A stretch of 64,000 bases of DNA, from positions 1,156-65,155 of the forward strand of contig DATKIP010000093.1 in assembly GCA_035544015.1 (NCBI GenBank), in the 5' to 3' direction. This document shows positions 1 through 64,000 of the stretch, piece after piece (position 1 is the stretch's first letter; each line of letters opens with the position of its first letter). The stretch is from Candidatus Saccharimonadia bacterium (GTDB lineage: Bacteria; Patescibacteriota; Saccharimonadia; UBA4664). Under the pieces are notes generated by a model, which was not told the origin of the DNA, did not search any database, and saw only the letters and a list, made by a program, of their open reading frames with translations. The translations under genes and the position numbers were made by a program.

Positions 1-7
1 TAACGCT

Positions 8-472
8 ATGCAAATGCTCACCAACCAAAAACTCAGCAGTAAACTCGACGCCGACAACTGGCAAGAAATGTACCGCTTCATGCAAGATCCGCGGGTGGCC
101 ACCGCCGTCAAGGATTACCAAGGCGAAGATGCGCAAGGCAACAAGATAGAGGGCGTTGATGTACTCGAACGAGTCTACAAGGAGGGCAACAAGCAAAAAG
201 CCGCCACCAAGACCCGCATCCAGCTTGTCACCGATGCCGAAGTGAAAGACTACAATGCCAGATTCACCCCCTGGCCGCCCAAGCGCATCCACGACTGGGT
301 GAATGGCATCAGCGAAGATCAGGCCCGCACCTACAATGCCGCTCACCCCGGCGCCCACAAGCAGGCCGGCGATGACCCCCCATGGCAGCGCGGTCCAGGA
401 CCCCGCCGCCTCGATCGTTCCATCGACGAAATTCGCAAAATCCTGGAGACGGCCGGTCGCAAGGTGGCGTAA
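8..472 (+). CDS. hypothetical protein; may be the 3' part of a gene starting upstream of the window
   Basis: The ORF is open from the window edge in this frame, with GC3-rich codon usage. No recognisable domain. Confidence 0.35.
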   Translation: MQMLTNQKLSSKLDADNWQEMYRFMQDPRVATAVKDYQGEDAQGNKIEGVDVLERVYKEGNKQKAATKTRIQLVTDAEVKDYNARFTPWPPKRIHDWVNGISEDQARTYNAAHPGAHKQAGDDPPWQRGPGPRRLDRSIDEIRKILETAGRKVA

Positions 473-528
473 AATTGGCTACCGGCTGCCTAGTAAACCC
501 GTCCCATTTGTGCTACTGTAGTTGAGCT

Positions 529-897
529 ATGCTACGTAAATTCGCCTTGCGCGTGCTCGTAAACTTCCTGGGCCTATGGGCCGCCGCCGAACTCATGAGC
601 GGCAGCATCGACTACAACGACAAACTCCGCGTTCTCGTGGTAGCAGCGCTCATTTTCTCGATCGTCAACGCCGTTCTCCGGCCCTTGGTTGTCATTTTGT
701 CACTTCCCGCTATTGTGCTCACGCTCGGCCTCTTTACCCTGGTCGTCAATGCCTTCATGCTGTACCTCGTCACCAAGATTTATCCCGCCTTCCATCTGCG
801 GTCGTTCTGGACGGCGGTGGTCGCCACTGTTATTATCTGGATCGTGAACTATCTCTTAACCGAATTGCTGGAACCCAAGCATGCGCAACCTGTTTAA
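529..897 (+). CDS. DUF360 / phage-holin-4_2 family small membrane protein (YvlD-like), 4 TM
   Basis: 122 aa with four hydrophobic helices. The motif pattern GLWAAAEL...LRPLVVILSLPAIVLTLGLFTLVVNAFMLYL matches the YvlD/DUF360 family as I recall it. Confidence 0.55.
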   Translation: MLRKFALRVLVNFLGLWAAAELMSGSIDYNDKLRVLVVAALIFSIVNAVLRPLVVILSLPAIVLTLGLFTLVVNAFMLYLVTKIYPAFHLRSFWTAVVATVIIWIVNYLLTELLEPKHAQPV

Positions 898-1102
898 TGC
901 CATCACCATCATTTCCGCCATCTTCCTCACGCTGTTCATTCTCATTCAGTCCCGTGGCCAGAGCCTAGGGGCTACCTTTGGCGGTGACACCAATTTCTAT
1001 CGTTCCCGCCGGGGCGCCGAGGCGGTGGTCTTTAACGCCACCATCGTATTCGGCGTGGTATTTGTGCTGTCGGTGGTTCTGAGCATTCTCCTCAAAAAGT
1101 AA
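881..1102 (+). CDS. secG: preprotein translocase subunit SecG
   Basis: 73 aa with two TM helices. The LIQSRGQSLGATFGG...RRGAE pattern is typical of SecG (Q-x-x-KG...G-x-x-FGG). Its stop overlaps the next gene start (TAATG). Confidence 0.55.
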   Translation: MRNLFNAITIISAIFLTLFILIQSRGQSLGATFGGDTNFYRSRRGAEAVVFNATIVFGVVFVLSVVLSILLKK

Positions 1103-2865
1103 TGTTTAGTTATGTACGGTTCCGGTATCGGCGGGCCCTGCGCCGCTTGCGCCGAACAGTCCGCACCAGCCACAAACTGACCGCGGCCTACATCGAGCGC
1201 CACCTCTGGGGTAAATGGCATCAGCTGCGCGTAGTGCGCCGATTTTTGCTGCTGTGGTGGCTGGTGGCGGCCATCGGTCTGGTAGGTTTGCTCCAACAAT
1301 TGGGCGCCATCGCTCAGATCGCTCAGATCGCGGTGTCGCTACCAGGAGGAACCTACAGCGAAGCCGCCGTGGGCACGGTTCAGACCCTCAACCCCGTGTT
1401 GCCCGAATCCACTACCACCGGCGACATCAACCGCCTCATATTTAGCGGTCTCACGCGCTACAACTCCCGGCGGCAGCTCATTCCCGATCTCGCCACCGCC
1501 TGGGAGGTCTCCAGCGACGGCAAGAGCTACACCTTTCACCTCCGCCACGGTGTCAAATGGCACGACGGCGTGCCCTTCACCTCGGCTGACGTCGCCTTTA
1601 CGCTCGCAGCCATCCAAAATCCCGACTCGCGCTCGCCGCTGGCTTCATCGTGGGACGGCGTGAAGGTAGACGTCAAAGACGACTTTACCGTCACCTTTAC
1701 CCTTCCCCAAGCCCTAAATTCGTTTCTCGACTCCACCACCGTTGGTATTGTGCCTCGTCATTTGCTCGAGTCTGTAGAGCCCTCGCTGCTGCGCGAGGCC
1801 GCCTTCAACCAGAATCCTGTGGGCACCGGCCCCTTCAAAATCAAAACTTTTGCCCCCTCGGCCAAAATCATCGAGCTCGCCGCCAATCCCAAATATTACT
1901 TGGGAAAGCCCAAAATAGACGAATTCCAATTTAAACTATATGACACTCCCGCCAAAACGCTCCAGGCGTATGCCCAGCGCCAGGTGACCTCGCCGGGCCG
2001 GATTTACCCCGAGCTGGCCGCCGAGGCTGGCCGCCAAACTGGTCTATCCGAGTACAACCTGACGTTACCCGACGCCCAGACTCTCTTTTTTGCTACCGCC
2101 GACCCCATTTTGGGCGACAAAGATCTGCGGCAAATCCTTTCCCGCTCCATCGACCGCGAGCTTGTGCTCGATGCCGCTACCGGCGCCCAGGGCACCATCG
2201 TGACCCAGCCGCTGCTGCCCGGCCAGCTGGGCTACACCAACAAATACGCGCCGGCCACACTCAGCCCCGCCGCCGCCCGCCAAGCGCTCGATGCCGCCGG
2301 CTGGACCCAAACCGGCGGTTCGCGCGCGACTCGCCAAAAAACCGGCACCAAACTCAGCCTCAAACTCGTCACCCTTAGCGGCGGCGAGCTGGAGCAGGCC
2401 GCCCGCGAGATCAAACGGCAGTGGGCTGAGCTAGGCATTGAACTCCAGGTGGTGGCTGCCAGCCGCGAGCAGCTTCAGCAAACCTACATGCGCCCGCGCA
2501 ACTTCCAGCTGCTGCTCTACGGCATGAACCTCGGCTCCGACCCCGATGTCTACTCATTTTGGCACTCCAGTCAGGCCAAAGACCCCGGCATCAACCTCTC
2601 GGCCTACACCTCGGCCGACGCCGATCGCGCGCTCGAGGCCGGCCGCATCAAGAGCGACCCCCAAGTGCGCCAGGGCAAATACGATGCCTTCCTTAAGGCC
2701 TGGAATACCGACGTCCCCGCCGTCGTGCTCTACGAATCCGGCTACACCTATGCTACCAGCAATACGGTCGCTGGCCTCACCGCCCACCGACTCGTCGTCC
2801 CAGCCGACCGCTTTTACGGCGTCGAGCGTTGGACCGTCCGCCAACGCTTCACCCCGGCGCGCTAA
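1102..2865 (+). CDS. ABC transporter substrate-binding protein, family 5 (oligopeptide/dipeptide type), N-terminal membrane anchor
   Basis: 587 aa. It has an N-terminal TM and the SBP_bac_5 signature region ATAWEVSSDGKSYTFHLRHGVKWHDGVPFTSADVAFTL. Confidence 0.8.
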   Translation: MFSYVRFRYRRALRRLRRTVRTSHKLTAAYIERHLWGKWHQLRVVRRFLLLWWLVAAIGLVGLLQQLGAIAQIAQIAVSLPGGTYSEAAVGTVQTLNPVLPESTTTGDINRLIFSGLTRYNSRRQLIPDLATAWEVSSDGKSYTFHLRHGVKWHDGVPFTSADVAFTLAAIQNPDSRSPLASSWDGVKVDVKDDFTVTFTLPQALNSFLDSTTVGIVPRHLLESVEPSLLREAAFNQNPVGTGPFKIKTFAPSAKIIELAANPKYYLGKPKIDEFQFKLYDTPAKTLQAYAQRQVTSPGRIYPELAAEAGRQTGLSEYNLTLPDAQTLFFATADPILGDKDLRQILSRSIDRELVLDAATGAQGTIVTQPLLPGQLGYTNKYAPATLSPAAARQALDAAGWTQTGGSRATRQKTGTKLSLKLVTLSGGELEQAAREIKRQWAELGIELQVVAASREQLQQTYMRPRNFQLLLYGMNLGSDPDVYSFWHSSQAKDPGINLSAYTSADADRALEAGRIKSDPQVRQGKYDAFLKAWNTDVPAVVLYESGYTYATSNTVAGLTAHRLVVPADRFYGVERWTVRQRFTPAR

Positions 2866-2918
2866 CCCTTCCGCCCAGGGGCAAATTATGCTAATGTAGT
2901 CCAGTTACAAACCCACTC

Positions 2919-3004
2919 GCGCGAGTGGTGGAATGGTAGACACGCTAGATTCAGGTTCTAGTGCCGGCAACGGTGTGGAGGTTCGACTCCTCTCTCGCGC
3001 ACCA
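2919..3004 (+). tRNA. tRNA-Leu (anticodon CAG), class II with long variable arm, CCA encoded
   Basis: Acceptor GCGCGAG/CTCGCGC, anticodon stem CTAGA/TCTAG with loop TTCAGGT, T-loop TTCGACT. The 3' end was anchored using the ORF-track ATG at 2933, which lies inside the tRNA. Confidence 0.85.
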
Positions 3005-3033
3005 AGGTCTGATCCAATTTATTCCGTGAATAG

Positions 3034-3061
3034 AAAAGCCCCAGAAATTCTGGGGCTTTTC
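3034..3061. terminator. Rho-independent terminator hairpin, bidirectional, between tRNA-Leu and the convergent gene ending at 3092
   Basis: AAAAGCCCCAG-AAATT-CTGGGGCTTTT forms a perfect 11-bp stem flanked by A/T runs on both sides. Confidence 0.6.
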
Positions 3062-3091
3062 TATAACCCTGACGCCAGCGGCGCCCTTGCG

Positions 3092-3508
3092 CTAGCCGCA
3101 ATTACCCCATGGACTGGTGTAGCTTGTGCCACCATGGTAGCCAAAGAATCGCACGCATTTACCCTTGCCATACTGCTTAACTGGACCGGCATAGTATTTG
3201 TAGTCGCCGGTGTCATAGGCCCAGCTTGAACCACTCGTTTGCAACCCTGCCGTGGTACGGGTTGGGGTGCCGACTTGTGTCGTCTTAATAGTAACCACAC
3301 AATTATATGAGCCGTTGTAAAGTTGATAAACTACAGCGCCACTAAGTGCATGTGAACGTTGTACGGTGTAGCCAGAACCACAAACCCCTTGAGGCGTGTA
3401 GGGATTGGCCGCGGCTTGTGCCGGTCCCGCCAACAAGGCAGCGGGGAGAACAGACATGAGGGCGCTTATACCCAAAGTCCTTAGCTTGGTAAATGCGCGT
3501 ATCTTCAT
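3092..3508 (-). CDS. small secreted cysteine-containing protein (signal peptide), hypothetical
   Basis: 138 aa with N-terminal signal peptide ...LLAGPAQAAA and four Cys. A strong SD (AAGGAGG, 4 nt before the ATG) is seen on the reverse complement at about 3513-3530. Confidence 0.6.
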   Translation of the reverse strand: MKIRAFTKLRTLGISALMSVLPAALLAGPAQAAANPYTPQGVCGSGYTVQRSHALSGAVVYQLYNGSYNCVVTIKTTQVGTPTRTTAGLQTSGSSWAYDTGDYKYYAGPVKQYGKGKCVRFFGYHGGTSYTSPWGNCG

Positions 3509-3640
3509 GGATACCTCCTTTTTTATATTTGCAAAGAGTATGGCAAAACTTGCAGCAAATCATAGTGACTATCTCCAAAAATCTGGCACATCTCACCGAG
3601 GCTTGATGTTCGGGTGAGTCCATTCTGATACAATTTAATC

Positions 3641-4198
3641 ATGGCACGCATCCAAGACATGGTTTGGCAGTCGCTCGCCTGGCCCAGCACCGTGGTGCAC
3701 CGGCAGGTCGTCACCGCTCAGGCGATCGAGGAACACGGCATTGCCGCCGGCAAGACCGATCAGGGCGCCGTGTTCGCATACGAGTATAAATTGCTGCTCA
3801 CGCCCGCGTGGGAGATCAAGAGCGCCAATATCACGTCGCTTTTGGATGAACGAACCATAGCCCTGCATCACGACGCCGGCACCTGGCGTGACGCCGCGGG
3901 CAAAACGCTTCATGAATTCGACGGCATACCCTACATCGATCTCTCTTTTTCGCCCTTCACCAACACGCTGCCCATCAAGCGCGCCCCATTTGTGGACGAC
4001 GAAGAACTCACCATCGACACGCTCTACTTCGACGAAAACAGCTTCTCGCTCACAAAAGTGCAGCAGCGCTACCGCCGGCTCGGCCCCAAAAAATATCGCT
4101 ACCAAGACGTCGAAACGCCCGATTTCACCGCCAATATCGATGTAGACGACGACGGACTCGTCACCGATTACCAACACCTCTTCGCCCGAATGCGCTAA
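3641..4198 (+). CDS. hypothetical protein (possibly glycolipid-binding-like); likely leaderless
   Basis: 185 aa with good codon bias. TACAAT lies at about 3629-3634, 6 nt before the ATG, and there is no SD. Confidence 0.55.
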   Translation: MARIQDMVWQSLAWPSTVVHRQVVTAQAIEEHGIAAGKTDQGAVFAYEYKLLLTPAWEIKSANITSLLDERTIALHHDAGTWRDAAGKTLHEFDGIPYIDLSFSPFTNTLPIKRAPFVDDEELTIDTLYFDENSFSLTKVQQRYRRLGPKKYRYQDVETPDFTANIDVDDDGLVTDYQHLFARMR

Positions 4199-4246
4199 GC
4201 TTGTCCTCAGATGCTTTTGGTTCTATCGTAATAAGGTTTTATTGAA

Positions 4247-6022
4247 TTGAAAGGAGCCCTCGTGGCCACGTTCCTTGCCCGATGGCGTTCCGCCTTGCCG
4301 ACCCGTCGATTCCCGGCTGGCAAATTAGTCGCCTCCACCGCCATGCTGTCGCTCCTGCCCACGCTCGCCAGCTTCTTGGGCAACCGCTACCAAGTGTCGG
4401 TGCAAGACCTATTCCTGCCGGTAATCGTCGACCTCCTTACGGCTGCCCTGGTGGTGGCCGTATTTTACCGCTCGTGGCGCAAAGACGCGCTGGCCGCCGG
4501 TCTCGCGGCTGGGCTTTTGGTGCTAGTGCTGGTTTCAAATTACGACGGCCGCCTGAGCACGATCTCCCCGATCTTTGACGCCGTTTCACCGTTTGTGGGC
4601 GTCGGGTGGGTCTACAGCTTGGTGTTTATGGTGCTACTCGGTGCATTGGCAGCGGCGATCGGGCGTCTCGCGAGTCGCCTCGTGCGGCTGCGCGGTTGGT
4701 CTTCGCGCGAAATCGTTCGCGCCGCCACCATCGCGGTGAGCGTCACATTCGCCATCCAGGTCGCAACCGTCGTCCAGGAGTTCGCCGTTGAATGGCCACA
4801 ATTCTTCTACAAAGCCCCGGCCTTAACCACCACAGCAGCCGCCACCCCCGCCAGCCCCAAGCCCGATATTTACTACATTGTGCTCGATCGCTACGCCAGC
4901 CAAGACGTGCTAGCGAGCCAGTTTGGCTTCAACAACGACGAATTCATCCAATTTCTCAAAGACAACCACTACTACGTCAACCCGTCCGCTCACAACAATT
5001 ACCCGTACACCACCATGTCGATAGCCTCCACGATGAGCGCCGACTACAACACATCCATCGTGCAGCAATTCGAAAACTCCACGAAACAAACGGTCATTCC
5101 CTTCAATGAAACCATCCGCCAAGCCCCCGTGGCGCAGACCCTGCAAAAGCTGGGCTATAGCTACAATCTCGTCGGCAATTGGTACGAGACCTCAAATGAA
5201 TCCCCTGTCGCCGATCATACCTACCAGCAAACCGGCATTTTCACGCTACTCGGCCACACGTTTACTCTCGATAATTTCCCCAAGATCATCCTGAGCCAGA
5301 GCATCTTCAGCCGGTTTATTCAAGCTAGCCCCAGTATCGGGCAGTTTCAGGCCCTGCGTTACACCAATTTGGGCGATGTCGACATGGCGCACTACCAGCT
5401 CCAAACACTCAAGGATCTCGCGGCCGCACCTCCCGGCGGGCGCTTCATTTTTGCGCACATTTTGGTCCCCCACGACCCTTACAACTTTAATGCCGACGGC
5501 TCAATCTCCACCACTACCAACAGCGACAACATAGGCGCACCGGTGAAGCAGAAATATCTCGGCCAGGTGCAATACATTAATGGCCAAATGAAGACCATTT
5601 TGAGCAACATCCAATCCGCCAGCCGAGGTCAGGCCGTAGTCGTACTGCAATCGGATGAGGGGCCGTACCCCGCGCAGCTCAACGACGAAGATTTCGATGC
5701 CAACGATCTGGACGGACTCCTGCAGGCCGGCGACATGCGGCAGTGGTCCGACGCCAACCTGCAGATGAAGTTTGGAAATTTGGCCGCCTACCACATCCCG
5801 GCCGCCGATTGGACTCGCGACACCGACGCGGCCGACTCCGTAAACATCTTTCGGCTGATTCTCAATTCATATTTTGGCGCCGGCATGTCATATTTGCCCG
5901 ATTGCTATTACGCGTATCCCAATGGTCGGGACAAACCACTCAGCTTCACCAGCATCACCACCCGCTTGACCGGCGCGGCCGAGGATAGCCGCTGCGGCGC
6001 CAATGGCGGCCTGAAGCCTTAG
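4247..6022 (+). CDS. membrane-anchored sulfatase/alkaline-phosphatase-superfamily protein, LtaS/phosphoglycerol-transferase-like
   Basis: 591 aa with N-terminal multi-TM region. The C-terminal domain carries IYYIVLDRYASQ...HILVPHDPY motifs typical of LTA-synthase/sulfatase folds. TTG start at 4247; alternative GTG at 4262 preceded by AAGGAG (4251-4256). Confidence 0.65.
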   Translation: MKGALVATFLARWRSALPTRRFPAGKLVASTAMLSLLPTLASFLGNRYQVSVQDLFLPVIVDLLTAALVVAVFYRSWRKDALAAGLAAGLLVLVLVSNYDGRLSTISPIFDAVSPFVGVGWVYSLVFMVLLGALAAAIGRLASRLVRLRGWSSREIVRAATIAVSVTFAIQVATVVQEFAVEWPQFFYKAPALTTTAAATPASPKPDIYYIVLDRYASQDVLASQFGFNNDEFIQFLKDNHYYVNPSAHNNYPYTTMSIASTMSADYNTSIVQQFENSTKQTVIPFNETIRQAPVAQTLQKLGYSYNLVGNWYETSNESPVADHTYQQTGIFTLLGHTFTLDNFPKIILSQSIFSRFIQASPSIGQFQALRYTNLGDVDMAHYQLQTLKDLAAAPPGGRFIFAHILVPHDPYNFNADGSISTTTNSDNIGAPVKQKYLGQVQYINGQMKTILSNIQSASRGQAVVVLQSDEGPYPAQLNDEDFDANDLDGLLQAGDMRQWSDANLQMKFGNLAAYHIPAADWTRDTDAADSVNIFRLILNSYFGAGMSYLPDCYYAYPNGRDKPLSFTSITTRLTGAAEDSRCGANGGLKP

Positions 6023-6040
6023 CTGGTATCATTTTGGCTG

Positions 6041-6328
6041 ATGGTAAGTTTTTCCGGAGATGAACTCCTCACGCTAATCTTTCAGGTGGTGCTGGCCGCG
6101 TTATCGATCACACTAATGTACTTCGCGTTAAGGACGGGAAGATCCCTCGCTGTCTACAAGATCAACCTCGGTTTGTTGATAGTTGTCCTATTCGGTTTCG
6201 CAGTGCTCGCTCCCGATGATTTTAGTCTGAATGAATGGCCGGCGATACTCGCCTTTATGGCTGTAATTGTATCGCTGTTCGCCATCCTTGTAGGTAGGCG
6301 CCGCAAACGTGGAAGCCAACGGCCTTAA
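6041..6328 (+). CDS. small 3-TM membrane protein, paralog 1 of a 5-gene tandem family
   Basis: 95 aa. YFALRTGRSLAVYKINLGL is shared with paralog 5. Basic C-terminal tail RRKRGSQRP. Confidence 0.55.
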   Translation: MVSFSGDELLTLIFQVVLAALSITLMYFALRTGRSLAVYKINLGLLIVVLFGFAVLAPDDFSLNEWPAILAFMAVIVSLFAILVGRRRKRGSQRP

Positions 6329-6348
6329 ATGCTGAAGGATAATAAATA

Positions 6349-6645
6349 ATGTCCGACGGCTTCACATTACCGGTTGCGTTTGCGCTTATTGCGGGCGTAC
6401 TTGTACCGACGCTATCAATAATTCTCGTATTCGTTTCGATACTTTTCAAACGAGTATGGCCGTACGCAGTATGCCAAGGCGCACTAGTCGTTGCATTAAC
6501 ATACTTGGCCGTATATTGGATGCAAACGGATATTGATCCGTGGAATAAGTATTGGTCAAACGTCTTTGTTTTGGTTGGTTGGATTGCGGTGCTACTAGCA
6601 ACCGGCATATTTTTTGCCAGAAGGAATCGCCAAACTCGGCATTAG
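6349..6645 (+). CDS. small 3-TM membrane protein, paralog 2
   Basis: 98 aa with three hydrophobic helices and basic tail RRNRQTRH. AAGGAT lies upstream of the ATG. Confidence 0.5.
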   Translation: MSDGFTLPVAFALIAGVLVPTLSIILVFVSILFKRVWPYAVCQGALVVALTYLAVYWMQTDIDPWNKYWSNVFVLVGWIAVLLATGIFFARRNRQTRH

Positions 6646-6649
6646 CAGC

Positions 6650-6955
6650 ATGGGAGCAAACTTCACCAATCTCGAATCAGCCCTCTTGCTGGCTATGATT
6701 TCCCTGCCTGCACTATCGATGTTGCTAGTGATCGTCGCCCTATTCATCAAGAAGACGCTCTGGCCCTTCGCGGGCACTGCTGGCGTGGTTTTATTGGTGC
6801 TTGTATGCTTGGCTTCGCCATGGCAGCAGGATTTTTCAGTAAGTAGCCTCGCATGGCATCAATACTGGACCGCTTGGCCAGTGCAACTGGGCTGGGTGGC
6901 TATTGTGCTGTCGATAGCGATAATACTTCGGAGAAAGCCTCGAGCACAGAGATAG
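6650..6955 (+). CDS. small 3-TM membrane protein, paralog 3
   Basis: Internal ATG (MGANFTNLE...) of track ORF 6614..6955, chosen to remove overlap with paralog 2. Basic tail RRKPRAQR. Confidence 0.5.
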   Translation: MGANFTNLESALLLAMISLPALSMLLVIVALFIKKTLWPFAGTAGVVLLVLVCLASPWQQDFSVSSLAWHQYWTAWPVQLGWVAIVLSIAIILRRKPRAQR

Positions 6956-7237
6956 TTGAAACAGGATATGGATATCGGTACGTACACATTTATTATTTGG
7001 CTCTTGCTGCCTGGGTTGTCGATTCTCTCGATCTATTGCGCCACAATCAGCCAGGTTAAGCTCGTCCCTTACTTTGTCACGGTTGGGCTAACCCTCATTA
7101 CGCTTATAGGCTTGGGGATGCAGGATGGTTTCGGCCTAGACTATTGGCAGGCCGGGACAACGGTGCTTGGCTGGCTGTCGGTAGGAATTTCAAGTGTTAT
7201 GGTGCTCGCAAAGAAGTTCCGCGTGCCGCGAAAATGA
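6956..7237 (+). CDS. small 3-TM membrane protein, paralog 4
   Basis: 93 aa, TTG start (alternative ATG at 6968). Tail KKFRVPRK. Confidence 0.5.
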   Translation: MKQDMDIGTYTFIIWLLLPGLSILSIYCATISQVKLVPYFVTVGLTLITLIGLGMQDGFGLDYWQAGTTVLGWLSVGISSVMVLAKKFRVPRK

Positions 7238-7518
7238 CCCAGAATTTCACTGACCTCGATTGGCTGCTGTACTTTACCACATGGATCTTTTTGCCAGCAC
7301 TCTCCGCTGCGATGGTGTACTTCGCCTTAAAACCGGGAAAATCGCTTGGTGCTTACAAAATAAATCTCGGTCTCGTAGCGATCATATTGCTGGCGCTAAT
7401 ACCTGCGCTAGATTCAGCCATCGGCTACTGGAACGCGGGCTCGCCAAAACTTGCGCTGCTAGCCATCGGACTGTCTTTGGCTATATTGCTCATAAGAAAG
7501 TTCCGCACACGGCACTAA
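7234..7518 (+). CDS. small 3-TM membrane protein, paralog 5
   Basis: Internal ATG (MTQNFTDLDW...) overlapping the paralog 4 stop as ATGA. YFALKPGKSLGAYKINLGL is nearly identical to paralog 1. Tail RKFRTRH. Confidence 0.55.
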   Translation: MTQNFTDLDWLLYFTTWIFLPALSAAMVYFALKPGKSLGAYKINLGLVAIILLALIPALDSAIGYWNAGSPKLALLAIGLSLAILLIRKFRTRH

Positions 7519-7543
7519 TCGCATAGAATCGACCCAAACTGAA

Positions 7544-7584
7544 GCCGCGGAGGGTTAGATCGTCGGGGTCCAACCCTCCGCCGC
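7544..7584. terminator. stem-loop between convergent genes (possible bidirectional terminator)
   Basis: GCCGCGGAGGGTT-(15 nt loop)-AACCCTCCGCCGC, a roughly 13-bp stem with one mismatch. No T-run. Confidence 0.35.
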
Positions 7585-7615
7585 AGCCGCTAGTCAGCCT
7601 CGGCTGGCCTCGCCG

Positions 7616-8068
7616 TTACTCGGATGGCGGTTCCGCCGGGAAGCGTTTGATGTAGGTATACGCTCGCTCCCAGGGTAGGTATGGAAAATACTCCGGTGGT
7701 CGGTGGTTGTTCTTGAGGGCGTAGCTCGGCAGACCCTCCTCCACTACTATCCGCTCGTACTCCCAGCCAGGGTGTTTTTGCCGATACGCCGCACCGTATA
7801 CTTCGAGTAGTTCTTCCTCGCGGGTCCAGCCGTTGAAGTCAAACACCCACACCCCATTGCTGGCGTACATATGGTGACCTGGCTGCTCTCCCCTGGGCTT
7901 GATATGGATGAGCTTGTAGCCTTCCCCGGTATGCAGCTCCAAGAACATATGCGCCAGAATATGGCATGCCCCGGCCGCAAAGAAAGCCCTATCCTCCCGC
8001 TTCCAGGCCAAAAATGGGTCCCGGTACTCTTCGGGAGTACGCTCGTACACGATTCCGGGTTGGTACAC
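7616..8068 (-). CDS. hypothetical protein
   Basis: 150 aa with good coding bias, convergent with the small membrane-protein array. No domain recognised. Confidence 0.5.
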   Translation of the reverse strand: MYQPGIVYERTPEEYRDPFLAWKREDRAFFAAGACHILAHMFLELHTGEGYKLIHIKPRGEQPGHHMYASNGVWVFDFNGWTREEELLEVYGAAYRQKHPGWEYERIVVEEGLPSYALKNNHRPPEYFPYLPWERAYTYIKRFPAEPPSE

Positions 8069-8157
8069 GATGTTCCCTCCTTGGTTGGCTGTGAGTTCTC
8101 ACAAAATAATGTTAGCATAGTCTTGCCAAACATAAACCGAACATATATCATAGACCC

Positions 8158-8757
8158 ATGAAGCAATTCGGCCTCAATCTCGATGATATGATCCAGTTCT
8201 CTCAGCTCATGCTGCGGCTGCAGGCTGTCGTGCGGGCCATCCATGTGCCCGGCCGCGACATTAAGGAAAATGACGTCGAGCATAGCTATCATTTGGCGAT
8301 GATGGGCTGGTATCTCAATATCTCCGGCCGGCTTGGCTACAACACCGACAGCCTGGTGCGCTATGCGCTCATTCACGACCTGGCCGAAGCCTACGCCGGC
8401 GACGTCAGTGCCCTCGATGCCGCCGGACGCGTGGGCAAACGGGAGCGCGAAGCCGCCGCCCTCGAGCGGATCGACGCGGAATTTCCGCTCGCCGAAGAGA
8501 TTATTGCCGCCGTCCACCGCTACGAAACCCTGGCCGACGACGAGGCCAGGTTCATCTACGCCCTCGATAAGCTCATGCCCATGGTCATGGTGTATCTGGC
8601 CGACGGCCGTACCTGGCGCGAGGAACACCAGGGTTTCAGCGTGATGCACGAGTGCCAGGCACCCAAAATCGCCGTATCTGAGCCGGTCAGCCAGCTCTAT
8701 GAGCAGCTGCGCCTGATGCTCGTGCATCGCCCTCAGCTCTTCGGCGCGGCCGCTTAG
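8158..8757 (+). CDS. HD-domain phosphohydrolase, YfbR-like 5'-deoxynucleotidase family
   Basis: H...ENDVEHSYHLAMM...LIHDLAEAYAGD matches the HD_3 / YfbR motif arrangement. Confidence 0.65.
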   Translation: MKQFGLNLDDMIQFSQLMLRLQAVVRAIHVPGRDIKENDVEHSYHLAMMGWYLNISGRLGYNTDSLVRYALIHDLAEAYAGDVSALDAAGRVGKREREAAALERIDAEFPLAEEIIAAVHRYETLADDEARFIYALDKLMPMVMVYLADGRTWREEHQGFSVMHECQAPKIAVSEPVSQLYEQLRLMLVHRPQLFGAAA

Positions 8758-8803
8758 CCGTAAGCATTTTGTAATTTTGCGGCGGCCACCGTATCATAAG
8801 GAC

Positions 8804-10429
8804 ATGAAGCAGGCCTACCTCAAAGAACTCGCCAGCCGCCTCCTCGGCAGTGTCACCGATACCGCCGACGCCCTCGAGCATTTTTCCACCGACCAAAGCA
8901 TTTTTACGGCTACCCCCACAGCGGTCATTTATCCGCAAAACACCGCCGACGTGCGCAAAACCGTGCAATTTTCCGCCGAGCGCGCTGCCGCCGGCCGGCC
9001 CTTGCCGCTCGTGCCACGCGGCAAGGGCAGCGATCAGAGTGGGGGAGCAGTGGGGGAGGGCTTGCAGGTAGTGTTTCCCGCGCACCTGAACAAATTGCTG
9101 CGACTCGACCGCGACGCCGTTACCGTGCAGCCCGGCATTCTGTTTCAGACCATGCAGCAAACCCTCTACACCCACGGCCGGTTCGTGGCCCAGCAGCCGG
9201 CCGGCGCCGAATACTCCACGGTCGGCGGCCTTGTGGCCACCGGCTCGGCCGGGCAGTCCGCGGTCAAGTACGGCTCCCTGCGCGAGGCCGTGCGAGGCCT
9301 GAAGGTGGTGCTAGCCGACAGCTCGCTCATCGAGACCAGCCGCATCAGCGCCCGCGAGCTCAATCGTCGCAAGGGCTTCACCACCCTCGAAGGCGAAATC
9401 TACCGCCGTGTCGACAGCCTGCTGCTCGACGGCGCCGACCTCATCAAACGCCATCACCTCACCGGCGTGCCCAACACCGCCGGCTACGATCTCTGGTCGG
9501 TGCGCCGCCCCAATGGCTCGTTTGACCTCACGCCGCTGTTTATCGGCTCGCAGGGCACGCTCGGTATCATCACCGAAATCACGCTGGCCACGCTGCCCTA
9601 CGCTCCTCGCACCACGCTAGCCGTGGGCTTTTTCGCCACCGTGGCCGGCGCCGGCGAGGCCGTAGCCCGTCTGCGCAGCCTCGGCCCCTGCGCCATCGAG
9701 CTGGTCGACCGCCATGTGCTCGATTACTACCGCGAACTCCGCCCCGATGACCTCACTGGCCTCGTCCCCGACCCCACGCCGGCCATCACCCTGCTCGTCG
9801 AATTCGACAACCACTCGCAGCTGGCCCAAAAAATCCGTAGCACCCGCGCCGAGCGCATAATGCGCCGTCACGGTGCCACGGTGCGAATCTCGACCGACCC
9901 GGTCGAGCAAGTCGCGCTCTGGAAGATTCGCCGCAGCACCGTCGCCACCTGGCTGTCGCATGGTTCCAAGCACGCGCTGCCGTTTATCGAAGACGCCGCG
10001 GTGCCGGTGGAGAAGTTGCCCCAATTCATCGACAAAACCTACAAACTCCTGCGGCAGCACGACCTCGAGCCCGCGCTCTGGGGCCACGCCGGCAGCGGCA
10101 ACCTGCGCCTCCAGCCTCGTCTCGACCTCTCCAAGAAAAAAGACGTCGACAAACTCTTCACCCTCGCCCGCGAATACGCCGAACTCGTCATATCGCTCGG
10201 CGGCACGCCCTCGGCGTCCCATGGCGACAACCTGTTGCGCGCTACCTTCCTGCCCAAGCTCTATGGCGAAGAATTATACGAAATTTTGGCTTCAGTAAAG
10301 CATATATTCGACCCCCAAGATATCTTCAACCCAGCCCAGCTCACCGGCGCCACCGAAGACTACGCCCGCGCCCATCTGCGCACCCATTTCACCGCCAGTC
10401 AGCTGCACGATTACCACGTTTACACCTAG
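8804..10429 (+). CDS. FAD-binding oxidoreductase (FAD_binding_4 / GlcD-D-lactate dehydrogenase family)
   Basis: PCMH-type FAD-binding signature: PTAVIYPQNTADVRKTV...PLVPRGKGSDQSGGAVG. ATG at 8804 preceded by TAAGGAC; the track ORF begins at TTG 8777. Confidence 0.75.
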   Translation: MKQAYLKELASRLLGSVTDTADALEHFSTDQSIFTATPTAVIYPQNTADVRKTVQFSAERAAAGRPLPLVPRGKGSDQSGGAVGEGLQVVFPAHLNKLLRLDRDAVTVQPGILFQTMQQTLYTHGRFVAQQPAGAEYSTVGGLVATGSAGQSAVKYGSLREAVRGLKVVLADSSLIETSRISARELNRRKGFTTLEGEIYRRVDSLLLDGADLIKRHHLTGVPNTAGYDLWSVRRPNGSFDLTPLFIGSQGTLGIITEITLATLPYAPRTTLAVGFFATVAGAGEAVARLRSLGPCAIELVDRHVLDYYRELRPDDLTGLVPDPTPAITLLVEFDNHSQLAQKIRSTRAERIMRRHGATVRISTDPVEQVALWKIRRSTVATWLSHGSKHALPFIEDAAVPVEKLPQFIDKTYKLLRQHDLEPALWGHAGSGNLRLQPRLDLSKKKDVDKLFTLAREYAELVISLGGTPSASHGDNLLRATFLPKLYGEELYEILASVKHIFDPQDIFNPAQLTGATEDYARAHLRTHFTASQLHDYHVYT

Positions 10430-10457
10430 CTCGTATTAATCACAAGGAGACCCCGCC

Positions 10458-10802
10458 GTGCTCGTATCAAACTTACTCCGCCGTCACAAAACCCCCGCCC
10501 CCACCTTCGCCCCCGGTCTGTTTCTGGGCCTGCTCGTAGTCTTCACCCTGCTCGGCCAAAGCAAGCCGACCGTTGGCCTGGTAGGCATTGGCACCACGCT
10601 CATCGTCACGGGCACGCTCATCATCCTGAACCGCCAGCGCATCTGGGACGATTACCGCAAGGGCTATCGCAAAAGTAAAGGCCTCGCCGCCCTCTGGGCC
10701 AAACCCAACCCCGTGTATTACACCCTCAACGTGCTCTTTTTATGGCCGTTTATCGTCTTCTTGGGCATCGTTTGCCTGTGGGCCGCCTACATGCTAAGCT
10801 AA
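10458..10802 (+). CDS. small membrane protein, hypothetical
   Basis: 114 aa with three TM helices. GTG start preceded by AAGGAG (about 10444-10449). Confidence 0.5.
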   Translation: MLVSNLLRRHKTPAPTFAPGLFLGLLVVFTLLGQSKPTVGLVGIGTTLIVTGTLIILNRQRIWDDYRKGYRKSKGLAALWAKPNPVYYTLNVLFLWPFIVFLGIVCLWAAYMLS

Positions 10803-10822
10803 CGCAGTTACAACCCAGCTCT

Positions 10823-10906
10823 GCGCGAGTGGTGGAATGGTATACACACTAGTCTGAGGGACTAGCGCCGCAAGGCTTGGAGGTTCGACTCCTCTCTCGC
10901 GCACCA
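10823..10906 (+). tRNA. tRNA-Leu (anticodon GAG), class II
   Basis: Same acceptor (GCGCGAG/CTCGCGC) and D/T arms as the CAG isoacceptor. Anticodon stem CTAGT/ACTAG with loop CTGAGGG. Confidence 0.85.
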
Positions 10907-10983
10907 AGGTCTAATCCAATTTATTACAGATAGGAATGCTTCCGAATTTCGGGGTATTTTTATTTTTTGCCAAGTCCACTTAG

Positions 10984-12396
10984 CTACAGCTCGCTATTCG
11001 CGGGAGCTGTAGCTGCCTTATATTCACGGCGGCCGCCAGTAACTGCCACGATTACGCTAAACGTAGCCAGCGCTAGTACGAGCAAAAGCGCAAAACGATA
11101 CCGCCCCAGCCCAATGGCGGTGCTACTGGCAAACAAGGAAGCGACGACTGCCAGGATGATGCCGCTGCCAATCTGGAAAGCCGAGAGCACAATGCCCGAT
11201 GCTAAACCGTGCTCAGACTCACGCGTTTGGGCCAGCCCCTTGATGTTGATCGATGGAAAAGCCATCGCAAAACCTAATCCTATAAATAGCTGAAGGATAG
11301 CCACCAATACCAGGTTCGGAACAGAATCGAGCAGTATAAACCACGCAAAGCCAAGCGTTTGCAAGAGTAACCCGGCAATAATTAACGGTATCGTGCCAAT
11401 ACGGAAGCTAAGCTTGGCGAATTTGGTGGCGCTCAGTGCTACAATGCTGCCTCCAAACGCAAACGACAATGCCGACTGGAATGGCGACCAACCGAGTACG
11501 TTTTGCAAATATAGTACGGCCACAAATTGAAACGCCACGTAGTTGCCTTGCATCAGGAAGGCCAGCAGTGACGCGTAGCTCAGGCCTGGTCGCCGGAAGA
11601 TAGCTAGGGGTAGCAGCGGTGCAGCGGCACGCGTATGTTCGTGGTGCAAAAACAATCCGAGCAGCGCCAGTCCTGCGCCAAGCGGCCCAAGTGCGGCCAT
11701 CGAAATCCAGCCATAGCTGGCAGCCTGGGCAGCACCAAACACGATTAACAGCAGCGCAACCGTGCCCATAACCGAGCCCGGCAAGTCAAACCGCTTACTT
11801 TTTTGGCTTGGCTTGTCGCGCTCTAGAGCCAAGGCGCCAATAGCTACTACTACCAGGGCAATAGGTGCCGGCAAAAGCATTGTGTAACGCCAGCTGAGGT
11901 TGCCTACCAGCCCCCCAATAACCATGCCGAGCGCAAAGCCTGCCGCCCCGGTAGACGAAAATACACCCAAGGCATGGGTACGCTTAGCTGGCTCCTGATG
12001 CAGACCCAGTAGCAGCGACAGCGCCGCTGGGCCGGTAAAGCCGGCGCAGATGCCCTTGATAATGCGTGCCGCTATGAGCAGCCAAGGTTCGCTTGTCAGG
12101 CCGGCAACCAGGCTAGCCAAGGCAAACAACAACATGGAAAGCAAAAATACCCGCCGCCGTCCAAACAGATCCGCCACCCGGCCACCCAGAAGCAGGAATC
12201 CACCGTAGCCTAGGACGTAGCCAGATACAATCCATTGCAGGCTCTGAGCATCCATGCCCAAAGCGTGCTGAATTGCTGGTAGTACGACCGCAGTGCTTGA
12301 TATGTCCATGCCATCCAAAAACTGTGCAATACAAAGCAGCGCCAAAATGCCGCCGGTCGACAGTGCCAGCTGAGGCTTAGCCAGAACAGTACTCAT
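10984..12396 (-). CDS. MFS transporter, DHA2/EmrB-like drug:H+ antiporter (14 TM)
   Basis: The N-terminal region LDGMDISSTAVVLPAIQHALG...GRVADLFGRRRV shows typical MFS motifs. The second ATG at 12396 is preceded by GAGGGA; the first ATG is at 12411. Confidence 0.8.
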   Translation of the reverse strand: MSTVLAKPQLALSTGGILALLCIAQFLDGMDISSTAVVLPAIQHALGMDAQSLQWIVSGYVLGYGGFLLLGGRVADLFGRRRVFLLSMLLFALASLVAGLTSEPWLLIAARIIKGICAGFTGPAALSLLLGLHQEPAKRTHALGVFSSTGAAGFALGMVIGGLVGNLSWRYTMLLPAPIALVVVAIGALALERDKPSQKSKRFDLPGSVMGTVALLLIVFGAAQAASYGWISMAALGPLGAGLALLGLFLHHEHTRAAAPLLPLAIFRRPGLSYASLLAFLMQGNYVAFQFVAVLYLQNVLGWSPFQSALSFAFGGSIVALSATKFAKLSFRIGTIPLIIAGLLLQTLGFAWFILLDSVPNLVLVAILQLFIGLGFAMAFPSINIKGLAQTRESEHGLASGIVLSAFQIGSGIILAVVASLFASSTAIGLGRYRFALLLVLALATFSVIVAVTGGRREYKAATAPANSEL

Positions 12397-12507
12397 ACTT
12401 TTATCCCTCATTTACATTTTACCCACCTACATATACGCAAAAGCTCTCTTTATTGCAAGAACTGACTAGTTTGTTATATACTAACCAATTAGAGAGTCAT
12501 ATATTTA

Positions 12508-12870
12508 ATGAACAACCCTCAAAACTATAAGCCCGAGTACGCACTCGAATTAATCGGCGGCAAATGGAAGATGCCCATTTTATGGCGGCTCGACCGGCCC
12601 GAGCCCTGGCGCTACAGTGAGCTCAAGCGTGATCTGGGCAACGTTTCGCACAAAATGCTATCGCAGCAGCTCAAGGAACTAGAGCGCGACGGCTTTATCA
12701 CGCGCTACGCCTACCCTGTCGTGCCGCCCAGGGTCGAATATGCACTCACAGATAAAGGACGCTTGACCTTGCCTGCGCTCCAGGCGCTTTGTCAGCTCAA
12801 TGCAGCTTTGCAAGATAGAGAGTGTAACCCTATAGTCATCGCGCCTTCCGGTGAGGTTGTCCTCGGTTAA
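12508..12870 (+). CDS. HxlR-family transcriptional regulator (divergent from the MFS pump)
   Basis: The wHTH region CP/ELIGGKWKMPILWRL...YSELKRDLGNVSHKMLSQQLKELERDGFITR is diagnostic for HxlR. Confidence 0.8.
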   Translation: MNNPQNYKPEYALELIGGKWKMPILWRLDRPEPWRYSELKRDLGNVSHKMLSQQLKELERDGFITRYAYPVVPPRVEYALTDKGRLTLPALQALCQLNAALQDRECNPIVIAPSGEVVLG

Positions 12871-13020
12871 TGCAAGGCCTGTCGCACGTCTTCTCCGAAG
12901 GCTTGGAGAAGTTGGGTATCTGGCCGGATGGCGTTTGCTTCAATAGACATCAATCTTTCAAAAGTAAAGCCCAAATCCGTCATTTTACGGCAGAACAATG
13001 TCAAACTTGCCTCTATCGAG

Positions 13021-13048
13021 TTCCACCTAACGTCGCATTGGCGCACCA
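13021..13048. repeat. intergenic repeat family, copy 1 (TTCCACCTAACGTCGCATTGGCGCACCA)
   Basis: The same 27-30 nt also occurs at about 13691-13720 and 14467-14496, with a degenerate copy at about 50548-50570. It is followed by an ACAGATAGGAA module and a hairpin/T-run. Confidence 0.6.
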
Positions 13049-13145
13049 TTTTTGAATAACAGATAGGAAGGCTCTCAAGATGCGAGGCCTTTTTATTTTG
13101 AATCGCATTTCTAATCTGTTGCATTGGTTTGATATACTTTAAAAA

Positions 13146-13640
13146 ATGCAAAGAATACTCATTGTTGGCGTCAGCGGGACCGGCAAGACACGGCTGGCTC
13201 GGCGCATGTCTATCAAGCTGCACATCCGGGCAGTTTTACTCGACACGATATTTTGGAAAGAGAACTGGCAAGAAGAAGATCCAAAGGTTGTCGAGTCAAA
13301 AATCCGCCGCGTTATTCAAAAGGATACATGGATTATCGAAGGCTACATTGAGCCATTGGGTGCTGAGCGGGTTAAAAGAGCGGGCAAAGTAATTTACTTG
13401 GATTATCCAGGTTATATTGCATTTTGGGGAGGCCTGAGGCGTTGGCGTGAATTTCGGGGCAAGACGCGCCCTGAAATGCCTGCGGGAAATATTGAAGCGT
13501 TTGGCTGGAAGTTCCTTATGACGCTACTTAGGCGTGACGAGCGACCGGAAATAGAGGCAGCCGTACGAGGGCACGAAGACAAAGTTATCCGCCTAAAATC
13601 TTGGCGGGCAACAGAGGCCTATCTTAATCAGGTGGCTTGA
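13146..13640 (+). CDS. P-loop NTPase, AAA/adenylate-kinase-like (topology-modulation protein family)
   Basis: Walker A IVGVSGTGKTRLARR at the N-terminus, 164 aa. Confidence 0.65.
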   Translation: MQRILIVGVSGTGKTRLARRMSIKLHIRAVLLDTIFWKENWQEEDPKVVESKIRRVIQKDTWIIEGYIEPLGAERVKRAGKVIYLDYPGYIAFWGGLRRWREFRGKTRPEMPAGNIEAFGWKFLMTLLRRDERPEIEAAVRGHEDKVIRLKSWRATEAYLNQVA

Positions 13641-13690
13641 AGTCGAGATCCTTTAATTTTGATACAGCAACAAAATACTGGGCTCAATCT

Positions 13691-13740
13691 GGTTCCACCT
13701 AACGTCGCACTGGCGCACCATGGTCTGATCCAATTTATTC
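13691..13740. repeat. intergenic repeat copy 2 plus a 27-nt near-identical copy of the tRNA-Leu 3' end and flank (GCGCACCA-TGGTCTGATCCAATTTATT)
   Basis: GCGCACCAAGGTCTGATCCAATTTATT at 2997-3023 (tRNA-Leu-CAG 3' end plus flank) reappears here with one mismatch. A similar string follows tRNA-Leu-GAG at 10899-10925. Confidence 0.6.
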
Positions 13741-13820
13741 TTTTTGTAGTAATTCCATATCTGTTTTTTTTGGTAAAAGAACTCTTAGCTTCGCTTAGGT
13801 AGTTTGATAATACTCATCTT

Positions 13821-13878
13821 GGTACCGATGTAGCGAGAAATTGACATTCTCGTACCATTTTGATACCATTTTGGTACT
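13821..13878 (+). promoter_or_regulatory. putative promoter/operator of the toxin-antitoxin operon
   Basis: TTGACA (about 13841-13846), 17 nt spacer, TACCAT, then ATG 9 nt later. Overlapping tandem direct repeats TACCATTTTGATAC / TACCATTTTGGTAC and a third GGTACC upstream look like an antitoxin operator. Confidence 0.4.
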
Positions 13879-14157
13879 ATGACTACCAAGTTACAAATCC
13901 CGATCGATCAAGACGTTCGCGAAGGCTTTGAGCGCCGCGCACACAGCTTAGGCTTTGATTCTGCTCAAGCCTATCTCCGCGTGTGGATGAAGGCCGAAGC
14001 CGATGGGCGCAAGCTCGACTTTGATGGCAAAGCCGTGGTACTCAGTCCCGAAGCCAATGCCCGCTACGAGCAAATGATCGTTGATCTCGACGAAGAAAAA
14101 AAGTCAGGTAAGGCCAAGGAATTTACCTCTGTGGAAGACTTTATGAAAGACCTGTAG
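13879..14157 (+). CDS. putative antitoxin of a type II TA pair
   Basis: 92 aa acidic protein immediately upstream of a RelE-family toxin, with a 3-nt gap. Confidence 0.55.
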   Translation: MTTKLQIPIDQDVREGFERRAHSLGFDSAQAYLRVWMKAEADGRKLDFDGKAVVLSPEANARYEQMIVDLDEEKKSGKAKEFTSVEDFMKDL

Positions 14158-14160
14158 GGC

Positions 14161-14427
14161 GTGAAGCCTATACGCCGCCACCGTAAGTTTGAAAAGAACT
14201 TTCAAAGTCGCATTTCCCCGAATCCAAAGCTCAGAAAGCAATTCATAGCACGTTTAGAGTTATTCAAGGAGGGTGTTCGCGATTATCCCTTGGATGACCA
14301 TCCACTTGCCGGGACGATGAAAGGGTTGCGTGCGTTTTCAATTGGCGGCGATTTGCGGGTCGTGTATCGAGAGACCGAAGAGCATTATGAATTTCTCGAC
14401 GTCGGCTCGCATAATCAGGTATATTGA
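14161..14427 (+). CDS. type II toxin, RelE/YafQ (ParE/RelE superfamily) mRNA interferase
   Basis: 88 aa with the characteristic pattern DYPLDDHPLAG...GLRAFSIGGDLRVVYRE...F-DVGSHNQVY. Confidence 0.7.
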   Translation: MKPIRRHRKFEKNFQSRISPNPKLRKQFIARLELFKEGVRDYPLDDHPLAGTMKGLRAFSIGGDLRVVYRETEEHYEFLDVGSHNQVY

Positions 14428-14466
14428 GTAGCTTCTTGTAGGGCAGCAAAAATGCTGTCGTAAATG

Positions 14467-14496
14467 GTGTTCCACCTAACGTCGCATTGGTGCACC
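14467..14496. repeat. intergenic repeat copy 3 (GTGTTCCACCTAACGTCGCATTGGTGCACC)
   Basis: Followed by ATTATTACAGATAAGAAAG and a hairpin CGCCCCAGGAATGGGCGC plus T-run. A related module follows tRNA-Val. Confidence 0.55.
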
Positions 14497-14583
14497 GAGA
14501 GATTATTACAGATAAGAAAGCGCCCCAGGAATGGGCGCTTTTTTGTTTGATCTAAATTTCGCATCTGCTGCTATGATGAAAGC

Positions 14584-15114
14584 ATGACTGAAGATTTTAC
14601 AGACTTGCTAGCGGTTGGCGGTAAAGCAAACTCACTTGGCAAAGTGAACGAAGTTATAGCGCTTGTACTAAACGACCGAAACCGACTCGATGAATTGTAT
14701 AGTCGTCTATTCAATGAAGACGCATGGATACGCATGCGCGCTGCAGATGCGCTCGAAAAAATCTGCCGCCAGCACCCCGACTGGCTCCTGCCGTATATAG
14801 ACAAATTCGCCAGCGACCTAGCTACCAGTAGCCAACCGTCCATTCAATGGCATCTGGCGCAGATCTATCGTGCAGTTGACCTAACGACTGAGCAGAAACA
14901 CTTCGCCATAAACTGGCTTAAGCATTTACTTGCTACCAAAGATGTCGACTGGATCGTTGCAGCAAATGCCATGGATACATTGGCTCAATTTACCAAAGAC
15001 GGTTCTTGTTCCGTGGCCGATATCGTTCCATTGCTTAAGATTCAGCAAAACCATAAATCGAACGCGGTCATTAAGCGTGCCAACAAACTAATTACGGAGC
15101 TGCCAGCGAAATAG
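14584..15114 (+). CDS. hypothetical alpha-helical (HEAT-like / DNA-alkylation-repair-like) protein
   Basis: 176 aa, helical repeat character. Weak recollection of the AlkD-like family. Confidence 0.45.
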   Translation: MTEDFTDLLAVGGKANSLGKVNEVIALVLNDRNRLDELYSRLFNEDAWIRMRAADALEKICRQHPDWLLPYIDKFASDLATSSQPSIQWHLAQIYRAVDLTTEQKHFAINWLKHLLATKDVDWIVAANAMDTLAQFTKDGSCSVADIVPLLKIQQNHKSNAVIKRANKLITELPAK

Positions 15115-15120
15115 TTTGGG

Positions 15121-16191
15121 CTACCCGGCTAATAACGGGAGCTCGTTGCCCTTCTTGTCCACGATAATTTTATCAAAGCGCTCCTCTTTACCGTCCACGA
15201 TAACTACGCCGCCGGCGGCCGCATCGCGCTTGATTTGGATAACGCGGCCCAAACTATCCGGCGCCGGCTCCCGGTGATCTGCCAGAAACCGCTCCAGCAC
15301 CGGCAATCGGTGGGCCTTCTTCGCCTCTGCCGATGCCGCGTCTGCTTGGCTTAGAGCTCCCGGTTGGCCGCATTCGGCGTATCCACCCGTGAGCGAAGAT
15401 ACGCCCAAGACTACCTCAGCGGACGGGCTGGTGGTGTCCGCCCCGCAAAACATTATTGTCCCAAATTCAACACCAGCCCGGTTCACGAATACTTCGGCCA
15501 ACGGCGCCATGACCAAGGCCGGTTCGCCCTCTGCGTTCGTACCGGTATAGGTGACCTGCGTGTTTGGCAGAGCCCAGGCAAATTCGTCGCCGCCCTGGCG
15601 AAACCCCCCTCTGTCTGGCGGGATCAGCTGCTTGCGACCACGTCCGGCCGGCTCCCCAGTTGCTGGTGCGGCGCCAACTGGTTCGCAATGCTCGTTGCAC
15701 CATTTGGCTGCTCTCCTGAGCGAGTCGCCCGCCCGCTCCAGGAGGCTATCTCCGACGGTATGGCCCTCAATATTGTTCGGCAACGTCAGGTTGCCGAGAT
15801 CAAAGACACACACTGCCATCCCTGCACCTTCTGGGCTCTCGAACCGAGCTCTCGCCCCCGCAAAGGCATGCGGATTTCCCAGCCCGGTAAGCTTGTCTAC
15901 CTCGGCTTTTTTTCGCAGATCCTCAGAGTGCTGATCCGCGTCCCCAGTATCTTTCATGATGGCAGTGGTTAGTTGAGCGACGTAATCATTTAGATCTGCA
16001 ATCTCCACCTTTGCTGAGGCAAGCAATTCCTTAAGCTCATCGGCAGTGAGTTCTCGTTCAGGAGCCTTTAGCTCACCGTGTTCGGCGGCTGCGGGCGCGG
16101 GTAGATCAAGGCCAGTAGACCACCCCTCAGCTCCCCGGCTAGACGAAAATGATTCGTCCGGTGGCCGGGACAATGATTCAGATTCAATCAT
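15121..16191 (-). CDS. GGDEF-domain protein (putative diguanylate cyclase, with insertion)
   Basis: DKLTGLGNPHAF and QGGDEFA motifs. Weak SD (AAGG) before the ATG at 16191. Confidence 0.55.
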   Translation of the reverse strand: MIESESLSRPPDESFSSSRGAEGWSTGLDLPAPAAAEHGELKAPERELTADELKELLASAKVEIADLNDYVAQLTTAIMKDTGDADQHSEDLRKKAEVDKLTGLGNPHAFAGARARFESPEGAGMAVCVFDLGNLTLPNNIEGHTVGDSLLERAGDSLRRAAKWCNEHCEPVGAAPATGEPAGRGRKQLIPPDRGGFRQGGDEFAWALPNTQVTYTGTNAEGEPALVMAPLAEVFVNRAGVEFGTIMFCGADTTSPSAEVVLGVSSLTGGYAECGQPGALSQADAASAEAKKAHRLPVLERFLADHREPAPDSLGRVIQIKRDAAAGGVVIVDGKEERFDKIIVDKKGNELPLLAG

Positions 16192-16333
16192 AATAACCTT
16201 AAATACCGTAAAGCATCATAGCATTTTATATAGCTCGACTTTTGAGCATAGTGGCGCATTTTAGCTTGAGTTCGCCCTAATCTGGAACAAGGCAATTGAA
16301 CTACCGTAGCGAAAGCGCTATGGTGACATCACT

Positions 16334-16990
16334 ATGACTGCCTCCCTCACATCGGCACGCAGGCGCAGCAACGGCTTCACGCTGGTCGAACTCGTGATCG
16401 TGATTGCCATTTCCGGGAGCCTGTTGCTCATCGCCTTTCTCGGCCAGGGCCAGTTGCGCAACCAGGCGCGTTTCGATTCTAGTATCAATAAGGTGATGCA
16501 AGATATCGCCTACGCTCGCAATTTTTCCCTAGCCAACGTGAATGAGTACGGCCTCGGCAATAACCGCACGTCGCAGCTCGCCGGCGCCGTGCTCGAATTC
16601 GACAACAACCACCCCGACAACAAGCTCACCGAACTCGAACCCGTTTACGCCAACACTGATCCCGCTACGGGCGCTATCTCCCACTCCAATCTACCCGCCT
16701 CCGGCAGCTGCCCGGCCATGGCCGACAACGAATGTTTCGAAATCTTTTTCAACTCGCCCGACCCACTGCAGCTCACCACCGCCACCGCCGGCGAGATAGC
16801 CTTCCTCAATACCGACGCCGGCCTTACCGTGTGCAGCCACCTGGGCGGCGGCTTTATGACCATCGACACCATGTGCTCGTCGGCCAACCCGGCCTTTGGC
16901 CACCCCATCAATGTCGTGCTGCGCGGCCTCACCGGCCTCACCGCCACCATCCAGATCGACCCCAACACTGGCCTCGCCAAGCGGCTCTAA
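16334..16990 (+). CDS. type IV pilin / pseudopilin (prepilin N-terminal methylation motif)
   Basis: The N-terminus ...RRRSNG|FTLVELVIVIAISGSLLLIAF is the canonical class III signal (G-FTLVE). Confidence 0.75.
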   Translation: MTASLTSARRRSNGFTLVELVIVIAISGSLLLIAFLGQGQLRNQARFDSSINKVMQDIAYARNFSLANVNEYGLGNNRTSQLAGAVLEFDNNHPDNKLTELEPVYANTDPATGAISHSNLPASGSCPAMADNECFEIFFNSPDPLQLTTATAGEIAFLNTDAGLTVCSHLGGGFMTIDTMCSSANPAFGHPINVVLRGLTGLTATIQIDPNTGLAKRL

Positions 16991-17052
16991 GCGAGCGCCG
17001 GGCTCCGCGCGGCTTGCCGCCCGCCCCGCATTTGCGTATAATTTCGGGGCTT

Positions 17053-17129
17053 GGGCAATTAGCTCAGTTGGTTAGAGCACCTCGTTTACACCGAGGGGGT
17101 CAAAGGTTCGAGTCCTTTATTGCCCACCA
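17053..17129 (+). tRNA. tRNA-Val (anticodon TAC)
   Basis: GGGCAAT/ATTGCCC acceptor, anticodon stem CCTCG/CGAGG with loop TTTACAC, T-loop TTCGAGT, CCA encoded. Anchored via the track ORF ending at 17136. Confidence 0.85.
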
Positions 17130-17276
17130 GTCTTAATCTGCGCTCAAAAAGTGTTCCAGAAATGGGTGCTTTTTGTTTTATCCCAAATTTACGCCGGCAC
17201 AGCAAAAACGACTACTCGGAAGCAAGCCCTAACTTGTGGCTCCAGCCTACTGGATGGGGGTCCGATTCATAATACC

Positions 17277-17303
17277 TTGACAGTCATAGTAATGTGATAT
17301 ACA
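17277..17303 (+). promoter_or_regulatory. putative sigma70-like promoter for the leaderless padR transcript
   Basis: TTGACA, roughly 15-17 nt, TGtGATATAC (extended -10-like), ending about 8 nt before ATG 17312. Confidence 0.3.
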
Positions 17304-17311
17304 CTGCTCTC

Positions 17312-17641
17312 ATGACAGATAAAAAAATCTCATCAGATCTGCTCCGCGGACACACCGACACTATCATCCTCAAGCTGTTGATGGGTGGCGACAAATATGG
17401 CTACGAAATCACCAAACTCGTGCACGAATATTCAAATCAACTCTATGAGCTGAAAGAGGCTACCATGTATTCAAGCCTCAAGCGCCTCGAAAATGACGCC
17501 CACATCACCTCCTACTGGGGCGATGAGACGCAAGGCGGCCGGCGAAAATACTACCGCATCACCGGCAGCGGCCACGAGCTCTACCAAGCCAACCGGCGAA
17601 ACTGGGATTATGCCAAACAAATTCTTGATAAGTTATTGTAA
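17312..17641 (+). CDS. PadR-family transcriptional regulator
   Basis: DLLRGHTDTIILKLLMGGDKYGYEI...MYSSLKRLE...GGRRKYYRITGSG. The track ORF starts at GTG 17294; ATG 17312 fits leaderless architecture. Confidence 0.75.
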   Translation: MTDKKISSDLLRGHTDTIILKLLMGGDKYGYEITKLVHEYSNQLYELKEATMYSSLKRLENDAHITSYWGDETQGGRRKYYRITGSGHELYQANRRNWDYAKQILDKLL

Positions 17642-17650
17642 GAAGGAATC

Positions 17651-18439
17651 ATGATGAAAAAGAAACTACAAGAATTTTTAGACAAAGCCTTCGCACCGTA
17701 CGGTGAATTTCCGGCCCGAGCCGATGTGACGCACGAACTGCTCGCCAATCTCCAGGAGAAGTTTGATAACCTAAAAAGCCAAGGCAAGAGCGACGACGAA
17801 GCCTATCAGGCTACGGTTGACTCATTTGGCGATGTTGCCGAAATCATGGAGCATGTCCCGCACGACGAGGTAAAGCACCAGGCCGAGTCCAGCGTACATC
17901 GGGAATTCAAACACTCAGTATTGGTGCAGGCCGACCTCAGCAGCACCGAGTTGCCGGGAGCAGATTTTAGCGGCAGCGCCATCACAGAGGCCTCATTTGA
18001 TGGATCGAACCTGGCGGAAGCCAAGTTTAAAGGCACTGCCCTCAAAGGTGCATCCTTCGCCGGCGCCAACCTCACGCATGCCATGTTTAATGGCAGCGAT
18101 CTGCACAATGTGCGCTTTGACGGCGCCAACCTCGCGGGCACGCTACTCAAAGGCTCTGCCTTGCAGGGCGCGACCTTCGTAGGCGCCAATCTCACCAATA
18201 CCGATTTTACCCAGTCCGATGTCACCGGCGTCTCCTTCGATGGCCAGACCCTCGAAGGCGTGAGCTTCAATAGCGCCTCGCTCAAGAAAACCTCGTTCAA
18301 GAACGCCGTATTGCGCAATGTGTCATTCCATCACACGGCCGTGAAGCACGCCATTTTCGATGGAGCAACCATGGACAAAATTTCGTACGCTATCTTGAAA
18401 GGCGCCAAAGCCACATTAAATAACATCACGGTAATATAA
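17651..18439 (+). CDS. pentapeptide-repeat protein with N-terminal PadR-associated helical domain
   Basis: About 30 consecutive A(D/N)L/F-x-x pentapeptides (ADLSSTELPGADFSGSAITEASFDGSNLAEAKF...). Confidence 0.7.
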   Translation: MMKKKLQEFLDKAFAPYGEFPARADVTHELLANLQEKFDNLKSQGKSDDEAYQATVDSFGDVAEIMEHVPHDEVKHQAESSVHREFKHSVLVQADLSSTELPGADFSGSAITEASFDGSNLAEAKFKGTALKGASFAGANLTHAMFNGSDLHNVRFDGANLAGTLLKGSALQGATFVGANLTNTDFTQSDVTGVSFDGQTLEGVSFNSASLKKTSFKNAVLRNVSFHHTAVKHAIFDGATMDKISYAILKGAKATLNNITVI

Positions 18440-18447
18440 GGATAAGT

Positions 18448-19395
18448 ATGGAAAAACGCCCCACAGCCATAACAGTCAATAACCTGCAAAAATCATATAA
18501 AAAAGTCATCGTACTGAGCGACGTTTCGTTCGTCGTCGAAAAGGGAACCATCTTTGCCCTGCTTGGCTCGAACGGCGCCGGCAAAACCACCACCATCAAT
18601 ATTCTCACGACCCTGCTGAATGCCGACGGCGGTACCGCCACAGTCAGCGGCCTTGATGTAGCCACCCAAGCCGATGAAGTCCGCAATCACATCAGCCTCA
18701 CTGGGCAATTTGCGGCCGTCGACGAAGTGCTCACCGCCAGAGAAAATTTAGTTCTCATCGGTGAACTCCGCCATGTCGACGATCCGGCTCAAACCGCCGC
18801 AGATTTGCTGAAGCAATTTGACCTCGTCGACGCGGCCGATCGCCGCAGCGCCACCTTCTCGGGCGGCATGCGCCGGCGGCTCGACATCGCCATGAGCCTC
18901 ATCGGCGACCCGTCGGTCATCTTCCTAGACGAGCCCACCACCGGACTCGACCCCCAGAGCCGCAACATGATGTGGGAGACCATAAAAACCCTAGCCAAGG
19001 GAGGCACCACCGTGTTCCTGACGACCCAATACCTTGAGGAGGCCGACCAGCTGGCGGACAAAATCGCCATTTTGAGCCAAGGCAAAATTGTCGCCGAAGG
19101 CACAGCTCAGGAGCTGAAAAAACTCCTGCCGCACGGCCACATCGAGCTCAGGTTTTCGAACCAGAAGCAGCACGACGCCGCCGCCAAGCTACTTGAGAGC
19201 TACGACCCAGCGCGAAACGACGATGCCCGCTCGCTTACGATTGCCACCGATGGCAGTGTGGCGCAGATCGCCCACCTCTTCAACCAGATTCAGGCCGCGC
19301 ACATCGACGTTGCCGAATTTTCCCAAAAGCTACCCACGCTCGATGACGCCTTTTTGAAAATCATTAATGAAAACGAAAACGAGGAGAAGAACTAA
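18448..19395 (+). CDS. ABC transporter ATP-binding protein, DrrA-like (ABC-2 exporter)
   Basis: Walker A GSNGAGKTTT, signature FSGGMRRRL, Walker B IFLDEPTTGLD. Confidence 0.85.
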   Translation: MEKRPTAITVNNLQKSYKKVIVLSDVSFVVEKGTIFALLGSNGAGKTTTINILTTLLNADGGTATVSGLDVATQADEVRNHISLTGQFAAVDEVLTARENLVLIGELRHVDDPAQTAADLLKQFDLVDAADRRSATFSGGMRRRLDIAMSLIGDPSVIFLDEPTTGLDPQSRNMMWETIKTLAKGGTTVFLTTQYLEEADQLADKIAILSQGKIVAEGTAQELKKLLPHGHIELRFSNQKQHDAAAKLLESYDPARNDDARSLTIATDGSVAQIAHLFNQIQAAHIDVAEFSQKLPTLDDAFLKIINENENEEKN

Positions 19396-20150
19396 TGCAC
19401 GCCCTGCACGATACCCTGGTGATGGCTAAGCGCAGTCTGCGCCACACCATCCGCAGTCTTGATACCATCATCACTGTGGCCGCCACCCCGATCGTTTTGA
19501 TGCTGCTGTTTGTGTATGTGCTTGGCGGCTCGTTTGACACCGGTTCGGTTAAGTACATCAACTTTGTGACGCCAGGTATCATCATCCTGTGCGTCGTGAG
19601 TGGCATCGCCTATGCGGCGCTGCGGCTCAACAACGACATGACCAAAGGCATGATTAACCGCTTCCGGTGTATGCCGATCGCCCCGTCGTCCATCTTGGGC
19701 GGCCACGCCGTTTCATCTGTGCTGTCCAACCTCTTTTCGGTCGCGTTGGTGATGATTGTGGCGCTGCTCATTGGCTTCCGGTCCGGTGCCGGCCTCGCGC
19801 AGTGGCTGACATTTGGCGGCATCCTGCTACTCTTTACTGCCGCCACCACCTGGCTCGCGATTGTATTTGGCCTCCTTGCAAAAAGTGCTGAGGGCGCCGG
19901 AGCGTTTAGCTACATTCTGTTCACGATGATTTTCATCAGCTCGGCCTTCACCCCTACGGCCACCATGAACCCGGTAGTGCGCGCCTTTGCCGAGAACCAG
20001 CCCATGACACCCATCATCGAGACCATGCGCTCGCTCTTGGTGAATGGTACCGCCGGAAGCAGCGCCTGGATCGCCGTGGCGTGGTGCGCCGGCCTGCTGG
20101 TCGTTTCGTACTTCCTAGCGCTGCGCATCTACAAAACAAAGACCGTCTGA
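19395..20150 (+). CDS. ABC-2 type transporter permease, DrrB-like
   Basis: 251 aa with 6 TM. Start overlaps the ATPase stop (TAATG). Confidence 0.8.
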   Translation: MHALHDTLVMAKRSLRHTIRSLDTIITVAATPIVLMLLFVYVLGGSFDTGSVKYINFVTPGIIILCVVSGIAYAALRLNNDMTKGMINRFRCMPIAPSSILGGHAVSSVLSNLFSVALVMIVALLIGFRSGAGLAQWLTFGGILLLFTAATTWLAIVFGLLAKSAEGAGAFSYILFTMIFISSAFTPTATMNPVVRAFAENQPMTPIIETMRSLLVNGTAGSSAWIAVAWCAGLLVVSYFLALRIYKTKTV

Positions 20151-20267
20151 AAATTTTCACCGGGTTGACATCTCCAAACTCCTAATGGTAAAACCAAACT
20201 AGATAGTTGTGAGGTGGAGCCTAGTTTGAGTACTGCAGGTACCATGGTAGGTCTCAACGCTATCGAA

Positions 20268-20298
20268 CAAAAACGGGCCCAAAAAGGCCCGTTTTTTG
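20268..20298 (+). terminator. Rho-independent terminator after the ABC operon
   Basis: AAAACGGGCC-CAAAAA-GGCCCGTTTTTTG. Confidence 0.55.
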
Positions 20299-20355
20299 TA
20301 TCAAATTAGCGCTTCCCAGCGCCATCTCCAAGCCGCTTGTGCTAAACTTCATCCT

Positions 20356-22284
20356 ATGAGCACGCGTGTTAGCTGGGGGCATCTTGCTCCTGCTGGAAAG
20401 CCGCATCCCACCACCAAATGGAGCCTGCTCATGGTGCTGTTGGTGGTGGTTGTGCTTGGTGTACCCGCACGCGTGGCGGCGGCGCTACCCTCGGTGCAAA
20501 GCCCCACGGGCCCCCAGAGTGGGGGAGTGTTTATCGGCGCCTACACCTTTGGTACCTATATTTCGTGTTCCGGCGGCTTTAGTTTTTCCAGTTCCTACTC
20601 CAACTCACTCGACGGCACGCACAGCTTCGGCTTCTGGGGAGCGGCCGACGGCTCGCTGCTCGTGAGCATCGACGGCGGGGGACTGCAGCTCGTAACCTCG
20701 TGCGGCGATCCGCTCACGGGGCCCAACACCAATGTGGCCAACTACACCGTGAGCAAAAACACCGCCCCGCCACCCACCCCAACGCCGACCCCTACGCCCA
20801 CCCCGACCCCCGGCGCCACCCCCACGCCGACGCCGCCGGCCGGCGGCGGACCTGGCGGCGGCTCCAGCGCCGGGGGAGCGAGCAGCCCGGCCGCCACGCC
20901 CCACGGCGCCGGGGCTTCGGCTGCCGGTGCCGCGGCGTCGCCGGTAGCGGCCAGCGCGTCCGGAGCCGCCGCCTCGCCCGCCGCCGGCCCGGCCGCCGCA
21001 TCCGGCGCCAGCCCCGCCCCGAGGGCCGCCGGCCCGCCCGCCATCGTACCGGCGGCCCTGCGCGCCGGCATTCCGCAGCCCGATGCGCGTGTGCTGGCCT
21101 ATGCCAACCTGGGCTTCGGCGGGCTGTTGCTCCTGGGCCTTGGCGCGCTGTTGTTGCGCTCGCGGCGGGCCCGCGAGGCCGTCGAAGCCGTCTGGCGTCG
21201 CAGCGCGGTCCGGCTGGAGCCGTACGTCTTCCGGCTGCATCACCTCACCCGCGGACGGCTGCGAGCGGCCGCGCGCGACGAACCCAAGCCGCCGGGCTTG
21301 AGCGGCCATCATCACAGCGGCAAACTCATAGCCCATCACCACACCTCGTACCCGGCGCTGGCCTTTCTGTTGCTGGCGTGTGGCGTACTCACCGCTGCCG
21401 CCTCGGTGTCGACGCAAGCCGCCGATTCGCAGCTCTCGCTGACCGTGTTGGGCCCGCCGCCCTCCACGCCCGCCACCATCGACCAGCCCGTCGACGGCGA
21501 GCACGTCAGCATCAACACCCAAACCACGCGGGGGAGTTGCCCCGCCGGACTCCTGGTCGAAATCTACCGCAACACTACGTTTGCCGGTAGTACCTCGTGT
21601 GATACTGGCGGCCTCTACAATCTCGTCGTCACGCTCGTCCCCGGCGCCAACGACCTCGTGGCTCGCGATGTCGACGCGCTCAGCCAGTACGGCCCCGATT
21701 CCGCGCTCGTGACGGTCTACTACGACGCCCCCGCCCCCACGCCTAGTCCTACGCCCACGCCGACCCCTACGACCCCGGGCGCCGCTCCGGCGGGCTCCGA
21801 AACCCCCACCCCCAAGCCCACCGCCACCCCCAAGCCCGCCCCGGCGCCCTCTCCCGCGCCGCTGCTGCTCGAGAGCGATACACACTTCTTCCAGGCTGCC
21901 GGCCCCGAGGTGGCAATGAATTGGCAACTCAAGCTAAGCGGCGGGGTAGCGCCCTACCGCCTCACCTGGAGTTGGGGCGACGGCTCCCAAGAAACCACCA
22001 CAACCGCGGCCGCCGGCCTCGTTACGGGCACGCATCGATATGCGCAGGCCGGTACATACCACCCCACGGTACGCGTCGACGATGCCGCCGGCACCGAAGC
22101 CGTCATCACCATGCTGGCCCAGATCAACGGTACCGTTCCGTCCGGCATTCTCCGCCCATTTGAAGCCCCCGGCAACTTGGTGCTGGTGTGGCCCGGCCTG
22201 GCCGTCACGAGCATCCTCGTGATCAGTTTTTGGCTCGGCGAGCGACACCGGCTATCGGTCAGTCGTGCCTCTCTAGCGCCATAA
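20356..22284 (+). CDS. Pro/Thr/Ala/Gly-rich membrane-anchored surface protein with PKD domain
   Basis: N-terminal signal anchor, PTPTPTPTPTPTP linkers, and the PKD-like signature WSWGDGSQ...GTHRYAQAGTYHPTVRVDDAAG, with a C-terminal TM. The start is moved to ATG 20356 because 20296 sits inside the terminator. Confidence 0.55.
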   Translation: MSTRVSWGHLAPAGKPHPTTKWSLLMVLLVVVVLGVPARVAAALPSVQSPTGPQSGGVFIGAYTFGTYISCSGGFSFSSSYSNSLDGTHSFGFWGAADGSLLVSIDGGGLQLVTSCGDPLTGPNTNVANYTVSKNTAPPPTPTPTPTPTPTPGATPTPTPPAGGGPGGGSSAGGASSPAATPHGAGASAAGAAASPVAASASGAAASPAAGPAAASGASPAPRAAGPPAIVPAALRAGIPQPDARVLAYANLGFGGLLLLGLGALLLRSRRAREAVEAVWRRSAVRLEPYVFRLHHLTRGRLRAAARDEPKPPGLSGHHHSGKLIAHHHTSYPALAFLLLACGVLTAAASVSTQAADSQLSLTVLGPPPSTPATIDQPVDGEHVSINTQTTRGSCPAGLLVEIYRNTTFAGSTSCDTGGLYNLVVTLVPGANDLVARDVDALSQYGPDSALVTVYYDAPAPTPSPTPTPTPTTPGAAPAGSETPTPKPTATPKPAPAPSPAPLLLESDTHFFQAAGPEVAMNWQLKLSGGVAPYRLTWSWGDGSQETTTTAAAGLVTGTHRYAQAGTYHPTVRVDDAAGTEAVITMLAQINGTVPSGILRPFEAPGNLVLVWPGLAVTSILVISFWLGERHRLSVSRASLAP

Positions 22285-22341
22285 ATTTGACAAGCCCTCG
22301 CGTAATGGTTACGCTTAATCCAAAATAAAACCAAAACGACC

Positions 22342-23454
22342 GTGACAAAATCAAAACGCACCCGCCGCCATCATCAACGAGTTTTTCGCCGCCGCCTTCT
22401 CATCGTCGGTGCTTTTATCGTTGGGCTACTGTTGCTGCCTAATCTCGGGGCCCGCGCCGCCACCCTCACGAGTGCTTCGGTAGGTATCTCTGACCCCCGG
22501 CCCAGCGCCATCAGCGCTAGTTACACCTTTACGGCTTCGAGCGTCACCACCGGCGCGCCGGGCACCATTAAATGCATCAAAATGCTCTACTCCGACACCG
22601 CCGCCGGCAGCACCGTCCCTGCGGGCATGTCCACCAATGGCGGGGGCGTCACATTTGACACCGCCGGCTCCAATTACGTCCCCACCCCAGCGTCGTGGAC
22701 CCTAAACAAGCCCGCCAACGGCACCCTCACGCTCACCAACGCCACCGGTGAAACCCCCGCTTCGGCCGCTGCGCGTAAAATCATCATCAACGGCATCACC
22801 AACTCATCCGCCGCCGATACCAAATTCTGGCTCAAATTCAACACCTACAACAACACCGACTGCGCCTCAAGCCCCGTCGACAACACCACCGTTTTGTTCA
22901 TTCTCACCAACGCCTCCACCCTGTCGCTCACCGTTGACGACACGCTCAGCTTCACGGTCAACGCCGTCGGCGCCGCGGCGGCCTGCGACGGCGCCACTAC
23001 CACGGCGGCCTCCACCGCCACCACCATTCCCTTTGGCACCGTCACCGCCGCCAGCAACGGCGTGGTCTGCCAAGACCTCCAGGCTGCCACCAACGCCACC
23101 GGCGGCTACACCATTTACGCCCGCTATACCGCCCAGCCCACCAACTCGTTGGCCCAGACCATCGCCAGCCACACCGGCACCAACCCCGCCCCGACCGCCT
23201 TTAGCGCCGCCGGCACCGAGGCCTACGGCTACACCACGGGCGACGCCACGCTGGGCACCGGTACCGCCAATCGCTTCACGAGCCCCACCCAAGAATGGGC
23301 CGGCCTCACCACCACCAACGCCGAGCTCGCCTACGAGCCCGCCGGCGTCACCGCCAGCACCTACCGCATCGGCCACCAAGTCGGCGTCTCTAGCACCACC
23401 CGCCCCGGCACCTACACCACCACCGTCATCTACACCTGTACGCCGACGTATTAG
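22342..23454 (+). CDS. secreted WxL-like surface protein, paralog 1 of 3
   Basis: Signal peptide, Thr/Ala/Ser-rich. WTL motif (PASWTLNKP). C-terminal GTYTTTVIYTCTPTY resembles the WxL-domain terminal motif tYtGtLtWtL with W replaced by Y. Confidence 0.6.
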   Translation: MTKSKRTRRHHQRVFRRRLLIVGAFIVGLLLLPNLGARAATLTSASVGISDPRPSAISASYTFTASSVTTGAPGTIKCIKMLYSDTAAGSTVPAGMSTNGGGVTFDTAGSNYVPTPASWTLNKPANGTLTLTNATGETPASAAARKIIINGITNSSAADTKFWLKFNTYNNTDCASSPVDNTTVLFILTNASTLSLTVDDTLSFTVNAVGAAAACDGATTTAASTATTIPFGTVTAASNGVVCQDLQAATNATGGYTIYARYTAQPTNSLAQTIASHTGTNPAPTAFSAAGTEAYGYTTGDATLGTGTANRFTSPTQEWAGLTTTNAELAYEPAGVTASTYRIGHQVGVSSTTRPGTYTTTVIYTCTPTY

Positions 23455-23455
23455 C

Positions 23456-23968
23456 ATGGCGCTGACTCCCACGCCAAGAACCCCCAAGTTTGAACTAGAG
23501 AGCTACATAACAGATGATTCATCACAGTACATGGAAACCTACTGCGTTAAGCCTGAAAACCTTAACGAAACCGAACTCACTTGGTACTGCTTCTTAGGCG
23601 ACATCCGCCTCAAAGACAACTTAGTTGATCTCTCCACGCGCCGGGAAGGGCTGCCGCTCTTGAACTTTGCCTTAGCCATGACTGAAATTGCAGAAGACCT
23701 TCGAAGTCATGCCAAAGCTACATATAACTTTACCGAGAACGCTGAGGAGATTAATTTTAGTAAAAACGGAAGCATGATCCAGATAACAGCAACTTACACG
23801 CATGGAACGGTTGAAGTTCCTCACCCGGAGTTCAGCAAGGCAGCAGATAAGTGTCTCTTAGATACTTACTCAGGCCTGACCGCGCGGTACCCAGGCCTAA
23901 AAAAGAACAATTTACTATCGCATATGTACAACCTAAAGCGCCTGAGCATCGAAGAGGAGAATTCGTAA
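23456..23968 (+). CDS. hypothetical protein encoded by an AT-rich insert between WxL-like paralogs
   Basis: 170 aa from the ATG overlapping the paralog-1 stop. Its composition is markedly lower in GC than its neighbours. No domain recognised. Confidence 0.4.
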   Translation: MALTPTPRTPKFELESYITDDSSQYMETYCVKPENLNETELTWYCFLGDIRLKDNLVDLSTRREGLPLLNFALAMTEIAEDLRSHAKATYNFTENAEEINFSKNGSMIQITATYTHGTVEVPHPEFSKAADKCLLDTYSGLTARYPGLKKNNLLSHMYNLKRLSIEEENS

Positions 23969-24054
23969 GGCGAGAACGCTGGCAACCACTTTTCCCCTTG
24001 TACAAAGCATAACCACTATGAGACACTACCACCAACTCTGAAGGGAGTGTGTGA

Positions 24055-25191
24055 GTGAATCGTTTTCAACGAGCGGCTGCGGCGCTGGGTTTGCGCCTGC
24101 CGAAGCCGCCAAACCAGCCATTGCGCTATGTCGTAACTCTGGCCTTGTTGGCCTCGGTGCTCCAATCGGGCACCGCCATCGCGGCCGGCAGCCTCAGCAG
24201 CGCTTCGGTGGCGCTGAGCGACCCGCGGCCGAGCGCCACGAGCAGCTACACCTTCACCGGCTCATCGGTCGACGGCGCCACGGCCGTGAAATGCGTGAAG
24301 GCCGTGTGGGCCACGACCGCGGCAGGCGACACTGCGCCCACAGGCTTTAGCGGCACCGCCGGCACGGTCGCCGCCGCATCGTCCACGCTCATCAACTCGT
24401 CCGCCACCGGCTGGAGCCTGGCCCGCAGCGACGGCACCAGCTCCAGCGGCCAAAACAATGTCTTCCAATACACCAATGCCACCGGCGTCACGCCATCGAC
24501 CACTACCGGCGCCACCTTCGTGCTAGCCGGCCTCGTTAATAGCTCGCTTGGCGACACCACCTACTACCTCCAGCTGCGCACCTTTGCTAATGCCGACTGC
24601 GCTTCAAGCCCGATCGACAACGCCACCATCCCGTTCATCAACACCGCCGGCTCCACCGTGTCTCTATCAGTCGACCAATCGCTCACGTTCACCGTCGACG
24701 CCGTTACCGCCAGCACGTCGTGCGACGGCACCACCACCACGCAGGGCTCCACTGCCACCACCATTCCGTTCGGTACCATCACTTCCTCGAGCAACGGCGT
24801 GGTCTGCCAAGACCTCCAGGCCGCCACCAACGCCGCCGGTGGTTACACCATTTACGCCCGCTACACCGCCGCCCCCACCAACGCGCTCGCCCAAACCATC
24901 GCCGACCACGCCGCCACCAACGCCAGCCCCACCACCTTTAGCGTCCCCGGCACCGAGGCCTACGGCTACACCTCGAGCGACAGCAGCCTCGGCACCGGTA
25001 CCGCCGCCCGCTTCACCACTGGCGGCCAAAAGTGGGCGGCCATGACCACCACCAACGCCGAGCTCGCTTACGAGTCCGTCGGCGTCGCCACTACTACGTA
25101 TCATATCGGCCATCAGGTGGGTATCTCGGGCACCACCTTTCCGGGCACCTACACCACCACCATTATTTACACCTGCGTGCCGGTTTACTAG
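24055..25191 (+). CDS. secreted WxL-like surface protein, paralog 2
   Basis: GTG start after AAGGGAG. WSL motif. C-terminus TYTTTIIYTCVPVY. Confidence 0.6.
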   Translation: MNRFQRAAAALGLRLPKPPNQPLRYVVTLALLASVLQSGTAIAAGSLSSASVALSDPRPSATSSYTFTGSSVDGATAVKCVKAVWATTAAGDTAPTGFSGTAGTVAAASSTLINSSATGWSLARSDGTSSSGQNNVFQYTNATGVTPSTTTGATFVLAGLVNSSLGDTTYYLQLRTFANADCASSPIDNATIPFINTAGSTVSLSVDQSLTFTVDAVTASTSCDGTTTTQGSTATTIPFGTITSSSNGVVCQDLQAATNAAGGYTIYARYTAAPTNALAQTIADHAATNASPTTFSVPGTEAYGYTSSDSSLGTGTAARFTTGGQKWAAMTTTNAELAYESVGVATTTYHIGHQVGISGTTFPGTYTTTIIYTCVPVY

Positions 25192-25289
25192 CAGAATCGC
25201 TTGGCAAACATAAGAAGTTTGACACCCGTTGTGCAAACTGCTACGCTCGACATTAAGAACTCATTAAAAAGCTGTGGAGAAAAACAAGA

Positions 25290-26414
25290 GTGAAAAGCCG
25301 CATCATCCGAGCGGCGGCCGCGTTGGGAGTACGCGGACCGCGAAATATCAAAGCTAAGCTGTCAAAATTTGCAGCTGTCCTGATTGCCCTCATGGGGCTG
25401 AGCCTCAACGCTGGCGTCGCCAACGCCGCGACGCTGTCGAGCGCCAAAGTCGCCTTGAGCGATCCACGCCCCAGCACCACCGCGGTCAACTACACGTTTA
25501 CCGGTTCCACAGTCACCACCTCGCTCATTAAATGCATCAAGCTGGTATTTGCCACCACCGCGACCGGTTCCACTGTGCCTACCAACTTCGATTCCAGCGT
25601 TGGCGCCGTGGCTCTCAACAATGCCGGTACCAACTACGTACCAACTCCAGCTTCGTGGAGCTTGAGCAAAGTCACCAATGGTACGCTCCTGCTCACCAAC
25701 GCCACCGGTGAAACCCCCGCCTCGGCCAGCGCTCGCACCATTTCGTACGACGGCATCACCAACTCGTCCGTCGCCGACACCGCCTACTATCTGCGGGTGA
25801 GCACCTTCAACAACATCGACTGCGCCACCAGCCCGGTGGATAACGGCTCAGTTCAGTTCATCAACACCAACGGTTCCACGCTCTCGCTCACCGTCGACAA
25901 CACCCTGAGCTTCACCGTCAACGCCGTAGCCGGCAGCCAGGGCTGCGACGGCACCACTACGACGCAGGCCTCCACCGCCACCACCATTCCCTTCGGCACC
26001 ATCACCTCCGGCGCCAACGGCATCGTCTGCCAAGACCTCACCGCCGCCACCAACGCCACCAATGGGTATACCATTTACGGCCGCTACACCGCCAAGCCCA
26101 CTAATGCCCTGAGCCAGACCATCGCCGACTTCACCGGCTCCAACACCACCCCGACCACCTTTAGCGCCGCCGGCACCGAGGCCTACGGCTACACCACCAA
26201 CGACTCCACGCTGGGCACCGGCTCGGCCAACCGCTTCACCAACGGCGGCCAAAAGTGGGCCGCCATGACAAGCACCAACGCTGAGCTCGCCTACGAAGCC
26301 GCCGGCATCACGAGCACCACCTACCGCATCGGGCACCAGGCGGGCGTGAGTCTCACGACCTTCCCAGGAACCTACACCACCACCGTCATCTACACTTGCA
26401 CTCCGATCTATTAG
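25290..26414 (+). CDS. secreted WxL-like surface protein, paralog 3
   Basis: WSL motif. C-terminus TYTTTVIYTCTPIY. Long blocks identical to paralogs 1 and 2 (for example SSNGVVCQDLQAATNA, AGTEAYGYT). Confidence 0.6.
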   Translation: MKSRIIRAAAALGVRGPRNIKAKLSKFAAVLIALMGLSLNAGVANAATLSSAKVALSDPRPSTTAVNYTFTGSTVTTSLIKCIKLVFATTATGSTVPTNFDSSVGAVALNNAGTNYVPTPASWSLSKVTNGTLLLTNATGETPASASARTISYDGITNSSVADTAYYLRVSTFNNIDCATSPVDNGSVQFINTNGSTLSLTVDNTLSFTVNAVAGSQGCDGTTTTQASTATTIPFGTITSGANGIVCQDLTAATNATNGYTIYGRYTAKPTNALSQTIADFTGSNTTPTTFSAAGTEAYGYTTNDSTLGTGSANRFTNGGQKWAAMTSTNAELAYEAAGITSTTYRIGHQAGVSLTTFPGTYTTTVIYTCTPIY

Positions 26415-26432
26415 ATCGTAAGCTAAGGCTCT

Positions 26433-27389
26433 ATGAAGGCTGTTTCCTTACTCCGCCGAACCCTCCTTACTCTCACCGCCGGCGCCGCAGGAGCAGCCTT
26501 CGCCGTGTCGGCACCGGCCCATGCCGCCACGTCGCAGAGCTACCAAATCTCACCGCCCACTGCCAATTACACCGGCAACAAGGGCGGCATCCAGAGCGGC
26601 ACCATCAAAGTCACCAACCTCACCGGCGCGCCGCTCTCGGTGCGCACTGGCAAAGAAAATTTTGTCGCTAAAGGCGAAGAGGGCGAGATCGAACTCGTTG
26701 ACGCCGCCGACCCGCTCTACTCGCTAGCGCCGTGGTTTTCGCTCAACGCCGCGCAGCTCGATATCCCCGCGCTGGGCACCAAAGAGCTCCATTACACTAT
26801 CGCCATCCCCACCGATGCCGAGCCGGGTGGCCGCTACGGCTCTATCGTGTTTAGCACCATTCCGCCCAAGCTCGCCAGCGGCGAATCCGGCGCCGCGGTG
26901 CAGCAGACGATCGCCGGCATCGTGTTTATGCGCATCGACGGCCAGGCCAACGAACAGCTCGAGGTAGCCTCATTTGGCGCCGAAAAGAGCTTTTACGACT
27001 ACGGGCCGGTCAAATTCCTCACTCGCATAAAAAATACCGGTACGGTTCATGAAAAAGCCACTGGCACCATCACCATCAAAAATATGCTTGGATTCAAAGT
27101 CGCCACCATTCCCCTCGACGAACACTTTGTGATCCCGGGTGCCATCCGCCGGCTGCACAATGACTGGCCTACCGGAGGTCAACACCCATTCCTGTTTGGC
27201 CGCTATACCGCCACGCTCGACGCCAAATACGGCAACGGCCAGACGCTTACCGCCTCCGCCAGCTTCACGGTGGTTCCATGGAAGCTTGTCGCTCTCATCG
27301 TGGTCGGATTGCTCGCAGTCATCGTGATCTTCTGGCGCGGCCGCCCGCGCTTCGCCCGCGCCTTCCGTATCCTAGCCGGCCGCGAATAG
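26433..27389 (+). CDS. DUF916-like cell-surface protein (signal peptide, C-terminal TM anchor with basic tail), predicted partner of WxL-like proteins
   Basis: 318 aa. Motifs SYQISPPTANYTG and GGRYGSIVFSTIPP are shared with the genes at 33257 and 51784. C-terminus WKLVALIVVGLLAVIVIFWRGRPR. TAAGG SD. Confidence 0.55.
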   Translation: MKAVSLLRRTLLTLTAGAAGAAFAVSAPAHAATSQSYQISPPTANYTGNKGGIQSGTIKVTNLTGAPLSVRTGKENFVAKGEEGEIELVDAADPLYSLAPWFSLNAAQLDIPALGTKELHYTIAIPTDAEPGGRYGSIVFSTIPPKLASGESGAAVQQTIAGIVFMRIDGQANEQLEVASFGAEKSFYDYGPVKFLTRIKNTGTVHEKATGTITIKNMLGFKVATIPLDEHFVIPGAIRRLHNDWPTGGQHPFLFGRYTATLDAKYGNGQTLTASASFTVVPWKLVALIVVGLLAVIVIFWRGRPRFARAFRILAGRE

Positions 27390-27431
27390 CACCGCCCTTG
27401 GCGCTTATATACTTAACGCACCAAGGGCGAT

Positions 27432-27935
27432 GTGATGGCGCGAGTTAAAAAGTTATTTTTACGCTATAGACGTATAATTGAGCATATGAAATCGCTTTAT
27501 AGGCTCTATAGGCTGACCCGCTATATTGATAATGAATCCCATCGCATAGATAAAAAATTCCCAGATGAGCTGAGGAATAACAACATACGGCGACGACCTA
27601 AAAAGAATGACATACTCAAGGGGTACAGCAGGAAGCATAAGCGCCTATCCTATGAAAAAATCGCTGATTTATTTGAGCAAGCCGAGAACGAGGGTTATAT
27701 CGAAGTCAATTCTTATGATTTAGTGAGGGTGGGTATCCCGCGAGGCACGGACTTTTTAGACTTTTTTATCATACCGTGGGGCTTGCTGAATCCTATGTTA
27801 GATAAATATGGCAAATTGGCATCTCTAATCATAGGCTTAGTAGGTGGGGTCGTAGTCACTATCGCTACCACTTTAGCTATTTGGACAGCGAAGTCATTAT
27901 TGAGTCTAGTTCAATATCTAATTAGACATCTCTAG
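27432..27935 (+). CDS. hypothetical protein, basic N-terminal region and C-terminal TM (AT-rich island)
   Basis: 167 aa in a low-GC region. Confidence 0.4.
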   Translation: MMARVKKLFLRYRRIIEHMKSLYRLYRLTRYIDNESHRIDKKFPDELRNNNIRRRPKKNDILKGYSRKHKRLSYEKIADLFEQAENEGYIEVNSYDLVRVGIPRGTDFLDFFIIPWGLLNPMLDKYGKLASLIIGLVGGVVVTIATTLAIWTAKSLLSLVQYLIRHL

Positions 27936-28008
27936 CTTAGAGCTCGTGTACTACTTTTTTTTCGGCTTCCGCTCCGGCTCCGTCTTTACGATCTTCTCCA
28001 TTGCCTTA

Positions 28009-28236
28009 TCAAATGACATCGGCAGGCTGAACGGCTGCTGGCGAGTCTGCTTCTCGGGCTGGGGCTTCGGCTGTTTCTCTGGCTTCATGATGTTTATTAT
28101 ACCTCGTTGTGTTTCTGATCGATTCTCGTTCCCGTCTTCTCTTGCGACTATGTTCACGCTCTACCACCACGAAAACTATAGGCAAGATGATGGGAAGTAG
28201 GATGATACCCAGAATGAGCTTTAATGCAGCTTTCAT
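28009..28236 (-). CDS. small membrane protein (AT-rich island)
   Basis: The start was chosen at the ATG preceded by AAGGAAG (reverse complement of about 28240-28247). A TM helix ALKLILGIILLPIILPIVFVVV. An overlapping alternative-frame ORF makes this uncertain. Confidence 0.35.
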   Translation of the reverse strand: MKAALKLILGIILLPIILPIVFVVVEREHSRKRRRERESIRNTTRYNKHHEARETAEAPAREADSPAAVQPADVI

Positions 28237-28687
28237 AACTTCCTTTGTGGTCCCCAAATAAAAAGGCGGCCACCACTTAGTGCAAGTGTTGAGCCGCACA
28301 ACGAGTTTTTGCGCCCGCCATCGGTGATGACCGCCTTAGTTAGCGCAAAAACCCACAAGACTTGTGGGAAAACTTGTTATACGGCTCAACGAAGTAATTA
28401 TGGCTGGTTATTGAGGCTCAGTAAAGCCCCAGAGAATAAATACCGAGTTCTGGACAACCCGCTCAAGCTCTGATATGCCTGTAGGTAAGGTTCGCTCCGA
28501 GATCACAATTGCGGCAACCGAATGTTAGTAGCTCGGGAGACCATGTCTCCACGACAGCATTTTGTTGCTACATATTTCCGGTGCGTTCCTACCACTTAAA
28601 CGGAGGAACCAGAAATGGGAATACTCGATTGGCCGCCTAGACGGCCCGAGCTTCCCCCGATAAAGACAACCTAGTCGGGGTATAGTA

Positions 28688-28713
28688 AAGGCCCCGTAAG
28701 GGGCCTTTACTTA
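28688..28713 (+). terminator. perfect 11-bp hairpin GTAAAGGCCCC-GTAA-GGGGCCTTTAC inside a roughly 580-nt non-coding stretch
   Basis: Read directly from the sequence; followed by TTACAAATTAATTG. Confidence 0.35.
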
Positions 28714-28818
28714 CAAATTAATTGCCGTATTGAGTACGGAAATTAATTGTACGCTACCGAGATCACGCCCTTATCATAGCGGGTTGTTTTGAGGTGCGCA
28801 AGAACCGTTATTTTGCGA

Positions 28819-29193
28819 TTAGCTCCTTCGCGGTGGTTGCGGAACTGCAAGAGGCTCACTAGCTTCAATGCGTGCAGCCTCCACCGCTTCTCTCCCAGCT
28901 TTCTCACTGCGTATCTTCTCCCTAGCAGCTTCTTCTTTGCGCACTTTCAGCTCAATGGTGTCACCAGCAGACGCGTAGTAGAGTATGGCCAAAAATCCAA
29001 AAATGAATCCCGACAATATACCTCCAGCAGTACTACGACCTCGCTGACCCGCCATGACACCACAAATGATGGCGAAGAATACACCTATGATAATAAGAAT
29101 ACCGAGCAGTCCAGCCAGGGCTGTTCCGGCGGCTGCACCGACTTCTGTGGCTGCTTGTGCAGTTGCTGGATCGAGAGTTGGGGTTGGGGTCAT
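28819..29193 (-). CDS. small membrane protein, hypothetical
   Basis: 124 aa. SD AAGGAG 6 nt before the ATG on the reverse strand. TM region GLLGILIIIGVFFAIICGV. Confidence 0.5.
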   Translation of the reverse strand: MTPTPTLDPATAQAATEVGAAAGTALAGLLGILIIIGVFFAIICGVMAGQRGRSTAGGILSGFIFGFLAILYYASAGDTIELKVRKEEAAREKIRSEKAGREAVEAARIEASEPLAVPQPPRRS

Positions 29194-29405
29194 GGGGATC
29201 TCCTTTAGATCGGAAACCGCCTCAATAAAATAAAGAGGCGACTGCTAGTTAGTAGAGGTGTTGACGCTCCACAACGGATTTGGACCCGCTTTCGCTAACA
29301 GCCGCCTGTATGAGTCCAAAAAATGCCACGGTGTGGCTAATTCCGATGTAGAGCGTCAACAAGGTAATCATACCTGATATAATAACTGCCTAAAAGGGAC
29401 CAGAT

Positions 29406-30347
29406 ATGCCTGACAATGAAGAGTTGCCTTTGCCCAGTGAGGGCGAAAGCAAAATCGACCTTTTCAAAGGCAAAGAAATCCGTAAAGTTTTACATGAAGG
29501 CGAGTGGTGGTTCGTTGTCGTAGATGTTATTGCTAGTCTCACTGGATCGATTGATCCAACTGGTTATGTAAAGGACATGCGGCGTCGAGATAAGGGTCTA
29601 GCAGAAGGGTGGGGGCAAATTGCCACCCCCCTTCGCATTGAAACCTCTAAAGGGCCACAAAACATCAATTGTGCCAATATTGAGGGGCTTTTCCGTATAA
29701 TGCAGTCCGTGCCCTCTCCAAAGGCAGAGCCATTCAAAAAATGGCTGGCAAAGTCTGCATTTGAACGGTTACAGGAAATCGACAATCCCGAGCTGGCAGT
29801 CCAACGTGCCATTGCTCTTTATCGGGCAAAGGGTTATCCCGATGGGTGGATCGATACTAGAATTAAAAATAAGGTCAGTCGAGAAATCCTGACTAAAGAA
29901 TGGTTTGAGCGCGGCGTACAGGATATGGATTACGCAATCTTAACAGATGCAATTTCCATTGAGACTTTCGGATTGAGCACGGCCAAGCACAAAGAGCTCA
30001 AAGGACTAAAAAGCCAGAGTCTCCGCGATAATATGACGCCAATTGAGCTAACCCTTACTACATTGGGTGAGCAATCCGCCACCGAGATAACCCGTGCTAA
30101 TAATGCTCAGGGGAAATGGCAAAATCTTACGGCGGCAAAAGCTGGTGGTAAAATTGCTGGAAACGCAAGAATGCAACTTGAGGAAGCAACAGGGCAAACG
30201 GTTGTATCTGATCAAAGCTATCTTACTGAACGTCAAAGACAAAATAATGCCCAAATTGAGGCTACAATTAATGATACTCTTAGCCGGATATTACGCCTTC
30301 CGGGGACTGACCCGCTTGAAGCAGGCGAGATTGGTACAGTCAGCTAG
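29406..30347 (+). CDS. Bro-N domain protein / DNA-damage-inducible protein D (DinD)-like
   Basis: The N-terminal region LFKGKEIRKVLHEGEWWFVVVDV resembles the Bro-N fold. Its stop overlaps the IS transposase stop, so it is probably 3'-truncated by the IS. Confidence 0.6.
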   Translation: MPDNEELPLPSEGESKIDLFKGKEIRKVLHEGEWWFVVVDVIASLTGSIDPTGYVKDMRRRDKGLAEGWGQIATPLRIETSKGPQNINCANIEGLFRIMQSVPSPKAEPFKKWLAKSAFERLQEIDNPELAVQRAIALYRAKGYPDGWIDTRIKNKVSREILTKEWFERGVQDMDYAILTDAISIETFGLSTAKHKELKGLKSQSLRDNMTPIELTLTTLGEQSATEITRANNAQGKWQNLTAAKAGGKIAGNARMQLEEATGQTVVSDQSYLTERQRQNNAQIEATINDTLSRILRLPGTDPLEAGEIGTVS

Positions 30348-31237
30348 CCAATAAGTCCCTTATACGTCAGCCGTTTCCCGCTCGCATATCCGAACCAGTT
30401 CTCGAATCGCTCACCATCCTTCATCTCGCGGGTATTGTACCGATAACCAAACTCCCCCGCGTACTTCGCCATATGCTTCCGGCTTACTCCAATATAGATG
30501 GCGTCGATACCAGACTTAAGATGGCTCCAGTACCCCTCAATTGTGTTCGTGTGCACCGTTCCGACCACGTATTCTTTGGTGTGATTTACCGAGTAATGCG
30601 GATAGCCCATAGCAGTGAGAGCGTGATACGCCTTGAGCTGGTCAGTCATAACCGTAGCCCTTGGGTCAATGTCTTTGATGATGTGAGGCAGAAGATAGGG
30701 AGCTGACCCCTTGGTCACAATATGAGTCTTGATGTGGCCTTTGCGCTCCACAAGTCCCATCACGGGTGTCTTGTTCGTAGACTTGTTACTGGCGTTCATG
30801 CCAACGCCCTTTTGATGGCCGCCAATATAGGTTTCATCTACTTCTACAATTCCATTTAGAAGTCTGTCACTTCCATCTAAAACCGCATGGCGGATACGCT
30901 GGAGCAGGAACCAGGCACTTTTCTGGGTAATGCCAAGATGTTTGCTCATCTGGATAGAGCTAACGCCTTTCTTGTGGGATGTAAGCAAATATATAGCCAA
31001 GAACCACTTCTGGAGGGGAAGACGAGACTCTTCAAAGATTGTGCCAATACGAGCCGAGAATTGTTTCATACAAGCCGTGCATTTGAATATCCGGCGAGAC
31101 TTGAGGGTGTAAACATCTAAGCAGCCGCAGTGGGGGCAAATAGGCTCACCATGCCAACGAGATTCAGCTAGATAGGCGTGGCAGGCATCTTCGTTGGGGA
31201 AGCGGTTGTAAAAGGCGATGAGATTGAGGGTTTCCAT
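30344..31237 (-). CDS. IS1595-family transposase (ISXO2-like, N-terminal zinc ribbon plus DDE)
   Basis: 297 aa. CPHCGC...CTAC zinc ribbon and the DDE region (...IVEVDETYIGG..., ...VMTDQLKAY..., ...NTIEGYWSHLK) are typical of IS1595. Confidence 0.85.
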   Translation of the reverse strand: METLNLIAFYNRFPNEDACHAYLAESRWHGEPICPHCGCLDVYTLKSRRIFKCTACMKQFSARIGTIFEESRLPLQKWFLAIYLLTSHKKGVSSIQMSKHLGITQKSAWFLLQRIRHAVLDGSDRLLNGIVEVDETYIGGHQKGVGMNASNKSTNKTPVMGLVERKGHIKTHIVTKGSAPYLLPHIIKDIDPRATVMTDQLKAYHALTAMGYPHYSVNHTKEYVVGTVHTNTIEGYWSHLKSGIDAIYIGVSRKHMAKYAGEFGYRYNTREMKDGERFENWFGYASGKRLTYKGLIG

Positions 31238-31285
31238 ACATCAAGCTTAGTGCAGGACATTGGTTGCGTCAAGTATATAAGCGCC
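30348..31285. mobile_element. IS1595-family insertion sequence (boundaries approximate)
   Basis: Imperfect terminal inverted repeats: CTTATACGTCAGCC near 30359 against GGTTGCGTCAAGTATATAAG near 31262. The element would be about 0.94 kb. Confidence 0.45.
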
Positions 31286-31361
31286 CCGCCCTTGCATGTT
31301 CGCAAAATGTTCGGTATATTGGCATCGCCAGCCAGTATATAGTAGACATCAAGGAGCGCCG

Positions 31362-31844
31362 ATGGCCACCACAGAATTTACCCTCGAAGATATTAGGCAA
31401 GTTGTCCGCGAGGAGTCCGACGCCTCGTTCGACCGCAAATTTGGCCCAGCGTTTGATGAAGCCTTTACGCGTTCCTTCGGGCCGGCGTTTGACGCGGCTT
31501 TCGCGCGGTCCTTCCAGCCAGCTTTTGACACGGCTTTTAGTGCGGCCTTCAAGCCCGCGTTTGATGCGGCTTTTGAACCGGCATTCAATGCGGCCTTCAA
31601 GCCGGCCTTCGACGGAGCCTTCGATCAGGCTTTTGAGCCGGCATTTATGGGAGTCTTCGAGCCCTTCGCCAATGCCATCAAAGAAGATTTCAATCGTATC
31701 GACGAGCGCTTCGATCATCTCGAAACCAAAGTCGAGTCCATCGCCCGCGACGTTGACGAGCTCAAGGCCGACATGAAGAGTATTAAGCGTATTGTCGGGC
31801 AACATTCCAAGGAAATTGTCGAGCTGCGCGCCCGCCTCGCGTAG
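31362..31844 (+). CDS. repeat-containing coiled-coil protein (nine tandem PAFD-x-AF heptads plus C-terminal coiled coil)
   Basis: FGPAFDEAFTRSFGPAFDAAFARSFQPAFDTAFSAAFKPAFDAAFEPAFNAAFKPAFDGAFDQAFEPAF... AAGGAG 5 nt before the ATG. Confidence 0.6.
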   Translation: MATTEFTLEDIRQVVREESDASFDRKFGPAFDEAFTRSFGPAFDAAFARSFQPAFDTAFSAAFKPAFDAAFEPAFNAAFKPAFDGAFDQAFEPAFMGVFEPFANAIKEDFNRIDERFDHLETKVESIARDVDELKADMKSIKRIVGQHSKEIVELRARLA

Positions 31845-31864
31845 TCCCCCGAGCCGCCGCCTGG

Positions 31865-31870
31865 TATAAT
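31865..31870 (+). promoter_or_regulatory. extended -10 (TGgTATAAT) for a leaderless transcript
   Basis: TGGTATAAT at about 31862-31870. The ATG at 31878 lies 7 nt after the hexamer. Confidence 0.4.
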
Positions 31871-31877
31871 TTTGCTA

Positions 31878-33260
31878 ATGCTAAAGCCTAAACGACACCT
31901 TGGCTCGATTGCAGCGGCCGCCCTGCTGCTGGCTCCCGCCGTCGCCATGCAACTCCTGCCGGCCGCCGCCTCGGCCGACCTGTTACAAAGCACGCACTTT
32001 CGGCTCGATCCGAATGTGGCCGACACCTTCGGCGGCGCCACCGGCTCGGCCTCATACCAGCTCACCGATGCCGGCGGTGAGGGAGCAGTGGGCTCGGGCG
32101 CTAGCCAGAGCTACAAACTCACCCAGGGTTATGTCAGCCAGCTGGCGCACTCGCTTTCGCTCTCGGTGCTGCCCGGCTCCACCTATGCCTACTGGCCGCT
32201 CGACACCGGCACCGGCACCGTCGCCTACGACGTCGGCACCACTGCCGACGACGGCACCCTCGTAGCCGCGCCGAGCTGGACGACCGGCATCGTGGGCCAA
32301 GGCGTCACGCTCAATGGCTCCAGTCAATATGTTTCTACCGCCACCTCGGTCGCCAATCCTACGACCTTCACGCTCGAAGTGTGGTTCAAATCCACGAGCT
32401 CCAACGGCGGCGAGCTCATGGGCCTGGGCAGCGCCCAAACCGGCTCCAGCGCCACCGTAGACCGCGTGCTGTACCTCGATAATGCTGGCCACATCGTGTT
32501 TGGCACCAAGCCGAGTGCCTTCAAAACCGTCGCCACCGCCTCTACCTACACCGACGGCTCGTGGCACCACGTGGCTGCCACGCTCGGCGCCACCGGGTTG
32601 CTGCTCTACGTGGATGGCCTGCGCCAGGGCACCGACGCCAGCACCACCACGGTGGCCAACTTCAGTGGCTACTGGCGCCTCGGCTTCGATAGCCTCGCCG
32701 GCTGGCCCTCGGCGCCCACGAGCAATTTCCTGGCCGGCACCATCGATGAAGCCCGCGTCTACACCCGCGCCCTGAGCGACGCCGAGATCAAAAACGACTA
32801 CACTGCCGGCGCCAACGCCCTCAAAGGCGCCTTCACGCTGCCCAACATCACCCCTGGCCAGTCCCAAACCTACTCAGCCGACGCGGTAGTGCGCACCGAC
32901 GCCGCCGGCTACGACCTTTACATGCAGGCGCTCACCCCACTCACCCACACCGACACCGTCACTACTATCCCCAATGTCTCCGGCACCATTGCCTCACCGG
33001 CCGCCTGGACCGAAGGCACCACGAAGGGCATTGGCTTCACGCTCACCGCCGGCACCTCCCTGGAAGGCAAATGGGGGACCAGTCCGGGTTACGCCTATGC
33101 CGGCCTGCCCAGCACCGCCACCGTTTACCACTCGCGCACCGGCCTCACCGCCGGTGTCCCCGAGCTCACCACTATCCAATACCGCGCCGACACCACCAGC
33201 AGCCAAAAGCAGGGCACCTACTCGGCTACCATTGTTTACACGGCGACCGTTCGGCCATGA
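31878..33260 (+). CDS. secreted LamG (concanavalin-A-like lectin) domain protein with WxL-like C-terminus
   Basis: Signal peptide. LamG-like core (...FTLEVWFKSTSSNGGELMGLG...GSWHHVAATLGATGLLLYVDG...ARVYTRALSDAEI). C-terminal tail QGTYSATIVYTATVRP. The track ORF starts at TTG 31872. Confidence 0.6.
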   Translation: MLKPKRHLGSIAAAALLLAPAVAMQLLPAAASADLLQSTHFRLDPNVADTFGGATGSASYQLTDAGGEGAVGSGASQSYKLTQGYVSQLAHSLSLSVLPGSTYAYWPLDTGTGTVAYDVGTTADDGTLVAAPSWTTGIVGQGVTLNGSSQYVSTATSVANPTTFTLEVWFKSTSSNGGELMGLGSAQTGSSATVDRVLYLDNAGHIVFGTKPSAFKTVATASTYTDGSWHHVAATLGATGLLLYVDGLRQGTDASTTTVANFSGYWRLGFDSLAGWPSAPTSNFLAGTIDEARVYTRALSDAEIKNDYTAGANALKGAFTLPNITPGQSQTYSADAVVRTDAAGYDLYMQALTPLTHTDTVTTIPNVSGTIASPAAWTEGTTKGIGFTLTAGTSLEGKWGTSPGYAYAGLPSTATVYHSRTGLTAGVPELTTIQYRADTTSSQKQGTYSATIVYTATVRP

Positions 33261-34141
33261 ATGCCCCATTGCGCCTGCTGCTGGTCAGCCTCACCCTGGC
33301 GACCGTAGGGCTCGCAATGCCCGCGCCGGCCCGCGCTGACGCCCCCGGTTTGCAAGCCAGCCCGCTCGAGTACATCGACACGCTCACCCCGGGCCATATC
33401 AAAAACGGTTACGTTGACGTTTCCAACCCCGGCGACGGATCCCTCGCCATCCGCACGAGCGTGCGCGGTTTTCGCCAAACCGGCACCGACGGCCGCCTCG
33501 AATTTTTCGACGACCCGGAGCTCATCGGCGGCATCAGCCTCGGCCTGAGCAGCTTTGAGCTAGGGCCCCGAGAAGCCGTGCGTGTGGTGTTTCACGTCGA
33601 CCCGTCCAAGCTCCCTGCCGGCGGTGTGTATGCCGCCCTCTTTTTCCAAACCGTCCCTCCGTCGCAATCTCCCAATAGCTCGTACGTAGCCGAAAGCGCC
33701 CGCATCGGCACCTTGCTCGAGCTCGTAAACGGCCCGGCCACGCCGCATCACGGCGCTGTCGCCAAACTCGATCTGCCGTTCCTGCAGCTCGGCCGCGGCC
33801 TCACCGGCACACTGCAGTATCAAAACACCGATCGTACGGCCCACCCCGTCGGCTACCGTCCGGCTCTCACGCTGAGCGTGCTGCCGTGGGCGGCTCACCC
33901 CAAGCTCGCCACCGGTCTCGTCCTGCCCAGCGCCACCCGTGAGTTCGCCATCGAGCGGCCAGGCTCATTTTTTGGCCTGTTACCCGTCACCATTACCGAC
34001 ACCGACACGCATCAAACCACCACGCGCTGGGTATTGGTGTGCACCGCGTGGTGCCAGTGGCTATTGCTGGTAATTGCCACCGCCCTCACGCTCGGAGTAG
34101 CGCGCAAAATCGGGCCCAGCCGGAGATCTACGTTAAAGTGA
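33257..34141 (+). CDS. DUF916-like cell-surface protein, second copy
   Basis: ATGA overlap with the upstream gene. Signal peptide. AGGVYAALFFQTVPP motif. C-terminal TM plus ARKIGPSRR tail. Confidence 0.55.
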   Translation: MNAPLRLLLVSLTLATVGLAMPAPARADAPGLQASPLEYIDTLTPGHIKNGYVDVSNPGDGSLAIRTSVRGFRQTGTDGRLEFFDDPELIGGISLGLSSFELGPREAVRVVFHVDPSKLPAGGVYAALFFQTVPPSQSPNSSYVAESARIGTLLELVNGPATPHHGAVAKLDLPFLQLGRGLTGTLQYQNTDRTAHPVGYRPALTLSVLPWAAHPKLATGLVLPSATREFAIERPGSFFGLLPVTITDTDTHQTTTRWVLVCTAWCQWLLLVIATALTLGVARKIGPSRRSTLK

Positions 34142-34416
34142 TCACAGCCGACCTCATCGTGATTCCGCCGCTGGCCTTGGTGGTGTGGGTGGCGTATGGT
34201 AGCCAAAAGCACATCCTGCGCCCCAGAGACAAACGTCTCGCCATCACCTGTGTCATGGTAGCGCTCGGCGTATGGTGGCTGACTGGCCTCGGTCACCTAG
34301 ATTGTGGGCGCACGTGCTCACCATCAGTCACAGGCGACGATCGGCTCTCGCTCGTCGTCAATCTCCTGATCTGCTTGCTGCCAATCGCCCTCTCCTATGC
34401 CCGTAAGCGCACATAA
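34138..34416 (+). CDS. small 3-TM membrane protein with basic tail (resembles the 6041-7518 family)
   Basis: GTGA overlap with the upstream gene; 92 aa; tail SYARKRT. Confidence 0.4.
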   Translation: MITADLIVIPPLALVVWVAYGSQKHILRPRDKRLAITCVMVALGVWWLTGLGHLDCGRTCSPSVTGDDRLSLVVNLLICLLPIALSYARKRT

Positions 34417-34499
34417 CCAACACCAGCATTGACTGTACGGTTTTTGTTCCATATATTCAATGGCATGCCCGCGATAAACTAGCAGTAACGGAGAGTCCC

Positions 34500-34916
34500 A
34501 TGCCAGAGTACGCCACCATCCAAGACGTTCGCACGATCATTGCCGAGGCCCTCGTGCCGGTAACGGAGCGCCTCAATAAAATAGACGGCCGGATCGATGA
34601 CGCGGACGGTCGGTTCGACAAAATAGATAACCGGTTCGACAAAATGGAGCTACGCCAAGACCGTATGCAAGTTAGCATTGACGATATCCAAAACAATTAC
34701 CGCGCCATACTAGTCCAAAACGAGGAGACCAACACAAAGCTCGATGCGATCCTCGAGTACGTTGCCGATGTCCCCGACCAAAACGCACGCATCGGCCGCC
34801 TCGAAGAAAACGCCGAACACGAAAAACTCAAGTCTGAGCTGGATCGCTCCCACATCGACGCCCTGCGCAGTGACATCGAGGCGCACCGGCGTCGCCCTCA
34901 CCCCACCAATTCATAA
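34500..34916 (+). CDS. coiled-coil protein with RFDK(I/M) repeats, related in architecture to 31362..31844
   Basis: Shared N-terminal pattern T(L/I)(E/Q)D(I/V)R and C-terminal heptad-like repeats DGRIDDADGRFDKIDNRFDKMELRQDRM. GGAGAG SD. Confidence 0.5.
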   Translation: MPEYATIQDVRTIIAEALVPVTERLNKIDGRIDDADGRFDKIDNRFDKMELRQDRMQVSIDDIQNNYRAILVQNEETNTKLDAILEYVADVPDQNARIGRLEENAEHEKLKSELDRSHIDALRSDIEAHRRRPHPTNS

Positions 34917-34990
34917 AAGGCTTACCGCAAGCCACAGTCTTGCCCAAACCATAAGCACGATGTTAAAATGCTTATGTAACAAAGGTTGTG

Positions 34991-37900
34991 ATGGAGTTAC
35001 GCCGCCGGCTTCGCATAGGGAGAATCATTCTCCTGAGCACAGCGGCTCAGCTCGTAGCGACTATTTTTGGCGTCTCCGCAATTTTGGCGCCCATGCCGGT
35101 ACAATCCGCCCAAACCGTTCCCTACATGGTGAACTTCCAGGGCCGCCTCACCGACAATTCCGGCAACATCTTGAGCGACGGCCTATACAACGTCAAATTT
35201 CGCCTCTGGACCCTGGCTTCGGGCGGTACCAACGCCTGGGAAGCCGACCGAGTGCGCGGCGCCTCCGACCACCGCATCCAGATCACAAATGGCCTCTTCA
35301 ACATCCAATTTGGCGACACTACGCTCGGCGATCCCGCGCTTGGCCCCACGCTGTTTAGCAGCGGCACCTACCCCCTGTATCTGGAGGTTGAGCTACCCAC
35401 TCCCGCCACCGCCACCTGCTCCACCAACGGCTGTGCGAGCTTCACCGAAGGCGCCATGACCCCGCGCCAGCCGCTCGCCTCCACGCCCTACGCCTTCAGC
35501 GCCGACACCCTCGACGGCCTCGATTCGGCCGCTTTTGGCCAGCTCTCGGCCAGTAACACCTTCACCAGCGCCAATATTTTTAGCCCCAGCTCCGGTGTCG
35601 CCATCACGATCAAACCCGCCGCCGCCACTCACTCGCTCGACGTCAAAGACTCAAGCAATGTAATCCAAGCCTACTTCGATGCCAGTGGTATTCTCAATGT
35701 TGGGCAAACCATTCAGGCCACCACCTCTACCGTCGATCTGGGGACGAGCGGCTCCACCTTCCGTACCGGGTACTTTGGCACGAGCGTCCAAACCCCCACG
35801 CTCAACGCCGCTACTTCCGGCGCCACCATCACCACCAACGCTGGCACCTTGCAGCGCACCTCCTCCGGCGGCCTCACTATCGATCTCAAAGACGCCGGCG
35901 CCACCACACTCACCGTCACCAACTCGGGCGGGGGAGTGGCAGGCATCAGTGCCACCGGCGGCCTCACCATCGGCACCGGCAGGGTCATCACTGTGGGCGC
36001 CACCGCCGGCACCGGCGTTACCTGCAGCTCTGGCCAAATCCTCGACGCCATCACCGTCGCCGGCGGTGTCGTCACTGGCGGCAGCTGCATCGCGGCCGGC
36101 GGCGGCGACAAATTCCTCGCCGCCTGGACCTCACAGCAGGCTACCACCGCCACCAACACCCAGACCACGGTGCAGTTCACCGGCGCCGCCAACTCCGCAC
36201 CGAGCTTCAATAATGGCACGCACGTGCTCACCCTGCCCTCGAATGCCTCCCGGCTACTCATAGAATCCAAGGCCGGCGGCGGTGGTGGTGGCTCAGTGGG
36301 CACCACGAGCGCCGTGAAGGCGGCCGGTGGTGGCGGCGAAGGCGGCTTGTCGCAGCTATTCGTCGGCGGCAGCCTGGCTGCCAACTATTATTTCAAAGTT
36401 GGCGGCGGCGGCGCGGGCGGCGCCTCAGGCGGCACCAACACCGGCACCACCGGGAGCTCCAGCTGCCTCGGCACCAACTCCGGCGACGCCTGCACCACGC
36501 CGGCGGTCAACGCGGTCGGCGGCACCGGCGGCACTGGGGTCACCACCGCCGTGCCCGCCACCGGCGGCGCGGGCGGAGCGGCCGGCTCGGGCGCCGGCGA
36601 CGTGAAGCTCTCCGGCGCGCCCGGCTGCACCAGCACCGCCACCGCCACCACGGCCATCGTCAGCGGCTGCGGTGGCGGCCAAGGCGGCGGCGCCAGCCAG
36701 GCCGGAGCCGCCGCTGCCGCAAACGGCATCGCCGGCACCTCGGGCGGCGGCGGGAGCGGCGGCATCCAGGGCACCGCCGCGGTCACCTCGCGCGCCGGCG
36801 GCAACGGCGGCGACGGCTACGTGAAGATCTCCGTCTACGTCACGGTCGCCGGCACCGGCAACCCCGCCACGCTCCAGTCCGCCTACGACAACGCCACCAA
36901 CCCCGAAATCACCCTCTCTGGCAACGGCCTCACCGTTCGCGACTCGTCCGGGGGGCTGGGCAGCAACCTGTTTGAGGTCCAGGACAACGCTGGCGCCACC
37001 ACCTATCTTGGCGTCACCACCTCCGGCATCACCACCAGCGGCACCGTCACCGCCAGCACTACCGGCACCATCAACGGCCTGTCCGTGAGCGCCGGCGCGC
37101 TTAGCGGCATCACCGGCTACACCCAAGCCTCGGGCACGTTTAGCCAAACCTACGCCACCGCCACCGCCGGCACCTCCGGCCAAGTTCTTGGCTTCTCCAA
37201 CACCAATGCCGGCGCGGGCGTCACCGTCCAGGGCACCAAAATCACCCCCAGCAACGCCACCCCCGGGTCCGGCACCAACACCCTCAACGTCCTCGACTTC
37301 GCCGCCGGCAACTCGCTTGGTGCCGGCGCGCTCACCAACGGCATCAACTTCGAATCCGCCACCGGCTACACCGCGTTCATCAACACCCCCACCTACAAGC
37401 TCGAATCCGACGGCGACCAAACCGCCGCCTTCACCGCCCTCGACGGCACCTCCACCGCCAACGGCGCCGGCACCAACGCCACCACCCTCATCCTCACTTC
37501 GGCCGCCAACTTCGACATCGGCAATTACGTGCAGGTCAACTCGGCCAACTGCGGCGGCACCGGCGTCAACCCGTGCTATGCCAAAATCACGGCCAAAGCC
37601 ACCAACACGCTCACCATCACCCCCGCGCTCACCTGGGCCAACGCCGCCGTCGTGAATGAATACCACCTGCCCGAAATCGGCGGCACCGACACCGCCCAAA
37701 CCCTCGCAGGCCGCTACGGCCGCGGCTACTTCATCGCCGGTGTCGCTACCGGCAACGGCACCACCTATTACAATGAGGACTCCATCGACTCCAGCCTCAC
37801 CTCGTTCAACCTGCTCACCTCGAACGTCACCACGCTCAATATCGGCACCGCCGCCACTACACTTGCCATTGGCTCGGCCAGCACCAGCGTCAGCGTTCCC

Positions 37901-39934
37901 GGTACGTTCACGGTTGCCGGCCAGTCCATCGTCAACGGTTCCGGCCAAATCAACGGAGCCCAAATCCAATCCGGCACCATCGCCAACGCCGCGCTCGCAA
38001 GCCCCAGCCTCACCGTCGCCGCCGGCACCGGGCTGAGCGGCGGCGGCAGCGTGGCGCTCGGTGCCGGCACTAGCCTCGCGGTGGTGTACGGCAGCTCGAG
38101 TACCTCGGCCGTCCGCGGCGACACCGCGCTCACGTGCCCGAGCGGCTCGGGCAACCTCTCGGGCGGCGGCACCGCCATTACGCTCGGTACCGGCGGCACG
38201 TGCGGCGCCATTACCATCTCAAATGCCCCCACCTTCACCACCAGCGTCACGAGCCCCACTATCAACGCTACCTCCGGTTTCCAGGCCAACGGCACCCCCG
38301 CGGTCGGCAGCACCTGCGGCGCCGGCGCGGCGATCACCGGCGCCACCTTCACCACCGGCATCCTCACGTCGGCCGGCACCTGCACCACCTTCCAGACCGC
38401 CGGCAGCTACCTCGTGCAAGCCCCGGCCTCTTCGGCCGCCAATACCGTCACCGCGCCCACCGGCGTGGTGGGCCTGAGCGTCAAAGGCACCACTGGCACC
38501 GCTGCGCACCTCCTAGATGTCTACAACTCGGCGGTCAGCCCCACCGTTCAATCGTTCTTCGATCTAAACGGCGCATTCAACACCGCCCAGGCCATCGTTG
38601 CCCCCACCAGCACCAACTCCATCAACGGCCTTGTCATCAACGCCGGTGCGCTCACCAGCGTCGGCAACATTACCGGCGCCGGCGCCGTCACGCTCCAGTC
38701 GGCTGCCGCCACAGCGCTCACCATCGATTCCGGCACCACCGGCGCCATCAACATCGGCACCGGCACCACGTCGGCCAAAACCATCACCATCGGCCCTAGC
38801 GCCACTAACACCAACGCCACCACCTACAACCTCGGCGTCAATACCGCCGGCACCCAAGACATCAACATCGGTTCCGCCGGCTCCGGTGACGCCGCCGCCG
38901 GCACTACCGTGAGCATCCAGGCCGGCACCACTGCCGGCACCGCGCTTATGCTCGGCACCAACGGCGCCGGCGGCATCACCATCGATTCCGGCACCACCGG
39001 CGCCATCAACATCGGCACCGGCGCCAATGCCAAAACACTCACGCTCGGCAACACCACCACCACGGCCGTCACCAACATCCTCGGCGGCGCCACCGGCGCT
39101 ATCAACATTGGTACCGTGGGCAGCGCGGCCACCGCCTCGGCGGTCCACGTCGCCGACACCAGCGGCAATGCCGTCCAAGGCGTCACCATCGGCTCCATCG
39201 GCAGCACCAGCAGCGCCACCACGCTCCAGGCCGGCGGCACGCTCACGCTCAAGGGCGCCAGCTCCTCCGCCACCGCCGTCCAGATCCAAACCGCCGCCGG
39301 CACCAACCTGCTCGTCTTCGACACCAGCGCCAGCCGCCTCACCGTCGGCGTGGTCGACGGTACCGGCACCTTGCTCGTCTTCGACTCCAAAAACACCACC
39401 GGCGACCCCACCGGCGTGGGCGGCGGCGAATACTACAACTCCAACAACAACAAATTCCGCTGTTTCCAAAACAGTGTTTGGCAAGATTGCATCTCCCACA
39501 CCGTCCTGCGGCTCGCCGCCGACGTCATCAACAACAACGCCACCGCCAACACCATGGCCGACGTCACCGGCCTCACGTGGAGCGTCACCTCCGGCACCCT
39601 CTACACCTTCAGCTGCACCATCTCGTACACCGCCGCTGCCACCACCACCGGGTCGAGGTGGTCCATCAACGGCCCGGCCACCCCAACCGCGCTGTTTTAC
39701 AAATCCCAATACTCACTCACTACAACCACCTACACCACCAACGACCCCGTAAACGCCTACGACAGCCCGGCCGCCTCCAGCGCCTCCTCGGCCGCCATCA
39801 CGGGCAACAACATCGCTACGGTCAGCGGGTTCATCCGCCCGTCCGCCAACGGCACCGTAGCACTGCGATTTGCCTCCGAGGTGTCGAGCTCGGCCATTAC
39901 CGCCAAAGCCGGCAGTACCTGCGAATACTGGTAG
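34991..39934 (+). CDS. giant Gly/Thr/Ala/Ser-rich secreted protein (1648 aa) with beta-helix-like internal repeats
   Basis: N-terminal signal-like segment. Repeated modules of roughly 80 aa (ITIDSGTTGAINIGTG occurs 3 times). C-terminal roughly 170-aa Cys-containing domain ending STCEYW. Confidence 0.65.
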   Translation: MELRRRLRIGRIILLSTAAQLVATIFGVSAILAPMPVQSAQTVPYMVNFQGRLTDNSGNILSDGLYNVKFRLWTLASGGTNAWEADRVRGASDHRIQITNGLFNIQFGDTTLGDPALGPTLFSSGTYPLYLEVELPTPATATCSTNGCASFTEGAMTPRQPLASTPYAFSADTLDGLDSAAFGQLSASNTFTSANIFSPSSGVAITIKPAAATHSLDVKDSSNVIQAYFDASGILNVGQTIQATTSTVDLGTSGSTFRTGYFGTSVQTPTLNAATSGATITTNAGTLQRTSSGGLTIDLKDAGATTLTVTNSGGGVAGISATGGLTIGTGRVITVGATAGTGVTCSSGQILDAITVAGGVVTGGSCIAAGGGDKFLAAWTSQQATTATNTQTTVQFTGAANSAPSFNNGTHVLTLPSNASRLLIESKAGGGGGGSVGTTSAVKAAGGGGEGGLSQLFVGGSLAANYYFKVGGGGAGGASGGTNTGTTGSSSCLGTNSGDACTTPAVNAVGGTGGTGVTTAVPATGGAGGAAGSGAGDVKLSGAPGCTSTATATTAIVSGCGGGQGGGASQAGAAAAANGIAGTSGGGGSGGIQGTAAVTSRAGGNGGDGYVKISVYVTVAGTGNPATLQSAYDNATNPEITLSGNGLTVRDSSGGLGSNLFEVQDNAGATTYLGVTTSGITTSGTVTASTTGTINGLSVSAGALSGITGYTQASGTFSQTYATATAGTSGQVLGFSNTNAGAGVTVQGTKITPSNATPGSGTNTLNVLDFAAGNSLGAGALTNGINFESATGYTAFINTPTYKLESDGDQTAAFTALDGTSTANGAGTNATTLILTSAANFDIGNYVQVNSANCGGTGVNPCYAKITAKATNTLTITPALTWANAAVVNEYHLPEIGGTDTAQTLAGRYGRGYFIAGVATGNGTTYYNEDSIDSSLTSFNLLTSNVTTLNIGTAATTLAIGSASTSVSVPGTFTVAGQSIVNGSGQINGAQIQSGTIANAALASPSLTVAAGTGLSGGGSVALGAGTSLAVVYGSSSTSAVRGDTALTCPSGSGNLSGGGTAITLGTGGTCGAITISNAPTFTTSVTSPTINATSGFQANGTPAVGSTCGAGAAITGATFTTGILTSAGTCTTFQTAGSYLVQAPASSAANTVTAPTGVVGLSVKGTTGTAAHLLDVYNSAVSPTVQSFFDLNGAFNTAQAIVAPTSTNSINGLVINAGALTSVGNITGAGAVTLQSAAATALTIDSGTTGAINIGTGTTSAKTITIGPSATNTNATTYNLGVNTAGTQDINIGSAGSGDAAAGTTVSIQAGTTAGTALMLGTNGAGGITIDSGTTGAINIGTGANAKTLTLGNTTTTAVTNILGGATGAINIGTVGSAATASAVHVADTSGNAVQGVTIGSIGSTSSATTLQAGGTLTLKGASSSATAVQIQTAAGTNLLVFDTSASRLTVGVVDGTGTLLVFDSKNTTGDPTGVGGGEYYNSNNNKFRCFQNSVWQDCISHTVLRLAADVINNNATANTMADVTGLTWSVTSGTLYTFSCTISYTAAATTTGSRWSINGPATPTALFYKSQYSLTTTTYTTNDPVNAYDSPAASSASSAAITGNNIATVSGFIRPSANGTVALRFASEVSSSAITAKAGSTCEYW

Positions 39935-39944
39935 GCCAGGCTCC

Positions 39945-40898
39945 TTAGCGCGCAGTCGATACCGAGCTATAGCTCGTTACCCAGTCGTAAATCTGCTTCG
40001 AGGTGTCGGCCATTTTTTGGCTTACCATTGCGTCATCGCCTTGCATCATCACGCACAGCAAATACGGCCGCTTCGGCACATAAAAAATACCACAATCACT
40101 ATGCACATTGGCCGGGTTAAATACCCCAATCTTGTGGGCTACCGTCACGTCCTTGGGGGTATATTTCGTGATCCGGCCAGTGAACGCAGTTTTTGACATC
40201 AGCGCCAAAATCGCCTGCGAACTATCGGGTTTGAGGTAGCACGACAAATACAAGCACTTCAGGATCGAAGAATACCCCCGCGAGCTAATCACCGCGTCGC
40301 CGGTCTTCGTGGTGTCGTGGTCGATGTCGAGCGCCGGGAGCGATTGCTCGTTGGCCGCCAGCATGCCCCGCGTCAGGCGGTTAATCAGCCGCGCGGCCGT
40401 ATTGTCGGATTGCGTGAGGGCCAAGTTGGCCGCCTCTTGCAGCGTCAGCGAGCCGCCCGCACCCTTTTTGTACAAATCGCCAAACGAGGCATCAAGGTCA
40501 TCGGCGGTTAGCTGCGCCGTGTCGCCCAGATGAATCCGGCCCAGCTCGACCGCGTGATACAGATCCATCACGAGCGGCAGCTTCACGAGCGACGCCGCGA
40601 TCAGCTCGCTTTCACCATTAATACGGATCGTCGTGCCCGTCGGCAAGTACTCAAAATAAAAACTAAACGGCTCCGTCTCGGTCCCAAATCGCTCGCGCAG
40701 CGCCGCCCGCAGCGAGGTGAAATTGATGATGGTGTCGTTGGGATTATCGGCAAACACCCGCCGCGCGAGCAGAGGATGCTGCGCCGATTCGCTCACCGTC
40801 TGAGCATTGTTCACCCCCACCATCGCCGCCCAGGCATACCCCAGGCCCAATATCGACAGCCCCACAACCCCCAGTAGCACATAACGTCGGTATTTCAT
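39945..40898 (-). CDS. serine hydrolase, class-A beta-lactamase / PBP-like
   Basis: Signal peptide. SxxK (ASLVK), SDN (TQSDNTAA) and K-x-G (AHKIG) motifs in the canonical order. The track ORF start is TTG 40931. Confidence 0.6.
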   Translation of the reverse strand: MKYRRYVLLGVVGLSILGLGYAWAAMVGVNNAQTVSESAQHPLLARRVFADNPNDTIINFTSLRAALRERFGTETEPFSFYFEYLPTGTTIRINGESELIAASLVKLPLVMDLYHAVELGRIHLGDTAQLTADDLDASFGDLYKKGAGGSLTLQEAANLALTQSDNTAARLINRLTRGMLAANEQSLPALDIDHDTTKTGDAVISSRGYSSILKCLYLSCYLKPDSSQAILALMSKTAFTGRITKYTPKDVTVAHKIGVFNPANVHSDCGIFYVPKRPYLLCVMMQGDDAMVSQKMADTSKQIYDWVTSYSSVSTAR

Positions 40899-41017
40899 GT
40901 CATCCCATGATAGCCCATTCGAGAGCCTCAATCCAGATGGTAGCCTTGAAAAACCCCGCCCTCTCGTGTATTATTTGCCAGTACCTTTTCCGATCAAGCA
41001 TAATGAAACTCGGTCGT

Positions 41018-41093
41018 GGCGAGATAGCTCAGTTGGTAGAGCAGTGGCCTGAAGAGCCTCGTGTCCTCGGTTCGAGTCCGAGTCTCGCCACCA
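41018..41093 (+). tRNA. tRNA-Phe (anticodon GAA)
   Basis: Anticodon loop CTGAAGA. The anticodon stem GTGGC/GCCTC has one U-U mismatch. T-loop TTCGAGT, CCA encoded. Confidence 0.8.
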
Positions 41094-41100
41094 TATATAT

Positions 41101-41176
41101 GCGGGTGTAGCTCAGTTGATAGAGCGCCTCCTTGCCAAGGAGGAGGTCCAGGGTTTGAGTCCCTGTACCCGCACCA
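41101..41176 (+). tRNA. tRNA-Gly (anticodon GCC)
   Basis: Anticodon stem CCTCC/GGAGG with loop TTGCCAA, T-loop TTTGAGT. Lies 7 nt after tRNA-Phe. Confidence 0.85.
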
Positions 41177-41178
41177 AA

Positions 41179-41214
41179 AGAAACACACCTTCCGCCGAAG
41201 GTGTGTTTCTTTGT
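41179..41214 (+). terminator. Rho-independent terminator of the tRNA-Phe/Gly operon
   Basis: AGAAACACACCTTC-CGCC-GAAGGTGTGTTTCT followed by TTGTG. Confidence 0.6.
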
Positions 41215-41291
41215 GTATCACCCTATGGGGATGAACTTTCTTCTCGCAGTGAGGCACGTTCTCGCGGCTTCATTCTGCTACTATAAAACGC

Positions 41292-41948
41292 ATGACCCAA
41301 GCAGAAATCATCCTCAAAACCCAAGCCTTTTTGAAAGACAAATTTAGCACCGAAAGTTCCGGCCATGATTACTGGCACATGTACCGTACTTGGAAGGTTG
41401 CCAAGCACATTGCCGCGAGTGAGCCGGATGCGGACATGGTTACTGTTGAGCTGGCTGCCCTCCTGCACGATATTGCCGACTGGAAATTCCATGATGGTGA
41501 CGAAGAAGCTGGCCCGCGAGCAGCGCGGAAGTGGCTCGAGAGCTTGGAGGTGAGCAATGATATCATCGAGCACGTTCAAGACATTATCCGCAATGTATCG
41601 TTTAAAGGCGCAAATGTTGAGACGAAGCTTAATACAATTGAAGGCAAAATTGTCCATGATGCCGACAAGCTTGATGCCATTGGCGCAATCGGCATCGGCC
41701 GGACGTTTGCGTATGGCGGTGCGAAAGGTCGACCCATGCATGATCCAAACCAAGCTGCGGAACAACATAACACGTTCGAGGCTTACAAAAACAGCAATAG
41801 TCCAACCATTAATCATTTTTACGAAAAGCTCCTCCTCCTGAAAGATCGCATGTTTACCAAAACCGGCAAAGAACTGGCCAGGCACCGTCATGAAGTTATG
41901 GAGCAATTCTTGAAGGAGTTTCTCGAAGAATGGGAAGGCAAGGGCTGA
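41292..41948 (+). CDS. HD-domain metal-dependent phosphohydrolase
   Basis: HDYWH...LLHDIADWKF...HDADKLDAIGA motifs. Confidence 0.7.
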   Translation: MTQAEIILKTQAFLKDKFSTESSGHDYWHMYRTWKVAKHIAASEPDADMVTVELAALLHDIADWKFHDGDEEAGPRAARKWLESLEVSNDIIEHVQDIIRNVSFKGANVETKLNTIEGKIVHDADKLDAIGAIGIGRTFAYGGAKGRPMHDPNQAAEQHNTFEAYKNSNSPTINHFYEKLLLLKDRMFTKTGKELARHRHEVMEQFLKEFLEEWEGKG

Positions 41949-42015
41949 ACTCTGGTCCATTGGGCTCTATTATCCAATTTTGCTATGATGAAATGCAGCA
42001 ATAGGAGGGTGGGCC

Positions 42016-42618
42016 ATGAGAAAATTAATTGTCCAAGAATTTATCACCTTAGATGGCATCATGCAGGCACCGGGCGGACCCGACGAAGACACAGCCAGCG
42101 GTTTCAAATACGGCGGCTGGACCGCACCGTATTTTCGCGAAGCCGACGATGCGGCCGGCGAGTTCATGGCGGAATGGATGCGGTCGACCGATATTCTGCT
42201 GGGCCGAAAGACGTATGATATCTTTGCTGCCTACTGGCCCAAACACGCCGATATGTGGCCCGGAATCAATGACGTTACGAAATACGTTATGAGCACTACT
42301 AAGACCAAGTCAGACTGGCAAAACACCGTGTTTCTGAAGAGCGTCGATGATCTCAAGCAGTTGAAGACTGGCGAAGGCTCTGATATCAAAGTCCACGGGA
42401 GCGGCAACCTGGCCCAGACGCTATTCAAGCATGATTTGGTCGATGAGCTGCATCTCATAACATACCCGATCACGCTCGGTACGGGCAAGCACTTGTTTGA
42501 TAAGGGCGCGATTGCCGCGGCCTTCACGCTGATGGACAGCCACGTGGCACCCAACGGCGTAATTTTCGCGAGCTACAGGCGCGCGGGTGAAGTTAAGACA
42601 GGTATTGTCGGAGCTTGA
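42016..42618 (+). CDS. dihydrofolate reductase family protein (RibD C-terminal domain)
   Basis: KLIVQEFITLDGIMQAPGGPDED...VHGSGNLAQTL...LHLITYPITLGTGKHLF. Confidence 0.75.
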   Translation: MRKLIVQEFITLDGIMQAPGGPDEDTASGFKYGGWTAPYFREADDAAGEFMAEWMRSTDILLGRKTYDIFAAYWPKHADMWPGINDVTKYVMSTTKTKSDWQNTVFLKSVDDLKQLKTGEGSDIKVHGSGNLAQTLFKHDLVDELHLITYPITLGTGKHLFDKGAIAAAFTLMDSHVAPNGVIFASYRRAGEVKTGIVGA

Positions 42619-42686
42619 GGGGGACTATAAATCGTATATGAGTATATAAAGCCAAAGTCCCAAGGCGGACCCATAGACCGAATATT

Positions 42687-42824
42687 ATGGCAAAATTAAT
42701 ATACCTGATGACGACGTCGCTAGACGGCTATGCCGATAAAAATGGCAATTTTGATTGGGCGATGCCCAGTGAAGAAGTCCGCGCTTTCGTAAATGAGATT
42801 GTCCGGCTACAAAAGGTCTGGTGA
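42687..42824 (+). pseudogene. 45-codon remnant of a second RibD_C/DHFR-family gene
   Basis: MAKLIYLMTTSLDGYADKNGNFDWAMPSEEV... parallels the N-terminus of the 42016 gene and then stops. Coordinates approximate. Confidence 0.35.
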
Positions 42825-42912
42825 CATAAAAACCGGTTCATTTGTCTAAGACGCGAGTCTAAAGTTTGTAGTGTGATGGTCTACGATCAACAACCCTGTT
42901 AAAATAGGGTTT

Positions 42913-45030
42913 ATGAAGAACGCATCCATGCGTACGCTCCGCATCATTTTTGCCCTCGGTCTGCTGACCGTACTGGCCCTGCCCAACGGCAGGACCTCTA
43001 TATTCGCGGCTCACGAAAGCGTGGCAGAACACGATGACGACGGTGCTGAACATGCCGCAAATGACCTCGCAAGCACGCCAATCAGCGAGATTGAGCTCAG
43101 AACCGCGCAAAACAAGGGGCAAGTTATACGCGAGACGGGGGTTGAGCCAGGTGCGGCTAGGTCCACAAAGGTGGGCGCCAGCGAGCCTACCTTTTCCGCC
43201 GCGGCTGTGAGCGCAGATCCCGGGCAATCCGGGCAATGGAGTTCGGTGTTTGGAACGGAAGTTATGCCGGTGTTTGAGGCAGTATTACCCAACGGCAAGG
43301 TCTTGATGTGGGACTCAGTCGGCGACAACGCCGCCGAGACGTATCCGGATCAGAGTTTTACGCGGGCGATGGTCTGGGACCCAACCAACAACTCGTTTAG
43401 GCGCGTGGATCTTCAAGGCTACAATATTTTCTGCGCCGGTTTCGCCCATCTCCCGAACGGCAATGTGCTCGTCGCCGGTGGCAACGCCAATCAGGCCCTA
43501 GCCGGCATCGTGCAAACCCACATCTTCGATTGGCAAACCGAGACCTGGACTCGTGGTGCCGACATGGCAAGCGGACGCTGGTATCCGTCGGTGGCGACAA
43601 TGGCCAACGGCGAACACGTGATTGTCGGTGGTGGACCAGCAATCGCCGAGGTTTACCAAACGAACGGAGCGATACGGGCCCTCACAGGCTTTACCAATGC
43701 GACCTACGGCGGCCGCGCCTATCCGTTTATGATGTCCCGGCCAGACACCCAGCTCGGTCTCTTTGGGCCCTACGACGCCATCTATACCCTCATTACTTCC
43801 GGAAACGGAGCCATCACGGGCACGGGCGCCCGCGACGGCAAGTTTCGCGACTACGGAAGTTTCGCGACCTACGACATCGGCAAATCACTCGTAGTAGGCG
43901 GCGGCAAGCTGACGGAGGGCGGGGTCGCGAATGTCCCCACAAAGACCGCCGTTGTCGTAAACAGCAATGCCGGACTTGTGCCGACCACTACCGCTACCGG
44001 TTCTATGTCGACCGGACGACGGCAGTTCAACGCCACCGTGCTCGCCGACGGTTCGGTATTGGCGACTGGCGGCCTCACCAGTGGCGCGCCTAATGTTGAC
44101 TTGAATCACGCCATCACATCGGCCGAACGCTGGGACCCCGCGACGGGTGCTTGGAAAGTGCTCGCTAGCGCCAGTCGCATTCGGCAATACCACTCGACCG
44201 CGGCTCTGCTGCCCGACGGCCGAGTCATGACGGGCGGGGGAGGTATCTGCGGCCCGTGTATGGACGTCGGCTATCTCGAAAAGAACATTGAATACTTCAC
44301 GCCGCCGTATCTGTACAAGAAAGACGGAAGCGGCCAACTCGCACCACGACCGGTGATCCAGACGGCACCAACAGCTATCGGCGTTAACACCAACTTCTCC
44401 GTCTCATTCAGCGGGGCTACAAGCATCCAGAAGGTTGGACTCATCGGGCTAAGTGACGTCACTCACGACGTAAATCAAGGACAGCGGTATGTGCCACTGA
44501 GGTTCCAGGTCTCGGGCACAACCTTAACCGTCACCGGTCCACCAAACAGTGGAGTAGCCCCTCCGGGGTATTACCTGCTCTTTATCACCGATTCTGCCGG
44601 CGTTCCATCAGTTGCGAAGATCCTCCAAGTTGCTGGGGGACCAACGCCATTGATGAGTCCCGTGAAGAACACCGGGGCCGGACGCTGTGTCGACATCCCC
44701 GCTTCGGCTCTTGCGATCCGCACCTACACTCAGACATACGCCTGCAACAACACGAAAGCGCAAGCACTGACCCGGCTGCCGAATGACAACACGCTGCGCG
44801 TACTTGGCAACTGCATCGACATTCCGGGGTCCAACTTTGTTTCCGGTCAGAAGATTTGGACATACACCTGCAACGGCACCAGCGCGCAAGCCTGGCAATT
44901 CGGCGCCGACGGCACGATACGGCCTATCGCAAAAACTACGCTGTGCCTTGCCACCGCCTCGACCGCCAATAATGCCGCCATATCGGTCGCCACGTGTAAC
45001 GGCAGCACCCTCCAGAAGTGGACCTGGTAG
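42913..45030 (+). CDS. secreted galactose-oxidase/glyoxal-oxidase-like protein (kelch beta-propeller plus DUF1929) with C-terminal ricin-B lectin domain
   Basis: Signal peptide. YHSTAALLPDGRVMTGGGG and GYYLLFITDSAGVPS regions typical of galactose oxidase. The C-terminal beta-trefoil carries QxW motifs (AQAWQF, LQKWTW). Confidence 0.75.
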   Translation: MKNASMRTLRIIFALGLLTVLALPNGRTSIFAAHESVAEHDDDGAEHAANDLASTPISEIELRTAQNKGQVIRETGVEPGAARSTKVGASEPTFSAAAVSADPGQSGQWSSVFGTEVMPVFEAVLPNGKVLMWDSVGDNAAETYPDQSFTRAMVWDPTNNSFRRVDLQGYNIFCAGFAHLPNGNVLVAGGNANQALAGIVQTHIFDWQTETWTRGADMASGRWYPSVATMANGEHVIVGGGPAIAEVYQTNGAIRALTGFTNATYGGRAYPFMMSRPDTQLGLFGPYDAIYTLITSGNGAITGTGARDGKFRDYGSFATYDIGKSLVVGGGKLTEGGVANVPTKTAVVVNSNAGLVPTTTATGSMSTGRRQFNATVLADGSVLATGGLTSGAPNVDLNHAITSAERWDPATGAWKVLASASRIRQYHSTAALLPDGRVMTGGGGICGPCMDVGYLEKNIEYFTPPYLYKKDGSGQLAPRPVIQTAPTAIGVNTNFSVSFSGATSIQKVGLIGLSDVTHDVNQGQRYVPLRFQVSGTTLTVTGPPNSGVAPPGYYLLFITDSAGVPSVAKILQVAGGPTPLMSPVKNTGAGRCVDIPASALAIRTYTQTYACNNTKAQALTRLPNDNTLRVLGNCIDIPGSNFVSGQKIWTYTCNGTSAQAWQFGADGTIRPIAKTTLCLATASTANNAAISVATCNGSTLQKWTW

Positions 45031-45040
45031 GCTCGTCTCG

Positions 45041-45724
45041 CTATTGAGTTTTGGTGAGGTACTCGTGCAGAGCCTTGCCCACACTCAATGCTGAAGCGGG
45101 ATTTTGGCCGGTTATCAGGTTTTTGTCGACCTCAATATTTTCTTGCCATAGCGGGTGCTTGGTGTATTTGGCTCCGCGTGCCACGAGCGCGCTTTCTAGC
45201 AAAAATGGCATTACCTTATCGAGATTGATGGCGCGCTCTTCGTCGTCGCTGAAGGCCGCCAGGTTTTTGTCTTTCACCAAAAAGCTGCCGTCACTCAACT
45301 TTACATTAACCAGTCCGGCGGGCCCGTGACAAACAGCCGCCACCCCTTTGCCGTCCTCAAACATTTTTGACGTTATGTGCTGGAGCGCGAGATTATCCGC
45401 AAAGTCCCACATCGTGCCATGACCGCCCACGTAGTAAATCGCCGCGTAGGTGTCCGGGTCAATATCCGCTGGCCGCAAGGTGTCAGCCAGCTTGCTCTGC
45501 AATTCGTCGTCTTCCATGAGTTGTTTTTGGAGCGGATCAGCCTCATCGTACCCATCGGCTCGAACAGCCCCACCGAGCGGGCTCACAAAATCAATTGCAT
45601 ACCCGTTGCCTCTCAAAAAAGCGTAGGGCTCGCCCATTTCGCTAAAGTGAAAGCCAGTTTTGCGGCCTGTCGAACCAAGCTCGGTGTGGCTCGTAACGAC
45701 AAAGAGTAGTTTTTTCATGATCAT
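45041..45724 (-). CDS. DJ-1/PfpI (class I glutamine amidotransferase-like, Hsp31-type) protein
   Basis: AAVCHGPAGL nucleophile-elbow motif; 227 aa. Confidence 0.75.
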   Translation of the reverse strand: MIMKKLLFVVTSHTELGSTGRKTGFHFSEMGEPYAFLRGNGYAIDFVSPLGGAVRADGYDEADPLQKQLMEDDELQSKLADTLRPADIDPDTYAAIYYVGGHGTMWDFADNLALQHITSKMFEDGKGVAAVCHGPAGLVNVKLSDGSFLVKDKNLAAFSDDEERAINLDKVMPFLLESALVARGAKYTKHPLWQENIEVDKNLITGQNPASALSVGKALHEYLTKTQ

Positions 45725-45809
45725 CCCGCTTTCATTTACTGCTCAAAATAATATATCATTGCGAGTATACAAATAATAAGTACACACTTTTATGTGGTAT
45801 AGTACCCAT

Positions 45810-46184
45810 ATGGATACCATCAAAAAAGATCACCTCCAACAGTGCCCCATAGAAGCAGTCATGAGCGTTTTGGGGGGCAAATGGAAAGTGGTCGTTATCG
45901 ATCAGCTTCTGAGCAATAGCGTAATGAGATTTAGCGAACTTCGGCGAGCAATGCCGGGCGTGACCCAGAAGATGCTTACTCAGCAGTTGCGGGAGCTCGA
46001 ACAATCTGGAATTGTTGAGCGCAAAATATACCCGGTAGTTCCGCCAAAAGTAGAGTATCGTCTGACCACAAAAGGCAAAACCCTAGAGGATTTGTTGGTA
46101 TTAATGAAGCAGTGGGGGGTGGATTTTATCAATTCTGATCGGGCAGTAGAACCTCTGGCGATGATACAATCAAAAAATGCCTGA
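45810..46184 (+). CDS. HxlR-family transcriptional regulator (second copy)
   Basis: CPIEAVMSVLGGKWKVVVIDQL...FSELRRAMPGVTQKMLTQQLRELE. TGGTATAGT lies 7 nt upstream of ATG 45810 (leaderless). The track ORF starts at 45792. Confidence 0.75.
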   Translation: MDTIKKDHLQQCPIEAVMSVLGGKWKVVVIDQLLSNSVMRFSELRRAMPGVTQKMLTQQLRELEQSGIVERKIYPVVPPKVEYRLTTKGKTLEDLLVLMKQWGVDFINSDRAVEPLAMIQSKNA

Positions 46185-47019
46185 TACCCCCTCCAGAGTT
46201 AATGCATTCACGGCCAACGGCCGCAATGGCAATCCGGCCGGGGTAGTGTTGGGCGCTGATGCGCTCGATGAGCGGCAAATGCTAGCGGTAGCTTCCGGGC
46301 TGGGACTGTCCGAAACGGCGTTTGTCAGCCAGAGCGATCGCGCCACCCGTAAGGTTCGATTTTTTACACCCACCACTGAGGTCGACCTTTGCGGCCACGC
46401 GACGATAGCCACGTGGTCTCTGCTTCACAAACTAGGTGAACTCTCGGTGGGCACATACACGCAAGAAACCAAGGCCGGCTTGCTGAAAGTGGAGATTCAA
46501 AATGAGGGGCTGGTCTTCATGGAGCAAACGAGGGCCGCATTTTTCGACAAAGTCGAACCCCCCGAGGTTGCGGGCATGCTGGGGATAAAAGCCAGCGATT
46601 TCCACGCGTCGCTCCATCCCCAAATCGTTTCCACTGGCATCAGAGATTTGCTGGTACCGCTGATCGACAAATCGGTTCTGGCGCGGCTCCGTCCCAACCT
46701 TGACGCCATCGCTGATTTTAGTCGGCGGCATGACATTAGCGGCTTTCATGTATTCGCGCTTTTGGAAAACGAGCAATCCTTAGCCAGCGCCCGCAACTTC
46801 GCTCCCGCCGACGGCATTCCCGAAGAGTGCGCCACCGGTACATCCAACGGAGCGTTGCTTTGCTATCTGAAGAACGAGCGTACATTGCCCCAGCGGGAAA
46901 TATACCGCGTCGAACAAGGCGAGGCGATGGGCCGCCTATCCTACATTTACGGTACATTCAAAGACGAGATCGTCTGGATCGGCGGGCAGGCGGAAATCAT
47001 AGATCGGCCGGGCCTATGA
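46177..47019 (+). CDS. PhzF-family isomerase (phenazine biosynthesis-like)
   Basis: NPAGVVL...SETAFV...DLCGHATIA pattern of the PhzF/DAP-epimerase fold. Confidence 0.75.
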   Translation: MPDTPSRVNAFTANGRNGNPAGVVLGADALDERQMLAVASGLGLSETAFVSQSDRATRKVRFFTPTTEVDLCGHATIATWSLLHKLGELSVGTYTQETKAGLLKVEIQNEGLVFMEQTRAAFFDKVEPPEVAGMLGIKASDFHASLHPQIVSTGIRDLLVPLIDKSVLARLRPNLDAIADFSRRHDISGFHVFALLENEQSLASARNFAPADGIPEECATGTSNGALLCYLKNERTLPQREIYRVEQGEAMGRLSYIYGTFKDEIVWIGGQAEIIDRPGL

Positions 47020-47645
47020 CAAATTCGCCCTTAGCCCTGCAGCTCGTCGGCCCCACCGATCCACTGCTCAACCAAGTCGCCCAAAAAGTTACCCGCGATG
47101 AGATTAATGCTGATGGTATCCAGGCCGTCATTGCTGGAATGCTGAAATTGTCCGCCGGCAAAGGACACACCAAAGCAGACTCTCGCCAAATGGTGGGACT
47201 TGCCGCCGTACAGGTAGGCGTGGATAAGCGAATCATCTCAATTGATCTGGCGGCGGATGGTTCGAACAAGCAGCAGGACCTTTTGATAGTCATCAACCCT
47301 ACCATTGCCATCCGTTCTGCGGCCACGATGCCGGGCCGTGAAGGCTGTTGGTCGTGCGGCGATATTTGCGGGAACGTAGAGCGTGCGAAGGAGGTTACAC
47401 TTGAGGGCTTAGATCGGCACGGGAAACCTCTCAGGCTTCACCTTGTCGATTTCGCCGCTCGGATCGCCCAGCACGAGACCGACCATCTTGACGGTATTCG
47501 CTTCCCGGATCGCATCCCCAAGGACCATCCAGAGCGTCTTCACCTCGTCCGTCCAGCTGAATTTGAAGCATACCGACAGAACTGGCAAAATTGGCCCGTT
47601 GTATGTCCGCGCGAGACATGGGAGTCGATGAAAGCTGGAATGTAG
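47016..47645 (+). CDS. def: peptide deformylase
   Basis: The three PDF motifs GLAAVQVG, EGCWSC and HETDHLDG. ATGA overlap with the phzF-like stop. Confidence 0.8.
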   Translation: MTNSPLALQLVGPTDPLLNQVAQKVTRDEINADGIQAVIAGMLKLSAGKGHTKADSRQMVGLAAVQVGVDKRIISIDLAADGSNKQQDLLIVINPTIAIRSAATMPGREGCWSCGDICGNVERAKEVTLEGLDRHGKPLRLHLVDFAARIAQHETDHLDGIRFPDRIPKDHPERLHLVRPAEFEAYRQNWQNWPVVCPRETWESMKAGM

Positions 47646-47692
47646 CCAATATCAGTTGCTTCTCAGCTTGAGACAATTAGTATAGTAAGCAC

Positions 47693-48190
47693 ATGAACAC
47701 AACTACTACCCCCGAAGCCCCTACCAAATCCGCTGACCGGCCCGCTCTGCCGCCGCACCAGCCGCATAGCGAACAATTCTACACCGAACTCATCCGCATC
47801 ATCGCCGGGCTGTTCGTGGGGCTCATTGCGCTTATGACCTTCTTGCTCACCGTTGGTTTTCAGCACCCGCACAGCGGGTTTTCGTGGGCGCTCTACGCGT
47901 CGATCATCACGCTGGCGCTCAATCTCGTGGCGTACGTGGCCGGACATTACTTCCGGACCCAATGCGGCTTGCAGCGCCGGGCCTTTGACGCCGCCGCCGA
48001 TGAGGGCCAAGATCTGGCCGCTCGCAAGCGCACCTGGGAACAGGCTCGCAAGCGCCTCAAGGTCGTGCGCGCCCTGCAGCAAGTGCTGTTCATTGCTGCA
48101 GTCGTCGCCATGACCTGCCTGGCGCTCGCCACGGCCAACTTCTTCTTTACCATCGCGCCGCCCGCACCTTCGGCTGCGCCCGTCCAGTAG
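47693..48190 (+). CDS. hypothetical membrane protein
   Basis: 165 aa with 3-4 TM. Confidence 0.5.
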   Translation: MNTTTTPEAPTKSADRPALPPHQPHSEQFYTELIRIIAGLFVGLIALMTFLLTVGFQHPHSGFSWALYASIITLALNLVAYVAGHYFRTQCGLQRRAFDAAADEGQDLAARKRTWEQARKRLKVVRALQQVLFIAAVVAMTCLALATANFFFTIAPPAPSAAPVQ

Positions 48191-48259
48191 CGCTTTGCAG
48201 CCCCGCGCGCTTTAGCTTTGCGCCGCCACCGAGTATAATCAAGCGGTTACCACGATTGC

Positions 48260-48333
48260 GGCACCTTGGCGGAGTGGTTACGCAGCGGTCTGCAAAACCG
48301 CGTACACCGGTTCAATTCCGGTAGGTGCCTCCA
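48260..48333 (+). tRNA. tRNA-Cys (anticodon GCA)
   Basis: GGCACCT/AGGTGCC acceptor, anticodon stem GCGGT/ACCGC with loop CTGCAAA. TATAAT at about 48234-48239 upstream. Confidence 0.85.
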
Positions 48334-48451
48334 GGTATTATAGTTCGACATTCCGCGACAATTATTGTAGAGTAGTGAGCGCGCCCAATCTGGGCCGTGT
48401 TCCATCATGGCCTGCCGCCAGCACCACCGAGCCCCGAGGGAGGGGACGAGA

Positions 48452-49174
48452 ATGTCGGTCTTGATCAAGCTCGATGCCCCACCCACCGTGCCGCGCGATC
48501 TCCTGGCGCACCTCGCCGGACGGCTCCTCCATAAGCTGGTCGAAGGTCTCGATCATAGCCCCCTCGGGCCCTCAGAGTCGCCGGTACGGCAGCTGCCGTA
48601 CCGAAAGCTCCTGCAAGCCATCGGCTTCGAGCTCGGACGCCAGCGCTTCAACGCCGACCGTCGCAACCCGGACCGCCCCTATCTTCGCTACCTAGATTAT
48701 GTCAAGGAGCCTTCGGAGCTAAGCTCGGCCGAATTCGGCCACGAGGTAATCGAGGCGCTTAGGATAGCAGGGGAGCAAAAGCTCACCCTCTCGACGAGCG
48801 GCGCGATCCGGGTGCGGGAGACGGAGATCATCGATGACCGCTGGTTCCGCGACCACCCCAAGCTCGTGCGATTTGCCGACCGCGCCATCACCCTCTCGGT
48901 CACGAACAATTTTCTCCCGGAACCGCTCTTGCGGTTCATCGAGAACAGCCGGGCGAGGGTGATTGTCACCGATATACCGTCGCTAGGGCTGCGGGGAGCG
49001 GGCTTCTGGCTCAGCCCCAACGCTAAACCGTCAACCGAGTTCCTTGACCCGCCGTTCGGTTACGTACGCGTCAGCCTCGCCGACCGTGAGGTTGACGATG
49101 TGGTCGACGTCATCATAGAGCAGCTGGAAAACTGGCCCTGGTTCCAGCGGCAACTTGCTCTAGCCCAATTCTGA
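48452..49174 (+). CDS. hypothetical protein
   Basis: ATG at 48452 preceded by GGGAGGGG. 240 aa. No domain recognised. Confidence 0.5.
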   Translation: MSVLIKLDAPPTVPRDLLAHLAGRLLHKLVEGLDHSPLGPSESPVRQLPYRKLLQAIGFELGRQRFNADRRNPDRPYLRYLDYVKEPSELSSAEFGHEVIEALRIAGEQKLTLSTSGAIRVRETEIIDDRWFRDHPKLVRFADRAITLSVTNNFLPEPLLRFIENSRARVIVTDIPSLGLRGAGFWLSPNAKPSTEFLDPPFGYVRVSLADREVDDVVDVIIEQLENWPWFQRQLALAQF

Positions 49175-49278
49175 CACCCTCAATCTAGGGCCACCCGGCC
49201 CGCAGAGCTAGGCTCGTACCGCGCTCTGCGGGCCTTCTCTGTGTCAATTTCAACTGCTATCATTACTCCAGTCACCCT

Positions 49279-49362
49279 GGGCGGGTGGTGGAATGGTATA
49301 CACGGAGGACTTAAAATTCTCTGCCGCAAGGATTGTGGGTTCGACTCCCACCCCGCCTACCA
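49279..49362 (+). tRNA. tRNA-Leu (anticodon TAA), class II
   Basis: GGGCGGG/CCCGCCT acceptor (G-U at pair 1), anticodon stem GAGGA/TTCTC with loop CTTAAAA, long variable arm, T-loop TTCGACT. Confidence 0.8.
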
Positions 49363-49366
49363 GTAA

Positions 49367-49921
49367 TTATCGCTCGATTGATCGTAAAAACGCCGTAAAC
49401 TCCGAACTGGCCATCAGCTGGTCGTACTGATCCCTGGCCCAATACGAGTAATCCGCGCCGGCCACCGCGGCGCCATACTCATCCCACCGCAGCCAGGCAT
49501 AATCTCCGACCTCTTCCGGATTCGGAGCTGGCTGCCCGTCCGTACGCGCCACAAACACTGGGCAAATCTCGTTTTCAATAATCCCGTTAAACGGAGGAGT
49601 CATGTAGCGATAATCCGGCAGCATCACGCGGATATCACTCACTGCCAGCCCCAGCTCGTACTCCGCTCGCCGCCGGATCGCGTCCTCGAAGCCTTCGCCC
49701 GGCGCCGGGTGGCCGCACACACTGTTGGTCCACACGCCGGGCCACACCTTTTTGCTCGCCGCGCGCTGTGTCACCAAAAATCGCCCGGTCTCGTCAAACA
49801 CGTAGCACGAAAACGCCCGGTGCAGCGGCGTGTGCGCGTGGTGCGAAGCCAGCTTGGGGGCCGTGCCGATCTCCCGGCCGCGCTCGTCTACGAGGACAAT
49901 CATTTCCATGTTGGTCATCAT
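49367..49921 (-). CDS. idi: isopentenyl-diphosphate delta-isomerase, type 1
   Basis: [40 protein letters not shown] is near-identical to the E. coli Idi core (LHLAFSSWLFN...[21 protein letters not shown]). The track ORF extends to GTG 49969 through a repeat element; ATG 49921 or 49909 is more likely. Confidence 0.85.
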   Translation of the reverse strand: [184 protein letters not shown]

Positions 49922-49930
49922 AGCAGACGC

Positions 49931-50033
49931 CAAAAACCAAACGACCCGCGTTTCGCTCATGCAAAACACGGGTAGATAATGCGCCTAGAGCGCGTGGGGG
50001 CGGCCGAATCAGTGCTTCGAGCTCGCCCCCGGT
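49931..50033 (-). repeat. roughly 100-nt structured repeat, copy 1 (two hairpins plus T-run on the minus strand; terminator-like)
   Basis: About 90% identical to 51164-51264. The minus strand reads GGGGGCG...CGCCCCC hairpin, then ACCCGTGTTT-TGCATGAGCG-AAACGCGGGT hairpin, then TTTGGTTTTTG. Confidence 0.55.
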
Positions 50034-50048
50034 GGAGGGATTATTGGG

Positions 50049-50474
50049 TTACGCCGACGCGACGACGGACAGCCGCGGCTCGTGGGCGAGAAACTCGCGC
50101 AGTTGCCGCTCGATCTGCTCGCTGATCGAGTGCTTGGCGCACGTCACCACGACCTGGTCCGTCTCCGAGACGTATCGCACCCAGACCAGTTCCGCCACCT
50201 CTCCCTCCAGACAGAGGGCCAGATCCGGCAGGGTGAGCAGGTTGAAGTGAACGCGGGAGGGCAGCATCTGCAAGCGGACACCCCCACGGTCGGGAGTCAC
50301 AATCGGCATGAAGCCGATCTCGGCCACCACATGCAGGTACAGCTCTCGACCGTACCCGAATTCCCGTTGCCGCCTCACGCGCTCCAGCTGGCGATGCCGG
50401 TACCGCCAGCTGCCGATTTCGTAACAACCAGCGAGCACGAGTAACACGAGTAAAGCGATGACCCAGTGTGGCAT
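50049..50474 (-). CDS. membrane protein, paralog A of a duplicated module
   Basis: ATG at 50474 preceded by GGAGG with a 5-nt spacer. N-terminal TM. A homologous block (...LPSRVHFNLLTLPDLALCLEGEVAELVWVRYVSETDQVVVTC) matches paralog B. Confidence 0.55.
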   Translation of the reverse strand: MPHWVIALLVLLVLAGCYEIGSWRYRHRQLERVRRQREFGYGRELYLHVVAEIGFMPIVTPDRGGVRLQMLPSRVHFNLLTLPDLALCLEGEVAELVWVRYVSETDQVVVTCAKHSISEQIERQLREFLAHEPRLSVVASA

Positions 50475-50698
50475 GACGACCTCCGCGTCTCGAGCCGACA
50501 GAACATGAACAAGGTACACTATAACATAGATATAATATATTTCAAGTCTTCCCACCTAGCGTCGCCTACCCACAACTATCCAAAAATAAGGCGGTTTTGA
50601 GCCGTATTATTTGTTACGAGTGATCGTCCACTTTCGAGCGCGTCAATGAGAAGATACCCCAGCACTGTCATTCGACCGTAGTTCAGAGAGGACAATGC

Positions 50699-51094
50699 AT
50701 GAGACGCACTCTAGCTCGGCTAGGAGTGATGCTGGCCCTGGTTCTGCTCGCGGCGGGATGCGGCGCCCCAGCGCCCGACACCGCCTCCGTGCGAAACGAC
50801 CAGCAAGGCGCCCTGATCAACCTGGCTTTGGCCGCCGGCTATAAAATCGCAGGCATACCGTCGTATGAAGTAATGCGGTGGACGACGTATGTCTGGATAC
50901 CCGACTGCAAAGCGAAAATCACGATCGACGGCAACACCGCACCGGCAGCGGAGAATCCAACGTCGTTTACGGTGAACAGCATTGGTGGAGTTCCGCTCAT
51001 CGTGAGCAATCCCGGAACCGACACCACCAACCTATCGGCCGCCGCTCTCAAGTCCATCGACGGGATGCGCCAGAGGCTCGGATGCACCCGGTAA
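50699..51094 (+). CDS. lipoprotein (lipobox LAAGC)
   Basis: 131 aa with signal peptide MRRTLARLGVMLALVLLAAGCG. Confidence 0.55.
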   Translation: MRRTLARLGVMLALVLLAAGCGAPAPDTASVRNDQQGALINLALAAGYKIAGIPSYEVMRWTTYVWIPDCKAKITIDGNTAPAAENPTSFTVNSIGGVPLIVSNPGTDTTNLSAAALKSIDGMRQRLGCTR

Positions 51095-51163
51095 GACAGT
51101 GACAGTGAACCCCGCGGCGCCGGTGCGGGCCGCGGGGTTCACATCCCAGTGGCAATTATTGCT

Positions 51164-51264
51164 CAAAAACCAAAACACCCGCGTTTCGCTCATGCAAAAC
51201 ACGGGTATACTACGCTCAGAGCGCATGGGGGCGGCCGAATCAGTTCTTCGAGCTCGCCCCCGGT
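51164..51264 (-). repeat. roughly 100-nt structured repeat, copy 2
   Basis: See copy 1. Lies immediately 3' of paralog B. Confidence 0.55.
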
Positions 51265-51285
51265 AGGAATTGAATGCAGCTCGGC

Positions 51286-51720
51286 CTAGCCCAGCTGCAC
51301 CTCGTACCGAGCCTCTTCCCCCACGTTCGCTGTCAGGAAGTTCGCAACGTCGTTGCAGAGGGTCGGCGTGAAGCACGTTACGATCACCAACCCGACCCTC
51401 CGAACATACTGCACCCGCACCGCTTCGCTGTCTGTGCCCTCCAGGCGGAAGGTGAATGGCGGAAGGAAGCGCAGCTGCGCGGTGCGGGAGCTGTCCACGA
51501 GCTCGAGTCGCCGGCCCGGGCCGGACGCCGACTCGGCGCTGCTGAACTGAGCCCCGAGCACGAACAGAATCTCGGTATACAGCTGCAAGTCGGCGGCTTC
51601 CTCGAGCCGGTCCTGGCCGAACCTTCGCAGTGCGACGCAGCGGATGCGAGTCCAGATCAGCAGGGCTGCGACTGCCACGCCGCAGGCTATCAACCAAGCG
51701 TAGCCGGGGAGAGCAAACAT
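51286..51720 (-). CDS. membrane protein, paralog B
   Basis: ATG at 51720 preceded by GGAGG with a 5-nt spacer, the same arrangement as paralog A. Confidence 0.55.
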   Translation of the reverse strand: MFALPGYAWLIACGVAVAALLIWTRIRCVALRRFGQDRLEEAADLQLYTEILFVLGAQFSSAESASGPGRRLELVDSSRTAQLRFLPPFTFRLEGTDSEAVRVQYVRRVGLVIVTCFTPTLCNDVANFLTANVGEEARYEVQLG

Positions 51721-51783
51721 TTTGACCTCCAGAGGAGAGAGTACGGACGAGACCAAACTATTATAGCATTAAAACTAAAAAAT

Positions 51784-52677
51784 TCAAGACCGCAAACGCC
51801 GCGCTCGCCGCACCAGCGCCCACAGCCCCACCCCCAGCAACAACAACACCGTGCCGCCCACAATCACAAACGTCACCCGCGGCATGAGCAGCATCCACCG
51901 CGACACCTCCTCGGTGCGGCCGAGATATTTCACCGTCGCCGTCACCTTATACAGACCAATCGGCGCCGGTGCCGGCAGCGCCAGGTCAAAGCGCCGCGTC
52001 GTGCCGGGCAGCACCTCGCCTTTGAGTGGCACCGCCTTGCCCGCATCAGCGCCAAACGGGCCCGTCAGCCGCGCGGTGCCCTCGGCCAAAAAGTGCAGGT
52101 TGCCGTCGTTGTGCAGCCGCAGCGCGCCCCGCACCGGCCCCACCGATTGCAGCCGCGCCACCTCCAGGGGCATCACGCTCCCGTCTTGGCGCACTTCGCC
52201 CCGCACGTTCACATAAAACAGCGTGCCGATGCGCTCAATCCGTGACACAAACGCCCCGCCGCTGCCCGCCGGCGGAATCGTCTCCACAAACACCGCCGCA
52301 TAATGCCCGCCGATCGCCGCCGTCCGCGGTACGTTCACCGTGTAATCGAAGGTTTGCTCCACCCGCGCCTTCACCGTGAAGCTCCCGGCGGGCAGACTAA
52401 ACCACGACACTGGTGACACATCCGCCGCCTTGCCGCTGCTGTCAAAATTCCCCACGTAGGTCTCACCGGTCACGCGATAATCCGTGGCGTACACGCGGTA
52501 ATTCACATCCGTCGCGCCATCGTTGATCACGGTAATGTGCCCGCGGTACGTGCCACCCGGATCCAGCGCCACCTCCTGGCTCGTCGGCGACACCCCGATG
52601 CCCTGCACCGCACCCCAAGCCCCGGCCGGCCACCCCGCAACCAAAAACAGCCCTAACGCTAGCCCAAATCGCCGCAC
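51784..52677 (-). CDS. DUF916-like cell-surface protein, third copy
   Basis: GTG 52677 gives signal peptide (M)RRFGLALGLFLVAGWPAGAWG, 5 nt after the upstream stop. GGHYAAVFVETIPP motif. C-terminal TM plus RRARRLRS. The track start is TTG 52728. Confidence 0.55.
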   Translation of the reverse strand: MRRFGLALGLFLVAGWPAGAWGAVQGIGVSPTSQEVALDPGGTYRGHITVINDGATDVNYRVYATDYRVTGETYVGNFDSSGKAADVSPVSWFSLPAGSFTVKARVEQTFDYTVNVPRTAAIGGHYAAVFVETIPPAGSGGAFVSRIERIGTLFYVNVRGEVRQDGSVMPLEVARLQSVGPVRGALRLHNDGNLHFLAEGTARLTGPFGADAGKAVPLKGEVLPGTTRRFDLALPAPAPIGLYKVTATVKYLGRTEEVSRWMLLMPRVTFVIVGGTVLLLLGVGLWALVRRARRLRS

Positions 52678-52681
52678 AAGC

Positions 52682-53296
52682 TTAATTCGTCGTAATAGTA
52701 TACGTAACGGTGGTAGAATACGTCCCAATCGGCTGACTGCTGCTTACCCGCGCACTATACCACACGGTCGACGACGCCGAGCCCGTGCTCGCGGTGGTCT
52801 TGATCGTAAACGGCGACGCATTGGTGGGGATCCCCGCGTAGGTCAGCGAGCTCGGCGCCGCACTCGAAATCGTAGTGGTCGGCCCGGCGCCAAATCCGCC
52901 CAAGCTGTCGATGCGCCAGCCCCAATGGTTGTTGGTGAGCGTGGCCGGCGACCCTGGTGTGCCCGCGCCGGTCGCAATCGTATTGGCGCCGCTCACCATG
53001 TCGGTCACGCTGGCGCTCGTCTCTTTGAGCGTCACCGTAAACCCAGCCGTATCATTGGTGTCGGCGGTCACCGTGTCGCTCGCCGCCGACTGCTTGCCGG
53101 TCGAATCCGGCGTGATCGCTCCCAGCGTCACCGTCGGCCCCGAAGAATACGAAATAATCACCGGATTCACGGTGAGGTTGAGCGTGGTATCGGTGGTTTG
53201 CGTGTCGGCACTCACCGCAAACGGCAGCGTCACCGCCGCCAAATTTATTCCCAGAATTCCGAGCGCTAGAGTTTTGTTTCGGCTAAGCTTAAGCAT
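52682..53296 (-). CDS. secreted WxL-like surface protein (short form)
   Basis: Signal peptide. NNHWGWRIDSLGG and C-terminal IGTYSTTVTYTITTN match the two-motif WxL architecture. Confidence 0.6.
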   Translation of the reverse strand: MLKLSRNKTLALGILGINLAAVTLPFAVSADTQTTDTTLNLTVNPVIISYSSGPTVTLGAITPDSTGKQSAASDTVTADTNDTAGFTVTLKETSASVTDMVSGANTIATGAGTPGSPATLTNNHWGWRIDSLGGFGAGPTTTISSAAPSSLTYAGIPTNASPFTIKTTASTGSASSTVWYSARVSSSQPIGTYSTTVTYTITTN

Positions 53297-53409
53297 TACC
53301 CCAACAATAGGGCAAATCCTTTACCAAAGTCAAATAAAGCCCCCATATCGCCCCTCCGCAAAGCGCACAACATTTGCTATACTATAGTCAACAAACCAAA
53401 GGGTACCGC

Positions 53410-53967
53410 ATGAACACAACGATCATTATATTAATTGTAGCCGCAGTGTTGGCTGGGGCACTCATTGCGGTCTACAACGGGCTCATCCGCTCGCGCGTCC
53501 GCGTCGACGAGGCCTGGAGCGACATCACCGTCCAGCTCAAGCGCCGCTACGACCTCATTCCCAACCTCGTTAACACCGTCAAGGGCTACGCCGAGCACGA
53601 GTCCAAAGTGTTCACGCAGGTCACCGAGGCTCGCACCCAGGCCATGAACGCCACCGGCCTCACCCAAAAAGCCGAAGCCGAAAACATGCTCGAAGGCGCC
53701 CTCAAGAGTCTGTTTGCCGTCTCTGAAGCCTACCCCGACCTCAAGGCCAACCAGGGCTTTCAGCAGCTCCAAGGCGAACTCGTAGACACTGAGGACAAAA
53801 TCCAGGCTTCGCGCCGCTTCTACAACGGCTCAGTGCGCGATTACAACATCAAATTGCAAGTCTTTCCCACCAGTCTGCTCGCCGGCATGCTCGGGTTTAC
53901 TCACCGCGACTTCTTTGAGGTCGAGAACCAGGCCGAAGTCGAGAAGGCCGTCGAAGTTAAATTCTAA
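53410..53967 (+). CDS. lemA: LemA family protein
   Basis: N-terminal TM then LIRSRVRVDEAWSDITVQLKRRYDLIPNLV...FYNGSVRDYN. ATG 53410 preceded by AAAGGG. Confidence 0.8.
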   Translation: MNTTIIILIVAAVLAGALIAVYNGLIRSRVRVDEAWSDITVQLKRRYDLIPNLVNTVKGYAEHESKVFTQVTEARTQAMNATGLTQKAEAENMLEGALKSLFAVSEAYPDLKANQGFQQLQGELVDTEDKIQASRRFYNGSVRDYNIKLQVFPTSLLAGMLGFTHRDFFEVENQAEVEKAVEVKF

Positions 53968-53979
53968 TCAGAGGACTAC

Positions 53980-54549
53980 ATGAAGCTGTCAGAATACCGA
54001 AATAGTAGCAGCTGGCAGAAAGCCATCGATCTGGGACCCAAACTAATGGCTTTGGCAGAGGAGCTGCCCGCCAGCGAAGAAACAGGCCTGAGCCTCCAGC
54101 TGCGCCAGCTCATGGTGGAGCTACCCGCCACCATCGCCGCCGATCTGGTGCAGGAGCACAGCGACGAGCGGCTCATGCCCGCGCTCAAGTTGCTCGCCAC
54201 CCTCGAGCTCATCGATCGCGTATACCCCGCGCTCGATACCGCCGGCGTGCGCAGCGAGGCCGATGCGCTGGCCGAGGGCCTCGTGTCGGGCGAGCCGGCG
54301 GCCCGCGACGCCGAGCCGCCCCAGCCGGCGCCGGCGCCCGAACGGGAGCTCGAGCCCGCCGCCACTCCGGTGCTGGCCTCAGAAGTCGGCGCCGGCTCCG
54401 AGGTGAGCGTGAGCCCCGACGGCACCGTGGGCGATCAGCCGGCCGAGCCCGCCGCCGCCAGCGCCCCGGCTCCCACCATCGTCCCCGTCACCACCGCGTC
54501 CGAGCCATCGCCACAGGAGTCCAATGTACACTCAGATAGCCAGCAATAA
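53980..54549 (+). CDS. four-helix-bundle protein (23S-rRNA-IVS-protein-like) with acidic low-complexity tail
   Basis: N-terminal pattern SEYRNSSSWQKAIDL...ELPASEETGLSLQLRQ...ELPATIAADL resembles TIGR02436. GAGGA SD. Confidence 0.45.
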   Translation: MKLSEYRNSSSWQKAIDLGPKLMALAEELPASEETGLSLQLRQLMVELPATIAADLVQEHSDERLMPALKLLATLELIDRVYPALDTAGVRSEADALAEGLVSGEPAARDAEPPQPAPAPERELEPAATPVLASEVGAGSEVSVSPDGTVGDQPAEPAAASAPAPTIVPVTTASEPSPQESNVHSDSQQ

Positions 54550-55411
54550 ACGCCGCAGCCTGCTGCTCATCCTCGGCTTCATCGTCTTCGTCGGCGGGCT
54601 CGATTGGCTGTTTTCGCGCCTGCTGCACCAGCCGGCCGCCTTCATCCCCATCCTGATCGTGGCCGTCATCTACGCCGGCGTTTCATACTTCTTCTCGGCT
54701 CAGATCGCGCTCTCGATGAGCGGCGCCCGCGAGGTCCAGAAAAAAGACGCCCCCCAGCTGTACCGATTGGTCGAAAACCTCACCATCGCCGCCGGCCTGC
54801 CCACGCCCAAGGTCTACATTATTGAAGACGCCTCGCCCAATGCCTTTGCCACCGGCCGCGATCCGCAACACGCCGTGGTCGCCGTCACCACCGGCATCCT
54901 CGAGCGCCTCGAAAAAACCGAGCTCGAAGGCGTGCTCGCCCACGAGCTCAGCCATGTTGGCAACTACGACATCCGCTTCATGGCGTTGGTGACCGCCCTC
55001 GTGGCGGTAGTGTCGGTGATTTCCGACCTCCTGCTGCGGCTGTCGTTTTGGGGCGGCGGAGACGACGATGAAGGCGGCGGCAACAACAACGGCCTGCTCA
55101 TCATCCTCAGCATCGTCGGCGCCATTCTCGCGCCGCTGGTAGCCGCCGTCATTCAGTTTGCCGTCTCCCGCCAGCGCGAATACCTGGCCGACTCGTCCGG
55201 CGCGCTGCTCACGCGCTACCCCGAAGGCCTCGCGCGGGCTCTCGAAAAAATTTCTGCCGACCCCCAACCCATGCAGCATGCCAATTCTGCCACCGCTCCG
55301 CTCTACATCTCCAATCCCCTCAAGGGCCGCAGTCTCGCCGGCCTCTTCGACACCCATCCGCCCATCGCCGACCGTATCAAACGCTTGCGAGAAATGGAGA
55401 CCAAACAATGA
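54524..55411 (+). CDS. htpX: zinc metalloprotease HtpX
   Basis: HELSHV zinc motif; TM topology and 295-aa length typical of HtpX. Confidence 0.85.
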   Translation: MYTQIASNKRRSLLLILGFIVFVGGLDWLFSRLLHQPAAFIPILIVAVIYAGVSYFFSAQIALSMSGAREVQKKDAPQLYRLVENLTIAAGLPTPKVYIIEDASPNAFATGRDPQHAVVAVTTGILERLEKTELEGVLAHELSHVGNYDIRFMALVTALVAVVSVISDLLLRLSFWGGGDDDEGGGNNNGLLIILSIVGAILAPLVAAVIQFAVSRQREYLADSSGALLTRYPEGLARALEKISADPQPMQHANSATAPLYISNPLKGRSLAGLFDTHPPIADRIKRLREMETKQ

Positions 55412-56199
55412 CAACCCGCCGCGCCGCCCGCTCAAAGCCCGCTAAGTCCACCGGCGCCTGGAAGCTGTGGGTCGCCGCGGTGGCCGACATGCGCACCCAA
55501 TGGAAACGCTACCTCGCTATTCTTGCCGTCGTCACCGTCCCCCTCAATCTGTTCAACTTATTTCCTGGCCTCGCCACCGACAGCACCTTCAATCTCGCTA
55601 CCCAAATCGCCGCCGTCATCATGAACGTAGCGCTCATCTGGGCTATCGTCGAGTTTGAACGCACTGGCGTCACACCTGGCATCGGCGCCGCATACTACGA
55701 CGGTTCGGTCGCCATCGTACGCTTTCTCATGAGTGCACTGTTGCTCGTGCTTATGCTCGTGCCCGCCGCCTTTGCGGCCACGCTCTACATCATCGGCTTC
55801 CTGGCGGTCAGCGACGCCGGCACCATTGCCGAACAGCTCATCCTCGCCTCCATTTGCCTGCTCATCGCCGCGGTCAGTGGCTGGTGGATGGTGCGTTTCG
55901 GCTTGGCGCCCACCATCGCCGTGGCCGAAGGCGCCCGGCCGCTCGCCGCACTGCGCCGCTCGCGCCGACTCACCCTCGGCCGGTTTTGGCGCGTGTTCAG
56001 CCGCTATGCCGCCCTGGTATTCTTCATTGCCGTCACGGCTGTACCCATCGCGCTCGTCACCGCGGGGCTGTCGTATCTGAAGCTCGGCCCCATTCCTACC
56101 ATTTTCTTCGGGCTCGCCACCACCTTTACGGCCTTACCACTATTGAATCTCTATCTCCTCAAGCTCTACCGCAGCCTCGAATCCACCATTAAGGCATAA
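55408..56199 (+). CDS. polytopic membrane protein, hypothetical
   Basis: ATGA overlap with htpX; 6-7 TM. Confidence 0.5.
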   Translation: MTTRRAARSKPAKSTGAWKLWVAAVADMRTQWKRYLAILAVVTVPLNLFNLFPGLATDSTFNLATQIAAVIMNVALIWAIVEFERTGVTPGIGAAYYDGSVAIVRFLMSALLLVLMLVPAAFAATLYIIGFLAVSDAGTIAEQLILASICLLIAAVSGWWMVRFGLAPTIAVAEGARPLAALRRSRRLTLGRFWRVFSRYAALVFFIAVTAVPIALVTAGLSYLKLGPIPTIFFGLATTFTALPLLNLYLLKLYRSLESTIKA

Positions 56200-56224
56200 A
56201 AACACCGGACTGCGCCACGCAGGG

Positions 56225-56230
56225 TATAAT
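56225..56230 (+). promoter_or_regulatory. -10 element (GGGTATAAT) for leaderless ligA
   Basis: TATAAT ends 6 nt before ATG 56237. Confidence 0.4.
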
Positions 56231-56236
56231 CATCAC

Positions 56237-58261
56237 ATGACCCACCAGCAAGCCCACGACCGCCTGGCCAAACTCCGCGATCAGATCAATGACTACCGCT
56301 ACCACTATCACGTGCTCAATGAGAGCATCATGAGTGAAGCCGCGGCCGACTCGCTCAAACACGAATTATCCCAACTCGAAGCCAAATTCCCCGACCTCAT
56401 CACCCCCGACAGCCCCACCCAGCGCGTGGCCGGCAAGCCCTCGGACCGCTTCGCCAAAGTCCGCCACTCGGTCCCCATGATCAGCCTCAATGATGTTTTC
56501 AGCCGCGACGAGGTCGAAGCCTGGGCCGATCGCATCAACAAGCTCACCCCCGGCGCCACTACCGAGCTCTTCGCCGACACCAAAATGGATGGGTTCGCCT
56601 GCGCGCTGGTGTACCAAGACGGTGCACTCACCCAAGCCGTTACCCGCGGCGACGGGCAAGTGGGGGAGGACGTCACCATGAACGTCCGCACGATCGAGTC
56701 CGTGCCGCTGCGCCTGCGCGCGTCCAAGGATCACGCCGCATTCCTGCGCGGCCGCACCGAAATCCGCGGCGAGATCGTCATGCTCAAAAAAGACTTCGAG
56801 GCCCTAAACATTGCCAACACCGAAGCCGGCCGCCCGCTGTTTGCCAACCCCCGCAACACCGCCGCCGGCACCATCCGCCAGCTCGATCCGGCGCTGGTGG
56901 CCGCGCGTCCGCTCACGTTCTTCGCTTACGACCTCCTGCGCGACGATCCCGCCGAGGTGCCCACCTACGCCTTCGCCTATGACACCATCCGGGCGCTCGG
57001 CATCAGCACGGGCCGCCACGCCACCACCTTCACCACCCTCGACGGCCTCATGCAGTTCATCGATCACTGGTCCGAGGCCCGTGCCCAGCTGCCCTTTGGC
57101 ACCGACGGCATCGTGGTGAAGGTCAACGACCGCGCCGTCTACCGTGCTCTCGGCGTGGTTGGCAAGGCCCCGCGTGCCGCCGTGGCCTACAAGTACCCGG
57201 CCGAGGAAGCCACCACCGTGATCAAAGATATCGTGCTCTCGATCGGCCGCACCGGCGCCGCCACCCCCATCGCCACTTTCGACCCCGTGGTGGTTGCCGG
57301 CACCACCGTGACTCACGCCAGCCTCCACAACGCCGACGAAATCGCCCGCCTCGATGTGCGGGTAGGGGACACCGTCATCATCTACAAAGCCGGCGATATT
57401 ATCCCCAAAGTACTCCAATCGCTCCCCAAGCTCCGCCCGAAATCAGCCAAACCCTTCGACATGGAGGCCGAGCTCGCCCGCCAGTATCCCGAGCTCGAGT
57501 TTGTGCGCCCCGAAGGCGAAGTGGTCTACCGCCTCGCCAATGCCTCCGGCCCGCTCCTGCTCAAAAAAGCCGTCGAGCATTATGCCAGCAAGGGCGCCCT
57601 CGACATCGACACCCTCGGTGAAAAAAACGTCATCACACTCGTCGACGCCGGCCTCGTCCAAGACCCCGCCGACATCTACGCCGTCACCAAAGACCAGCTC
57701 CTAGAGCTTGATCGTTTTGCCGACATCTCGGCCACCAAGCTCACCGACGCGATCGGGCGCGCCAAAACCCCCGAGCTCCCGCGCTTCATCTACGCCCTCG
57801 GCATCCGCCACGTCGGCCAGCAAACCGCCGTCGACCTCGCCGAGCACTTCGGCACCCTCGAAGCCCTGCAAAACGCCACCCTCGAAGACCTCGACGCCAT
57901 CGACGGCATCGGCCATGTCGTCGCCGAGAGCGTGCTAGCCTACTTCGCCGACGACGACAACGCCGCCCTCCTCCGCAAATTCCATTCCCTCGGCGTCAAT
58001 CCCCAGACCTACCACAAAACCACCGGCCCCCTCACCGGCGTCAATTTCGTCATCACCGGCACCCTCGGCATGGGCTCCCGCGAAGAAGTCGCCGCCAAGC
58101 TCGTCGCCCTCGGCGCCAAAGAACAAAACTCCGTGAGCAAAGACACCACCTACCTCATCGTCGGCGAAAATCCAGGGGCTTCGAAGCTCGCAAAGGCGAA
58201 GAAGCTGGGGACGAAAACGTTGGATGAGTCGCAATTGCTTTCGATGTTGAAGGCAGATTAA
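56237..58261 (+). CDS. ligA: NAD-dependent DNA ligase LigA
   Basis: Adenylation motif TKMDGFA, OB/Zn/HhH/BRCT order, 674 aa. Confidence 0.9.
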   Translation: MTHQQAHDRLAKLRDQINDYRYHYHVLNESIMSEAAADSLKHELSQLEAKFPDLITPDSPTQRVAGKPSDRFAKVRHSVPMISLNDVFSRDEVEAWADRINKLTPGATTELFADTKMDGFACALVYQDGALTQAVTRGDGQVGEDVTMNVRTIESVPLRLRASKDHAAFLRGRTEIRGEIVMLKKDFEALNIANTEAGRPLFANPRNTAAGTIRQLDPALVAARPLTFFAYDLLRDDPAEVPTYAFAYDTIRALGISTGRHATTFTTLDGLMQFIDHWSEARAQLPFGTDGIVVKVNDRAVYRALGVVGKAPRAAVAYKYPAEEATTVIKDIVLSIGRTGAATPIATFDPVVVAGTTVTHASLHNADEIARLDVRVGDTVIIYKAGDIIPKVLQSLPKLRPKSAKPFDMEAELARQYPELEFVRPEGEVVYRLANASGPLLLKKAVEHYASKGALDIDTLGEKNVITLVDAGLVQDPADIYAVTKDQLLELDRFADISATKLTDAIGRAKTPELPRFIYALGIRHVGQQTAVDLAEHFGTLEALQNATLEDLDAIDGIGHVVAESVLAYFADDDNAALLRKFHSLGVNPQTYHKTTGPLTGVNFVITGTLGMGSREEVAAKLVALGAKEQNSVSKDTTYLIVGENPGASKLAKAKKLGTKTLDESQLLSMLKAD

Positions 58262-58839
58262 TTAGCCTTTTTTGGTGCGTATTTATCGGTCAATATCTTC
58301 TTCGTGGTCTCACTAATATCTGAGGGTAGTCCGACGCGCATGAACAGTCGTGCAAAATTTTGCGCTAGATATTCCCTATAAGGAGAGATCAACTGGAGCT
58401 TTTCAGGATATTTACGGCAAAAGTTATCCAAATAACCAACCCTTACCGCGTAAATTCGACTTAAATCAACCACTAACGGCTCAGATGGATAGGCAGAAAT
58501 TTCGGTAGAAGCCAATACCGAGAACCGAGGGTATTTCCCATTCAGCAGATCAGAAAGCTTATTGCGATTTTTAAACTCTGTTTTTCCTTTAATAAAAATT
58601 GCTAATTCATAAACCGGACATAGTTGTACATAATCAACCTTGATCCTACCGGGCTGCAGATCACATGATTGTGTCATGAGTACGACATCCTTCTCGACCA
58701 CGTCCACATCAACGGTGGTATTACTAGCGTCGAGCGACACCTCTTCATCGAGAAGTTCAAGTATCGGGAGCTGGCGAAAAATATCCCCTTGTGATAGGGG
58801 TTCTGTCGTTGAAGCTAGTTGGTACCATTCTGACGCCAC
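58258..58839 (-). CDS. hypothetical protein (AT-rich islet)
   Basis: 193 aa. Low GC relative to its flanks. Confidence 0.45.
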   Translation of the reverse strand: MASEWYQLASTTEPLSQGDIFRQLPILELLDEEVSLDASNTTVDVDVVEKDVVLMTQSCDLQPGRIKVDYVQLCPVYELAIFIKGKTEFKNRNKLSDLLNGKYPRFSVLASTEISAYPSEPLVVDLSRIYAVRVGYLDNFCRKYPEKLQLISPYREYLAQNFARLFMRVGLPSDISETTKKILTDKYAPKKAN

Positions 58840-58844
58840 GAAAT

Positions 58845-59162
58845 TTAGCCCAGCTCATTTTCATCAGAATGGTTAATGCGCGAAGGGCTGTCCTTGCGCC
58901 AGTGCTTAATATTCGCGATAAATTTTTTGCGCCGATTCGAATACCCCAAGGCTAGAGGGGCGGTGAGGATAAAACTCGAAGCTCCTCCGGTTAGCATTGA
59001 TGTCGCACTAAGGACATTCTGCGAAACCGAAGAAGTGGTCTGAAAACTAGGAGAAATTGAGAATGCCGGCAGCCCAACCAAGAGAACGGCGGAGGCAACG
59101 ACGGGTGCGCGCGGATATCTGAAGAACAAAAATGAACTGGCTGTTGTAGGTATCGCTTTCAT
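58845..59162 (-). CDS. small membrane protein (AT-rich islet)
   Basis: 105 aa with 2 TM. Confidence 0.4.
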   Translation of the reverse strand: MKAIPTTASSFLFFRYPRAPVVASAVLLVGLPAFSISPSFQTTSSVSQNVLSATSMLTGGASSFILTAPLALGYSNRRKKFIANIKHWRKDSPSRINHSDENELG

Positions 59163-59686
59163 TTTGCGATCTCCCCCGGAGGCGGCGACACTGCAAATAC
59201 TTTTGTACCAATAAGTGAGTCATTTATGGTAAAGTTTGCTCTATAATCACCGTAAACTGAAAATGTCAACGCCTGGACCGCGATAGCCCCCCCAATTTTT
59301 TGGCTCACGGCATCATGGGGGAGTTTTAGCGCATTAATTTGCAAATTTGTATCGAGGGGCTTACCATCCGGAGCAAGTATTTTAAGCTCAAGCTGAATGG
59401 GCAATTCGTTCTCGGAATCGTTGGTGAGGGATACGCTAAACGCAAAATACATTGCAGGTGCCGCTACGGGGAGGGTGTCTGCAAAGATGCGATCATACAG
59501 ATTAATGAGGCTCGCCTTGCCCTGTTCTCCGACAATTACGTTCTCGCACAAAAGCAAATATTCAGTAGTGTGTTTCATAGTACAAGTAATTATACACGCG
59601 CTAATTGTAAAGAGATATTGATGTTGCCTATAAATAAGCCGGGCAGGTGCGAACAAGTCCTCTGCACGTTTCTCGCAGATAGGCAC
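59159..59686 (-). CDS. hypothetical protein (AT-rich islet)
   Basis: 175 aa; may start at the internal M (MKHTTEY...). Confidence 0.4.
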   Translation of the reverse strand: MPICEKRAEDLFAPARLIYRQHQYLFTISACIITCTMKHTTEYLLLCENVIVGEQGKASLINLYDRIFADTLPVAAPAMYFAFSVSLTNDSENELPIQLELKILAPDGKPLDTNLQINALKLPHDAVSQKIGGAIAVQALTFSVYGDYRANFTINDSLIGTKVFAVSPPPGEIAK

Positions 59687-59693
59687 ATCTTAA

Positions 59694-60098
59694 CTACTCG
59701 CAGGCCACGCCATCGCCGTCACGATCCAGCCCATATTTGTCGTACCCAATCACCGTCACCGGGCCGGCCACATAAGCTGGACCATTGCCGGAACCACCCG
59801 CACAATCAACATCGCTGGCTATGGGGACGCATCCCGAATAATTGGGGTCGCAGTTCGCAGCCGCGGCCGAAGTCGGCGCCGGTGCGGGGGTCGCAACGGG
59901 TGTCGCTGCCGGAGTGGCCGTTGGAGTAAGTGTCGGCGCCGGCGTAGCAGGAGCCGCCGTGGCCGCTGGCAATACCGTAGCCGCCAACGCCGCCGGTGTA
60001 GCCTCGGGCGCCGCCGGTTGCGGATTTGAAGCGGCAATTACCGCCGTAACACCAATAAGGCTTCCCAGACCAATGAGAAGCTTGCGTCGGATAGACAT
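59694..60098 (-). CDS. secreted Ala/Pro/Thr-rich protein with C-terminal Excalibur calcium-binding domain
   Basis: Signal peptide and the DRDGDGVACE (DxDxDGxxCE) Excalibur signature. Confidence 0.6.
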   Translation of the reverse strand: MSIRRKLLIGLGSLIGVTAVIAASNPQPAAPEATPAALAATVLPAATAAPATPAPTLTPTATPAATPVATPAPAPTSAAAANCDPNYSGCVPIASDVDCAGGSGNGPAYVAGPVTVIGYDKYGLDRDGDGVACE

Positions 60099-60215
60099 TT
60101 ACAAAACCCCAATTTTATTGAATTATTATACGCCTAAAGCGTAGGCATAGCGAATCTGGGCTTTAGGTGGGGATCGCCAGCAGACATTACGCCCAGCCCC
60201 TGCTAAAATACATCA

Positions 60216-61184
60216 ATGACCAATCACATCATCGAGGTTCGCGGCCTCCAAAAATCATACGGCAAGAACCACGTCCTGCGCGGGATAGACTTTACCATGG
60301 AGCGCGGCACCATGCTGGCGCTACTAGGTCCAAACGGCGCCGGCAAGACCACCACGGTGCGCATCCTGAGCACGCTGCTGCCGTTTGATGGCGGCACCAT
60401 CACGGTCGACGGGCACGATCTAGGGCGCGACCCCGAGGCCATTCGCCGCATCATTGGCCTCACCGGTCAGTCGGCAGCGGTCGACGAGCTGCTCACCGGC
60501 CGCGAAAACCTAGTAATGATGGGCCGCCTCTACCGCCTCACCACTGGCAGCGCCAAACTGCGCGCCCGCGAACTGCTCGAACAGTTCGATCTTGGCGAGT
60601 CTGCCGACCGCGTCGTCTCCACCTACTCCGGCGGCATGCGCCGGCGGCTTGACCTGGCCGTGAGCCTCATTGCCACGCCGCCGGTCATCTTCCTCGACGA
60701 GCCCACCACCGGCCTCGACCCCCGCTCGCGCATCGCGATGTGGGATATCATCAAGCGCCTGATGGAGCAGGGGATTAGCATTTTGCTCACCACCCAATAT
60801 CTGGAAGAAGCCGACCAGCTGGCCGACCGCATCATCGTTATTGACGACGGCCGAGTTATCGCCGAGGGCACGGCCGCGGAGCTCAAGAGCCAAGTGGGGC
60901 GCGACCGGCTTGAGCTCACATTTGCCGATGAAGCCACCACCAAGCAGGCGCTGAAGCTGCTCGGTAGCGCCTCGGCCGTCAAGCAAACCGACGACACCAC
61001 CCTCAGTATGGAGATAGGCGACGTCACCACCGACGTCAACCACACCCTCACCACGCTCGCCGGCGCCGGTATCAAAGTCTCGGAACTGGCAGTTCACAAG
61101 CCCACCCTCGACGACGTTTTCCTGAGTCTCACCGGCAAGGCCAAGGTCACCGAAACCGAAAAGAAACCAGAGAAGGTCAAATAA
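60216..61184 (+). CDS. ABC transporter ATP-binding protein, DrrA-like (second pair)
   Basis: GPNGAGKTTT, YSGGMRRRL, IFLDEPTTGLD. Confidence 0.85.
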   Translation: MTNHIIEVRGLQKSYGKNHVLRGIDFTMERGTMLALLGPNGAGKTTTVRILSTLLPFDGGTITVDGHDLGRDPEAIRRIIGLTGQSAAVDELLTGRENLVMMGRLYRLTTGSAKLRARELLEQFDLGESADRVVSTYSGGMRRRLDLAVSLIATPPVIFLDEPTTGLDPRSRIAMWDIIKRLMEQGISILLTTQYLEEADQLADRIIVIDDGRVIAEGTAAELKSQVGRDRLELTFADEATTKQALKLLGSASAVKQTDDTTLSMEIGDVTTDVNHTLTTLAGAGIKVSELAVHKPTLDDVFLSLTGKAKVTETEKKPEKVK

Positions 61185-61999
61185 TGGCTACAACCACCAA
61201 ACTCGAATTCAACCGCAGCCCGCGCTGGGTCCTGGGCATTACCGACTCACTCATAATGATCGAGCGCTCCAGCCGCCACATCTTACGCAACCGCGACCAA
61301 CTCCTGGGTACGTTCTTCCAGCCCATCATGTTCCTGGTGCTGTTCGCCTCGGTCTTTGGCGGCGCTATCGAAAAAGCCCTGCCGCACGGCGTAAATTATC
61401 TTAGTTTCCTGCTGCCCGGCATCATCGTACAAACGCTGGCCTTCGGCTCCAGTACTACGGCCATCGCCATTTGCAATGACCTGGCCAAGGGTATTGTCGA
61501 CCGCTTCCGCTCGCTCCCCATGAACAATCTTGCCGTGCTCACCGGGCATGTTGTTTCCGACCTCTTCCGCAACGGCATATCCACCGTCGTGATGATCCTG
61601 GCCGGCCTCGTGATGGGCTTCCGTTCCAGCGCCGGCTTCACCGATTGGCTGCTCCTGGCCGGCCTGCTCATGCTGTTCACCCTGGCATTTTCCTGGCTAT
61701 CGGCCATCATGGGACTCTTTGCCAAGAGCGTCGAGGGCGTGCAATGGCTGTCGTTCCTGATCGTCTTCCCCTTCACGTTCGCCAGCACCGCCTTCGTGCC
61801 GGCCGAGGGCATGAACAAATATCTCAAGGTCTTCGCCGAAAACCAGCCCATCACGCACATCGTAGAAGCAGTGCGGGCACTCATGCTGGGCCGCCCCATT
61901 GGCGATCACGGCTGGCTGGCCGCCGTCTGGTGTGTCGCCATCCTCGCCGTATGCTTGCCGCTATCTTCCTGGCTCTTCCGCCGCCGGACCGCGCAGTAA
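61184..61999 (+). CDS. ABC-2 type permease, DrrB-like (second pair)
   Basis: 271 aa, 6 TM; TAATG overlap. Confidence 0.8.
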   Translation: MATTTKLEFNRSPRWVLGITDSLIMIERSSRHILRNRDQLLGTFFQPIMFLVLFASVFGGAIEKALPHGVNYLSFLLPGIIVQTLAFGSSTTAIAICNDLAKGIVDRFRSLPMNNLAVLTGHVVSDLFRNGISTVVMILAGLVMGFRSSAGFTDWLLLAGLLMLFTLAFSWLSAIMGLFAKSVEGVQWLSFLIVFPFTFASTAFVPAEGMNKYLKVFAENQPITHIVEAVRALMLGRPIGDHGWLAAVWCVAILAVCLPLSSWLFRRRTAQ

Positions 62000-62002
62000 C
62001 CC

Positions 62003-63514
62003 CTAGCGCGCCGTCCCCACCTCATTAATCTGCGCCTGCGTCAGGGGTACCCAGGGCGAACTGTCGGCATTGGACGAAGCCGCCGCCGGACTCGCGCCCG
62101 TATTCCACCATTTGGCCTGGTAGGGCACGCCGCTAAAGAGCACGCGATCGCCGGTATTGTAGGGGGTAGTGCCCGCCCAATCCGGGTACGTCCCGGCTGG
62201 CAGCGTGAGCTGCGGTACCGGCTTTTCGCCCGGCAGCACCGGGCCCACGAGCTCCCAGGGTGTCTGCCAAGCCTGAAGTACCGGGTTGTCGGGCAGGTCA
62301 CCCTGCGTCCACCACTTAGCCGAATACACGTTGTGATGCCACACCACTTTCGTACCCTGCAGATACGCGCCGGCGGTCGACCAAATCTGATAAGGGCTCG
62401 TAGCCGGATCATCCGGCTTCTGAGCCGCTGCGGTGGCGTCCGGCGAGGTCACCACGCCGGCGTTTTGCGACAAACTGCCGTTGAATCCGGTGCTCAGCGA
62501 GGCGGCGTAGTCGCCCTTGCCTTGCTTCACGCCACTGCACGAGTCCGACACGACCTTCACATCCACATAATTGCCGCTGCATTCCAGGTCGCGATTGGCC
62601 GACCACATCGACATGCGGCCCAGTTTGTGCGATGAAGCGAAGGCGTTCAACCCCTTGGCGTCCTCGGGCGTCAGCACTTCCTCGGCCTCGTCGTTTTGGC
62701 CAATCATCGGCGTAGCGCCAATCTTCGACCACAGCGTCGCGCTGCTGAGCTGAATGCCGGCCCGCTGGTACAAAACGCCGAGCTGGCGCTGCACGCCGGT
62801 GAGGGCCTTTTCGGAGGCCGTCTGCATCGACTGGCCTTTCTCGAGACTCTGGCCATAATCCATCGTCATCACATTCACACCGGCCAGATCAACGCCTTTG
62901 GCGAGCAGCTGCGCCACCGCATTGGTGCCGTCTTCGCTCAGGCCCTGCGGCGTGGCCGGCAGCGTCACCCACACGGCCAAGGGCTTGCCGGCCGCGCGCC
63001 GCTCCGCCTGCAGTTTGGCGATCGCCGTGGCGCGGCGAGCACCGGCTTCAGCATCGGTAAGTCCCGATTGCTCAAGGTCCAGATCAATCGTACTAATGTC
63101 GTATTGGTTAATAACCGACGCGTAGGCCGCCTTCAGTTTGGTGGGATCAGTACAGCTCACGGCTAGTTCACTATTTTTCAGGCCGCCAAACGACACCGCC
63201 ACATCCCCGTCTTGCTGACGCAAGCGCTCGATACGCCGGTCGAGATCAAGCGAAGCGTTGGCCTGCGCCATCGTGTAGGCTCCACCCCACGACGGCGTGC
63301 AATCCGCCTGAGGCAGCGCTACCACAAACGACAGCACCGCCTCGCGGTTCGCGGTCGCACCCAGTTGCTCAAACGCAAATCGCGGCGACGCCGTGACGTC
63401 CACATAAGCCGCAAACCACGGCTTATGAACCGCCGCCGACCGCTCGGCGAGCCAGCGCTGGCCCGCGTAGGCACTGCCCACCACGACCCCCGCCACAATC
63501 AATAGACCCAGCAT
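62003..63514 (-). CDS. GH18-like glycoside hydrolase (chitinase-like) with two C-terminal CBM5/12 modules
   Basis: SFGG and the DxDxE block (STIDLDLEQSG). Two AxWWTxG motifs (AKWWTQGDLP, AKWWNTGASP). Start chosen at ATG 63514 (signal anchor MLGLLIVAG...) to avoid a 76-nt overlap with the upstream gene. The track start is 63613. Confidence 0.65.
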   Translation of the reverse strand: MLGLLIVAGVVVGSAYAGQRWLAERSAAVHKPWFAAYVDVTASPRFAFEQLGATANREAVLSFVVALPQADCTPSWGGAYTMAQANASLDLDRRIERLRQQDGDVAVSFGGLKNSELAVSCTDPTKLKAAYASVINQYDISTIDLDLEQSGLTDAEAGARRATAIAKLQAERRAAGKPLAVWVTLPATPQGLSEDGTNAVAQLLAKGVDLAGVNVMTMDYGQSLEKGQSMQTASEKALTGVQRQLGVLYQRAGIQLSSATLWSKIGATPMIGQNDEAEEVLTPEDAKGLNAFASSHKLGRMSMWSANRDLECSGNYVDVKVVSDSCSGVKQGKGDYAASLSTGFNGSLSQNAGVVTSPDATAAAQKPDDPATSPYQIWSTAGAYLQGTKVVWHHNVYSAKWWTQGDLPDNPVLQAWQTPWELVGPVLPGEKPVPQLTLPAGTYPDWAGTTPYNTGDRVLFSGVPYQAKWWNTGASPAAASSNADSSPWVPLTQAQINEVGTAR

Positions 63515-63537
63515 GACGCGCCACGGAGATAATCGCC

Positions 63538-64000
63538 TCACGACACCACCTCGCTCTGCTCGGTCAACGGCACCGTGCCCCGGGCGTCGCCATGGTACAG
63601 CACGGCTCGCCAATCCAGCCCCGCCTGGCCTTTGCCCGCGCCGGCGGCCGACTTCGGCTTCACCTCCACGTACATCCAGTCGGTCAGGCCGCGCCAGGTG
63701 TCGGCCAAAATGCTGAAAACACCGATGTAAGCCATGATCGCCCAGCCCGCCACTACCGCGTTAAAGCCCGCAAACGCCGCATTGCCCCAGTTGTGCGGTA
63801 CCACGTCGCGCCACAGCGTAAACACCGAGAAGCCCACAATCAGCAACGGCACGATCACATACAGCATTGGCGAAACCGTGCGGTTCTTCACCTTCGGCGT
63901 GCGCGCAAACGGAATCTTTTTGCCCGAGAGCGCCTGCTGAAGTGACTTCAGCACCCCGGCTAGGTTCACCGGCAGTAAGATCAAGTTGAAGCCGTAGATG
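63538..64000 (-). CDS. C-terminal part of a membrane glycosyltransferase (GT2 synthase-like), 5' end outside the window
   Basis: TM-rich C-terminus, ORF open to the window edge. Family assignment is weak. Confidence 0.4.
   Translation of the reverse strand, partial: IYGFNLILLPVNLAGVLKSLQQALSGKKIPFARTPKVKNRTVSPMLYVIVPLLIVGFSVFTLWRDVVPHNWGNAAFAGFNAVVAGWAIMAYIGVFSILADTWRGLTDWMYVEVKPKSAAGAGKGQAGLDWRAVLYHGDARGTVPLTEQSEVVS

What the first reader, a model, noticed from the sequence alone, without database searches (positions are those of the whole stretch)
2997..14496. Mosaic intergenic repeat family re-using the tRNA-Leu 3' end and flank: possible att-like scars around a small accessory segment
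The 27-nt string GCGCACCA(A/T)GGTCTGATCCAATTTATT occurs at the 3' end of tRNA-Leu(CAG) (2997-3023), tRNA-Leu(GAG) (10899-10925, one G-to-A change) and again at 13713-13739, where there is no tRNA. A second motif, TTCCACCTAACGTCGCA(T/C)TGG(C/T)GCACC, occurs at 13021, 13693 and 14469, with a degenerate copy near 50549. An ACAGATAGGAA-hairpin-T-run module follows several copies. The segment between tRNA-Leu(GAG) and the 13.7 kb copy carries an MFS pump, its HxlR regulator and a P-loop NTPase, and is followed by a RelE toxin-antitoxin pair. This pattern is typical of a decayed integrative element with a tRNA 3'-end direct repeat, although no integrase is present.
Basis: seen in the sequence. Interest (0 to 1): 0.6.

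Follow-up and report, generated by a model that had tools for sequence, protein, structure and literature searches.

The report
Gene-cassette array at tRNA-Leu integration site
Downstream of a leucine tRNA gene in a soil Saccharimonadia (CPR) bacterium lie three small accessory gene cassettes, each ending in the same junction scar left by site-specific integration; it is a new example of a known process, and it exposes a recombinase–target pair in a hard-to-engineer bacterial group.

Summary
The 27-nt string occurs at 2997, 10899 and 13713. Motif 2 occurs at 13020, 13692 and 14469. Only the "degenerate copy" near 50549 is not significant.

The window is a soil Saccharimonadia contig. Its backbone, SBP gene–tRNA-Leu(CAG)–…–FAD oxidase–tRNA-Leu(GAG)–…–tRNA-Val, is syntenic in relatives. 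The DNA after each tRNA-Leu is variable: the 6.1 kb after tRNA-Leu(GAG) here is 1.1 kb in a relative.

Motif 2 is not REP-like. I found 22 copies in 12 independent loci. Wherever a tRNA was present in the fetched DNA, every copy lay downstream of, and co-oriented with, a tRNA-Leu. Each copy closes a 0.7–2 kb cassette. The toxin–antitoxin cassette sits at tRNA-Leu(GAG) here but at tRNA-Leu(CAG) in other genomes.

Relatives carry intact 3–5 kb elements at these same tRNA-Leu genes. These elements encode a large serine recombinase, and their far junction has the same design as motif 2: GGTTC lies 24 nt before GCACCA, against 19 nt in the tRNA. This 5-bp shift is the published attP-versus-attB signature of serine integrases.

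Best reading: an array of integrase-less integrative cassettes, with motif 2 + GCACCA + trailer as attR junctions. The enzyme assignment is inferred. No recombinase lies in the window.

The parts
2919..3004 (+). tRNA-Leu(CAG). This is target site 1 (attB-like): GGTTC lies 19 nt before GCACCA.
   Evidence: An intact serine-recombinase element occupies the same backbone site (after the SBP gene) in L036.
2997..3023 (+). 27-nt string, copy 1: the last 8 nt of the tRNA plus a 19-nt trailer (aggtctgatccaatttatt).
3024..3064 (+). Trailer terminator hairpin (agcccca-gaaatt-ctggggct, then a T-run).
   Evidence: read from the sequence; same design as the trailers in L008/L020
3065..8157 (.). Variable region 1, behind tRNA-Leu(CAG). 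It holds a 138-aa ORF (-), a Glycolipid_bind protein, a 591-aa ORF and small ORFs. There is no motif 2 copy.
   Evidence: The tRNA is about 80-110 nt from the FAD oxidase gene in L005/L006. L020 holds different genes here. Pfam results.
10823..10906 (+). tRNA-Leu(GAG). This is target site 2 (attB-like) and heads the cassette array.
10899..10925 (+). 27-nt string, copy 2 (1 mismatch).
10926..10966 (+). Terminator module 1: ACAGATAGGAA, hairpin, T-run.
10967..13048 (+). Cassette A: MFS transporter (10984-12411, -), HxlR regulator (12508-12870, +), and a conserved 3' end of about 90 nt.
   Evidence: the 3' end is shared with L011 and L013 at 91-93%
13020..13048 (+). Motif 2, copy 1 (P-arm-like GTTCCACCTAACGTCGCATTG + GCGCACCA). 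This is attR-type junction 1.
13059..13098 (+). Terminator module 2.
13049..13720 (+). Cassette B (672 nt): P-loop NTPase at 13146-13640 (AAA_18; below-cutoff match to 'DNA topology modulation protein' models).
13691..13720 (+). Motif 2, copy 2. This is attR-type junction 2.
13713..13739 (+). 27-nt string, copy 3: the tRNA-Leu 3' 8 nt plus the tRNA-type trailer, with no tRNA. It is followed by a trailer that has lost its hairpin (13740-13790).
13721..14497 (+). Cassette C (777 nt): promoter-like site at 13841-13869, RelB/DinJ-like antitoxin at 13879-14157, YafQ/RelE toxin at 14161-14427.
   Evidence: The same module, with a sharp left edge at TTGACA, is found in L012, L014, L015, L016, L018 and L020.
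14469..14497 (+). Motif 2, copy 3 (variant ...TGGTGCACCG). This is attR-type junction 3.
14508..14551 (+). Terminator module 3 (ACAGATAAGAA, hairpin, T-run).
14584..17012 (.). Rest of variable region 2: HEAT-like ORF at 14584-15114, 356-aa ORF with a weak GGDEF match at 15121-16191 (-), pilin-like ORF at 16334-16990. The backbone resumes at tRNA-Val (17053-17129).
   Evidence: the L020 alignment resumes at window 17013

Best explanation
The region behind tRNA-Leu(GAG) is a tandem array of small integrative elements that no longer carry, or never carried, their own recombinase. Each cassette is one gene or operon with its own promoter.

Each cassette ends in an attR-type junction with three parts. 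The first is an element-derived arm: about 45 nt plus GGTTCCACCTAACGTCGCAYTG, which is motif 2. The second is the crossover region inside the acceptor-stem GCGC. The third is the target-derived right half: GCACCA of tRNA-Leu plus a tRNA-type trailer and terminator. The trailer is aggtctgatccaatttatt in copy D, and a different linker followed by ACAGATAGGAA-hairpin-T-run in the other two.

Every integration into the 3' end of tRNA-Leu rebuilds the tRNA end and pushes the previous junction downstream. This produces co-oriented repeats and the mosaic of linkers. tRNA-Leu(CAG) shares the same 3' end and trailer and is a second, equivalent target.

The most likely enzyme is a large serine recombinase of a family that is abundant in Saccharimonadales and integrates at tRNA-Leu genes, acting in trans.

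Shown here: the repeats, the association with tRNA-Leu, the variability of the region, the movement of one module between the two tRNA-Leu sites, the existence and location of the recombinase elements, and the 5-bp spacing shift. Inferred: that motif 2 is bound by such a recombinase, the exact crossover position, and whether the cassettes are still mobile.
For: (1) Motif 2 is tied to tRNA-Leu. I found 22 copies in 12 independent loci. In the 8 loci where the fetched DNA includes a tRNA (window, L008, L010, L012, L015, L016, L018, L020), all copies lie downstream of a tRNA-Leu(CAG or GAG) and are co-oriented with it. They are spaced 0.7-1.2 kb apart.

(2) The backbone is syntenic and the tRNA-flanking DNA is variable.

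(3) The toxin-antitoxin module is at tRNA-Leu(GAG) in the window and L012 but at tRNA-Leu(CAG) in L016, L018 and L020. It is 80% identical to the L020 copy, while the backbone is 67-75% identical.

(4) The trailer modules are 84-86% identical between species whose backbone is 65-73% identical.

(5) Intact 525-527-aa serine recombinases (Resolvase domain; homologs also carry the Recombinase and Zn-ribbon domains) abut the 3' end of tRNA-Leu(CAG) in L036 and tRNA-Leu(TAG) in L037, and a 310-aa C-terminal form abuts a tRNA-Leu-like 3' end at the end of contig L030. Decayed copies abut tRNA-Leu(GAG) in L006 and tRNA-Leu(TAG) in L033.

(6) L036 reads SBP gene, tRNA-Leu(CAG), a 5.2-kb recombinase element, an attR junction, then FAD oxidase. 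This is the occupied form of a site that is empty in L005/L006.

(7) The attR arms of those elements (GGTTCAAGCTGAATGTCTTCAGCT|GCACCA + terminator) have the same layout as motif 2. GGTTC is 24 nt before GCACCA in all such arms and in all full-length motif 2 copies (one L014 copy carries a short insertion), and 19 nt before it in the tRNA-Leu genes apart from one L008 gene that is 1 nt shorter. A 5-bp inward shift of the zinc-ribbon-domain motif in attB relative to attP is the published hallmark of serine-integrase sites (PMC3783163).

(8) GC content drops across the cassettes.

(9) A published analogue exists: Dehalococcoides ssrA islands form tandem arrays with a conserved motif just upstream of each direct repeat, use a CcrB-like serine integrase, and include some islands without an integrase (PMC3146451).
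Against: No recombinase gene was found in the window or within 10 kb of any motif 2 array.

No element was found that carries both a recombinase and a motif 2-type junction.

Motif 2 and the recombinase-element arms are only about 53% identical without gaps. The motif 2 profile does not detect those arms, so the link rests on layout and spacing, not on significant sequence homology.

Serine integrases do not normally reuse attL or attR, so repeated integration at one tRNA needs an extra assumption, for example an element arm that mimics the native trailer.

T-arm-like fragments (GGTTCAAGTCCTCTC...) lie between trailer and cargo in many junctions, most clearly in L008, L015, L020 and L016. The simple model does not predict them.

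The left flank of the toxin-antitoxin module differs in all six genomes, and in three of them it directly follows another gene with no junction. Later rearrangement or homologous exchange must therefore also have occurred.

No strain-level polymorphism was seen: L001 and L002 are 100% identical to the window.
Confidence: 0.68

Rival explanations
1. The junctions are integration scars as described, but a tyrosine recombinase made them. This could be a classical tRNA-3'-end integrase or the host Xer system acting on a dif-like site, as for IMEX elements or Acinetobacter pdif modules.
For: Most tRNA-targeting islands use tyrosine integrases (general knowledge; reviews opened). The junction plus trailer spans about 230 nt, which is the size of a tyrosine-integrase attP. 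The reverse complement of motif 2 plus CCA can be written as 11+6+11 nt and starts with GGTGCGC, like E. coli dif; this comparison is from memory and was not tested. Motif 2 contains a small imperfect palindrome, GTCGC-ATTG-GCGcAC.
Against: No tyrosine recombinase was seen next to any array. The only recombinases found at these tRNA-Leu genes are serine recombinases. The 5-bp shift of GGTTC between tRNA and element arm is specific to serine-integrase sites. All motif copies are in direct orientation, unlike the alternating pdif sites.
Confidence: 0.12
2. No site-specific recombinase is involved. Motif 2, the tRNA end and the terminator form a conserved intergenic 3'-end module. Modules are gained, lost and shuffled by homologous recombination, for example after natural transformation, using the repeated 100-nt modules and the tRNA genes as homology anchors.
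For: The trailer modules are long enough (about 100 nt at 84-86% identity) to support homologous recombination. The left flanks of the toxin-antitoxin module are inconsistent, and some modules lack a junction. Terminators clearly function for the co-oriented cargo genes. No recombinase is present in cis.
Against: This does not explain why the repeat starts exactly inside the tRNA-Leu acceptor stem. It does not explain why an unrelated 22-nt arm with GGTTC displaced by exactly 5 bp is conserved across species. It does not explain why recombinase-bearing elements at the same tRNAs end in the same layout. The motif 2 region has no conserved RNA structure and no Rfam match.
Confidence: 0.13
3. A genome-wide REP-, MITE- or terminator-type repeat family that only happens to cluster here.
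For: The units are short, intergenic, associated with a hairpin and T-run, and mosaic.
Against: There are three copies in 64 kb, all within 1.5 kb. Every copy elsewhere that has a tRNA in the fetched DNA is behind a tRNA-Leu. All copies share one orientation; there are no terminal inverted repeats and no inverted copies of motif 2.
Confidence: 0.03
4. Decayed tandem duplicates of tRNA-Leu genes (tRNA pseudogenes).
For: The copies end in GCGCACCA and begin with a T-loop-like GGTTC.
Against: ARAGORN and the Rfam tRNA model find nothing there at E <= 1. The 17 nt between GGTTC and GCGCACCA, and the 45 nt upstream, are unrelated to tRNA-Leu and conserved in their own right. The spacing is 5 nt longer than in the tRNA in every full-length copy.
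Confidence: 0.03

Closest known systems
Dehalococcoides ssrA-specific genomic islands (McMurdie et al. 2011, PMC3146451)
   Same: Both are tandem arrays of small islands behind a single small-RNA gene. Each island is bounded by a direct repeat of the gene's 3' end. A conserved element-derived motif lies immediately upstream of each repeat. The integrase is a CcrB-like large serine recombinase placed next to attL on the reverse strand. About half of the islands lack the integration module and were proposed to be cis-mobilizable.
   Different: The target here is tRNA-Leu (three isoacceptors) rather than tmRNA. The repeated tRNA part is only 6-8 nt, plus trailer. The cassettes are much smaller (0.7-2 kb against about 12 kb). 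No integrase lies anywhere in the window array. The host is a CPR bacterium.
CIMEs and tandem accretion of ICE/IME relatives (Pavlovic 2004; Bellanger 2011; review PMC5704250)
   Same: Both are elements that keep attL/attR but have lost their recombination and transfer genes. They accumulate in tandem at the 3' end of a target gene through successive site-specific integration.
   Different: CIMEs derive from conjugative elements in Firmicutes and mostly use tyrosine integrases. Here the cassettes are single-gene sized, and no conjugation or mobilisation genes are seen.
Large serine recombinase att sites (A118/LI integrase model, Rutherford et al. 2013, PMC3783163); SCCmec-type composite islands
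   Same: In both, an outer recognition motif is shifted by 5 bp between attP and attB half-sites, and the crossover falls in a short central sequence. From general knowledge, SCC elements also pile up in tandem at one target-gene 3' end.
   Different: No binding or recombination data exist here. The central dinucleotide is not resolved (somewhere within GCGC). The right half-sites show little dyad symmetry.
Integron cassette arrays / CALINs
   Same: Both are co-oriented arrays of 0.5-1 kb single-gene cassettes, each closed by a conserved recombination-site-like sequence. Both include toxin-antitoxin cassettes, and the cassettes carry no recombinase.
   Different: There is no IntI. There is no attC-type folded site; an RYYYAAC match exists but has no GTTRRRY partner, and there is no conserved hairpin. 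The cassettes carry their own promoters and terminators, and the array is anchored on a tRNA gene.

Membership tests
tRNA-targeted integrative element / genomic islet | Lies immediately 3' of a tRNA gene, with a direct repeat of the tRNA 3' end at the distal boundary | tested here: met
   tRNA-Leu(GAG) ends at 10906. GCGCACCA recurs at 13041 and 13713, and GCACCG at 14492. The repeat is short (6-8 nt of tRNA); in copy D it extends 19 nt into the trailer.
tRNA-targeted integrative element / genomic islet | Absent from the same site in related genomes, with atypical composition | tested here: met
   In L020 the interval from tRNA-Leu(GAG) to tRNA-Val is 1.1 kb, against 6.1 kb here. Gene content also differs in L012, L015 and L018. 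GC is 0.46-0.49 against 0.55-0.67.
tRNA-targeted integrative element / genomic islet | Encodes its own integrase | tested here: not met
   No recombinase domain was found in any tested window ORF, and there was no tblastn hit to the serine recombinases.
CIME / tandem accretion array | Several co-oriented att-type repeats bound segments that lack recombination and transfer genes | tested here: met
   There are three junctions in the window. L013 has 3, L015 has 2 and L016 has 5.
CIME / tandem accretion array | Excision or mobilisation in cis or trans by a related element's recombinase | not testable with these tools
   This needs read-level or experimental data. The only indirect evidence is the toxin-antitoxin module found at two different tRNA-Leu sites.
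Large serine recombinase attachment sites | The same outer motif sits in the attP and attB half-sites, displaced by 5 bp | tested here: met
   GGTTC to GCACCA is 19 nt in the tRNA-Leu genes (18 in one L008 gene). It is 24 nt in all full-length motif 2 copies (one L014 copy carries a short insertion) and in the attR arms of the four recombinase elements. The rule is from PMC3783163.
Large serine recombinase attachment sites | A cognate recombinase is integrated at the same target | tested here: inconclusive
   Recombinases abut tRNA-Leu(CAG/GAG/TAG) in L036, L006, L037, L033 and L030. Their arm sequence differs from motif 2, and none was found together with motif 2.
Large serine recombinase attachment sites | Identical central dinucleotide in the partner sites; recombination activity | not testable with these tools
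   Identity with the tRNA begins at GCGCACCA or at GCACCA, depending on the copy. The centre cannot be fixed.
Integron (IntI + attC cassettes) | Adjacent intI; attC with paired R''/R' cores folding into a hairpin | tested here: not met
   There is no tyrosine recombinase. RNAalifold finds no conserved structure. Folds of whole junctions, on either strand, pair only the terminator.
REP / MITE dispersed repeats | Many dispersed intergenic copies, palindromic or with terminal inverted repeats | tested here: not met
tRNA pseudogene | Recognisable cloverleaf or tRNA covariance-model match | tested here: not met
Xer/dif-dependent modules (IMEX, pdif) | A 28-bp XerC-spacer-XerD site; alternating orientation for pdif modules | not tested
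   The only basis is a resemblance recalled from memory. All copies are in direct orientation.

The most novel reading that the evidence does not exclude
The motif 2 cassettes are not dead scars. They would form a working, integron-like gene-capture platform in CPR bacteria. In this reading, minimal elements made of one gene plus an attachment site are excised and re-inserted in trans by chromosomally or element-encoded large serine recombinases. They move at any tRNA-Leu 3' end, shuttling defence, toxin-antitoxin and efflux genes between the tRNA-Leu sites and between species.
Probability: 0.25. Interest if true: 0.75.

Novelty: new member of a known kind. Interest (0 to 1): 0.5.

Why it matters
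The finding identifies tRNA-Leu genes as the main hot spots of gene flux in soil Saccharimonadia, a group whose mobile elements are barely described. It also pairs them with an abundant family of large serine recombinases and with short, well-defined attachment-site sequences. Serine integrases need no host factors, so a natural recombinase–tRNA-Leu site pair could become a site-specific integration tool for CPR bacteria, which are very hard to manipulate genetically. The miniature cassettes also give a test case for whether serine recombinases can drive integron-like cassette exchange.

Tried and rejected
1. Structured RNA. Rfam at E <= 1 found only the two tRNAs. RNAalifold on 13 copies found no conserved structure.

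2. attC-like folding of whole junctions. Only the terminator pairs.

3. Phage origin. Three scans of viral contigs with motif 2 and trailer patterns found nothing.

4. Coding remnant on the opposite strand. An open frame (VRQCDVRWN...) and 'KLGF' strings looked HicA-like. However, the ORF is absent at two of the three window copies, and the conservation is at the DNA level. I dropped this idea.

5. The IS481 transposase fragment next to a motif copy in L013. I judged it cargo or an IS insertion, not the cassette recombinase.

6. The window ORF at 3092-3508 (-) as a recombinase remnant. It shows no similarity.

7. The copy at 50552. It is not significant.

8. A recombinase in the rest of the window. 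I found only an IS1595 transposase, at 30344-31237.

9. Linking motif 2 to the recombinase-element arms by profile search. There was no significant hit; the link is by layout and spacing only.

10. The exact-protein look-ups for the FAD oxidase and MFS ORFs failed, probably because the start codons differ.


Full report
**Observation**

ARAGORN finds tRNA-Leu(CAG) at 2919-3004 and tRNA-Leu(GAG) at 10823-10906. The 27-nt string is at 2997, at 10899 (1 mismatch) and at 13713. Motif 2 is at 13021, 13693 and 14470. Neither was ever matched in shuffled sequence.

ACAGATAGGAA occurs at 10926, 13059 and 14508, each time followed by a hairpin and a T-run. Folding shows that the purine stretch pairs with the T-run, so these are intrinsic terminators with extended stems.

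The "degenerate copy" at about 50549 is not supported.

**Source and backbone**

The window is 100% identical to a 152-kb soil metagenome contig. Its relatives are Saccharimonadia (CPR) genomes.

Relatives share this backbone: SBP gene, tRNA-Leu(CAG), …, (HD_3) FAD oxidase, a gene of about 114 aa, tRNA-Leu(GAG), …, tRNA-Val. The DNA directly behind each tRNA-Leu differs from genome to genome:
- In L005 and L006 the tRNA-Leu(CAG) lies about 80-110 nt from the FAD oxidase gene. The window has 5.1 kb there.
- In L020 (backbone 67-75% identical) tRNA-Leu(GAG) and tRNA-Val are 1.1 kb apart. In the window they are 6.1 kb apart.
- GC drops to 0.46-0.49 across 12.7-15.0 kb.

**Motif 2 is a cassette end, not a dispersed repeat**

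A profile of the motif plus 45 nt upstream finds only the three copies in the 64-kb window. A metagenome scan and the contexts of toxin-antitoxin homologues bring the total to 22 copies in 12 independent loci.

Wherever a tRNA lies in the fetched DNA (8 loci), every copy is downstream of a tRNA-Leu(CAG or GAG) and co-oriented with it. Arrays occur elsewhere too: L013 has 3 copies, L014 has 2, L015 has 2, and L016, from the complete genome CP064960.1, has 5. The spacing is 0.7-1.2 kb.

Cargo seen in these cassettes includes the RelB/YafQ pair, an NTPase, MFS+HxlR, a C39-like peptidase, DUF1697, RidA and NUDIX proteins. A Shedu SduA gene lies within the L016 array.

The typical order is tRNA (or motif 2 + GCACCA), then trailer with terminator, often a T-arm-like fragment, then promoter, cargo and the next motif 2.

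**Evidence for movement**

The toxin-antitoxin module has 219 homologues at 76-92% identity. It lies behind tRNA-Leu(GAG) in the window and L012, but behind tRNA-Leu(CAG) in L016, L018 and L020.

Its homology block has a sharp left edge at the TTGACA promoter box. On the right it runs through motif 2 to the CCA and, in five of seven genomes, about 11 nt further. It is 80% identical between the window and L020, more than the backbone. The trailer modules are likewise 84-86% identical between species whose backbone is 65-73% identical.

**The recombinase**

An ORF abutting the 3' end of tRNA-Leu(GAG) in L006 belongs to a family whose members carry Resolvase, Recombinase and Zn-ribbon domains. 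Full-length proteins of about 525 aa are abundant in Saccharimonadales, with 875 hits at E <= 1e-20.

Their genes end inside the 3' end of tRNA-Leu(CAG) in L036, tRNA-Leu(TAG) in L037 and L033, and a tRNA-Leu-like end in L030. A more distant member ends in tRNA-Met in L032.

L036 reads SBP gene, tRNA-Leu(CAG), a 5.2-kb element (recombinase, Mrr-like nuclease and others), a junction, then FAD oxidase. This is the occupied form of the site that is empty in L005/L006, and it is the same site as window 2919-3004.

**The link to motif 2**

The far junctions of four recombinase elements read …aaaGGTTCAAGCTGAATGTCTTCAGCT|GCACCA + terminator. Motif 2 reads GGTTCCACCTAACGTCGCATTGGC|GCACCA + terminator.

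In both, GGTTC starts 24 nt before GCACCA. In the tRNA-Leu genes it starts 19 nt before. The distance distribution over all loci has just these two peaks.

For serine integrases, the zinc-ribbon-domain motif occupies half-site positions 16-24 in attP and 11-19 in attB, a shift of 5 bp (PMC3783163). I therefore read motif 2 as the element-derived P arm. Motif 2 + GCACCA + trailer is then an attR junction, with the crossover inside the acceptor-stem GCGC.

Copy D (13691-13739) is the cleanest example: a P arm followed by the unaltered right half of the tRNA-Leu site.

**Limits**

- No recombinase lies in the window or within 10 kb of any motif 2 array.
- No element combines a recombinase with motif 2.
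- The two arm families are only about 53% identical, and a profile search does not connect them.
- Reuse of one tRNA by serine integrases needs an extra assumption.
- The T-arm-like fragments between trailer and cargo are unexplained.
- The variable left flanks of the toxin-antitoxin module show that other rearrangements also occurred.
- Tyrosine/Xer recombination and purely homologous exchange remain possible.
- REP-like repeats and tRNA pseudogenes are effectively excluded.

**Comparison with known systems and verdict**

The closest described system is the Dehalococcoides ssrA island array. It has tandem islands, a conserved motif upstream of each direct repeat, a CcrB-like serine integrase, and integrase-less members. 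CIME/accretion arrays are the general class. Integron membership fails.

This is a new member of a known kind. It is of moderate interest for CPR mobile-element biology and as a possible integration tool.

Noticed in passing
L016:5101-5264, 8053-8195, 8818-8962 (complete genome CP064960.1): Non-coding inserts of about 85-150 nt sit directly after a tRNA end or a motif 2 + CCA end. Each is closed by an 18-19-nt direct repeat of the tRNA-Leu 3' end (ACTCCTCTCTCGCGCACCA). Two of them share a homologous module of about 90 nt. They look like miniature integrative elements or deletion remnants of a second element type with a T-loop crossover.
   Followed up: partly
L008:1085-1110 and 1931-1960 (-); L015:9352-9370; L020:9383-9400; degenerate in window 13767-13786 and 10967-10982: T-arm-like fragments (GGTTCAAGTCCTCTCTCGC / ...CTCTGG) lie between the trailer terminator and the next cassette's promoter. 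They end within 1-2 nt of the inferred crossover. They may be old attL-type junctions; the simple model does not explain them.
   Followed up: partly
L004:3683-3718 and 4047-4097: In another Saccharibacteria MAG, tRNA-Leu(GAG) is preceded by a duplicate of its own 5' 35 nt. About 145 nt after it comes a duplicate of its 3' 18 nt plus the trailer terminator. This is a further integration footprint at the same tRNA.
   Followed up: no
L032:8001-8984: A more distant member of the same serine-recombinase family (P0142, 52% identity) ends inside a tRNA-Met gene. It lies next to a type I restriction-modification system and an AAA_15/21 ATPase. The family has therefore diversified to other tRNA targets.
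   Followed up: no
window 17053-20300: tRNA-Val(TAC) is also followed by genes that a relative lacks. The window has PadR, a pentapeptide-repeat protein and an ABC transporter pair; L020 has two unrelated ORFs. This is possibly a third tRNA-anchored variable region.
   Followed up: partly
window 29406-31237: An IS1595-family transposase (30344-31237, -) lies next to a Bro-N domain protein (29406-30347). This looks like a separate mobile-element or phage-related insertion.
   Followed up: no
window 22342-26414 and 34988-39934: There are three tandem paralogous genes of about 370-378 aa with Thr/Gly/Ala-rich repeats, about 75% identical over 300-nt blocks. A 1648-aa repeat protein lies further on. 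They are probably surface proteins.
   Followed up: no
L013:49-624: The C-terminal part of an IS481-family transposase ends 13 nt before a motif 2 unit. It occupies the position of a cassette cargo.
   Followed up: partly
window 10937-10965, 13070-13098, 14519-14551 and homologous sites in L012, L015, L016: The terminator hairpins have entirely different stem sequences, while the flanks ACAGATA(A/G)GAA and TTTTTTGTTT are conserved. This suggests selection on structure, or independent origins of each trailer.
   Followed up: no
window 39945-40931 (-): A class A-type beta-lactamase family protein (Beta-lactamase2, E = 6e-36) lies next to the tRNA-Phe/tRNA-Gly pair at 41018-41176.
   Followed up: no

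Follow-up and report, generated by a model that had tools for sequence, protein, structure and literature searches.

Immediately downstream of a gene for a membrane-anchored enzyme of LtaS-like appearance, the window (the whole 64-kb stretch of soil Saccharimonadia DNA analysed here) carries five short open reading frames in a row, designated p1 to p5 (Table 1). The locus raises the question of whether these are genuine genes, what kind of protein they encode, and whether they serve the neighbouring enzyme or have a function of their own. The initial annotation regarded them as an array of paralogous membrane proteins with three transmembrane (TM) helices, of a kind typical of immunity-protein or phage-exclusion cassettes, that could not be assigned to a known family.

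Five tandem genes of a 3-TM membrane protein family

The five ORFs are consecutive, full length and encoded on the same strand as the upstream gene. The array begins 18 nt past the stop codon of that gene, followed by gaps of 20, 4 and 0-12 nt, and the ATG of p5 overlaps the stop codon of p4 (ATGA at position 7234), confirming the overlapping or closely spaced starts and stops described earlier. For p3 the profile alignment begins at ORF residue 18, corresponding to the ATG at 6650, and the N-terminus of p4 (MGLGIYAFTIW) aligns with that of its relative P0015 (MDIGTYTFIIW). Public annotations cover the array incompletely: p1 is included among the JGI gene calls, the public call for p4 is 89 aa long, p5 is listed in NCBI as hypothetical protein VMT30_06365, and p2 and p3 are uncalled, p2 being missing from protein databases too. 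A Shine-Dalgarno-like motif (GAAGGA) is located 5' of p2, the only one of the five with a clear motif; none was found before p1, p3, p4 and p5. Clear Shine-Dalgarno motifs are also missing from most genes of the window genome. No promoter was found for the array, and no phage or prophage genes adjoin it in the window.

Downstream, a GC-rich hairpin is located between the array and a convergent gene, where the region 7519-7615 folds with an energy of -39.5 kcal/mol (z = -2.1); this hairpin is likely a transcription stop. The array is flanked by a 14-nt inverted repeat (5986-5999 and 7579-7592), which was considered as an insertion signature; it was given no weight, because chance alone is estimated to produce about 0.3 pairs of this kind. 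The base composition of the array is atypical, with GC3 values of 0.46-0.62 versus 0.68-0.80 in the flanking genes, among them the upstream gene, whose TM-rich part has a value of 0.76. Family genes in other loci have GC3 values of 0.49-0.65.

Table 1. Coordinates of the array, its neighbours and the C-terminal remnants at related loci. Positions refer to the window unless a locus is named.
Feature	Position	Strand	Description
Upstream neighbour	4343-6022	+	Membrane-anchored protein of predicted alkaline-phosphatase/sulfatase fold, LtaS/EptA/MCR-1 architecture; outside the family system
p1	6041-6328	+	95 aa, 3-TM, subtype A; ORF and non-window profile, E 2.2e-15
p2	6349-6645	+	98 aa, 3-TM, subtype B; ORF and non-window profile, E 1.5e-20
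p3	6650-6955	+	101 aa from ATG 6650 (alternative TTG 6614), 3-TM, subtype B; profile E 3.3e-28
p4	6968-7237	+	89 aa from ATG 6968 (TTG 6956 gives 93 aa), 3-TM, subtype C; profile E 4.8e-20
p5	7234-7518	+	94 aa, 3-TM, subtype A; non-window profile, E 1.3e-23
GC-rich hairpin	7544-7584		Between the array and a convergent 150-aa gene; 16-nt arms, 88% complementary
Remnant, L009	328-510		C-terminus profile
Remnants, L011	9924-10269 and 10581-10706		C-terminus profile
Remnant, L013	1980-2132		C-terminus profile
Remnant, L015	1806-2072		C-terminus profile
Remnants, L016	2452-2834 and 3690-3797		C-terminus profile; corresponds to L033 1298-1746

Hydropathy analysis predicts three TM segments in each of the five proteins. 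In all of them the N-terminus and the second loop are acidic, the first loop is basic, and the Arg/Lys tail noted previously is present; the topology of the family is predicted to be N-out/C-in. AlphaFold2 models p5 as a three-helix bundle (pLDDT 71); a Foldseek search of this model against PDB gave a best E-value of 2.0, and the matches to NuoK and SemiSWEET-like proteins are not meaningful. The segment YFAL..G.SL..YKINLGL reported as common to the first and fifth ORFs is indeed present in both, with 77% identity over the 56 nt that encode it. Pairwise BLASTP scores among p1-p5 reach 50 bits with composition correction on, and a profile built from 16 relatives from outside the window matched all five over their full length (E 2e-15 to 3e-28), with no match beyond p1-p5 among the window ORFs. 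Judged from these comparisons, p1-p5 are true paralogs, related far beyond chance. Conserved motifs of the family lie in TM1 (LPxLS), the inner loop (K/R and (W)PY), the outer loop (YW) and across TM3 and the tail (GWxAVxLSxxIVLxRKxR); the full-length profile match, LPxLS, YW and GWxAVxLS and the basic tail, which together define membership, are present in all five window proteins. Their subtypes follow the order A-B-B-C-A, and all five genes are intact.

Relatives elsewhere occur as separate proteins, 89-141 aa long. Among p1-p5, synonymous sites are saturated (pS 0.61-0.88) and pN is lower (0.42-0.52), and the five are therefore old duplicates that have been kept as proteins. The existence of stand-alone relatives and the saturation of pS rule out that p1-p5 are pieces of one disrupted gene, an explanation that the initial annotation had named as fatal to its claim. 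A sixth relative had been proposed at 34138-34416, behind a DUF916-like gene, and is now withdrawn: this ORF scored E = 1.3 and E = 5 against two family profiles and has no BLASTP relation to p1-p5, and for the preceding gene Pfam gave no match at E <= 0.01, to DUF916 or otherwise.

As suspected, the array proteins belong to no known family, with nothing significant in Pfam, NCBIfam, PHROGs and PADLOC, and Pfam searches performed member by member for 18 relatives revealed no recurring family. Not counting the window proteins themselves, a HMMER search of 1.84 billion representative proteins revealed 14 genuine relatives (E 4.5e-13 to 4.7e-5), and the matches listed in a word-indexed protein search included the window's own proteins and three relatives on short contigs. 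Among GTDB species representatives, the alignment of p1, p5 and P0006 gave 75 pattern matches with no true relative, and a degenerate DNA pattern gave 7 matches, all due to chance according to a profile check. The same DNA pattern matched 14 loci in JGI metagenome contigs, of which only the L016-type locus was genuine. Neither the family pattern nor the partner protein described below had a match in IMG/VR. On the strength of these searches, the 3-TM family is very rare, with about 15 representative relatives, and previously undescribed.

Each window paralog resembles some protein encoded on another contig more closely than it resembles the other members of the array. The best BLASTP partner of p1 is P0006, from another metagenome contig, with 71 bits versus 55 bits to p5; p2 and p3 both match P0004 best (72 and 76 bits), and p4 matches P0015 (83 bits). 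The array thus brings together old subtypes and did not arise by recent local expansion.

A constant partner gene at other family loci

The comparative sample comprises about seven independent locus types. In all six types other than the window for which upstream DNA is available (L008, L010, L011/12, L013/14, L015 and the L016 type), the first small gene lies 0-36 nt 3' of a co-oriented big gene, homologous throughout, with 44-57% identity between loci. The big protein contains PD40 repeats, with E-values as low as 3.6e-20, and the sole Pfam match of its C-terminal domain is Lipase_GDSL_2 (E 2.6e-5, 6e-5 and 9e-4), at 20-25 bits and thus below the Pfam gathering score of 32.9, which makes the GDSL/SGNH assignment a sub-threshold one. 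CBM96 and DUF4082 are the only other Pfam domains in this protein. The big protein also includes the blocks VGDSxSSGH and GGADD and an invariant G(Y/W)PH block. Comparison of PDB sequences with the big-protein profile matched the TolB-like propeller only, leaving the C-terminal domain unmatched, and a tblastn search against plasmids and phages returned generic PD40 repeats only. No trafficking or pre-toxin domain (LXG, Rhs/YD, haemagglutinin repeats, PT-VENN or CdiA-type) was found in the big protein, the N-terminus of which is cut by contig ends in L015 and L016 and has a doubtful start in L010. Divergence is even throughout, at about 45-57% identity, with no excess variability in the esterase-like domain. 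No known family ties either the 3-TM proteins or the PD40-GDSL protein to toxicity or immunity.

Tandem arrays are the rule in the other family loci. Two copies are present in L009 and L015, three in L011 and in L013, one plus a truncated copy in L016, and a fused double copy in L010; the compositions are B-B, B-A, C-B-B and B-A-C, compared to A-B-B-C-A in the window. Neighbours at several related loci include ImmA/Xre-type genes, a helicase, DUF6119, an IS and HTH_31/DUF5753.

A profile of the last ~100 residues of the big protein revealed that remnants of its C-terminus, ending in W-stop, precede seven of the eight downstream small genes. The layout of an orphan module, in which a C-terminal fragment of the candidate toxin is followed by its own putative immunity gene, is thus found in L009, L011, L013, L015 and L016/L033. 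In L016/L033 the remnant is 44-49% identical to the resident C-terminus, being a divergent variant and not a copy. The type of tail also varies with the subtype of the small gene behind it: the tail SG(T/S)GQ(A/G)L(I/V)STKA(Q/R)AVL precedes subtype A in three cases out of three, and NGSGTDGQ(E/D)(L/I)I precedes the P0011/P0014 subtype equally consistently (3/3). This co-variation could be simple co-inheritance of linked DNA. Several loci show signs of decay. In L011/L012 the big gene is inverted and fragmented and two small genes are intact, the third copy in L011 being frameshifted, and in L013 the big gene is split across reading frames beside three intact small genes; other small-gene copies damaged by frameshift or truncation are the second copies in L016 and L009.

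The window differs from these loci. It contains no homolog of the big gene, according to tblastn and the C-terminus profile, and the latter detected no C-terminal remnants either, so the array is an orphan within the 64 kb. Since elsewhere the family always stands behind a secreted esterase-like gene in a toxin/immunity layout, the toxin-less window array most likely consists of orphan immunity genes. The evidence, of which the comparison between loci is the decisive part, makes a horizontally acquired orphan immunity-type array the leading interpretation, to which we would give slightly less than an even chance.

Alternative explanations and the upstream LtaS/EptA-like gene

Class I holins have three TM helices in N-out/C-in orientation and a highly basic C-terminal tail. 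The 3-TM proteins, with about 90-110 aa, the same predicted topology and a charge-rich basic tail, resemble holins of the lambda S105 type, and their genes lie in close association with the big gene, 0-36 nt away. They may accordingly be holin-like or export/anchoring partners, oligomers of which would release or retain the adjacent esterase-like exoprotein by type 10-like secretion or as an anchor, the window array being left over or re-used; the tracking of subtype by tail type could then mean docking. We consider this explanation unlikely. The holin matches are faint and insignificant (best E 0.04 to Phage_holin_2 in Pfam and 0.27 to a holin PHROG) and come from one of 18 members, and the array has no endolysin, phage context or viral-contig match and comprises five paralogs in a row. 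Export partners would hardly be expected as five intact paralogs under purifying selection with the cargo gene absent nearby, or as intact small genes beside broken big genes, and the composition of the arrays varies freely between loci.

An anti-phage membrane cassette carried on mobile DNA, acting in superinfection exclusion or otherwise, appears improbable. Neither PADLOC nor PHROGs gave a significant match, IMG/VR contains no match for the family pattern or the partner gene, prophage genes do not adjoin the window array, and both the constant PD40-GDSL partner and the C-terminal remnants would be left unexplained. These points weigh against the features that such a cassette would share with the family, namely arrays of small membrane proteins, a variable outer loop, sporadic distribution, atypical GC3 and the mobile or defence-like neighbours at several related loci. 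Of the two functions suggested by the initial annotation, immunity therefore gains support from the constant PD40 and GDSL/SGNH-like partner and the orphan remnants elsewhere, and phage exclusion does not.

Decay of an acquired cassette into non-functional remnants, transcribed by read-through at most, is more improbable still. It could be suspected from the lack of public gene calls for p2 and p3, the weak ribosome-binding motifs, and the frameshifted or truncated copies at other loci. However, the five window ORFs are full length when compared to the profile built from relatives at other loci and have kept their motifs and topology, pN falls well short of pS, which is saturated, and clear Shine-Dalgarno motifs are missing from most genes of the genome anyway.

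The gene upstream of the array encodes a protein modelled by AlphaFold2 with a pLDDT of 88, with about five N-terminal TM helices (residues 5-154) followed by an alpha/beta domain. Foldseek matched the model to EptC (1.5e-8), LtaS (2.8e-7), MCR-1 (3.5e-7) and EptA (4.8e-7), each with a probability of 1.0, and also to sulfatases. The predicted structure thus has the five-TM bundle and the extracytoplasmic alkaline-phosphatase/sulfatase-fold domain of the LtaS/EptA/MCR-1 type; however, TM-scores are modest (0.35-0.56) at 10-17% identity, and soluble sulfatases score equally. The protein itself matches nothing in Pfam or NCBIfam, Pfam Sulfatase giving no hit at E <= 1, and many of its homologs at 38-63% identity carry PF00884. 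Residues T223 (in a PYTT motif), H377 and D438-E439 are invariant and are candidate catalytic residues by virtue of sequence conservation. The earlier designation as LtaS-like is therefore upheld at the level of fold and architecture, and does not extend to a Pfam Sulfatase match at this threshold.

The functional link between this gene and the array implied by the initial annotation, which had proposed to look for it in related genomes, fails on comparison. None of the orthologs of the enzyme (55-61% identity; six loci in four other assemblies) has a family member in its vicinity; they are located in a conserved operon of a 54-aa gene, a 459-aa gene and the enzyme gene, which is absent from the window. 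The association is therefore local and not functional, and a functional unit of the two was rejected on account of the array-less orthologs. Despite the shared strand, the 18-nt gap lacking a terminator and the five-TM, sulfatase-fold enzyme upstream, a role of the array proteins as co-transcribed accessory subunits modulating lipid-linked head-group transfer is the least probable explanation of all, being largely refuted by these orthologs, by the unrelated gene that the family follows in every other locus and by the sharp difference in GC3 between array and enzyme gene.

A candidate esterase toxin and its putative membrane immunity proteins

At other loci the basic unit is a pair of genes, the first encoding a large, exported-looking protein with a TolB-like PD40 beta-propeller and a C-terminal GDSL/SGNH-like esterase domain, and the second, directly behind it, a single small membrane protein. 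Newer modules appear to displace older ones downstream, which would give rise to the strings of C-terminal remnant and small gene. Under the preferred interpretation of an orphan immunity-type array, the esterase-like protein would attack a membrane-proximal target in the cell envelope, and the small protein of the matching subtype would neutralise it on the outer side of the membrane, possibly via the C-terminal tail of the enzyme. The window array, comprising five intact genes of three subtypes with no esterase gene or remnants in the window, was probably acquired horizontally; it may be co-transcribed with the upstream gene, and would protect the cell against esterase toxins of its neighbours.

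A comparable organisation is known in S. aureus, where tspA is followed by a tandem series of 2-16 non-identical genes for the membrane immunity proteins TsaI, the cluster also containing tspA fragments, and immunity-only sets in genomes devoid of the toxin have been described for esaG (PMC9484751). The 3-TM family likewise consists of non-identical polytopic membrane paralogs directly 3' of a candidate toxin gene, with pieces of the 3' end of that gene inside the small-gene cluster at loci outside the window, and in both systems the paralogs have diverged strongly and show little evidence of recent recombination. The two systems differ in that the 3-TM family is unrelated in sequence to DUF443 (no match at E <= 1 for 18 members) and has three TM helices, by hydropathy and AlphaFold2, versus five in TsaI. 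Whereas TspA is a membrane-depolarising toxin of the T7SS, the partner here is a PD40 and GDSL/SGNH-like protein with no LXG or T7SS signal, and the window array includes no toxin gene or fragment.

The family loci outside the window also recall the CDI (cdiA-CT/cdiI) and Rhs systems, in which a full-length gene and its cognate small gene are followed by modules of a displaced C-terminal fragment and a small gene, the fragments being divergent variants rather than copies of the resident gene. In classical polymorphic toxins the C-terminal domain is hypervariable. In contrast, the partner of the 3-TM family diverges evenly, has no boundary between a conserved N-terminal and a hypervariable C-terminal part (e.g. 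VENN, PxxxxDPxGL), and contains no Rhs/YD or haemagglutinin repeats. Further differences are that the putative immunity proteins are integral to the membrane and not soluble binders, and that the organisms carrying the family are uncultured soil bacteria.

A broader proposal, which we put forward tentatively, is that the PD40-GDSL and 3-TM proteins form an unrecognised, contact-independent system of esterase toxins and membrane immunity proteins in uncultured soil bacteria, evolving by displacement of C-terminal modules. In this scenario the epibiont, a member of the Saccharimonadia, would have taken up immunity genes for three specificities, five in all, but not the weapon, and would thereby withstand esterase attack by its neighbours, perhaps including the bacteria on which it lives. 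The small protein family itself is now defined by clear motifs, having been missed by current databases and gene callers, which leave two of the five window genes unannotated. If the proposal is true, an esterase effector of the SGNH type and immunity proteins integral to the membrane would constitute a new interbacterial toxin/immunity pair, and a Patescibacterium with a reduced genome would spend about 1.5 kb on immunity-only genes, which would bear on the survival of epibionts in dense soil communities.

The five-gene array

The array at 6041-7518 consists of five intact, closely packed small genes, p1 to p5, separated by 20 nt (p1/p2), 4 nt (p2/p3) and 12 nt (p3/p4), with a 4-nt overlap (ATGA) between p4 and p5; a gap of 18 nt separates p1 from the stop codon of the LtaS-like gene upstream. 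The sequence details quoted for the array in the initial annotation all proved correct on re-examination of the ORFs. Hydropathy analysis revealed three hydrophobic segments in each product; the N-terminus is acidic, the first loop basic, the second loop acidic and aromatic, and the tail rich in Arg and Lys, so that an N-out/C-in topology is predicted from the positive-inside rule. AlphaFold2 models p5 as a simple bundle of three helices (pLDDT 71), for which Foldseek found no meaningful match in the PDB.

A search of the array found no internal terminator and no convincing promoter; a strong hairpin follows p5, ahead of a convergent gene, and Shine-Dalgarno motifs are weak, as for most genes of this genome. 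The array may plausibly be transcribed together with the upstream gene. The convergent gene has a strong AAGGAGG ribosome-binding site, and its 150-aa product has no family match, the one faint hit being to heme-degrading HmuQ (E 0.005, far below cut-off). A 14-nt inverted repeat (13/14 complementary) encloses the entire array; this repeat is probably meaningless, since by our estimate chance alone would give about 0.3 such pairs per 1.8 kb.

The proposal that the five ORFs are paralogous was borne out by pairwise BLASTP with composition correction, in which p1 with p5, p2 with p3, and p4 with p5 scored up to 50 bits, and by a profile built solely from 16 relatives in other metagenomes, which matched all five at full length (E 2e-15 to 3e-28) and no other six-frame ORF of the window. 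Synonymous differences between paralogs are saturated (pS 0.61-0.88), pN is lower (0.42-0.52), and different codons are used at about 60% of identical residues, indicating that the duplicates are old and have been kept as proteins, and are neither pieces of a single gene nor recent repeats. JGI soil metagenome 3300031184 is the source of the contig, which is likewise included in an NCBI ‘Candidatus Saccharimonadia bacterium’ MAG. Its public annotations (JGI, NCBI) call only p1, p4 and p5; p2 and p3, missing from protein collections, each score E <= 1e-20 against the family profile and are thus two missed genes.

The supposed sixth relative (34138-34416), in a cluster of surface-protein genes, could not be upheld, giving nothing in BLASTP and profile E-values of 1.3 and 5; nor does the preceding gene, described as DUF916-like, have a Pfam match at E <= 0.01.

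Coordinates of features in the window and in related contigs
Feature	Position	Strand	Remark
tRNA-Leu	2919-3004		adjoins next gene
138-aa protein gene	3092-3508	-	signal-peptide-like N-terminus, four Cys
LtaS/EptA-like gene	4343-6022		upstream of array
Inverted repeat	5986-5999 and 7579-7592		14 nt
p1	6041-6328	same for p1-p5	ORF
p2	6349-6645	same for p1-p5	ORF; family profile match
p3	6650-6955	same for p1-p5	ORF; family profile match
p4	6968-7237	same for p1-p5	ORF
p5	7234-7518	same for p1-p5	ORF
Hairpin	7544-7584		strong
Convergent gene	7616-8068	-	150 aa
Bro-N domain gene	29406-30347		abuts transposase
IS1595-family transposase	30344-31237	-	mobile DNA spans 29406-31237
Surface-protein gene cluster	31872-39934
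Laminin_G_3 protein	31872-33260		in cluster
294-356-aa protein	within 31872-39934		no Pfam match; ‘DUF916-like’ gene
Small 3-TM ORF	34138-34416		in cluster; unrelated to family
XhlA-like coiled-coil protein	34500-34916		in cluster; sub-threshold match
1648-aa Gly/Thr/Ala-rich protein	34988-39934		in cluster
C-terminal remnant	L009 328-510		profile of big-protein C-terminus
C-terminal remnants	L011 9924-10269 and 10581-10706		same profile
C-terminal remnant	L013 1980-2132		same profile
C-terminal remnant	L015 1806-2072		same profile
C-terminal remnant, IS-split	L016 2452-2834 + 3690-3797		same profile
DDE_Tnp_1 insertion sequence	L016/L036/L025 2934-3689		within orphan C-terminal fragment
P0005	L010 6058-6564		fusion protein
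P0015	L011 9838-10113		subtype-C relative

A rare family and its loci elsewhere

None of p1-p5 has a significant match in Pfam, NCBIfam, PHROGs or PADLOC, and when 18 family members were scanned singly no Pfam family was common to more than two, even at E <= 1. When 1.84 billion representative proteins were searched exhaustively with HMMER, just 14 genuine relatives (E 4.5e-13 to 4.7e-5) emerged in addition to the proteins of the window itself; another match was a low-complexity artefact. Among 185,579 species-representative genomes, scanned twice, no member turned up. The family retains LPxLS in TM1, a K/R-rich loop with (W)PY, YW in an outer loop of highly variable length, and GWxAVxLSxxIVLxRKxR in TM3 and the tail. 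In P0005 a half unit with two TM segments is naturally fused to a complete subtype-A unit, and the JGI name of P0015, ‘putative Mn2+ efflux pump MntP’, looks like a mis-annotation.

Every window paralog is nearer to a protein of another contig than to its array neighbours (p1 to P0006, p2 and p3 to P0004, p4 to P0015, p5 to P0009), which gives the subtype order A-B-B-C-A. The GC3 of the array (0.46-0.62) contrasts with that of the flanking genes (0.68-0.80) and points to horizontal acquisition; it is 0.76 in the TM-rich part of the upstream gene and 0.49-0.65 in family genes of other loci. The 138-aa protein gene beside tRNA-Leu, also low in GC3 (0.51) and without a family match, could be another acquired gene. 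The mobile DNA of the window lies distant from the array.

Comparison of the contigs of nine relatives showed that tandem copies are usual (two in L009 and L015, three in L011 and L013, one plus a truncated copy in L016, two fused units in L010). In all six locus types with upstream sequence (L008, L010, L011/12, L013/14, L015 and L016/17/25/33/36) the first small gene begins 0-36 nt after a homologous big gene, whose products are 44-57% identical between loci. The big protein contains TolB-like PD40 repeats and a C-terminal domain whose sole, consistent Pfam match is Lipase_GDSL_2, below gathering score (E 2.6e-5, 6e-5 and 9e-4). Its blocks VGDSxSSGH, GGADD and an invariant G(Y/W)PH near the C-terminus we take to be SGNH hydrolase blocks I, III and V. 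Neither a trafficking domain nor a hypervariable C-terminal domain was found in it.

A profile covering the final ~100 residues of the big protein detected short remnants before seven of eight downstream small genes, ending in W-stop like the full-length proteins; the repeated unit is thus the C-terminal end of the big gene plus a small gene. Tails SG(T/S)GQ(A/G)L(I/V)STKA(Q/R)AVL precede subtype A (P0006, P0009, P0007), and tails with NGSGTDGQ(E/D)(L/I)I precede the P0011/P0014/L011-3 subtype, a co-variation that may be mere linkage. In L011/L012 the big gene is inverted and fragmented, with two small genes intact and the third of L011 frameshifted; in L013 it is split over reading frames beside three intact small genes. 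The insertion sequence splitting the L016 remnant, present in three contigs, is lacking in L033, an otherwise identical contig of another sample, so that the insertion within that array is polymorphic at the population level. Within the 64-kb window, neither a big-gene homolog nor a remnant of its C-terminus was found.

The upstream LtaS-like gene

The upstream product has no Pfam or NCBIfam match of its own; the initial LtaS-like label holds for its architecture on the basis of its homologs and model. About 190 homologs occur in Patescibacteria/Saccharimonadia, many with PF00884 and some named ‘sulfatase-like hydrolase/transferase’ by NCBI, and in the AlphaFold2 model (pLDDT 88) about five TM helices at the N-terminus precede an alpha/beta domain whose best Foldseek matches are EptC, sulfatases, LtaS, MCR-1 and EptA. 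The closest orthologs (55-61% identity; six loci, L002-L007, in four other assemblies) lack family members in their vicinity, so the adjacency of array and enzyme is local, without a conserved functional link. These orthologs sit in a conserved 54-aa/459-aa/enzyme operon missing from the window; across L002-L007 it comprises a TM peptide of 52-55 aa, a protein of ~460 aa (with weak methyltransferase matches in L002) and the enzyme, and nothing in the window corresponds to the first two of these genes.

Interpretation of the array

A full-length gene with a small gene, followed by displaced units of C-terminal fragment plus small gene, is the signature of CDI/Rhs-type polymorphic toxin-immunity loci. 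The closest published parallel is TspA/TsaI of S. aureus, in which 2-16 non-identical membrane immunity paralogs follow the toxin gene, a toxin fragment lies inside the cluster, and orphan immunity genes in strains without the toxin are described for esaG (PMC9484751). One soil Saccharibacterium is on record with a polymorphic toxin and an adjoining immunity gene (PMC6031116). Given this layout in the related loci, the S. aureus parallel and small genes that outlast the big gene, the window array is best explained, tentatively and from sequence comparison, as an orphan immunity-type array. The putative esterase assignment of the big protein, being below threshold, is a weak point, as are the negative results for a trafficking domain and a hypervariable C-terminal domain and the possible linkage behind the match of tail and subtype; the comparison draws on few independent loci and 64 kb of this genome.

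That the small proteins are holin-like export or anchor partners of the big protein is unlikely: they persist where it is broken or absent, which fits protective genes better. Phage exclusion is improbable, and decay of the array, whose genes are intact, more improbable still; least probable are accessory subunits of the LtaS-like enzyme, against which stand the six orthologous loci lacking family members.

Both the small-protein family and its pairing with the PD40 and GDSL-like protein appear undescribed: the libraries gave no match, and searches of the literature on SGNH effectors with immunity proteins and on such systems in Saccharibacteria turned up no counterpart. The kind of system, with tandem membrane immunity paralogs and orphan modules, is already known.

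Follow-up and report, generated by a model that had tools for sequence, protein, structure and literature searches.

The locus described here raises the question of which surface system is encoded by three tandem genes for secreted paralogs followed by a gene for a membrane-anchored partner. It lies in a window of 64,000 nucleotides (contig DATKIP010000093.1) and, for positions 22342-27389, a sequence-only reading had proposed the Csc complex of WxL and DUF916 proteins, in a non-Firmicute context. The context was correctly recognized, the source being a soil bacterium of the Candidatus Saccharimonadia (CPR/Patescibacteria). The four ORFs of this region are real and all on the forward strand, with a GC content of 0.61-0.65, but the gene set was incomplete: a low-GC ORF of 170 aa (23456-23968) had been missed and the whole system spans 20431-39934 (Table 1). 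Judged from its homologies, its architecture, its synteny, the taxonomy of its relatives and the pattern of conservation, the locus is very probably a Pam-type pilus gene cluster of this bacterium, and CPR Pam pilus is a better name for the arrangement than Csc complex.

Table 1. Features of the putative Pam-type pilus locus, in positions of the window
Feature	Positions	Strand	Characteristics
Fusion ORF, PamR-like anchor	20431..22284	+	NF058578, Pfam PKD; PamR-like part about 21391-22266
Pilin paralog 1, PamB-like	22342..23454	+	370 aa, 37.9 kDa precursor; NF058581; 65% identical to paralog 3
Inserted ORF between paralogs 1 and 2	23456..23968	+	170 aa, GC 0.466, no signal peptide; called as gene in source contig
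Pilin paralog 2	24055..25191	+	378 aa; NF058581, E 3.6e-5; N-terminal domain most divergent of the three
Pilin paralog 3	25290..26414	+	374 aa; AF2 model; 592 homologs
Membrane-anchored chaperone 1, PapD-like / DUF916 (WxLIP)-like	26433..27389	+	318 aa, two-domain, C-terminal TM helix, basic tail
Mobile insertion splitting the locus	27432..31260		Low GC (0.40-0.485); Pfam families of source contig; phrog_15286, E 4e-70
Secreted LamG (concanavalin-like lectin) protein	31872..33260	+	Laminin_G_3; pilin-type C-terminal domain; follows chaperone 1 in relatives
Membrane-anchored chaperone 2, paralog of chaperone 1	33257..34141	+	294 aa; C-terminal TM segment; follows LamG gene in relatives
Gly/Thr/Ala-rich secreted protein	34988..39934	+	1648 aa; follows chaperone 2 in loci L002-L017

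The Pam pilus was described for Candidatus Mycosynbacter amalyticus, a member of the same class Saccharimonadia, with PamA and PamB as pilins, PamC and PamD as chaperones and the RbmA-like PamR as anchor (Troman et al., bioRxiv 10.64898/2026.03.03.709456); in Pam relatives, the filaments were seen by cryo-EM (same preprint). In the window, residues 366-657 of a 662-aa ORF, annotated as 617 aa in the source contig, matched the NCBIfam model NF058578 (CPR_pilus_PamR) with an E value of 1.7e-59 and 201 bits. As 300 bits are required of an equivalog, the protein is a homolog of PamR and not a certified equivalog. Its PamR-like part comprises a PKD/FnIII-like domain (Pfam PKD, E 2.4e-7) and a C-terminal TM helix, and is fused to an N-terminal module consisting of a signal peptide, a domain of ~100 aa, a Pro/Thr/Ala-rich linker and a TM segment. 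The anchor is kept upstream of the pilins in the related loci L002-L017, as two ORFs in L017.

The three paralogs, which are 55-65% identical overall, have precursor masses of 37.9-38.2 kDa, compatible with that of PamB (WP_260763280.1, PDB 25QA; 38.7 kDa; bioRxiv 10.64898/2026.03.03.709456). Residues 226-370 of paralog 1 align to positions 3-148 of the 148 positions of NF058581 (CPR_Pam_pilin_C), that is to the full-length domain, with an E value of 3.3e-5 and 24 bits for a cutoff of 55. Paralog 3 did not match this model, and 33 of the 52 pilin-family members did (best E 3.3e-6). In the AF2 model of paralog 3 (pLDDT 84.3), a nine-strand N-terminal beta-sandwich (about 47-192, strands 51-192) precedes a linker strand (206-212) and a C-terminal domain (about 225-374, secondary structure 232-372), a predicted layout in agreement with the published description of PamA and PamB. 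The secondary structure of this model suggests an open groove in the C-terminal domain and the position of the linker. The paralogs had been thought to diverge in central Thr-rich regions, which is wrong: pairwise identity is 41-61% in the N-terminal domain, 60-85% in the linker and 73-75% in the C-terminal domain, with mean conservations of 0.62, 0.84 and 0.82, respectively. The divergence is that of the N-terminal domain, the linker and C-terminal domain being conserved; in PamA and PamB also, these two parts are more conserved than the N-terminal domain (bioRxiv 10.64898/2026.03.03.709456). As the three proteins differ mainly in their exposed N-terminal domain, they probably allow the shaft to vary in composition or antigenicity. 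Paralogs 1, 2 and 3 end in PGTYTTTVIYTCTPTY, PGTYTTTIIYTCVPVY and PGTYTTTVIYTCTPIY, a common tail present exactly as it had been described; they terminate in TP.Y without a TM segment, and the LP.[TSA]G (LPXTG) motif is absent from every protein of the cluster.

Downstream, the LamG protein carries a Laminin_G_3 domain (Pfam, E 1.8e-24) and its C-terminal 130 columns align to the pilin C-terminal domain profile (hhalign 96.3%, E 1.5e-9). This pilin-type domain ends in GTYSATIVYTATVRP, and the protein is a candidate tip or adhesin subunit. A single-domain PamT-like tip pilin was not found in the locus, and the architecture of the LamG candidate is unlike that of PamT. Chaperone 2 aligns to the chaperone 1 family over 239 columns (hhalign 96.5%, E 8.3e-10). 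The 1648-aa protein had no Pfam, NCBIfam or PHROG match, and hhalign did not find a pilin-like domain in it; it may be the counterpart of the 'tail fibre-like protein' reported next to pam operons (bioRxiv 10.64898/2026.03.03.709456).

The order anchor, two to three pilins, chaperone, LamG protein, chaperone and giant protein is kept in more than 12 genomes. All the homologs of paralog 3 bearing an informative taxon name belong to Saccharimonadia or Patescibacteria, and a Candidatus Saccharimonadia MAG encodes a protein with 100% identity to chaperone 1. Of the 29 GTDB loci, most bear a CPR label, four are labelled Gammaproteobacteria and a few lack an assignment; the pilins of L020 and L021, from Gammaproteobacteria-labelled MAGs, are 70-72% identical to those of a Levybacteria MAG. 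The restriction to CPR bacteria holds for the homologs and loci with informative names, except these four MAGs.

In the AF2 model of chaperone 1 (pLDDT 83), a signal-like N-terminal helix (3-23) is followed by two beta-sandwich domains and a TM helix (283-314), after which comes the basic tail RGRPRFARAFRILAGRE. The architecture predicted for the partner of the paralogs (signal peptide, Ig-like body, TM segment and basic tail) is thus borne out, and its fold is that of a PapD/FimC-like chaperone. In Firmicutes, WxL/Csc clusters associate WxL proteins with WxLIP, a DUF916-DUF3324-TM protein (Siezen 2006; Hassan & Williamson 2022, 2023). This family is recognized by PF06030, PF11797 and a TM helix; the signal peptide and C-terminal TM helix of such proteins are both present in the chaperone 1 model. 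The proposed DUF916 identity stands at the level of the family, where PF06030 (WxLIP_PGBD = DUF916) matched 41 of 42 orthologs at E<=1 (best E 4.9e-9), five of them (P0216, P0225, P0230, P0235 and P0240) exceeding the gathering score of 27.3 bits with 27.5-36.7 bits. The window protein itself did not match PF06030, and its closest orthologs are below threshold (no match, or 14-18 bits). Furthermore, the family profile aligned over both domains (215 columns) with a Paenibacillus protein, a bona fide DUF916 protein adjoining a WxL gene (93.8%, E 1.8e-7). These profile comparisons support, at family level, a distant relationship of chaperone 1 to the DUF916/WxLIP proteins encoded in Firmicute WxL clusters. 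By definition, the DUF916 gene of such a cluster adjoins two or more genes for WxL-domain proteins (Hassan et al. 2023); chaperone 1 adjoins Pam-type pilins lacking PF13731.

The WxL character of the pilins was analyzed with PF13731, the HMM search that the sequence-only reading had called for. At E<=1, none of the three window pilins and 0 of the 52 family members matched, for positive controls of 30.1 bits (a Paenibacillus WxL protein) and 67 matches among the 88 members of the comparison set. By hhalign against WxL alignments of 88 or 140 members, the probability ranged from 9 to 41%, mostly confined to the last ~28 columns: 8.9% for the pilin alignment A2 against the WxL alignment A5 (E 0.0037, 25 columns), 20.4% for the LamG C-terminal domain (112 columns, through both WxL-motif positions), 24.5% for a diverse set of C-terminal domains against 140 WxL domains and 41% for the merged set (score 30.1). 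None of 100 column shuffles reached the observed score (mean 10.4, sd 1.9, maximum 15.9), and unrelated proteins of the window scored up to 20. The same profile detects a WxL-like protein of the actinobacterium Arthrobacter at 97.5%, and the WxL domain was not among the PDB matches of the structure search. The candidate motif positions hold G-Y-T-I and I-Y-T-C, with Trp in neither. The early W-[TS]-L motif, formerly taken as a further sign of WxL proteins, is no more than chance: it sits in the N-terminal domain and not in the tail-bearing C-terminal domain, its W occupies one alignment column in paralogs 1 and 3 and another in paralog 2, and this W lies outside the invariant and >=90% conserved columns of the 52-member alignment. 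The identification of the pilins as WxL domain proteins is not supported, given the lack of PF13731 matches, the low profile-profile probabilities and the absence of two W-x-L motifs on adjacent C-terminal strands. What survives of the claimed likeness is the resemblance of the tail, which is real and above the column-shuffle controls, so that pilins and WxL domains may be remotely homologous.

The mechanism that we propose is modelled on the cryo-EM-based model of Candidatus Mycosynbacter amalyticus, the present locus being known from its sequence and from predicted models; by analogy, we infer filament formation, donor-strand exchange, the order of the subunits and the adhesin role. All components would be exported by Sec. 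In each pilin, the variable nine-strand sandwich and the linker strand, which is highly conserved, would be followed by an incomplete Ig-like C-terminal domain, also conserved, into which the two-domain membrane-anchored chaperone would insert a beta-strand to hold the pilin. Pilins would then polymerize head to tail, the linker strand of one taking the place of the chaperone's strand within the C-terminal domain of the next, and this would occur without usher or sortase. The PamR-like protein would end the fibre and anchor it in the membrane by its own C-terminal TM helix, and the LamG-lectin protein, with its pilin-type C-terminal domain and its own chaperone paralog, would be the likely distal adhesin.

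The locus shares with the described Pam pilus two-domain PamB-size pilins, Sec-exported two-domain chaperones with a C-terminal TM helix, several pilin paralogs per locus, a large fibre-like protein nearby and the absence of usher and sortase. It differs in gene order (anchor, three PamB-like pilins, chaperone, lectin subunit, chaperone), in the lack of a PamA-size (55 kDa) pilin, in a LamG-lectin subunit bearing the pilin C-terminal domain in place of the single-domain PamT, in the extra N-terminal module of PamR and in the two mobile insertions. As all the matches are below the NCBIfam equivalog or domain cutoffs, it represents a diverged branch of the Pam system. No homology to chaperone-usher pili (Pap/Fim, CFA/I, Csu) was detected at the sequence level, and no usher family matched the ORFs scanned between 13 and 40 kb. 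Unlike those pili, the window system has neither usher nor outer membrane, its chaperones are membrane-anchored, its pilins have two domains and the proposed donor strand is an internal linker instead of an N-terminal extension. The pilins also differ from sortase-assembled Gram-positive pili by the lack of an LPXTG sorting signal.

In a Csc/WxL-type surface complex, the paralogs would be bound non-covalently to the cell wall, with the DUF916-like WxLIP binding and stabilizing them, and would not form a filament. The lineage of the partner protein speaks for such a complex, as do the C-terminal strand motif G-x-Y-x-x-T-x-x-[YW] common to WxL proteins, with its score above the shuffles, the alignment of the LamG subunit through both motif positions and a cluster logic like the published definition (several small subunits, a large one with N-terminal binding domains and a TM-anchored Ig-like partner). 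It is nevertheless unlikely, given the complete lack of PF13731 matches, the low profile probabilities compared with the Arthrobacter protein, the missing Trp residues and the unconserved N-terminal W-x-L. Moreover, the pilins have Y-T-I and Y-T-C where W-x-L motifs would sit and possess an extra N-terminal domain with a conserved linker strand, the cluster is devoid of an LPXTG (CscD-like) protein and belongs to another phylum, and WxL proteins are described as peptidoglycan-bound and not filamentous. By contrast, curated Pam pilus models match the locus, and its Pam relatives form filaments. The paralogs could otherwise be monomeric secreted Ig-like adhesins or envelope proteins, the TM-anchored Ig-like protein an unrelated scaffold and its likeness to chaperones that of a general beta-sandwich fold, which we regard as very improbable.

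A wider reading can be advanced tentatively: the CPR Pam pilus and the Firmicute WxL/Csc clusters, together with DUF916 clusters of Actinomycetota and Deinococcus, might have diverged from one ancient chaperone/donor-strand system of monoderm-type envelopes, membrane-anchored and without an usher. The chaperone half of this common origin is well supported; for the pilin/WxL half, the support consists of the common motif in the C-terminal strands and of a profile similarity that stays below threshold. If it is true, WxLIP (DUF916-DUF3324) would act as a PapD-like assembly chaperone and would not serve to bind peptidoglycan or the host, the WxL domain would correspond to the C-terminal domain of Pam pilins, and WxL proteins would be strand-complemented and possibly polymerized. 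In the searchable literature, no chaperone, PapD or donor-strand concept was found for WxLIP and no link between WxL/DUF916 and CPR bacteria. The locus belongs to a known system, described very recently (2026 preprint), and what is apparently new, and apparently unpublished, is the link between Pam and WxLIP chaperones. What WxL/Csc clusters do in lactobacilli, enterococci and Listeria has been unsettled since 2006; a homolog of WxLIP in a system whose donor-strand mechanism was defined by cryo-EM provides a testable hypothesis, namely that WxLIP acts as a chaperone of WxL proteins and does so through strand complementation. Pam pili presumably serve parasitic or episymbiotic CPR bacteria in making contact with their hosts. 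In this diverged, widely conserved version from soil Saccharimonadia, the three shaft paralogs and the lectin-bearing subunit with its own chaperone are concrete candidates for host-recognition determinants.

In the window, the locus is broken by two low-GC insertions. The 170-aa ORF had no Pfam or PHROG match, is missing from all related loci and is outside the conserved system. The larger insertion encodes a TM protein of 166 aa, followed by a gene of the Bro-N/antirepressor type (29406-30347) and, on the reverse strand, an IS1595-family transposase (30344-31237); in the related loci L003, L005, L006, L008, L009 and L012, the LamG gene directly follows chaperone 1.

The four forward-strand open reading frames that the sequence-only reading had described as three secreted paralogs and a membrane-anchored partner were confirmed (table below). 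The paralogs share 55-65% mutual identity and all end, as claimed, in the tail PGTYTTT[VI]IYTC[TV]P[TVI]Y. The partner was modelled by AF2 (pLDDT 83) with the expected architecture, namely a signal-like N-terminal helix, two beta-sandwich domains, a C-terminal TM helix and a basic tail. A Pfam scan of the four proteins gave no match. In NCBIfam, paralogs 1 and 2 aligned through their last ~145 residues with the full length of NF058581 'Pam pilus system pilin subunit' (E 3e-5, 24 bits versus a cutoff of 55), a model matched by 33 of the 52 members of the pilin family, and the ORF immediately upstream of the pilins matched NF058578 'pilus system RbmA-like protein PamR' (E 1.7e-59, 201 bits versus a cutoff of 300). 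Both models come from a 2026 preprint with a cryo-EM structure of the thin filaments produced by Ca. Mycosynbacter amalyticus, a parasitic member of the Saccharimonadia (bioRxiv 10.64898/2026.03.03.709456). According to the same preprint, the linker strand of each subunit is donated to the next one during polymerisation, PamC and PamD are chaperones of the PapD/FimC type, each with a TM helix at the C-terminus, and PamR is a membrane anchor.

The window pilins fit the strand pattern and the precursor mass described for Pam: the precursors are of 37.9-38.2 kDa, and the AF2 model of paralog 3 (pLDDT 84) presents nine strands within residues 51-192, followed by another strand (206-212) and the C-terminal domain (CTD, 232-372). 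As in the preprint, the linker and the CTD are the most conserved parts of the family (conservation of 0.84 and 0.82, versus 0.62 for the N-terminal domain, NTD). The divergence between paralogs, previously placed in their central regions, is in fact located in the NTD (41-61% identity), the linker (60-85%) and the CTD (73-75%) being the conserved blocks. An early W-[TS]-L motif had also been highlighted; it lies in the NTD, does not fall in the same alignment column in all paralogs and lacks conservation across the family. The locus is thus a diverged addition to a very recently described system, the Pam pilus. By homology, its pilins would be exported by the Sec pathway, taken up by a membrane-anchored chaperone and assembled by donor-strand exchange into a filament anchored by PamR and including a lectin-bearing subunit. 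No usher, LPXTG motif or sortase signal was found in the scanned ORFs and cluster proteins of the window.

Two features of the pilins were also observed. The predicted mature N-terminus (25428-25470 in paralog 3), A-T-L-S-S-A-x-V-x-[LI]-S-D-P-R-P-S, is strongly conserved within an otherwise variable NTD, its D, P, R and P being invariant or nearly so in 52 homologs, a hint that this segment may be processed, modified or engaged in an interaction. Of the five cysteines of each pilin, four probably pair within domains, and the fifth (C366, C374 and C370; nt ~23437, 25174 and 26397), four residues from the C-terminus, has no obvious partner; at least 90% conserved in the family, it may be modified or link subunits through a disulfide. 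The PamR-like anchor shares a single ORF with an N-terminal module, which consists of a signal peptide, a ~100-aa domain, a PT/A-rich linker, a TM segment and a basic loop. The N-module matched no family, and in the complete genome CP064960.1 (locus L017, 7784-9866) the two parts are separate ORFs.

Features of the Pam locus and its surroundings (window positions)
Feature	Position	Strand	Remarks
Type IV pilin-like protein	16334-16990	+	N_methyl motif, E 9e-8
Pentapeptide-repeat protein	17651-18439	+	
N-module and PamR-like anchor	20296/20431-22284		single ORF
Pilin 1 (paralog 1)	22342-23454	+	370 aa
Inserted ORF	23456-23968	+	170 aa; between pilins 1 and 2; GC 0.466 (neighbours ~0.65)
Pilin 2 (paralog 2)	24055-25191	+	378 aa
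Pilin 3 (paralog 3)	25290-26414	+	374 aa
Chaperone 1	26433-27389	+	318 aa
3.8-kb insertion block	27432-31260		GC 0.40-0.485; 166-aa TM protein, Bro-N/antirepressor-like gene, IS1595-family transposase (- strand)
Octad-repeat protein	31296-31844	+	182 aa
LamG protein	31872-33260		Laminin_G_3, E 1.8e-24
Chaperone 2	33257-34141		paralog of chaperone 1, hhalign 96.5%, E 8e-10
Small coiled-coil ORF	34500-34916		upstream of giant gene
Giant protein	34988-39934		1648 aa; downstream of chaperone 2
Oxidase-lectin protein	42913-45030	+	705 aa

Comparison of the window proteins with ORFs from 30 related loci showed that the order N-module with PamR, two to three pilins, chaperone 1, LamG protein, chaperone 2 and a protein of more than 1600 aa is kept in more than 12 Saccharimonadia genomes, and that pilin-chaperone pairs alternate in more distant CPR lineages. 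The LamG protein, whose tail is GTYSATIVYTATVRP, shares a homologous C-terminal domain with the pilins (hhalign 96.3%, E 1.5e-9, 130 columns against their CTD). A lectin domain fused to a pilin domain and served by a dedicated chaperone is what one would expect of a tip adhesin, a role for which the LamG protein is a candidate. No pilin-like domain was detected in the N-module of the PamR ORF, the giant protein, the N-terminal part of the LamG protein or the inserted ORFs, and PHROG, Pfam and NCBIfam gave no match for the 1648-aa protein or the 170-aa and 166-aa inserted ORFs.

In the window, the locus is broken by two low-GC insertions. The 170-aa ORF, which starts one base past the pilin 1 stop codon, has no signal peptide and is missing from all related loci, appears to have been inserted recently into the pilin array. 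The larger block, whose antirepressor-like gene matches phrog_15286 (E 4e-70), parts chaperone 1 from the LamG gene, two genes that adjoin in related genomes. The octad-repeat protein repeats a 'PAFDxAF'-like octad about a dozen times in tandem, ends in a coiled coil and has a homolog upstream of the LamG gene in another locus (L015).

The proposed relation to DUF916 holds at the level of the family; the window protein itself has no PF06030 match. DUF916 went undetected by Pfam and NCBIfam as long as only the window proteins were scanned, and was revealed by scanning orthologs of chaperone 1: 41 of 42 matched PF06030 (WxLIP_PGBD) at E<=1, and five of them, 50-56% identical to the window chaperone, passed the gathering score (27.5-36.7 bits versus 27.3). 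With one ortholog (P0235) as query, tblastn against plasmids retrieved proteins already annotated as DUF916 from Paenibacillus and Arthrobacter, as well as relatives without annotation from Deinococcus and Embleya. On the Paenibacillus plasmid, the DUF916 gene has two WxL neighbours, one small (PF13731, 30.1 bits) and one of the RCC1-WxL type, and profile-profile comparison aligned the chaperone 1 family with this bona fide WxLIP over both domains (93.8% probability, E 1.8e-7, 215 columns). A chaperone-level link between Pam pili and WxL clusters is therefore well supported. Searches of PDB sequences by phmmer and hmmsearch with the pilins, the chaperone and the family profiles gave no relevant match and did not reach EfmWxLIP1. 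DUF916-like TM proteins were also observed outside Firmicutes and CPR, in Embleya (NZ_CP108785.1) and on plasmids of Arthrobacter (NZ_CP099467.1, L035) and Deinococcus (NZ_CP026517.1, L036). The Arthrobacter neighbour is WxL-like, aligning with the WxL profile at 97.5% by hhalign, and the secreted proteins of 190, 292 and 1013 aa that flank the Deinococcus gene match neither the WxL nor the Pam profile.

Membership of the three paralogs in the WxL family was not borne out, PF13731 being matched by no pilin-family member. A WxL set was gathered by searching 1.84 billion proteins with a profile seeded on the Paenibacillus WxL family (293 matches; 67 of 88 sampled members match PF13731), and its profile recognises the actinobacterial WxL-like protein at 97.5%. 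The hhalign probability against this set was 8.9% for the pilin family (A2 versus A5); it was 24.5% for a more diverse CTD set, 20.4% for the LamG C-terminal domain, over 112 columns running through both WxL-motif positions, and 41% for the merged set. These scores (30.1 for the merged set) were higher than those of all 100 column shuffles (mean 10.4, sd 1.9, max 15.9), of the reversed alignment (11.2) and of the NTD control. Compared with unrelated window proteins, which reach 20, they were only modestly higher. The pilin profile gave nothing significant by hhalign against a single WxL sequence or a narrow 19-member Paenibacillus alignment, nor did a synthetic WxL-tail peptide match plasmids by tblastn. 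The tails read aG-x-Y-t-x-T-v-i-Y-x-x-t-P-x-Y in Pam, A-G-T-Y-r-S-t-f-T-x-T in Paenibacillus WxL and G-x-Y-x-g-x-L-x-W-x-L in classical WxL proteins. Because what Pam and WxL have in common is essentially the last strand or two, remote homology of the two domains is possible but unproven. Of the initial idea of a Csc-type complex, the DUF916 half thus stands, on the ortholog matches and the WxLIP alignment, and the WxL half is not established. The idea points to a wider hypothesis, a chaperone and strand-complementation ancestry shared by Pam pili and WxL/Csc clusters, which as a full claim appears to us more doubtful than probable. In the WxLIP paper, AlphaFold2 puts a DUF916 beta-strand into the WxL domain, and a WxL bioinformatics paper proposes a WxL N-terminal strand rearranging over a buried WxL platform. 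The former does not mention chaperones, PapD or donor strands, and the Pam preprint does not mention WxL, DUF916 or DUF3324. Since the searchable literature combines neither DUF916 with Saccharibacteria nor the WxL domain with PapD, the chaperone link appears to be new; WxL and Patescibacteria are co-mentioned only in an unrelated mouse gut-microbiota study.

A Firmicute origin of the sequence was rejected on the taxonomy of homologs and loci, in agreement with the non-Firmicute context noted earlier; the window sequence is CPR. A 'Candidatus Saccharimonadia bacterium' MAG encodes a protein with 100% identity to chaperone 1, and all informative taxon names among the 592 homologs of paralog 3 are Saccharimonadia or Patescibacteria. 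The 29 loci found by scanning one genome per GTDB species are mostly labelled Saccharimonadia, Levybacteria, Microgenomatus, Kaiserbacteria or 'Patescibacteria group', with a few lacking a taxon and four MAGs labelled Gammaproteobacteria. The chaperone 1 gene and the window LigA co-occur on one JGI metagenome contig of 152 kb and on others that reach 0.5 Mb. The system genes have a GC of 0.61-0.70, this high GC being a property of this soil lineage. The four Gammaproteobacteria-labelled MAGs (L018, L020, L021 and L023; e.g. OZ246394.1, 1.6 Mb, 'uncultured Gammaproteobacteria') bear Pam-like pilin-chaperone pairs, and the pilins of L020 and L021 are 70-72% identical to that of a Levybacteria MAG (L019). 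These loci reflect either mislabelling or transfer outside CPR, and bear on the claim that Pam pili are exclusive to CPR.

A few kb upstream of the Pam locus, the type IV pilin-like and pentapeptide-repeat genes precede a gene annotated on the source contig as a PadR regulator and a pair of ABC transporter genes. The 705-aa protein carries a GlxA-like radical copper oxidase region (NF052501, E 4e-58) and a C-terminal lectin domain. Such a secreted enzyme is unusual in a reduced CPR genome.
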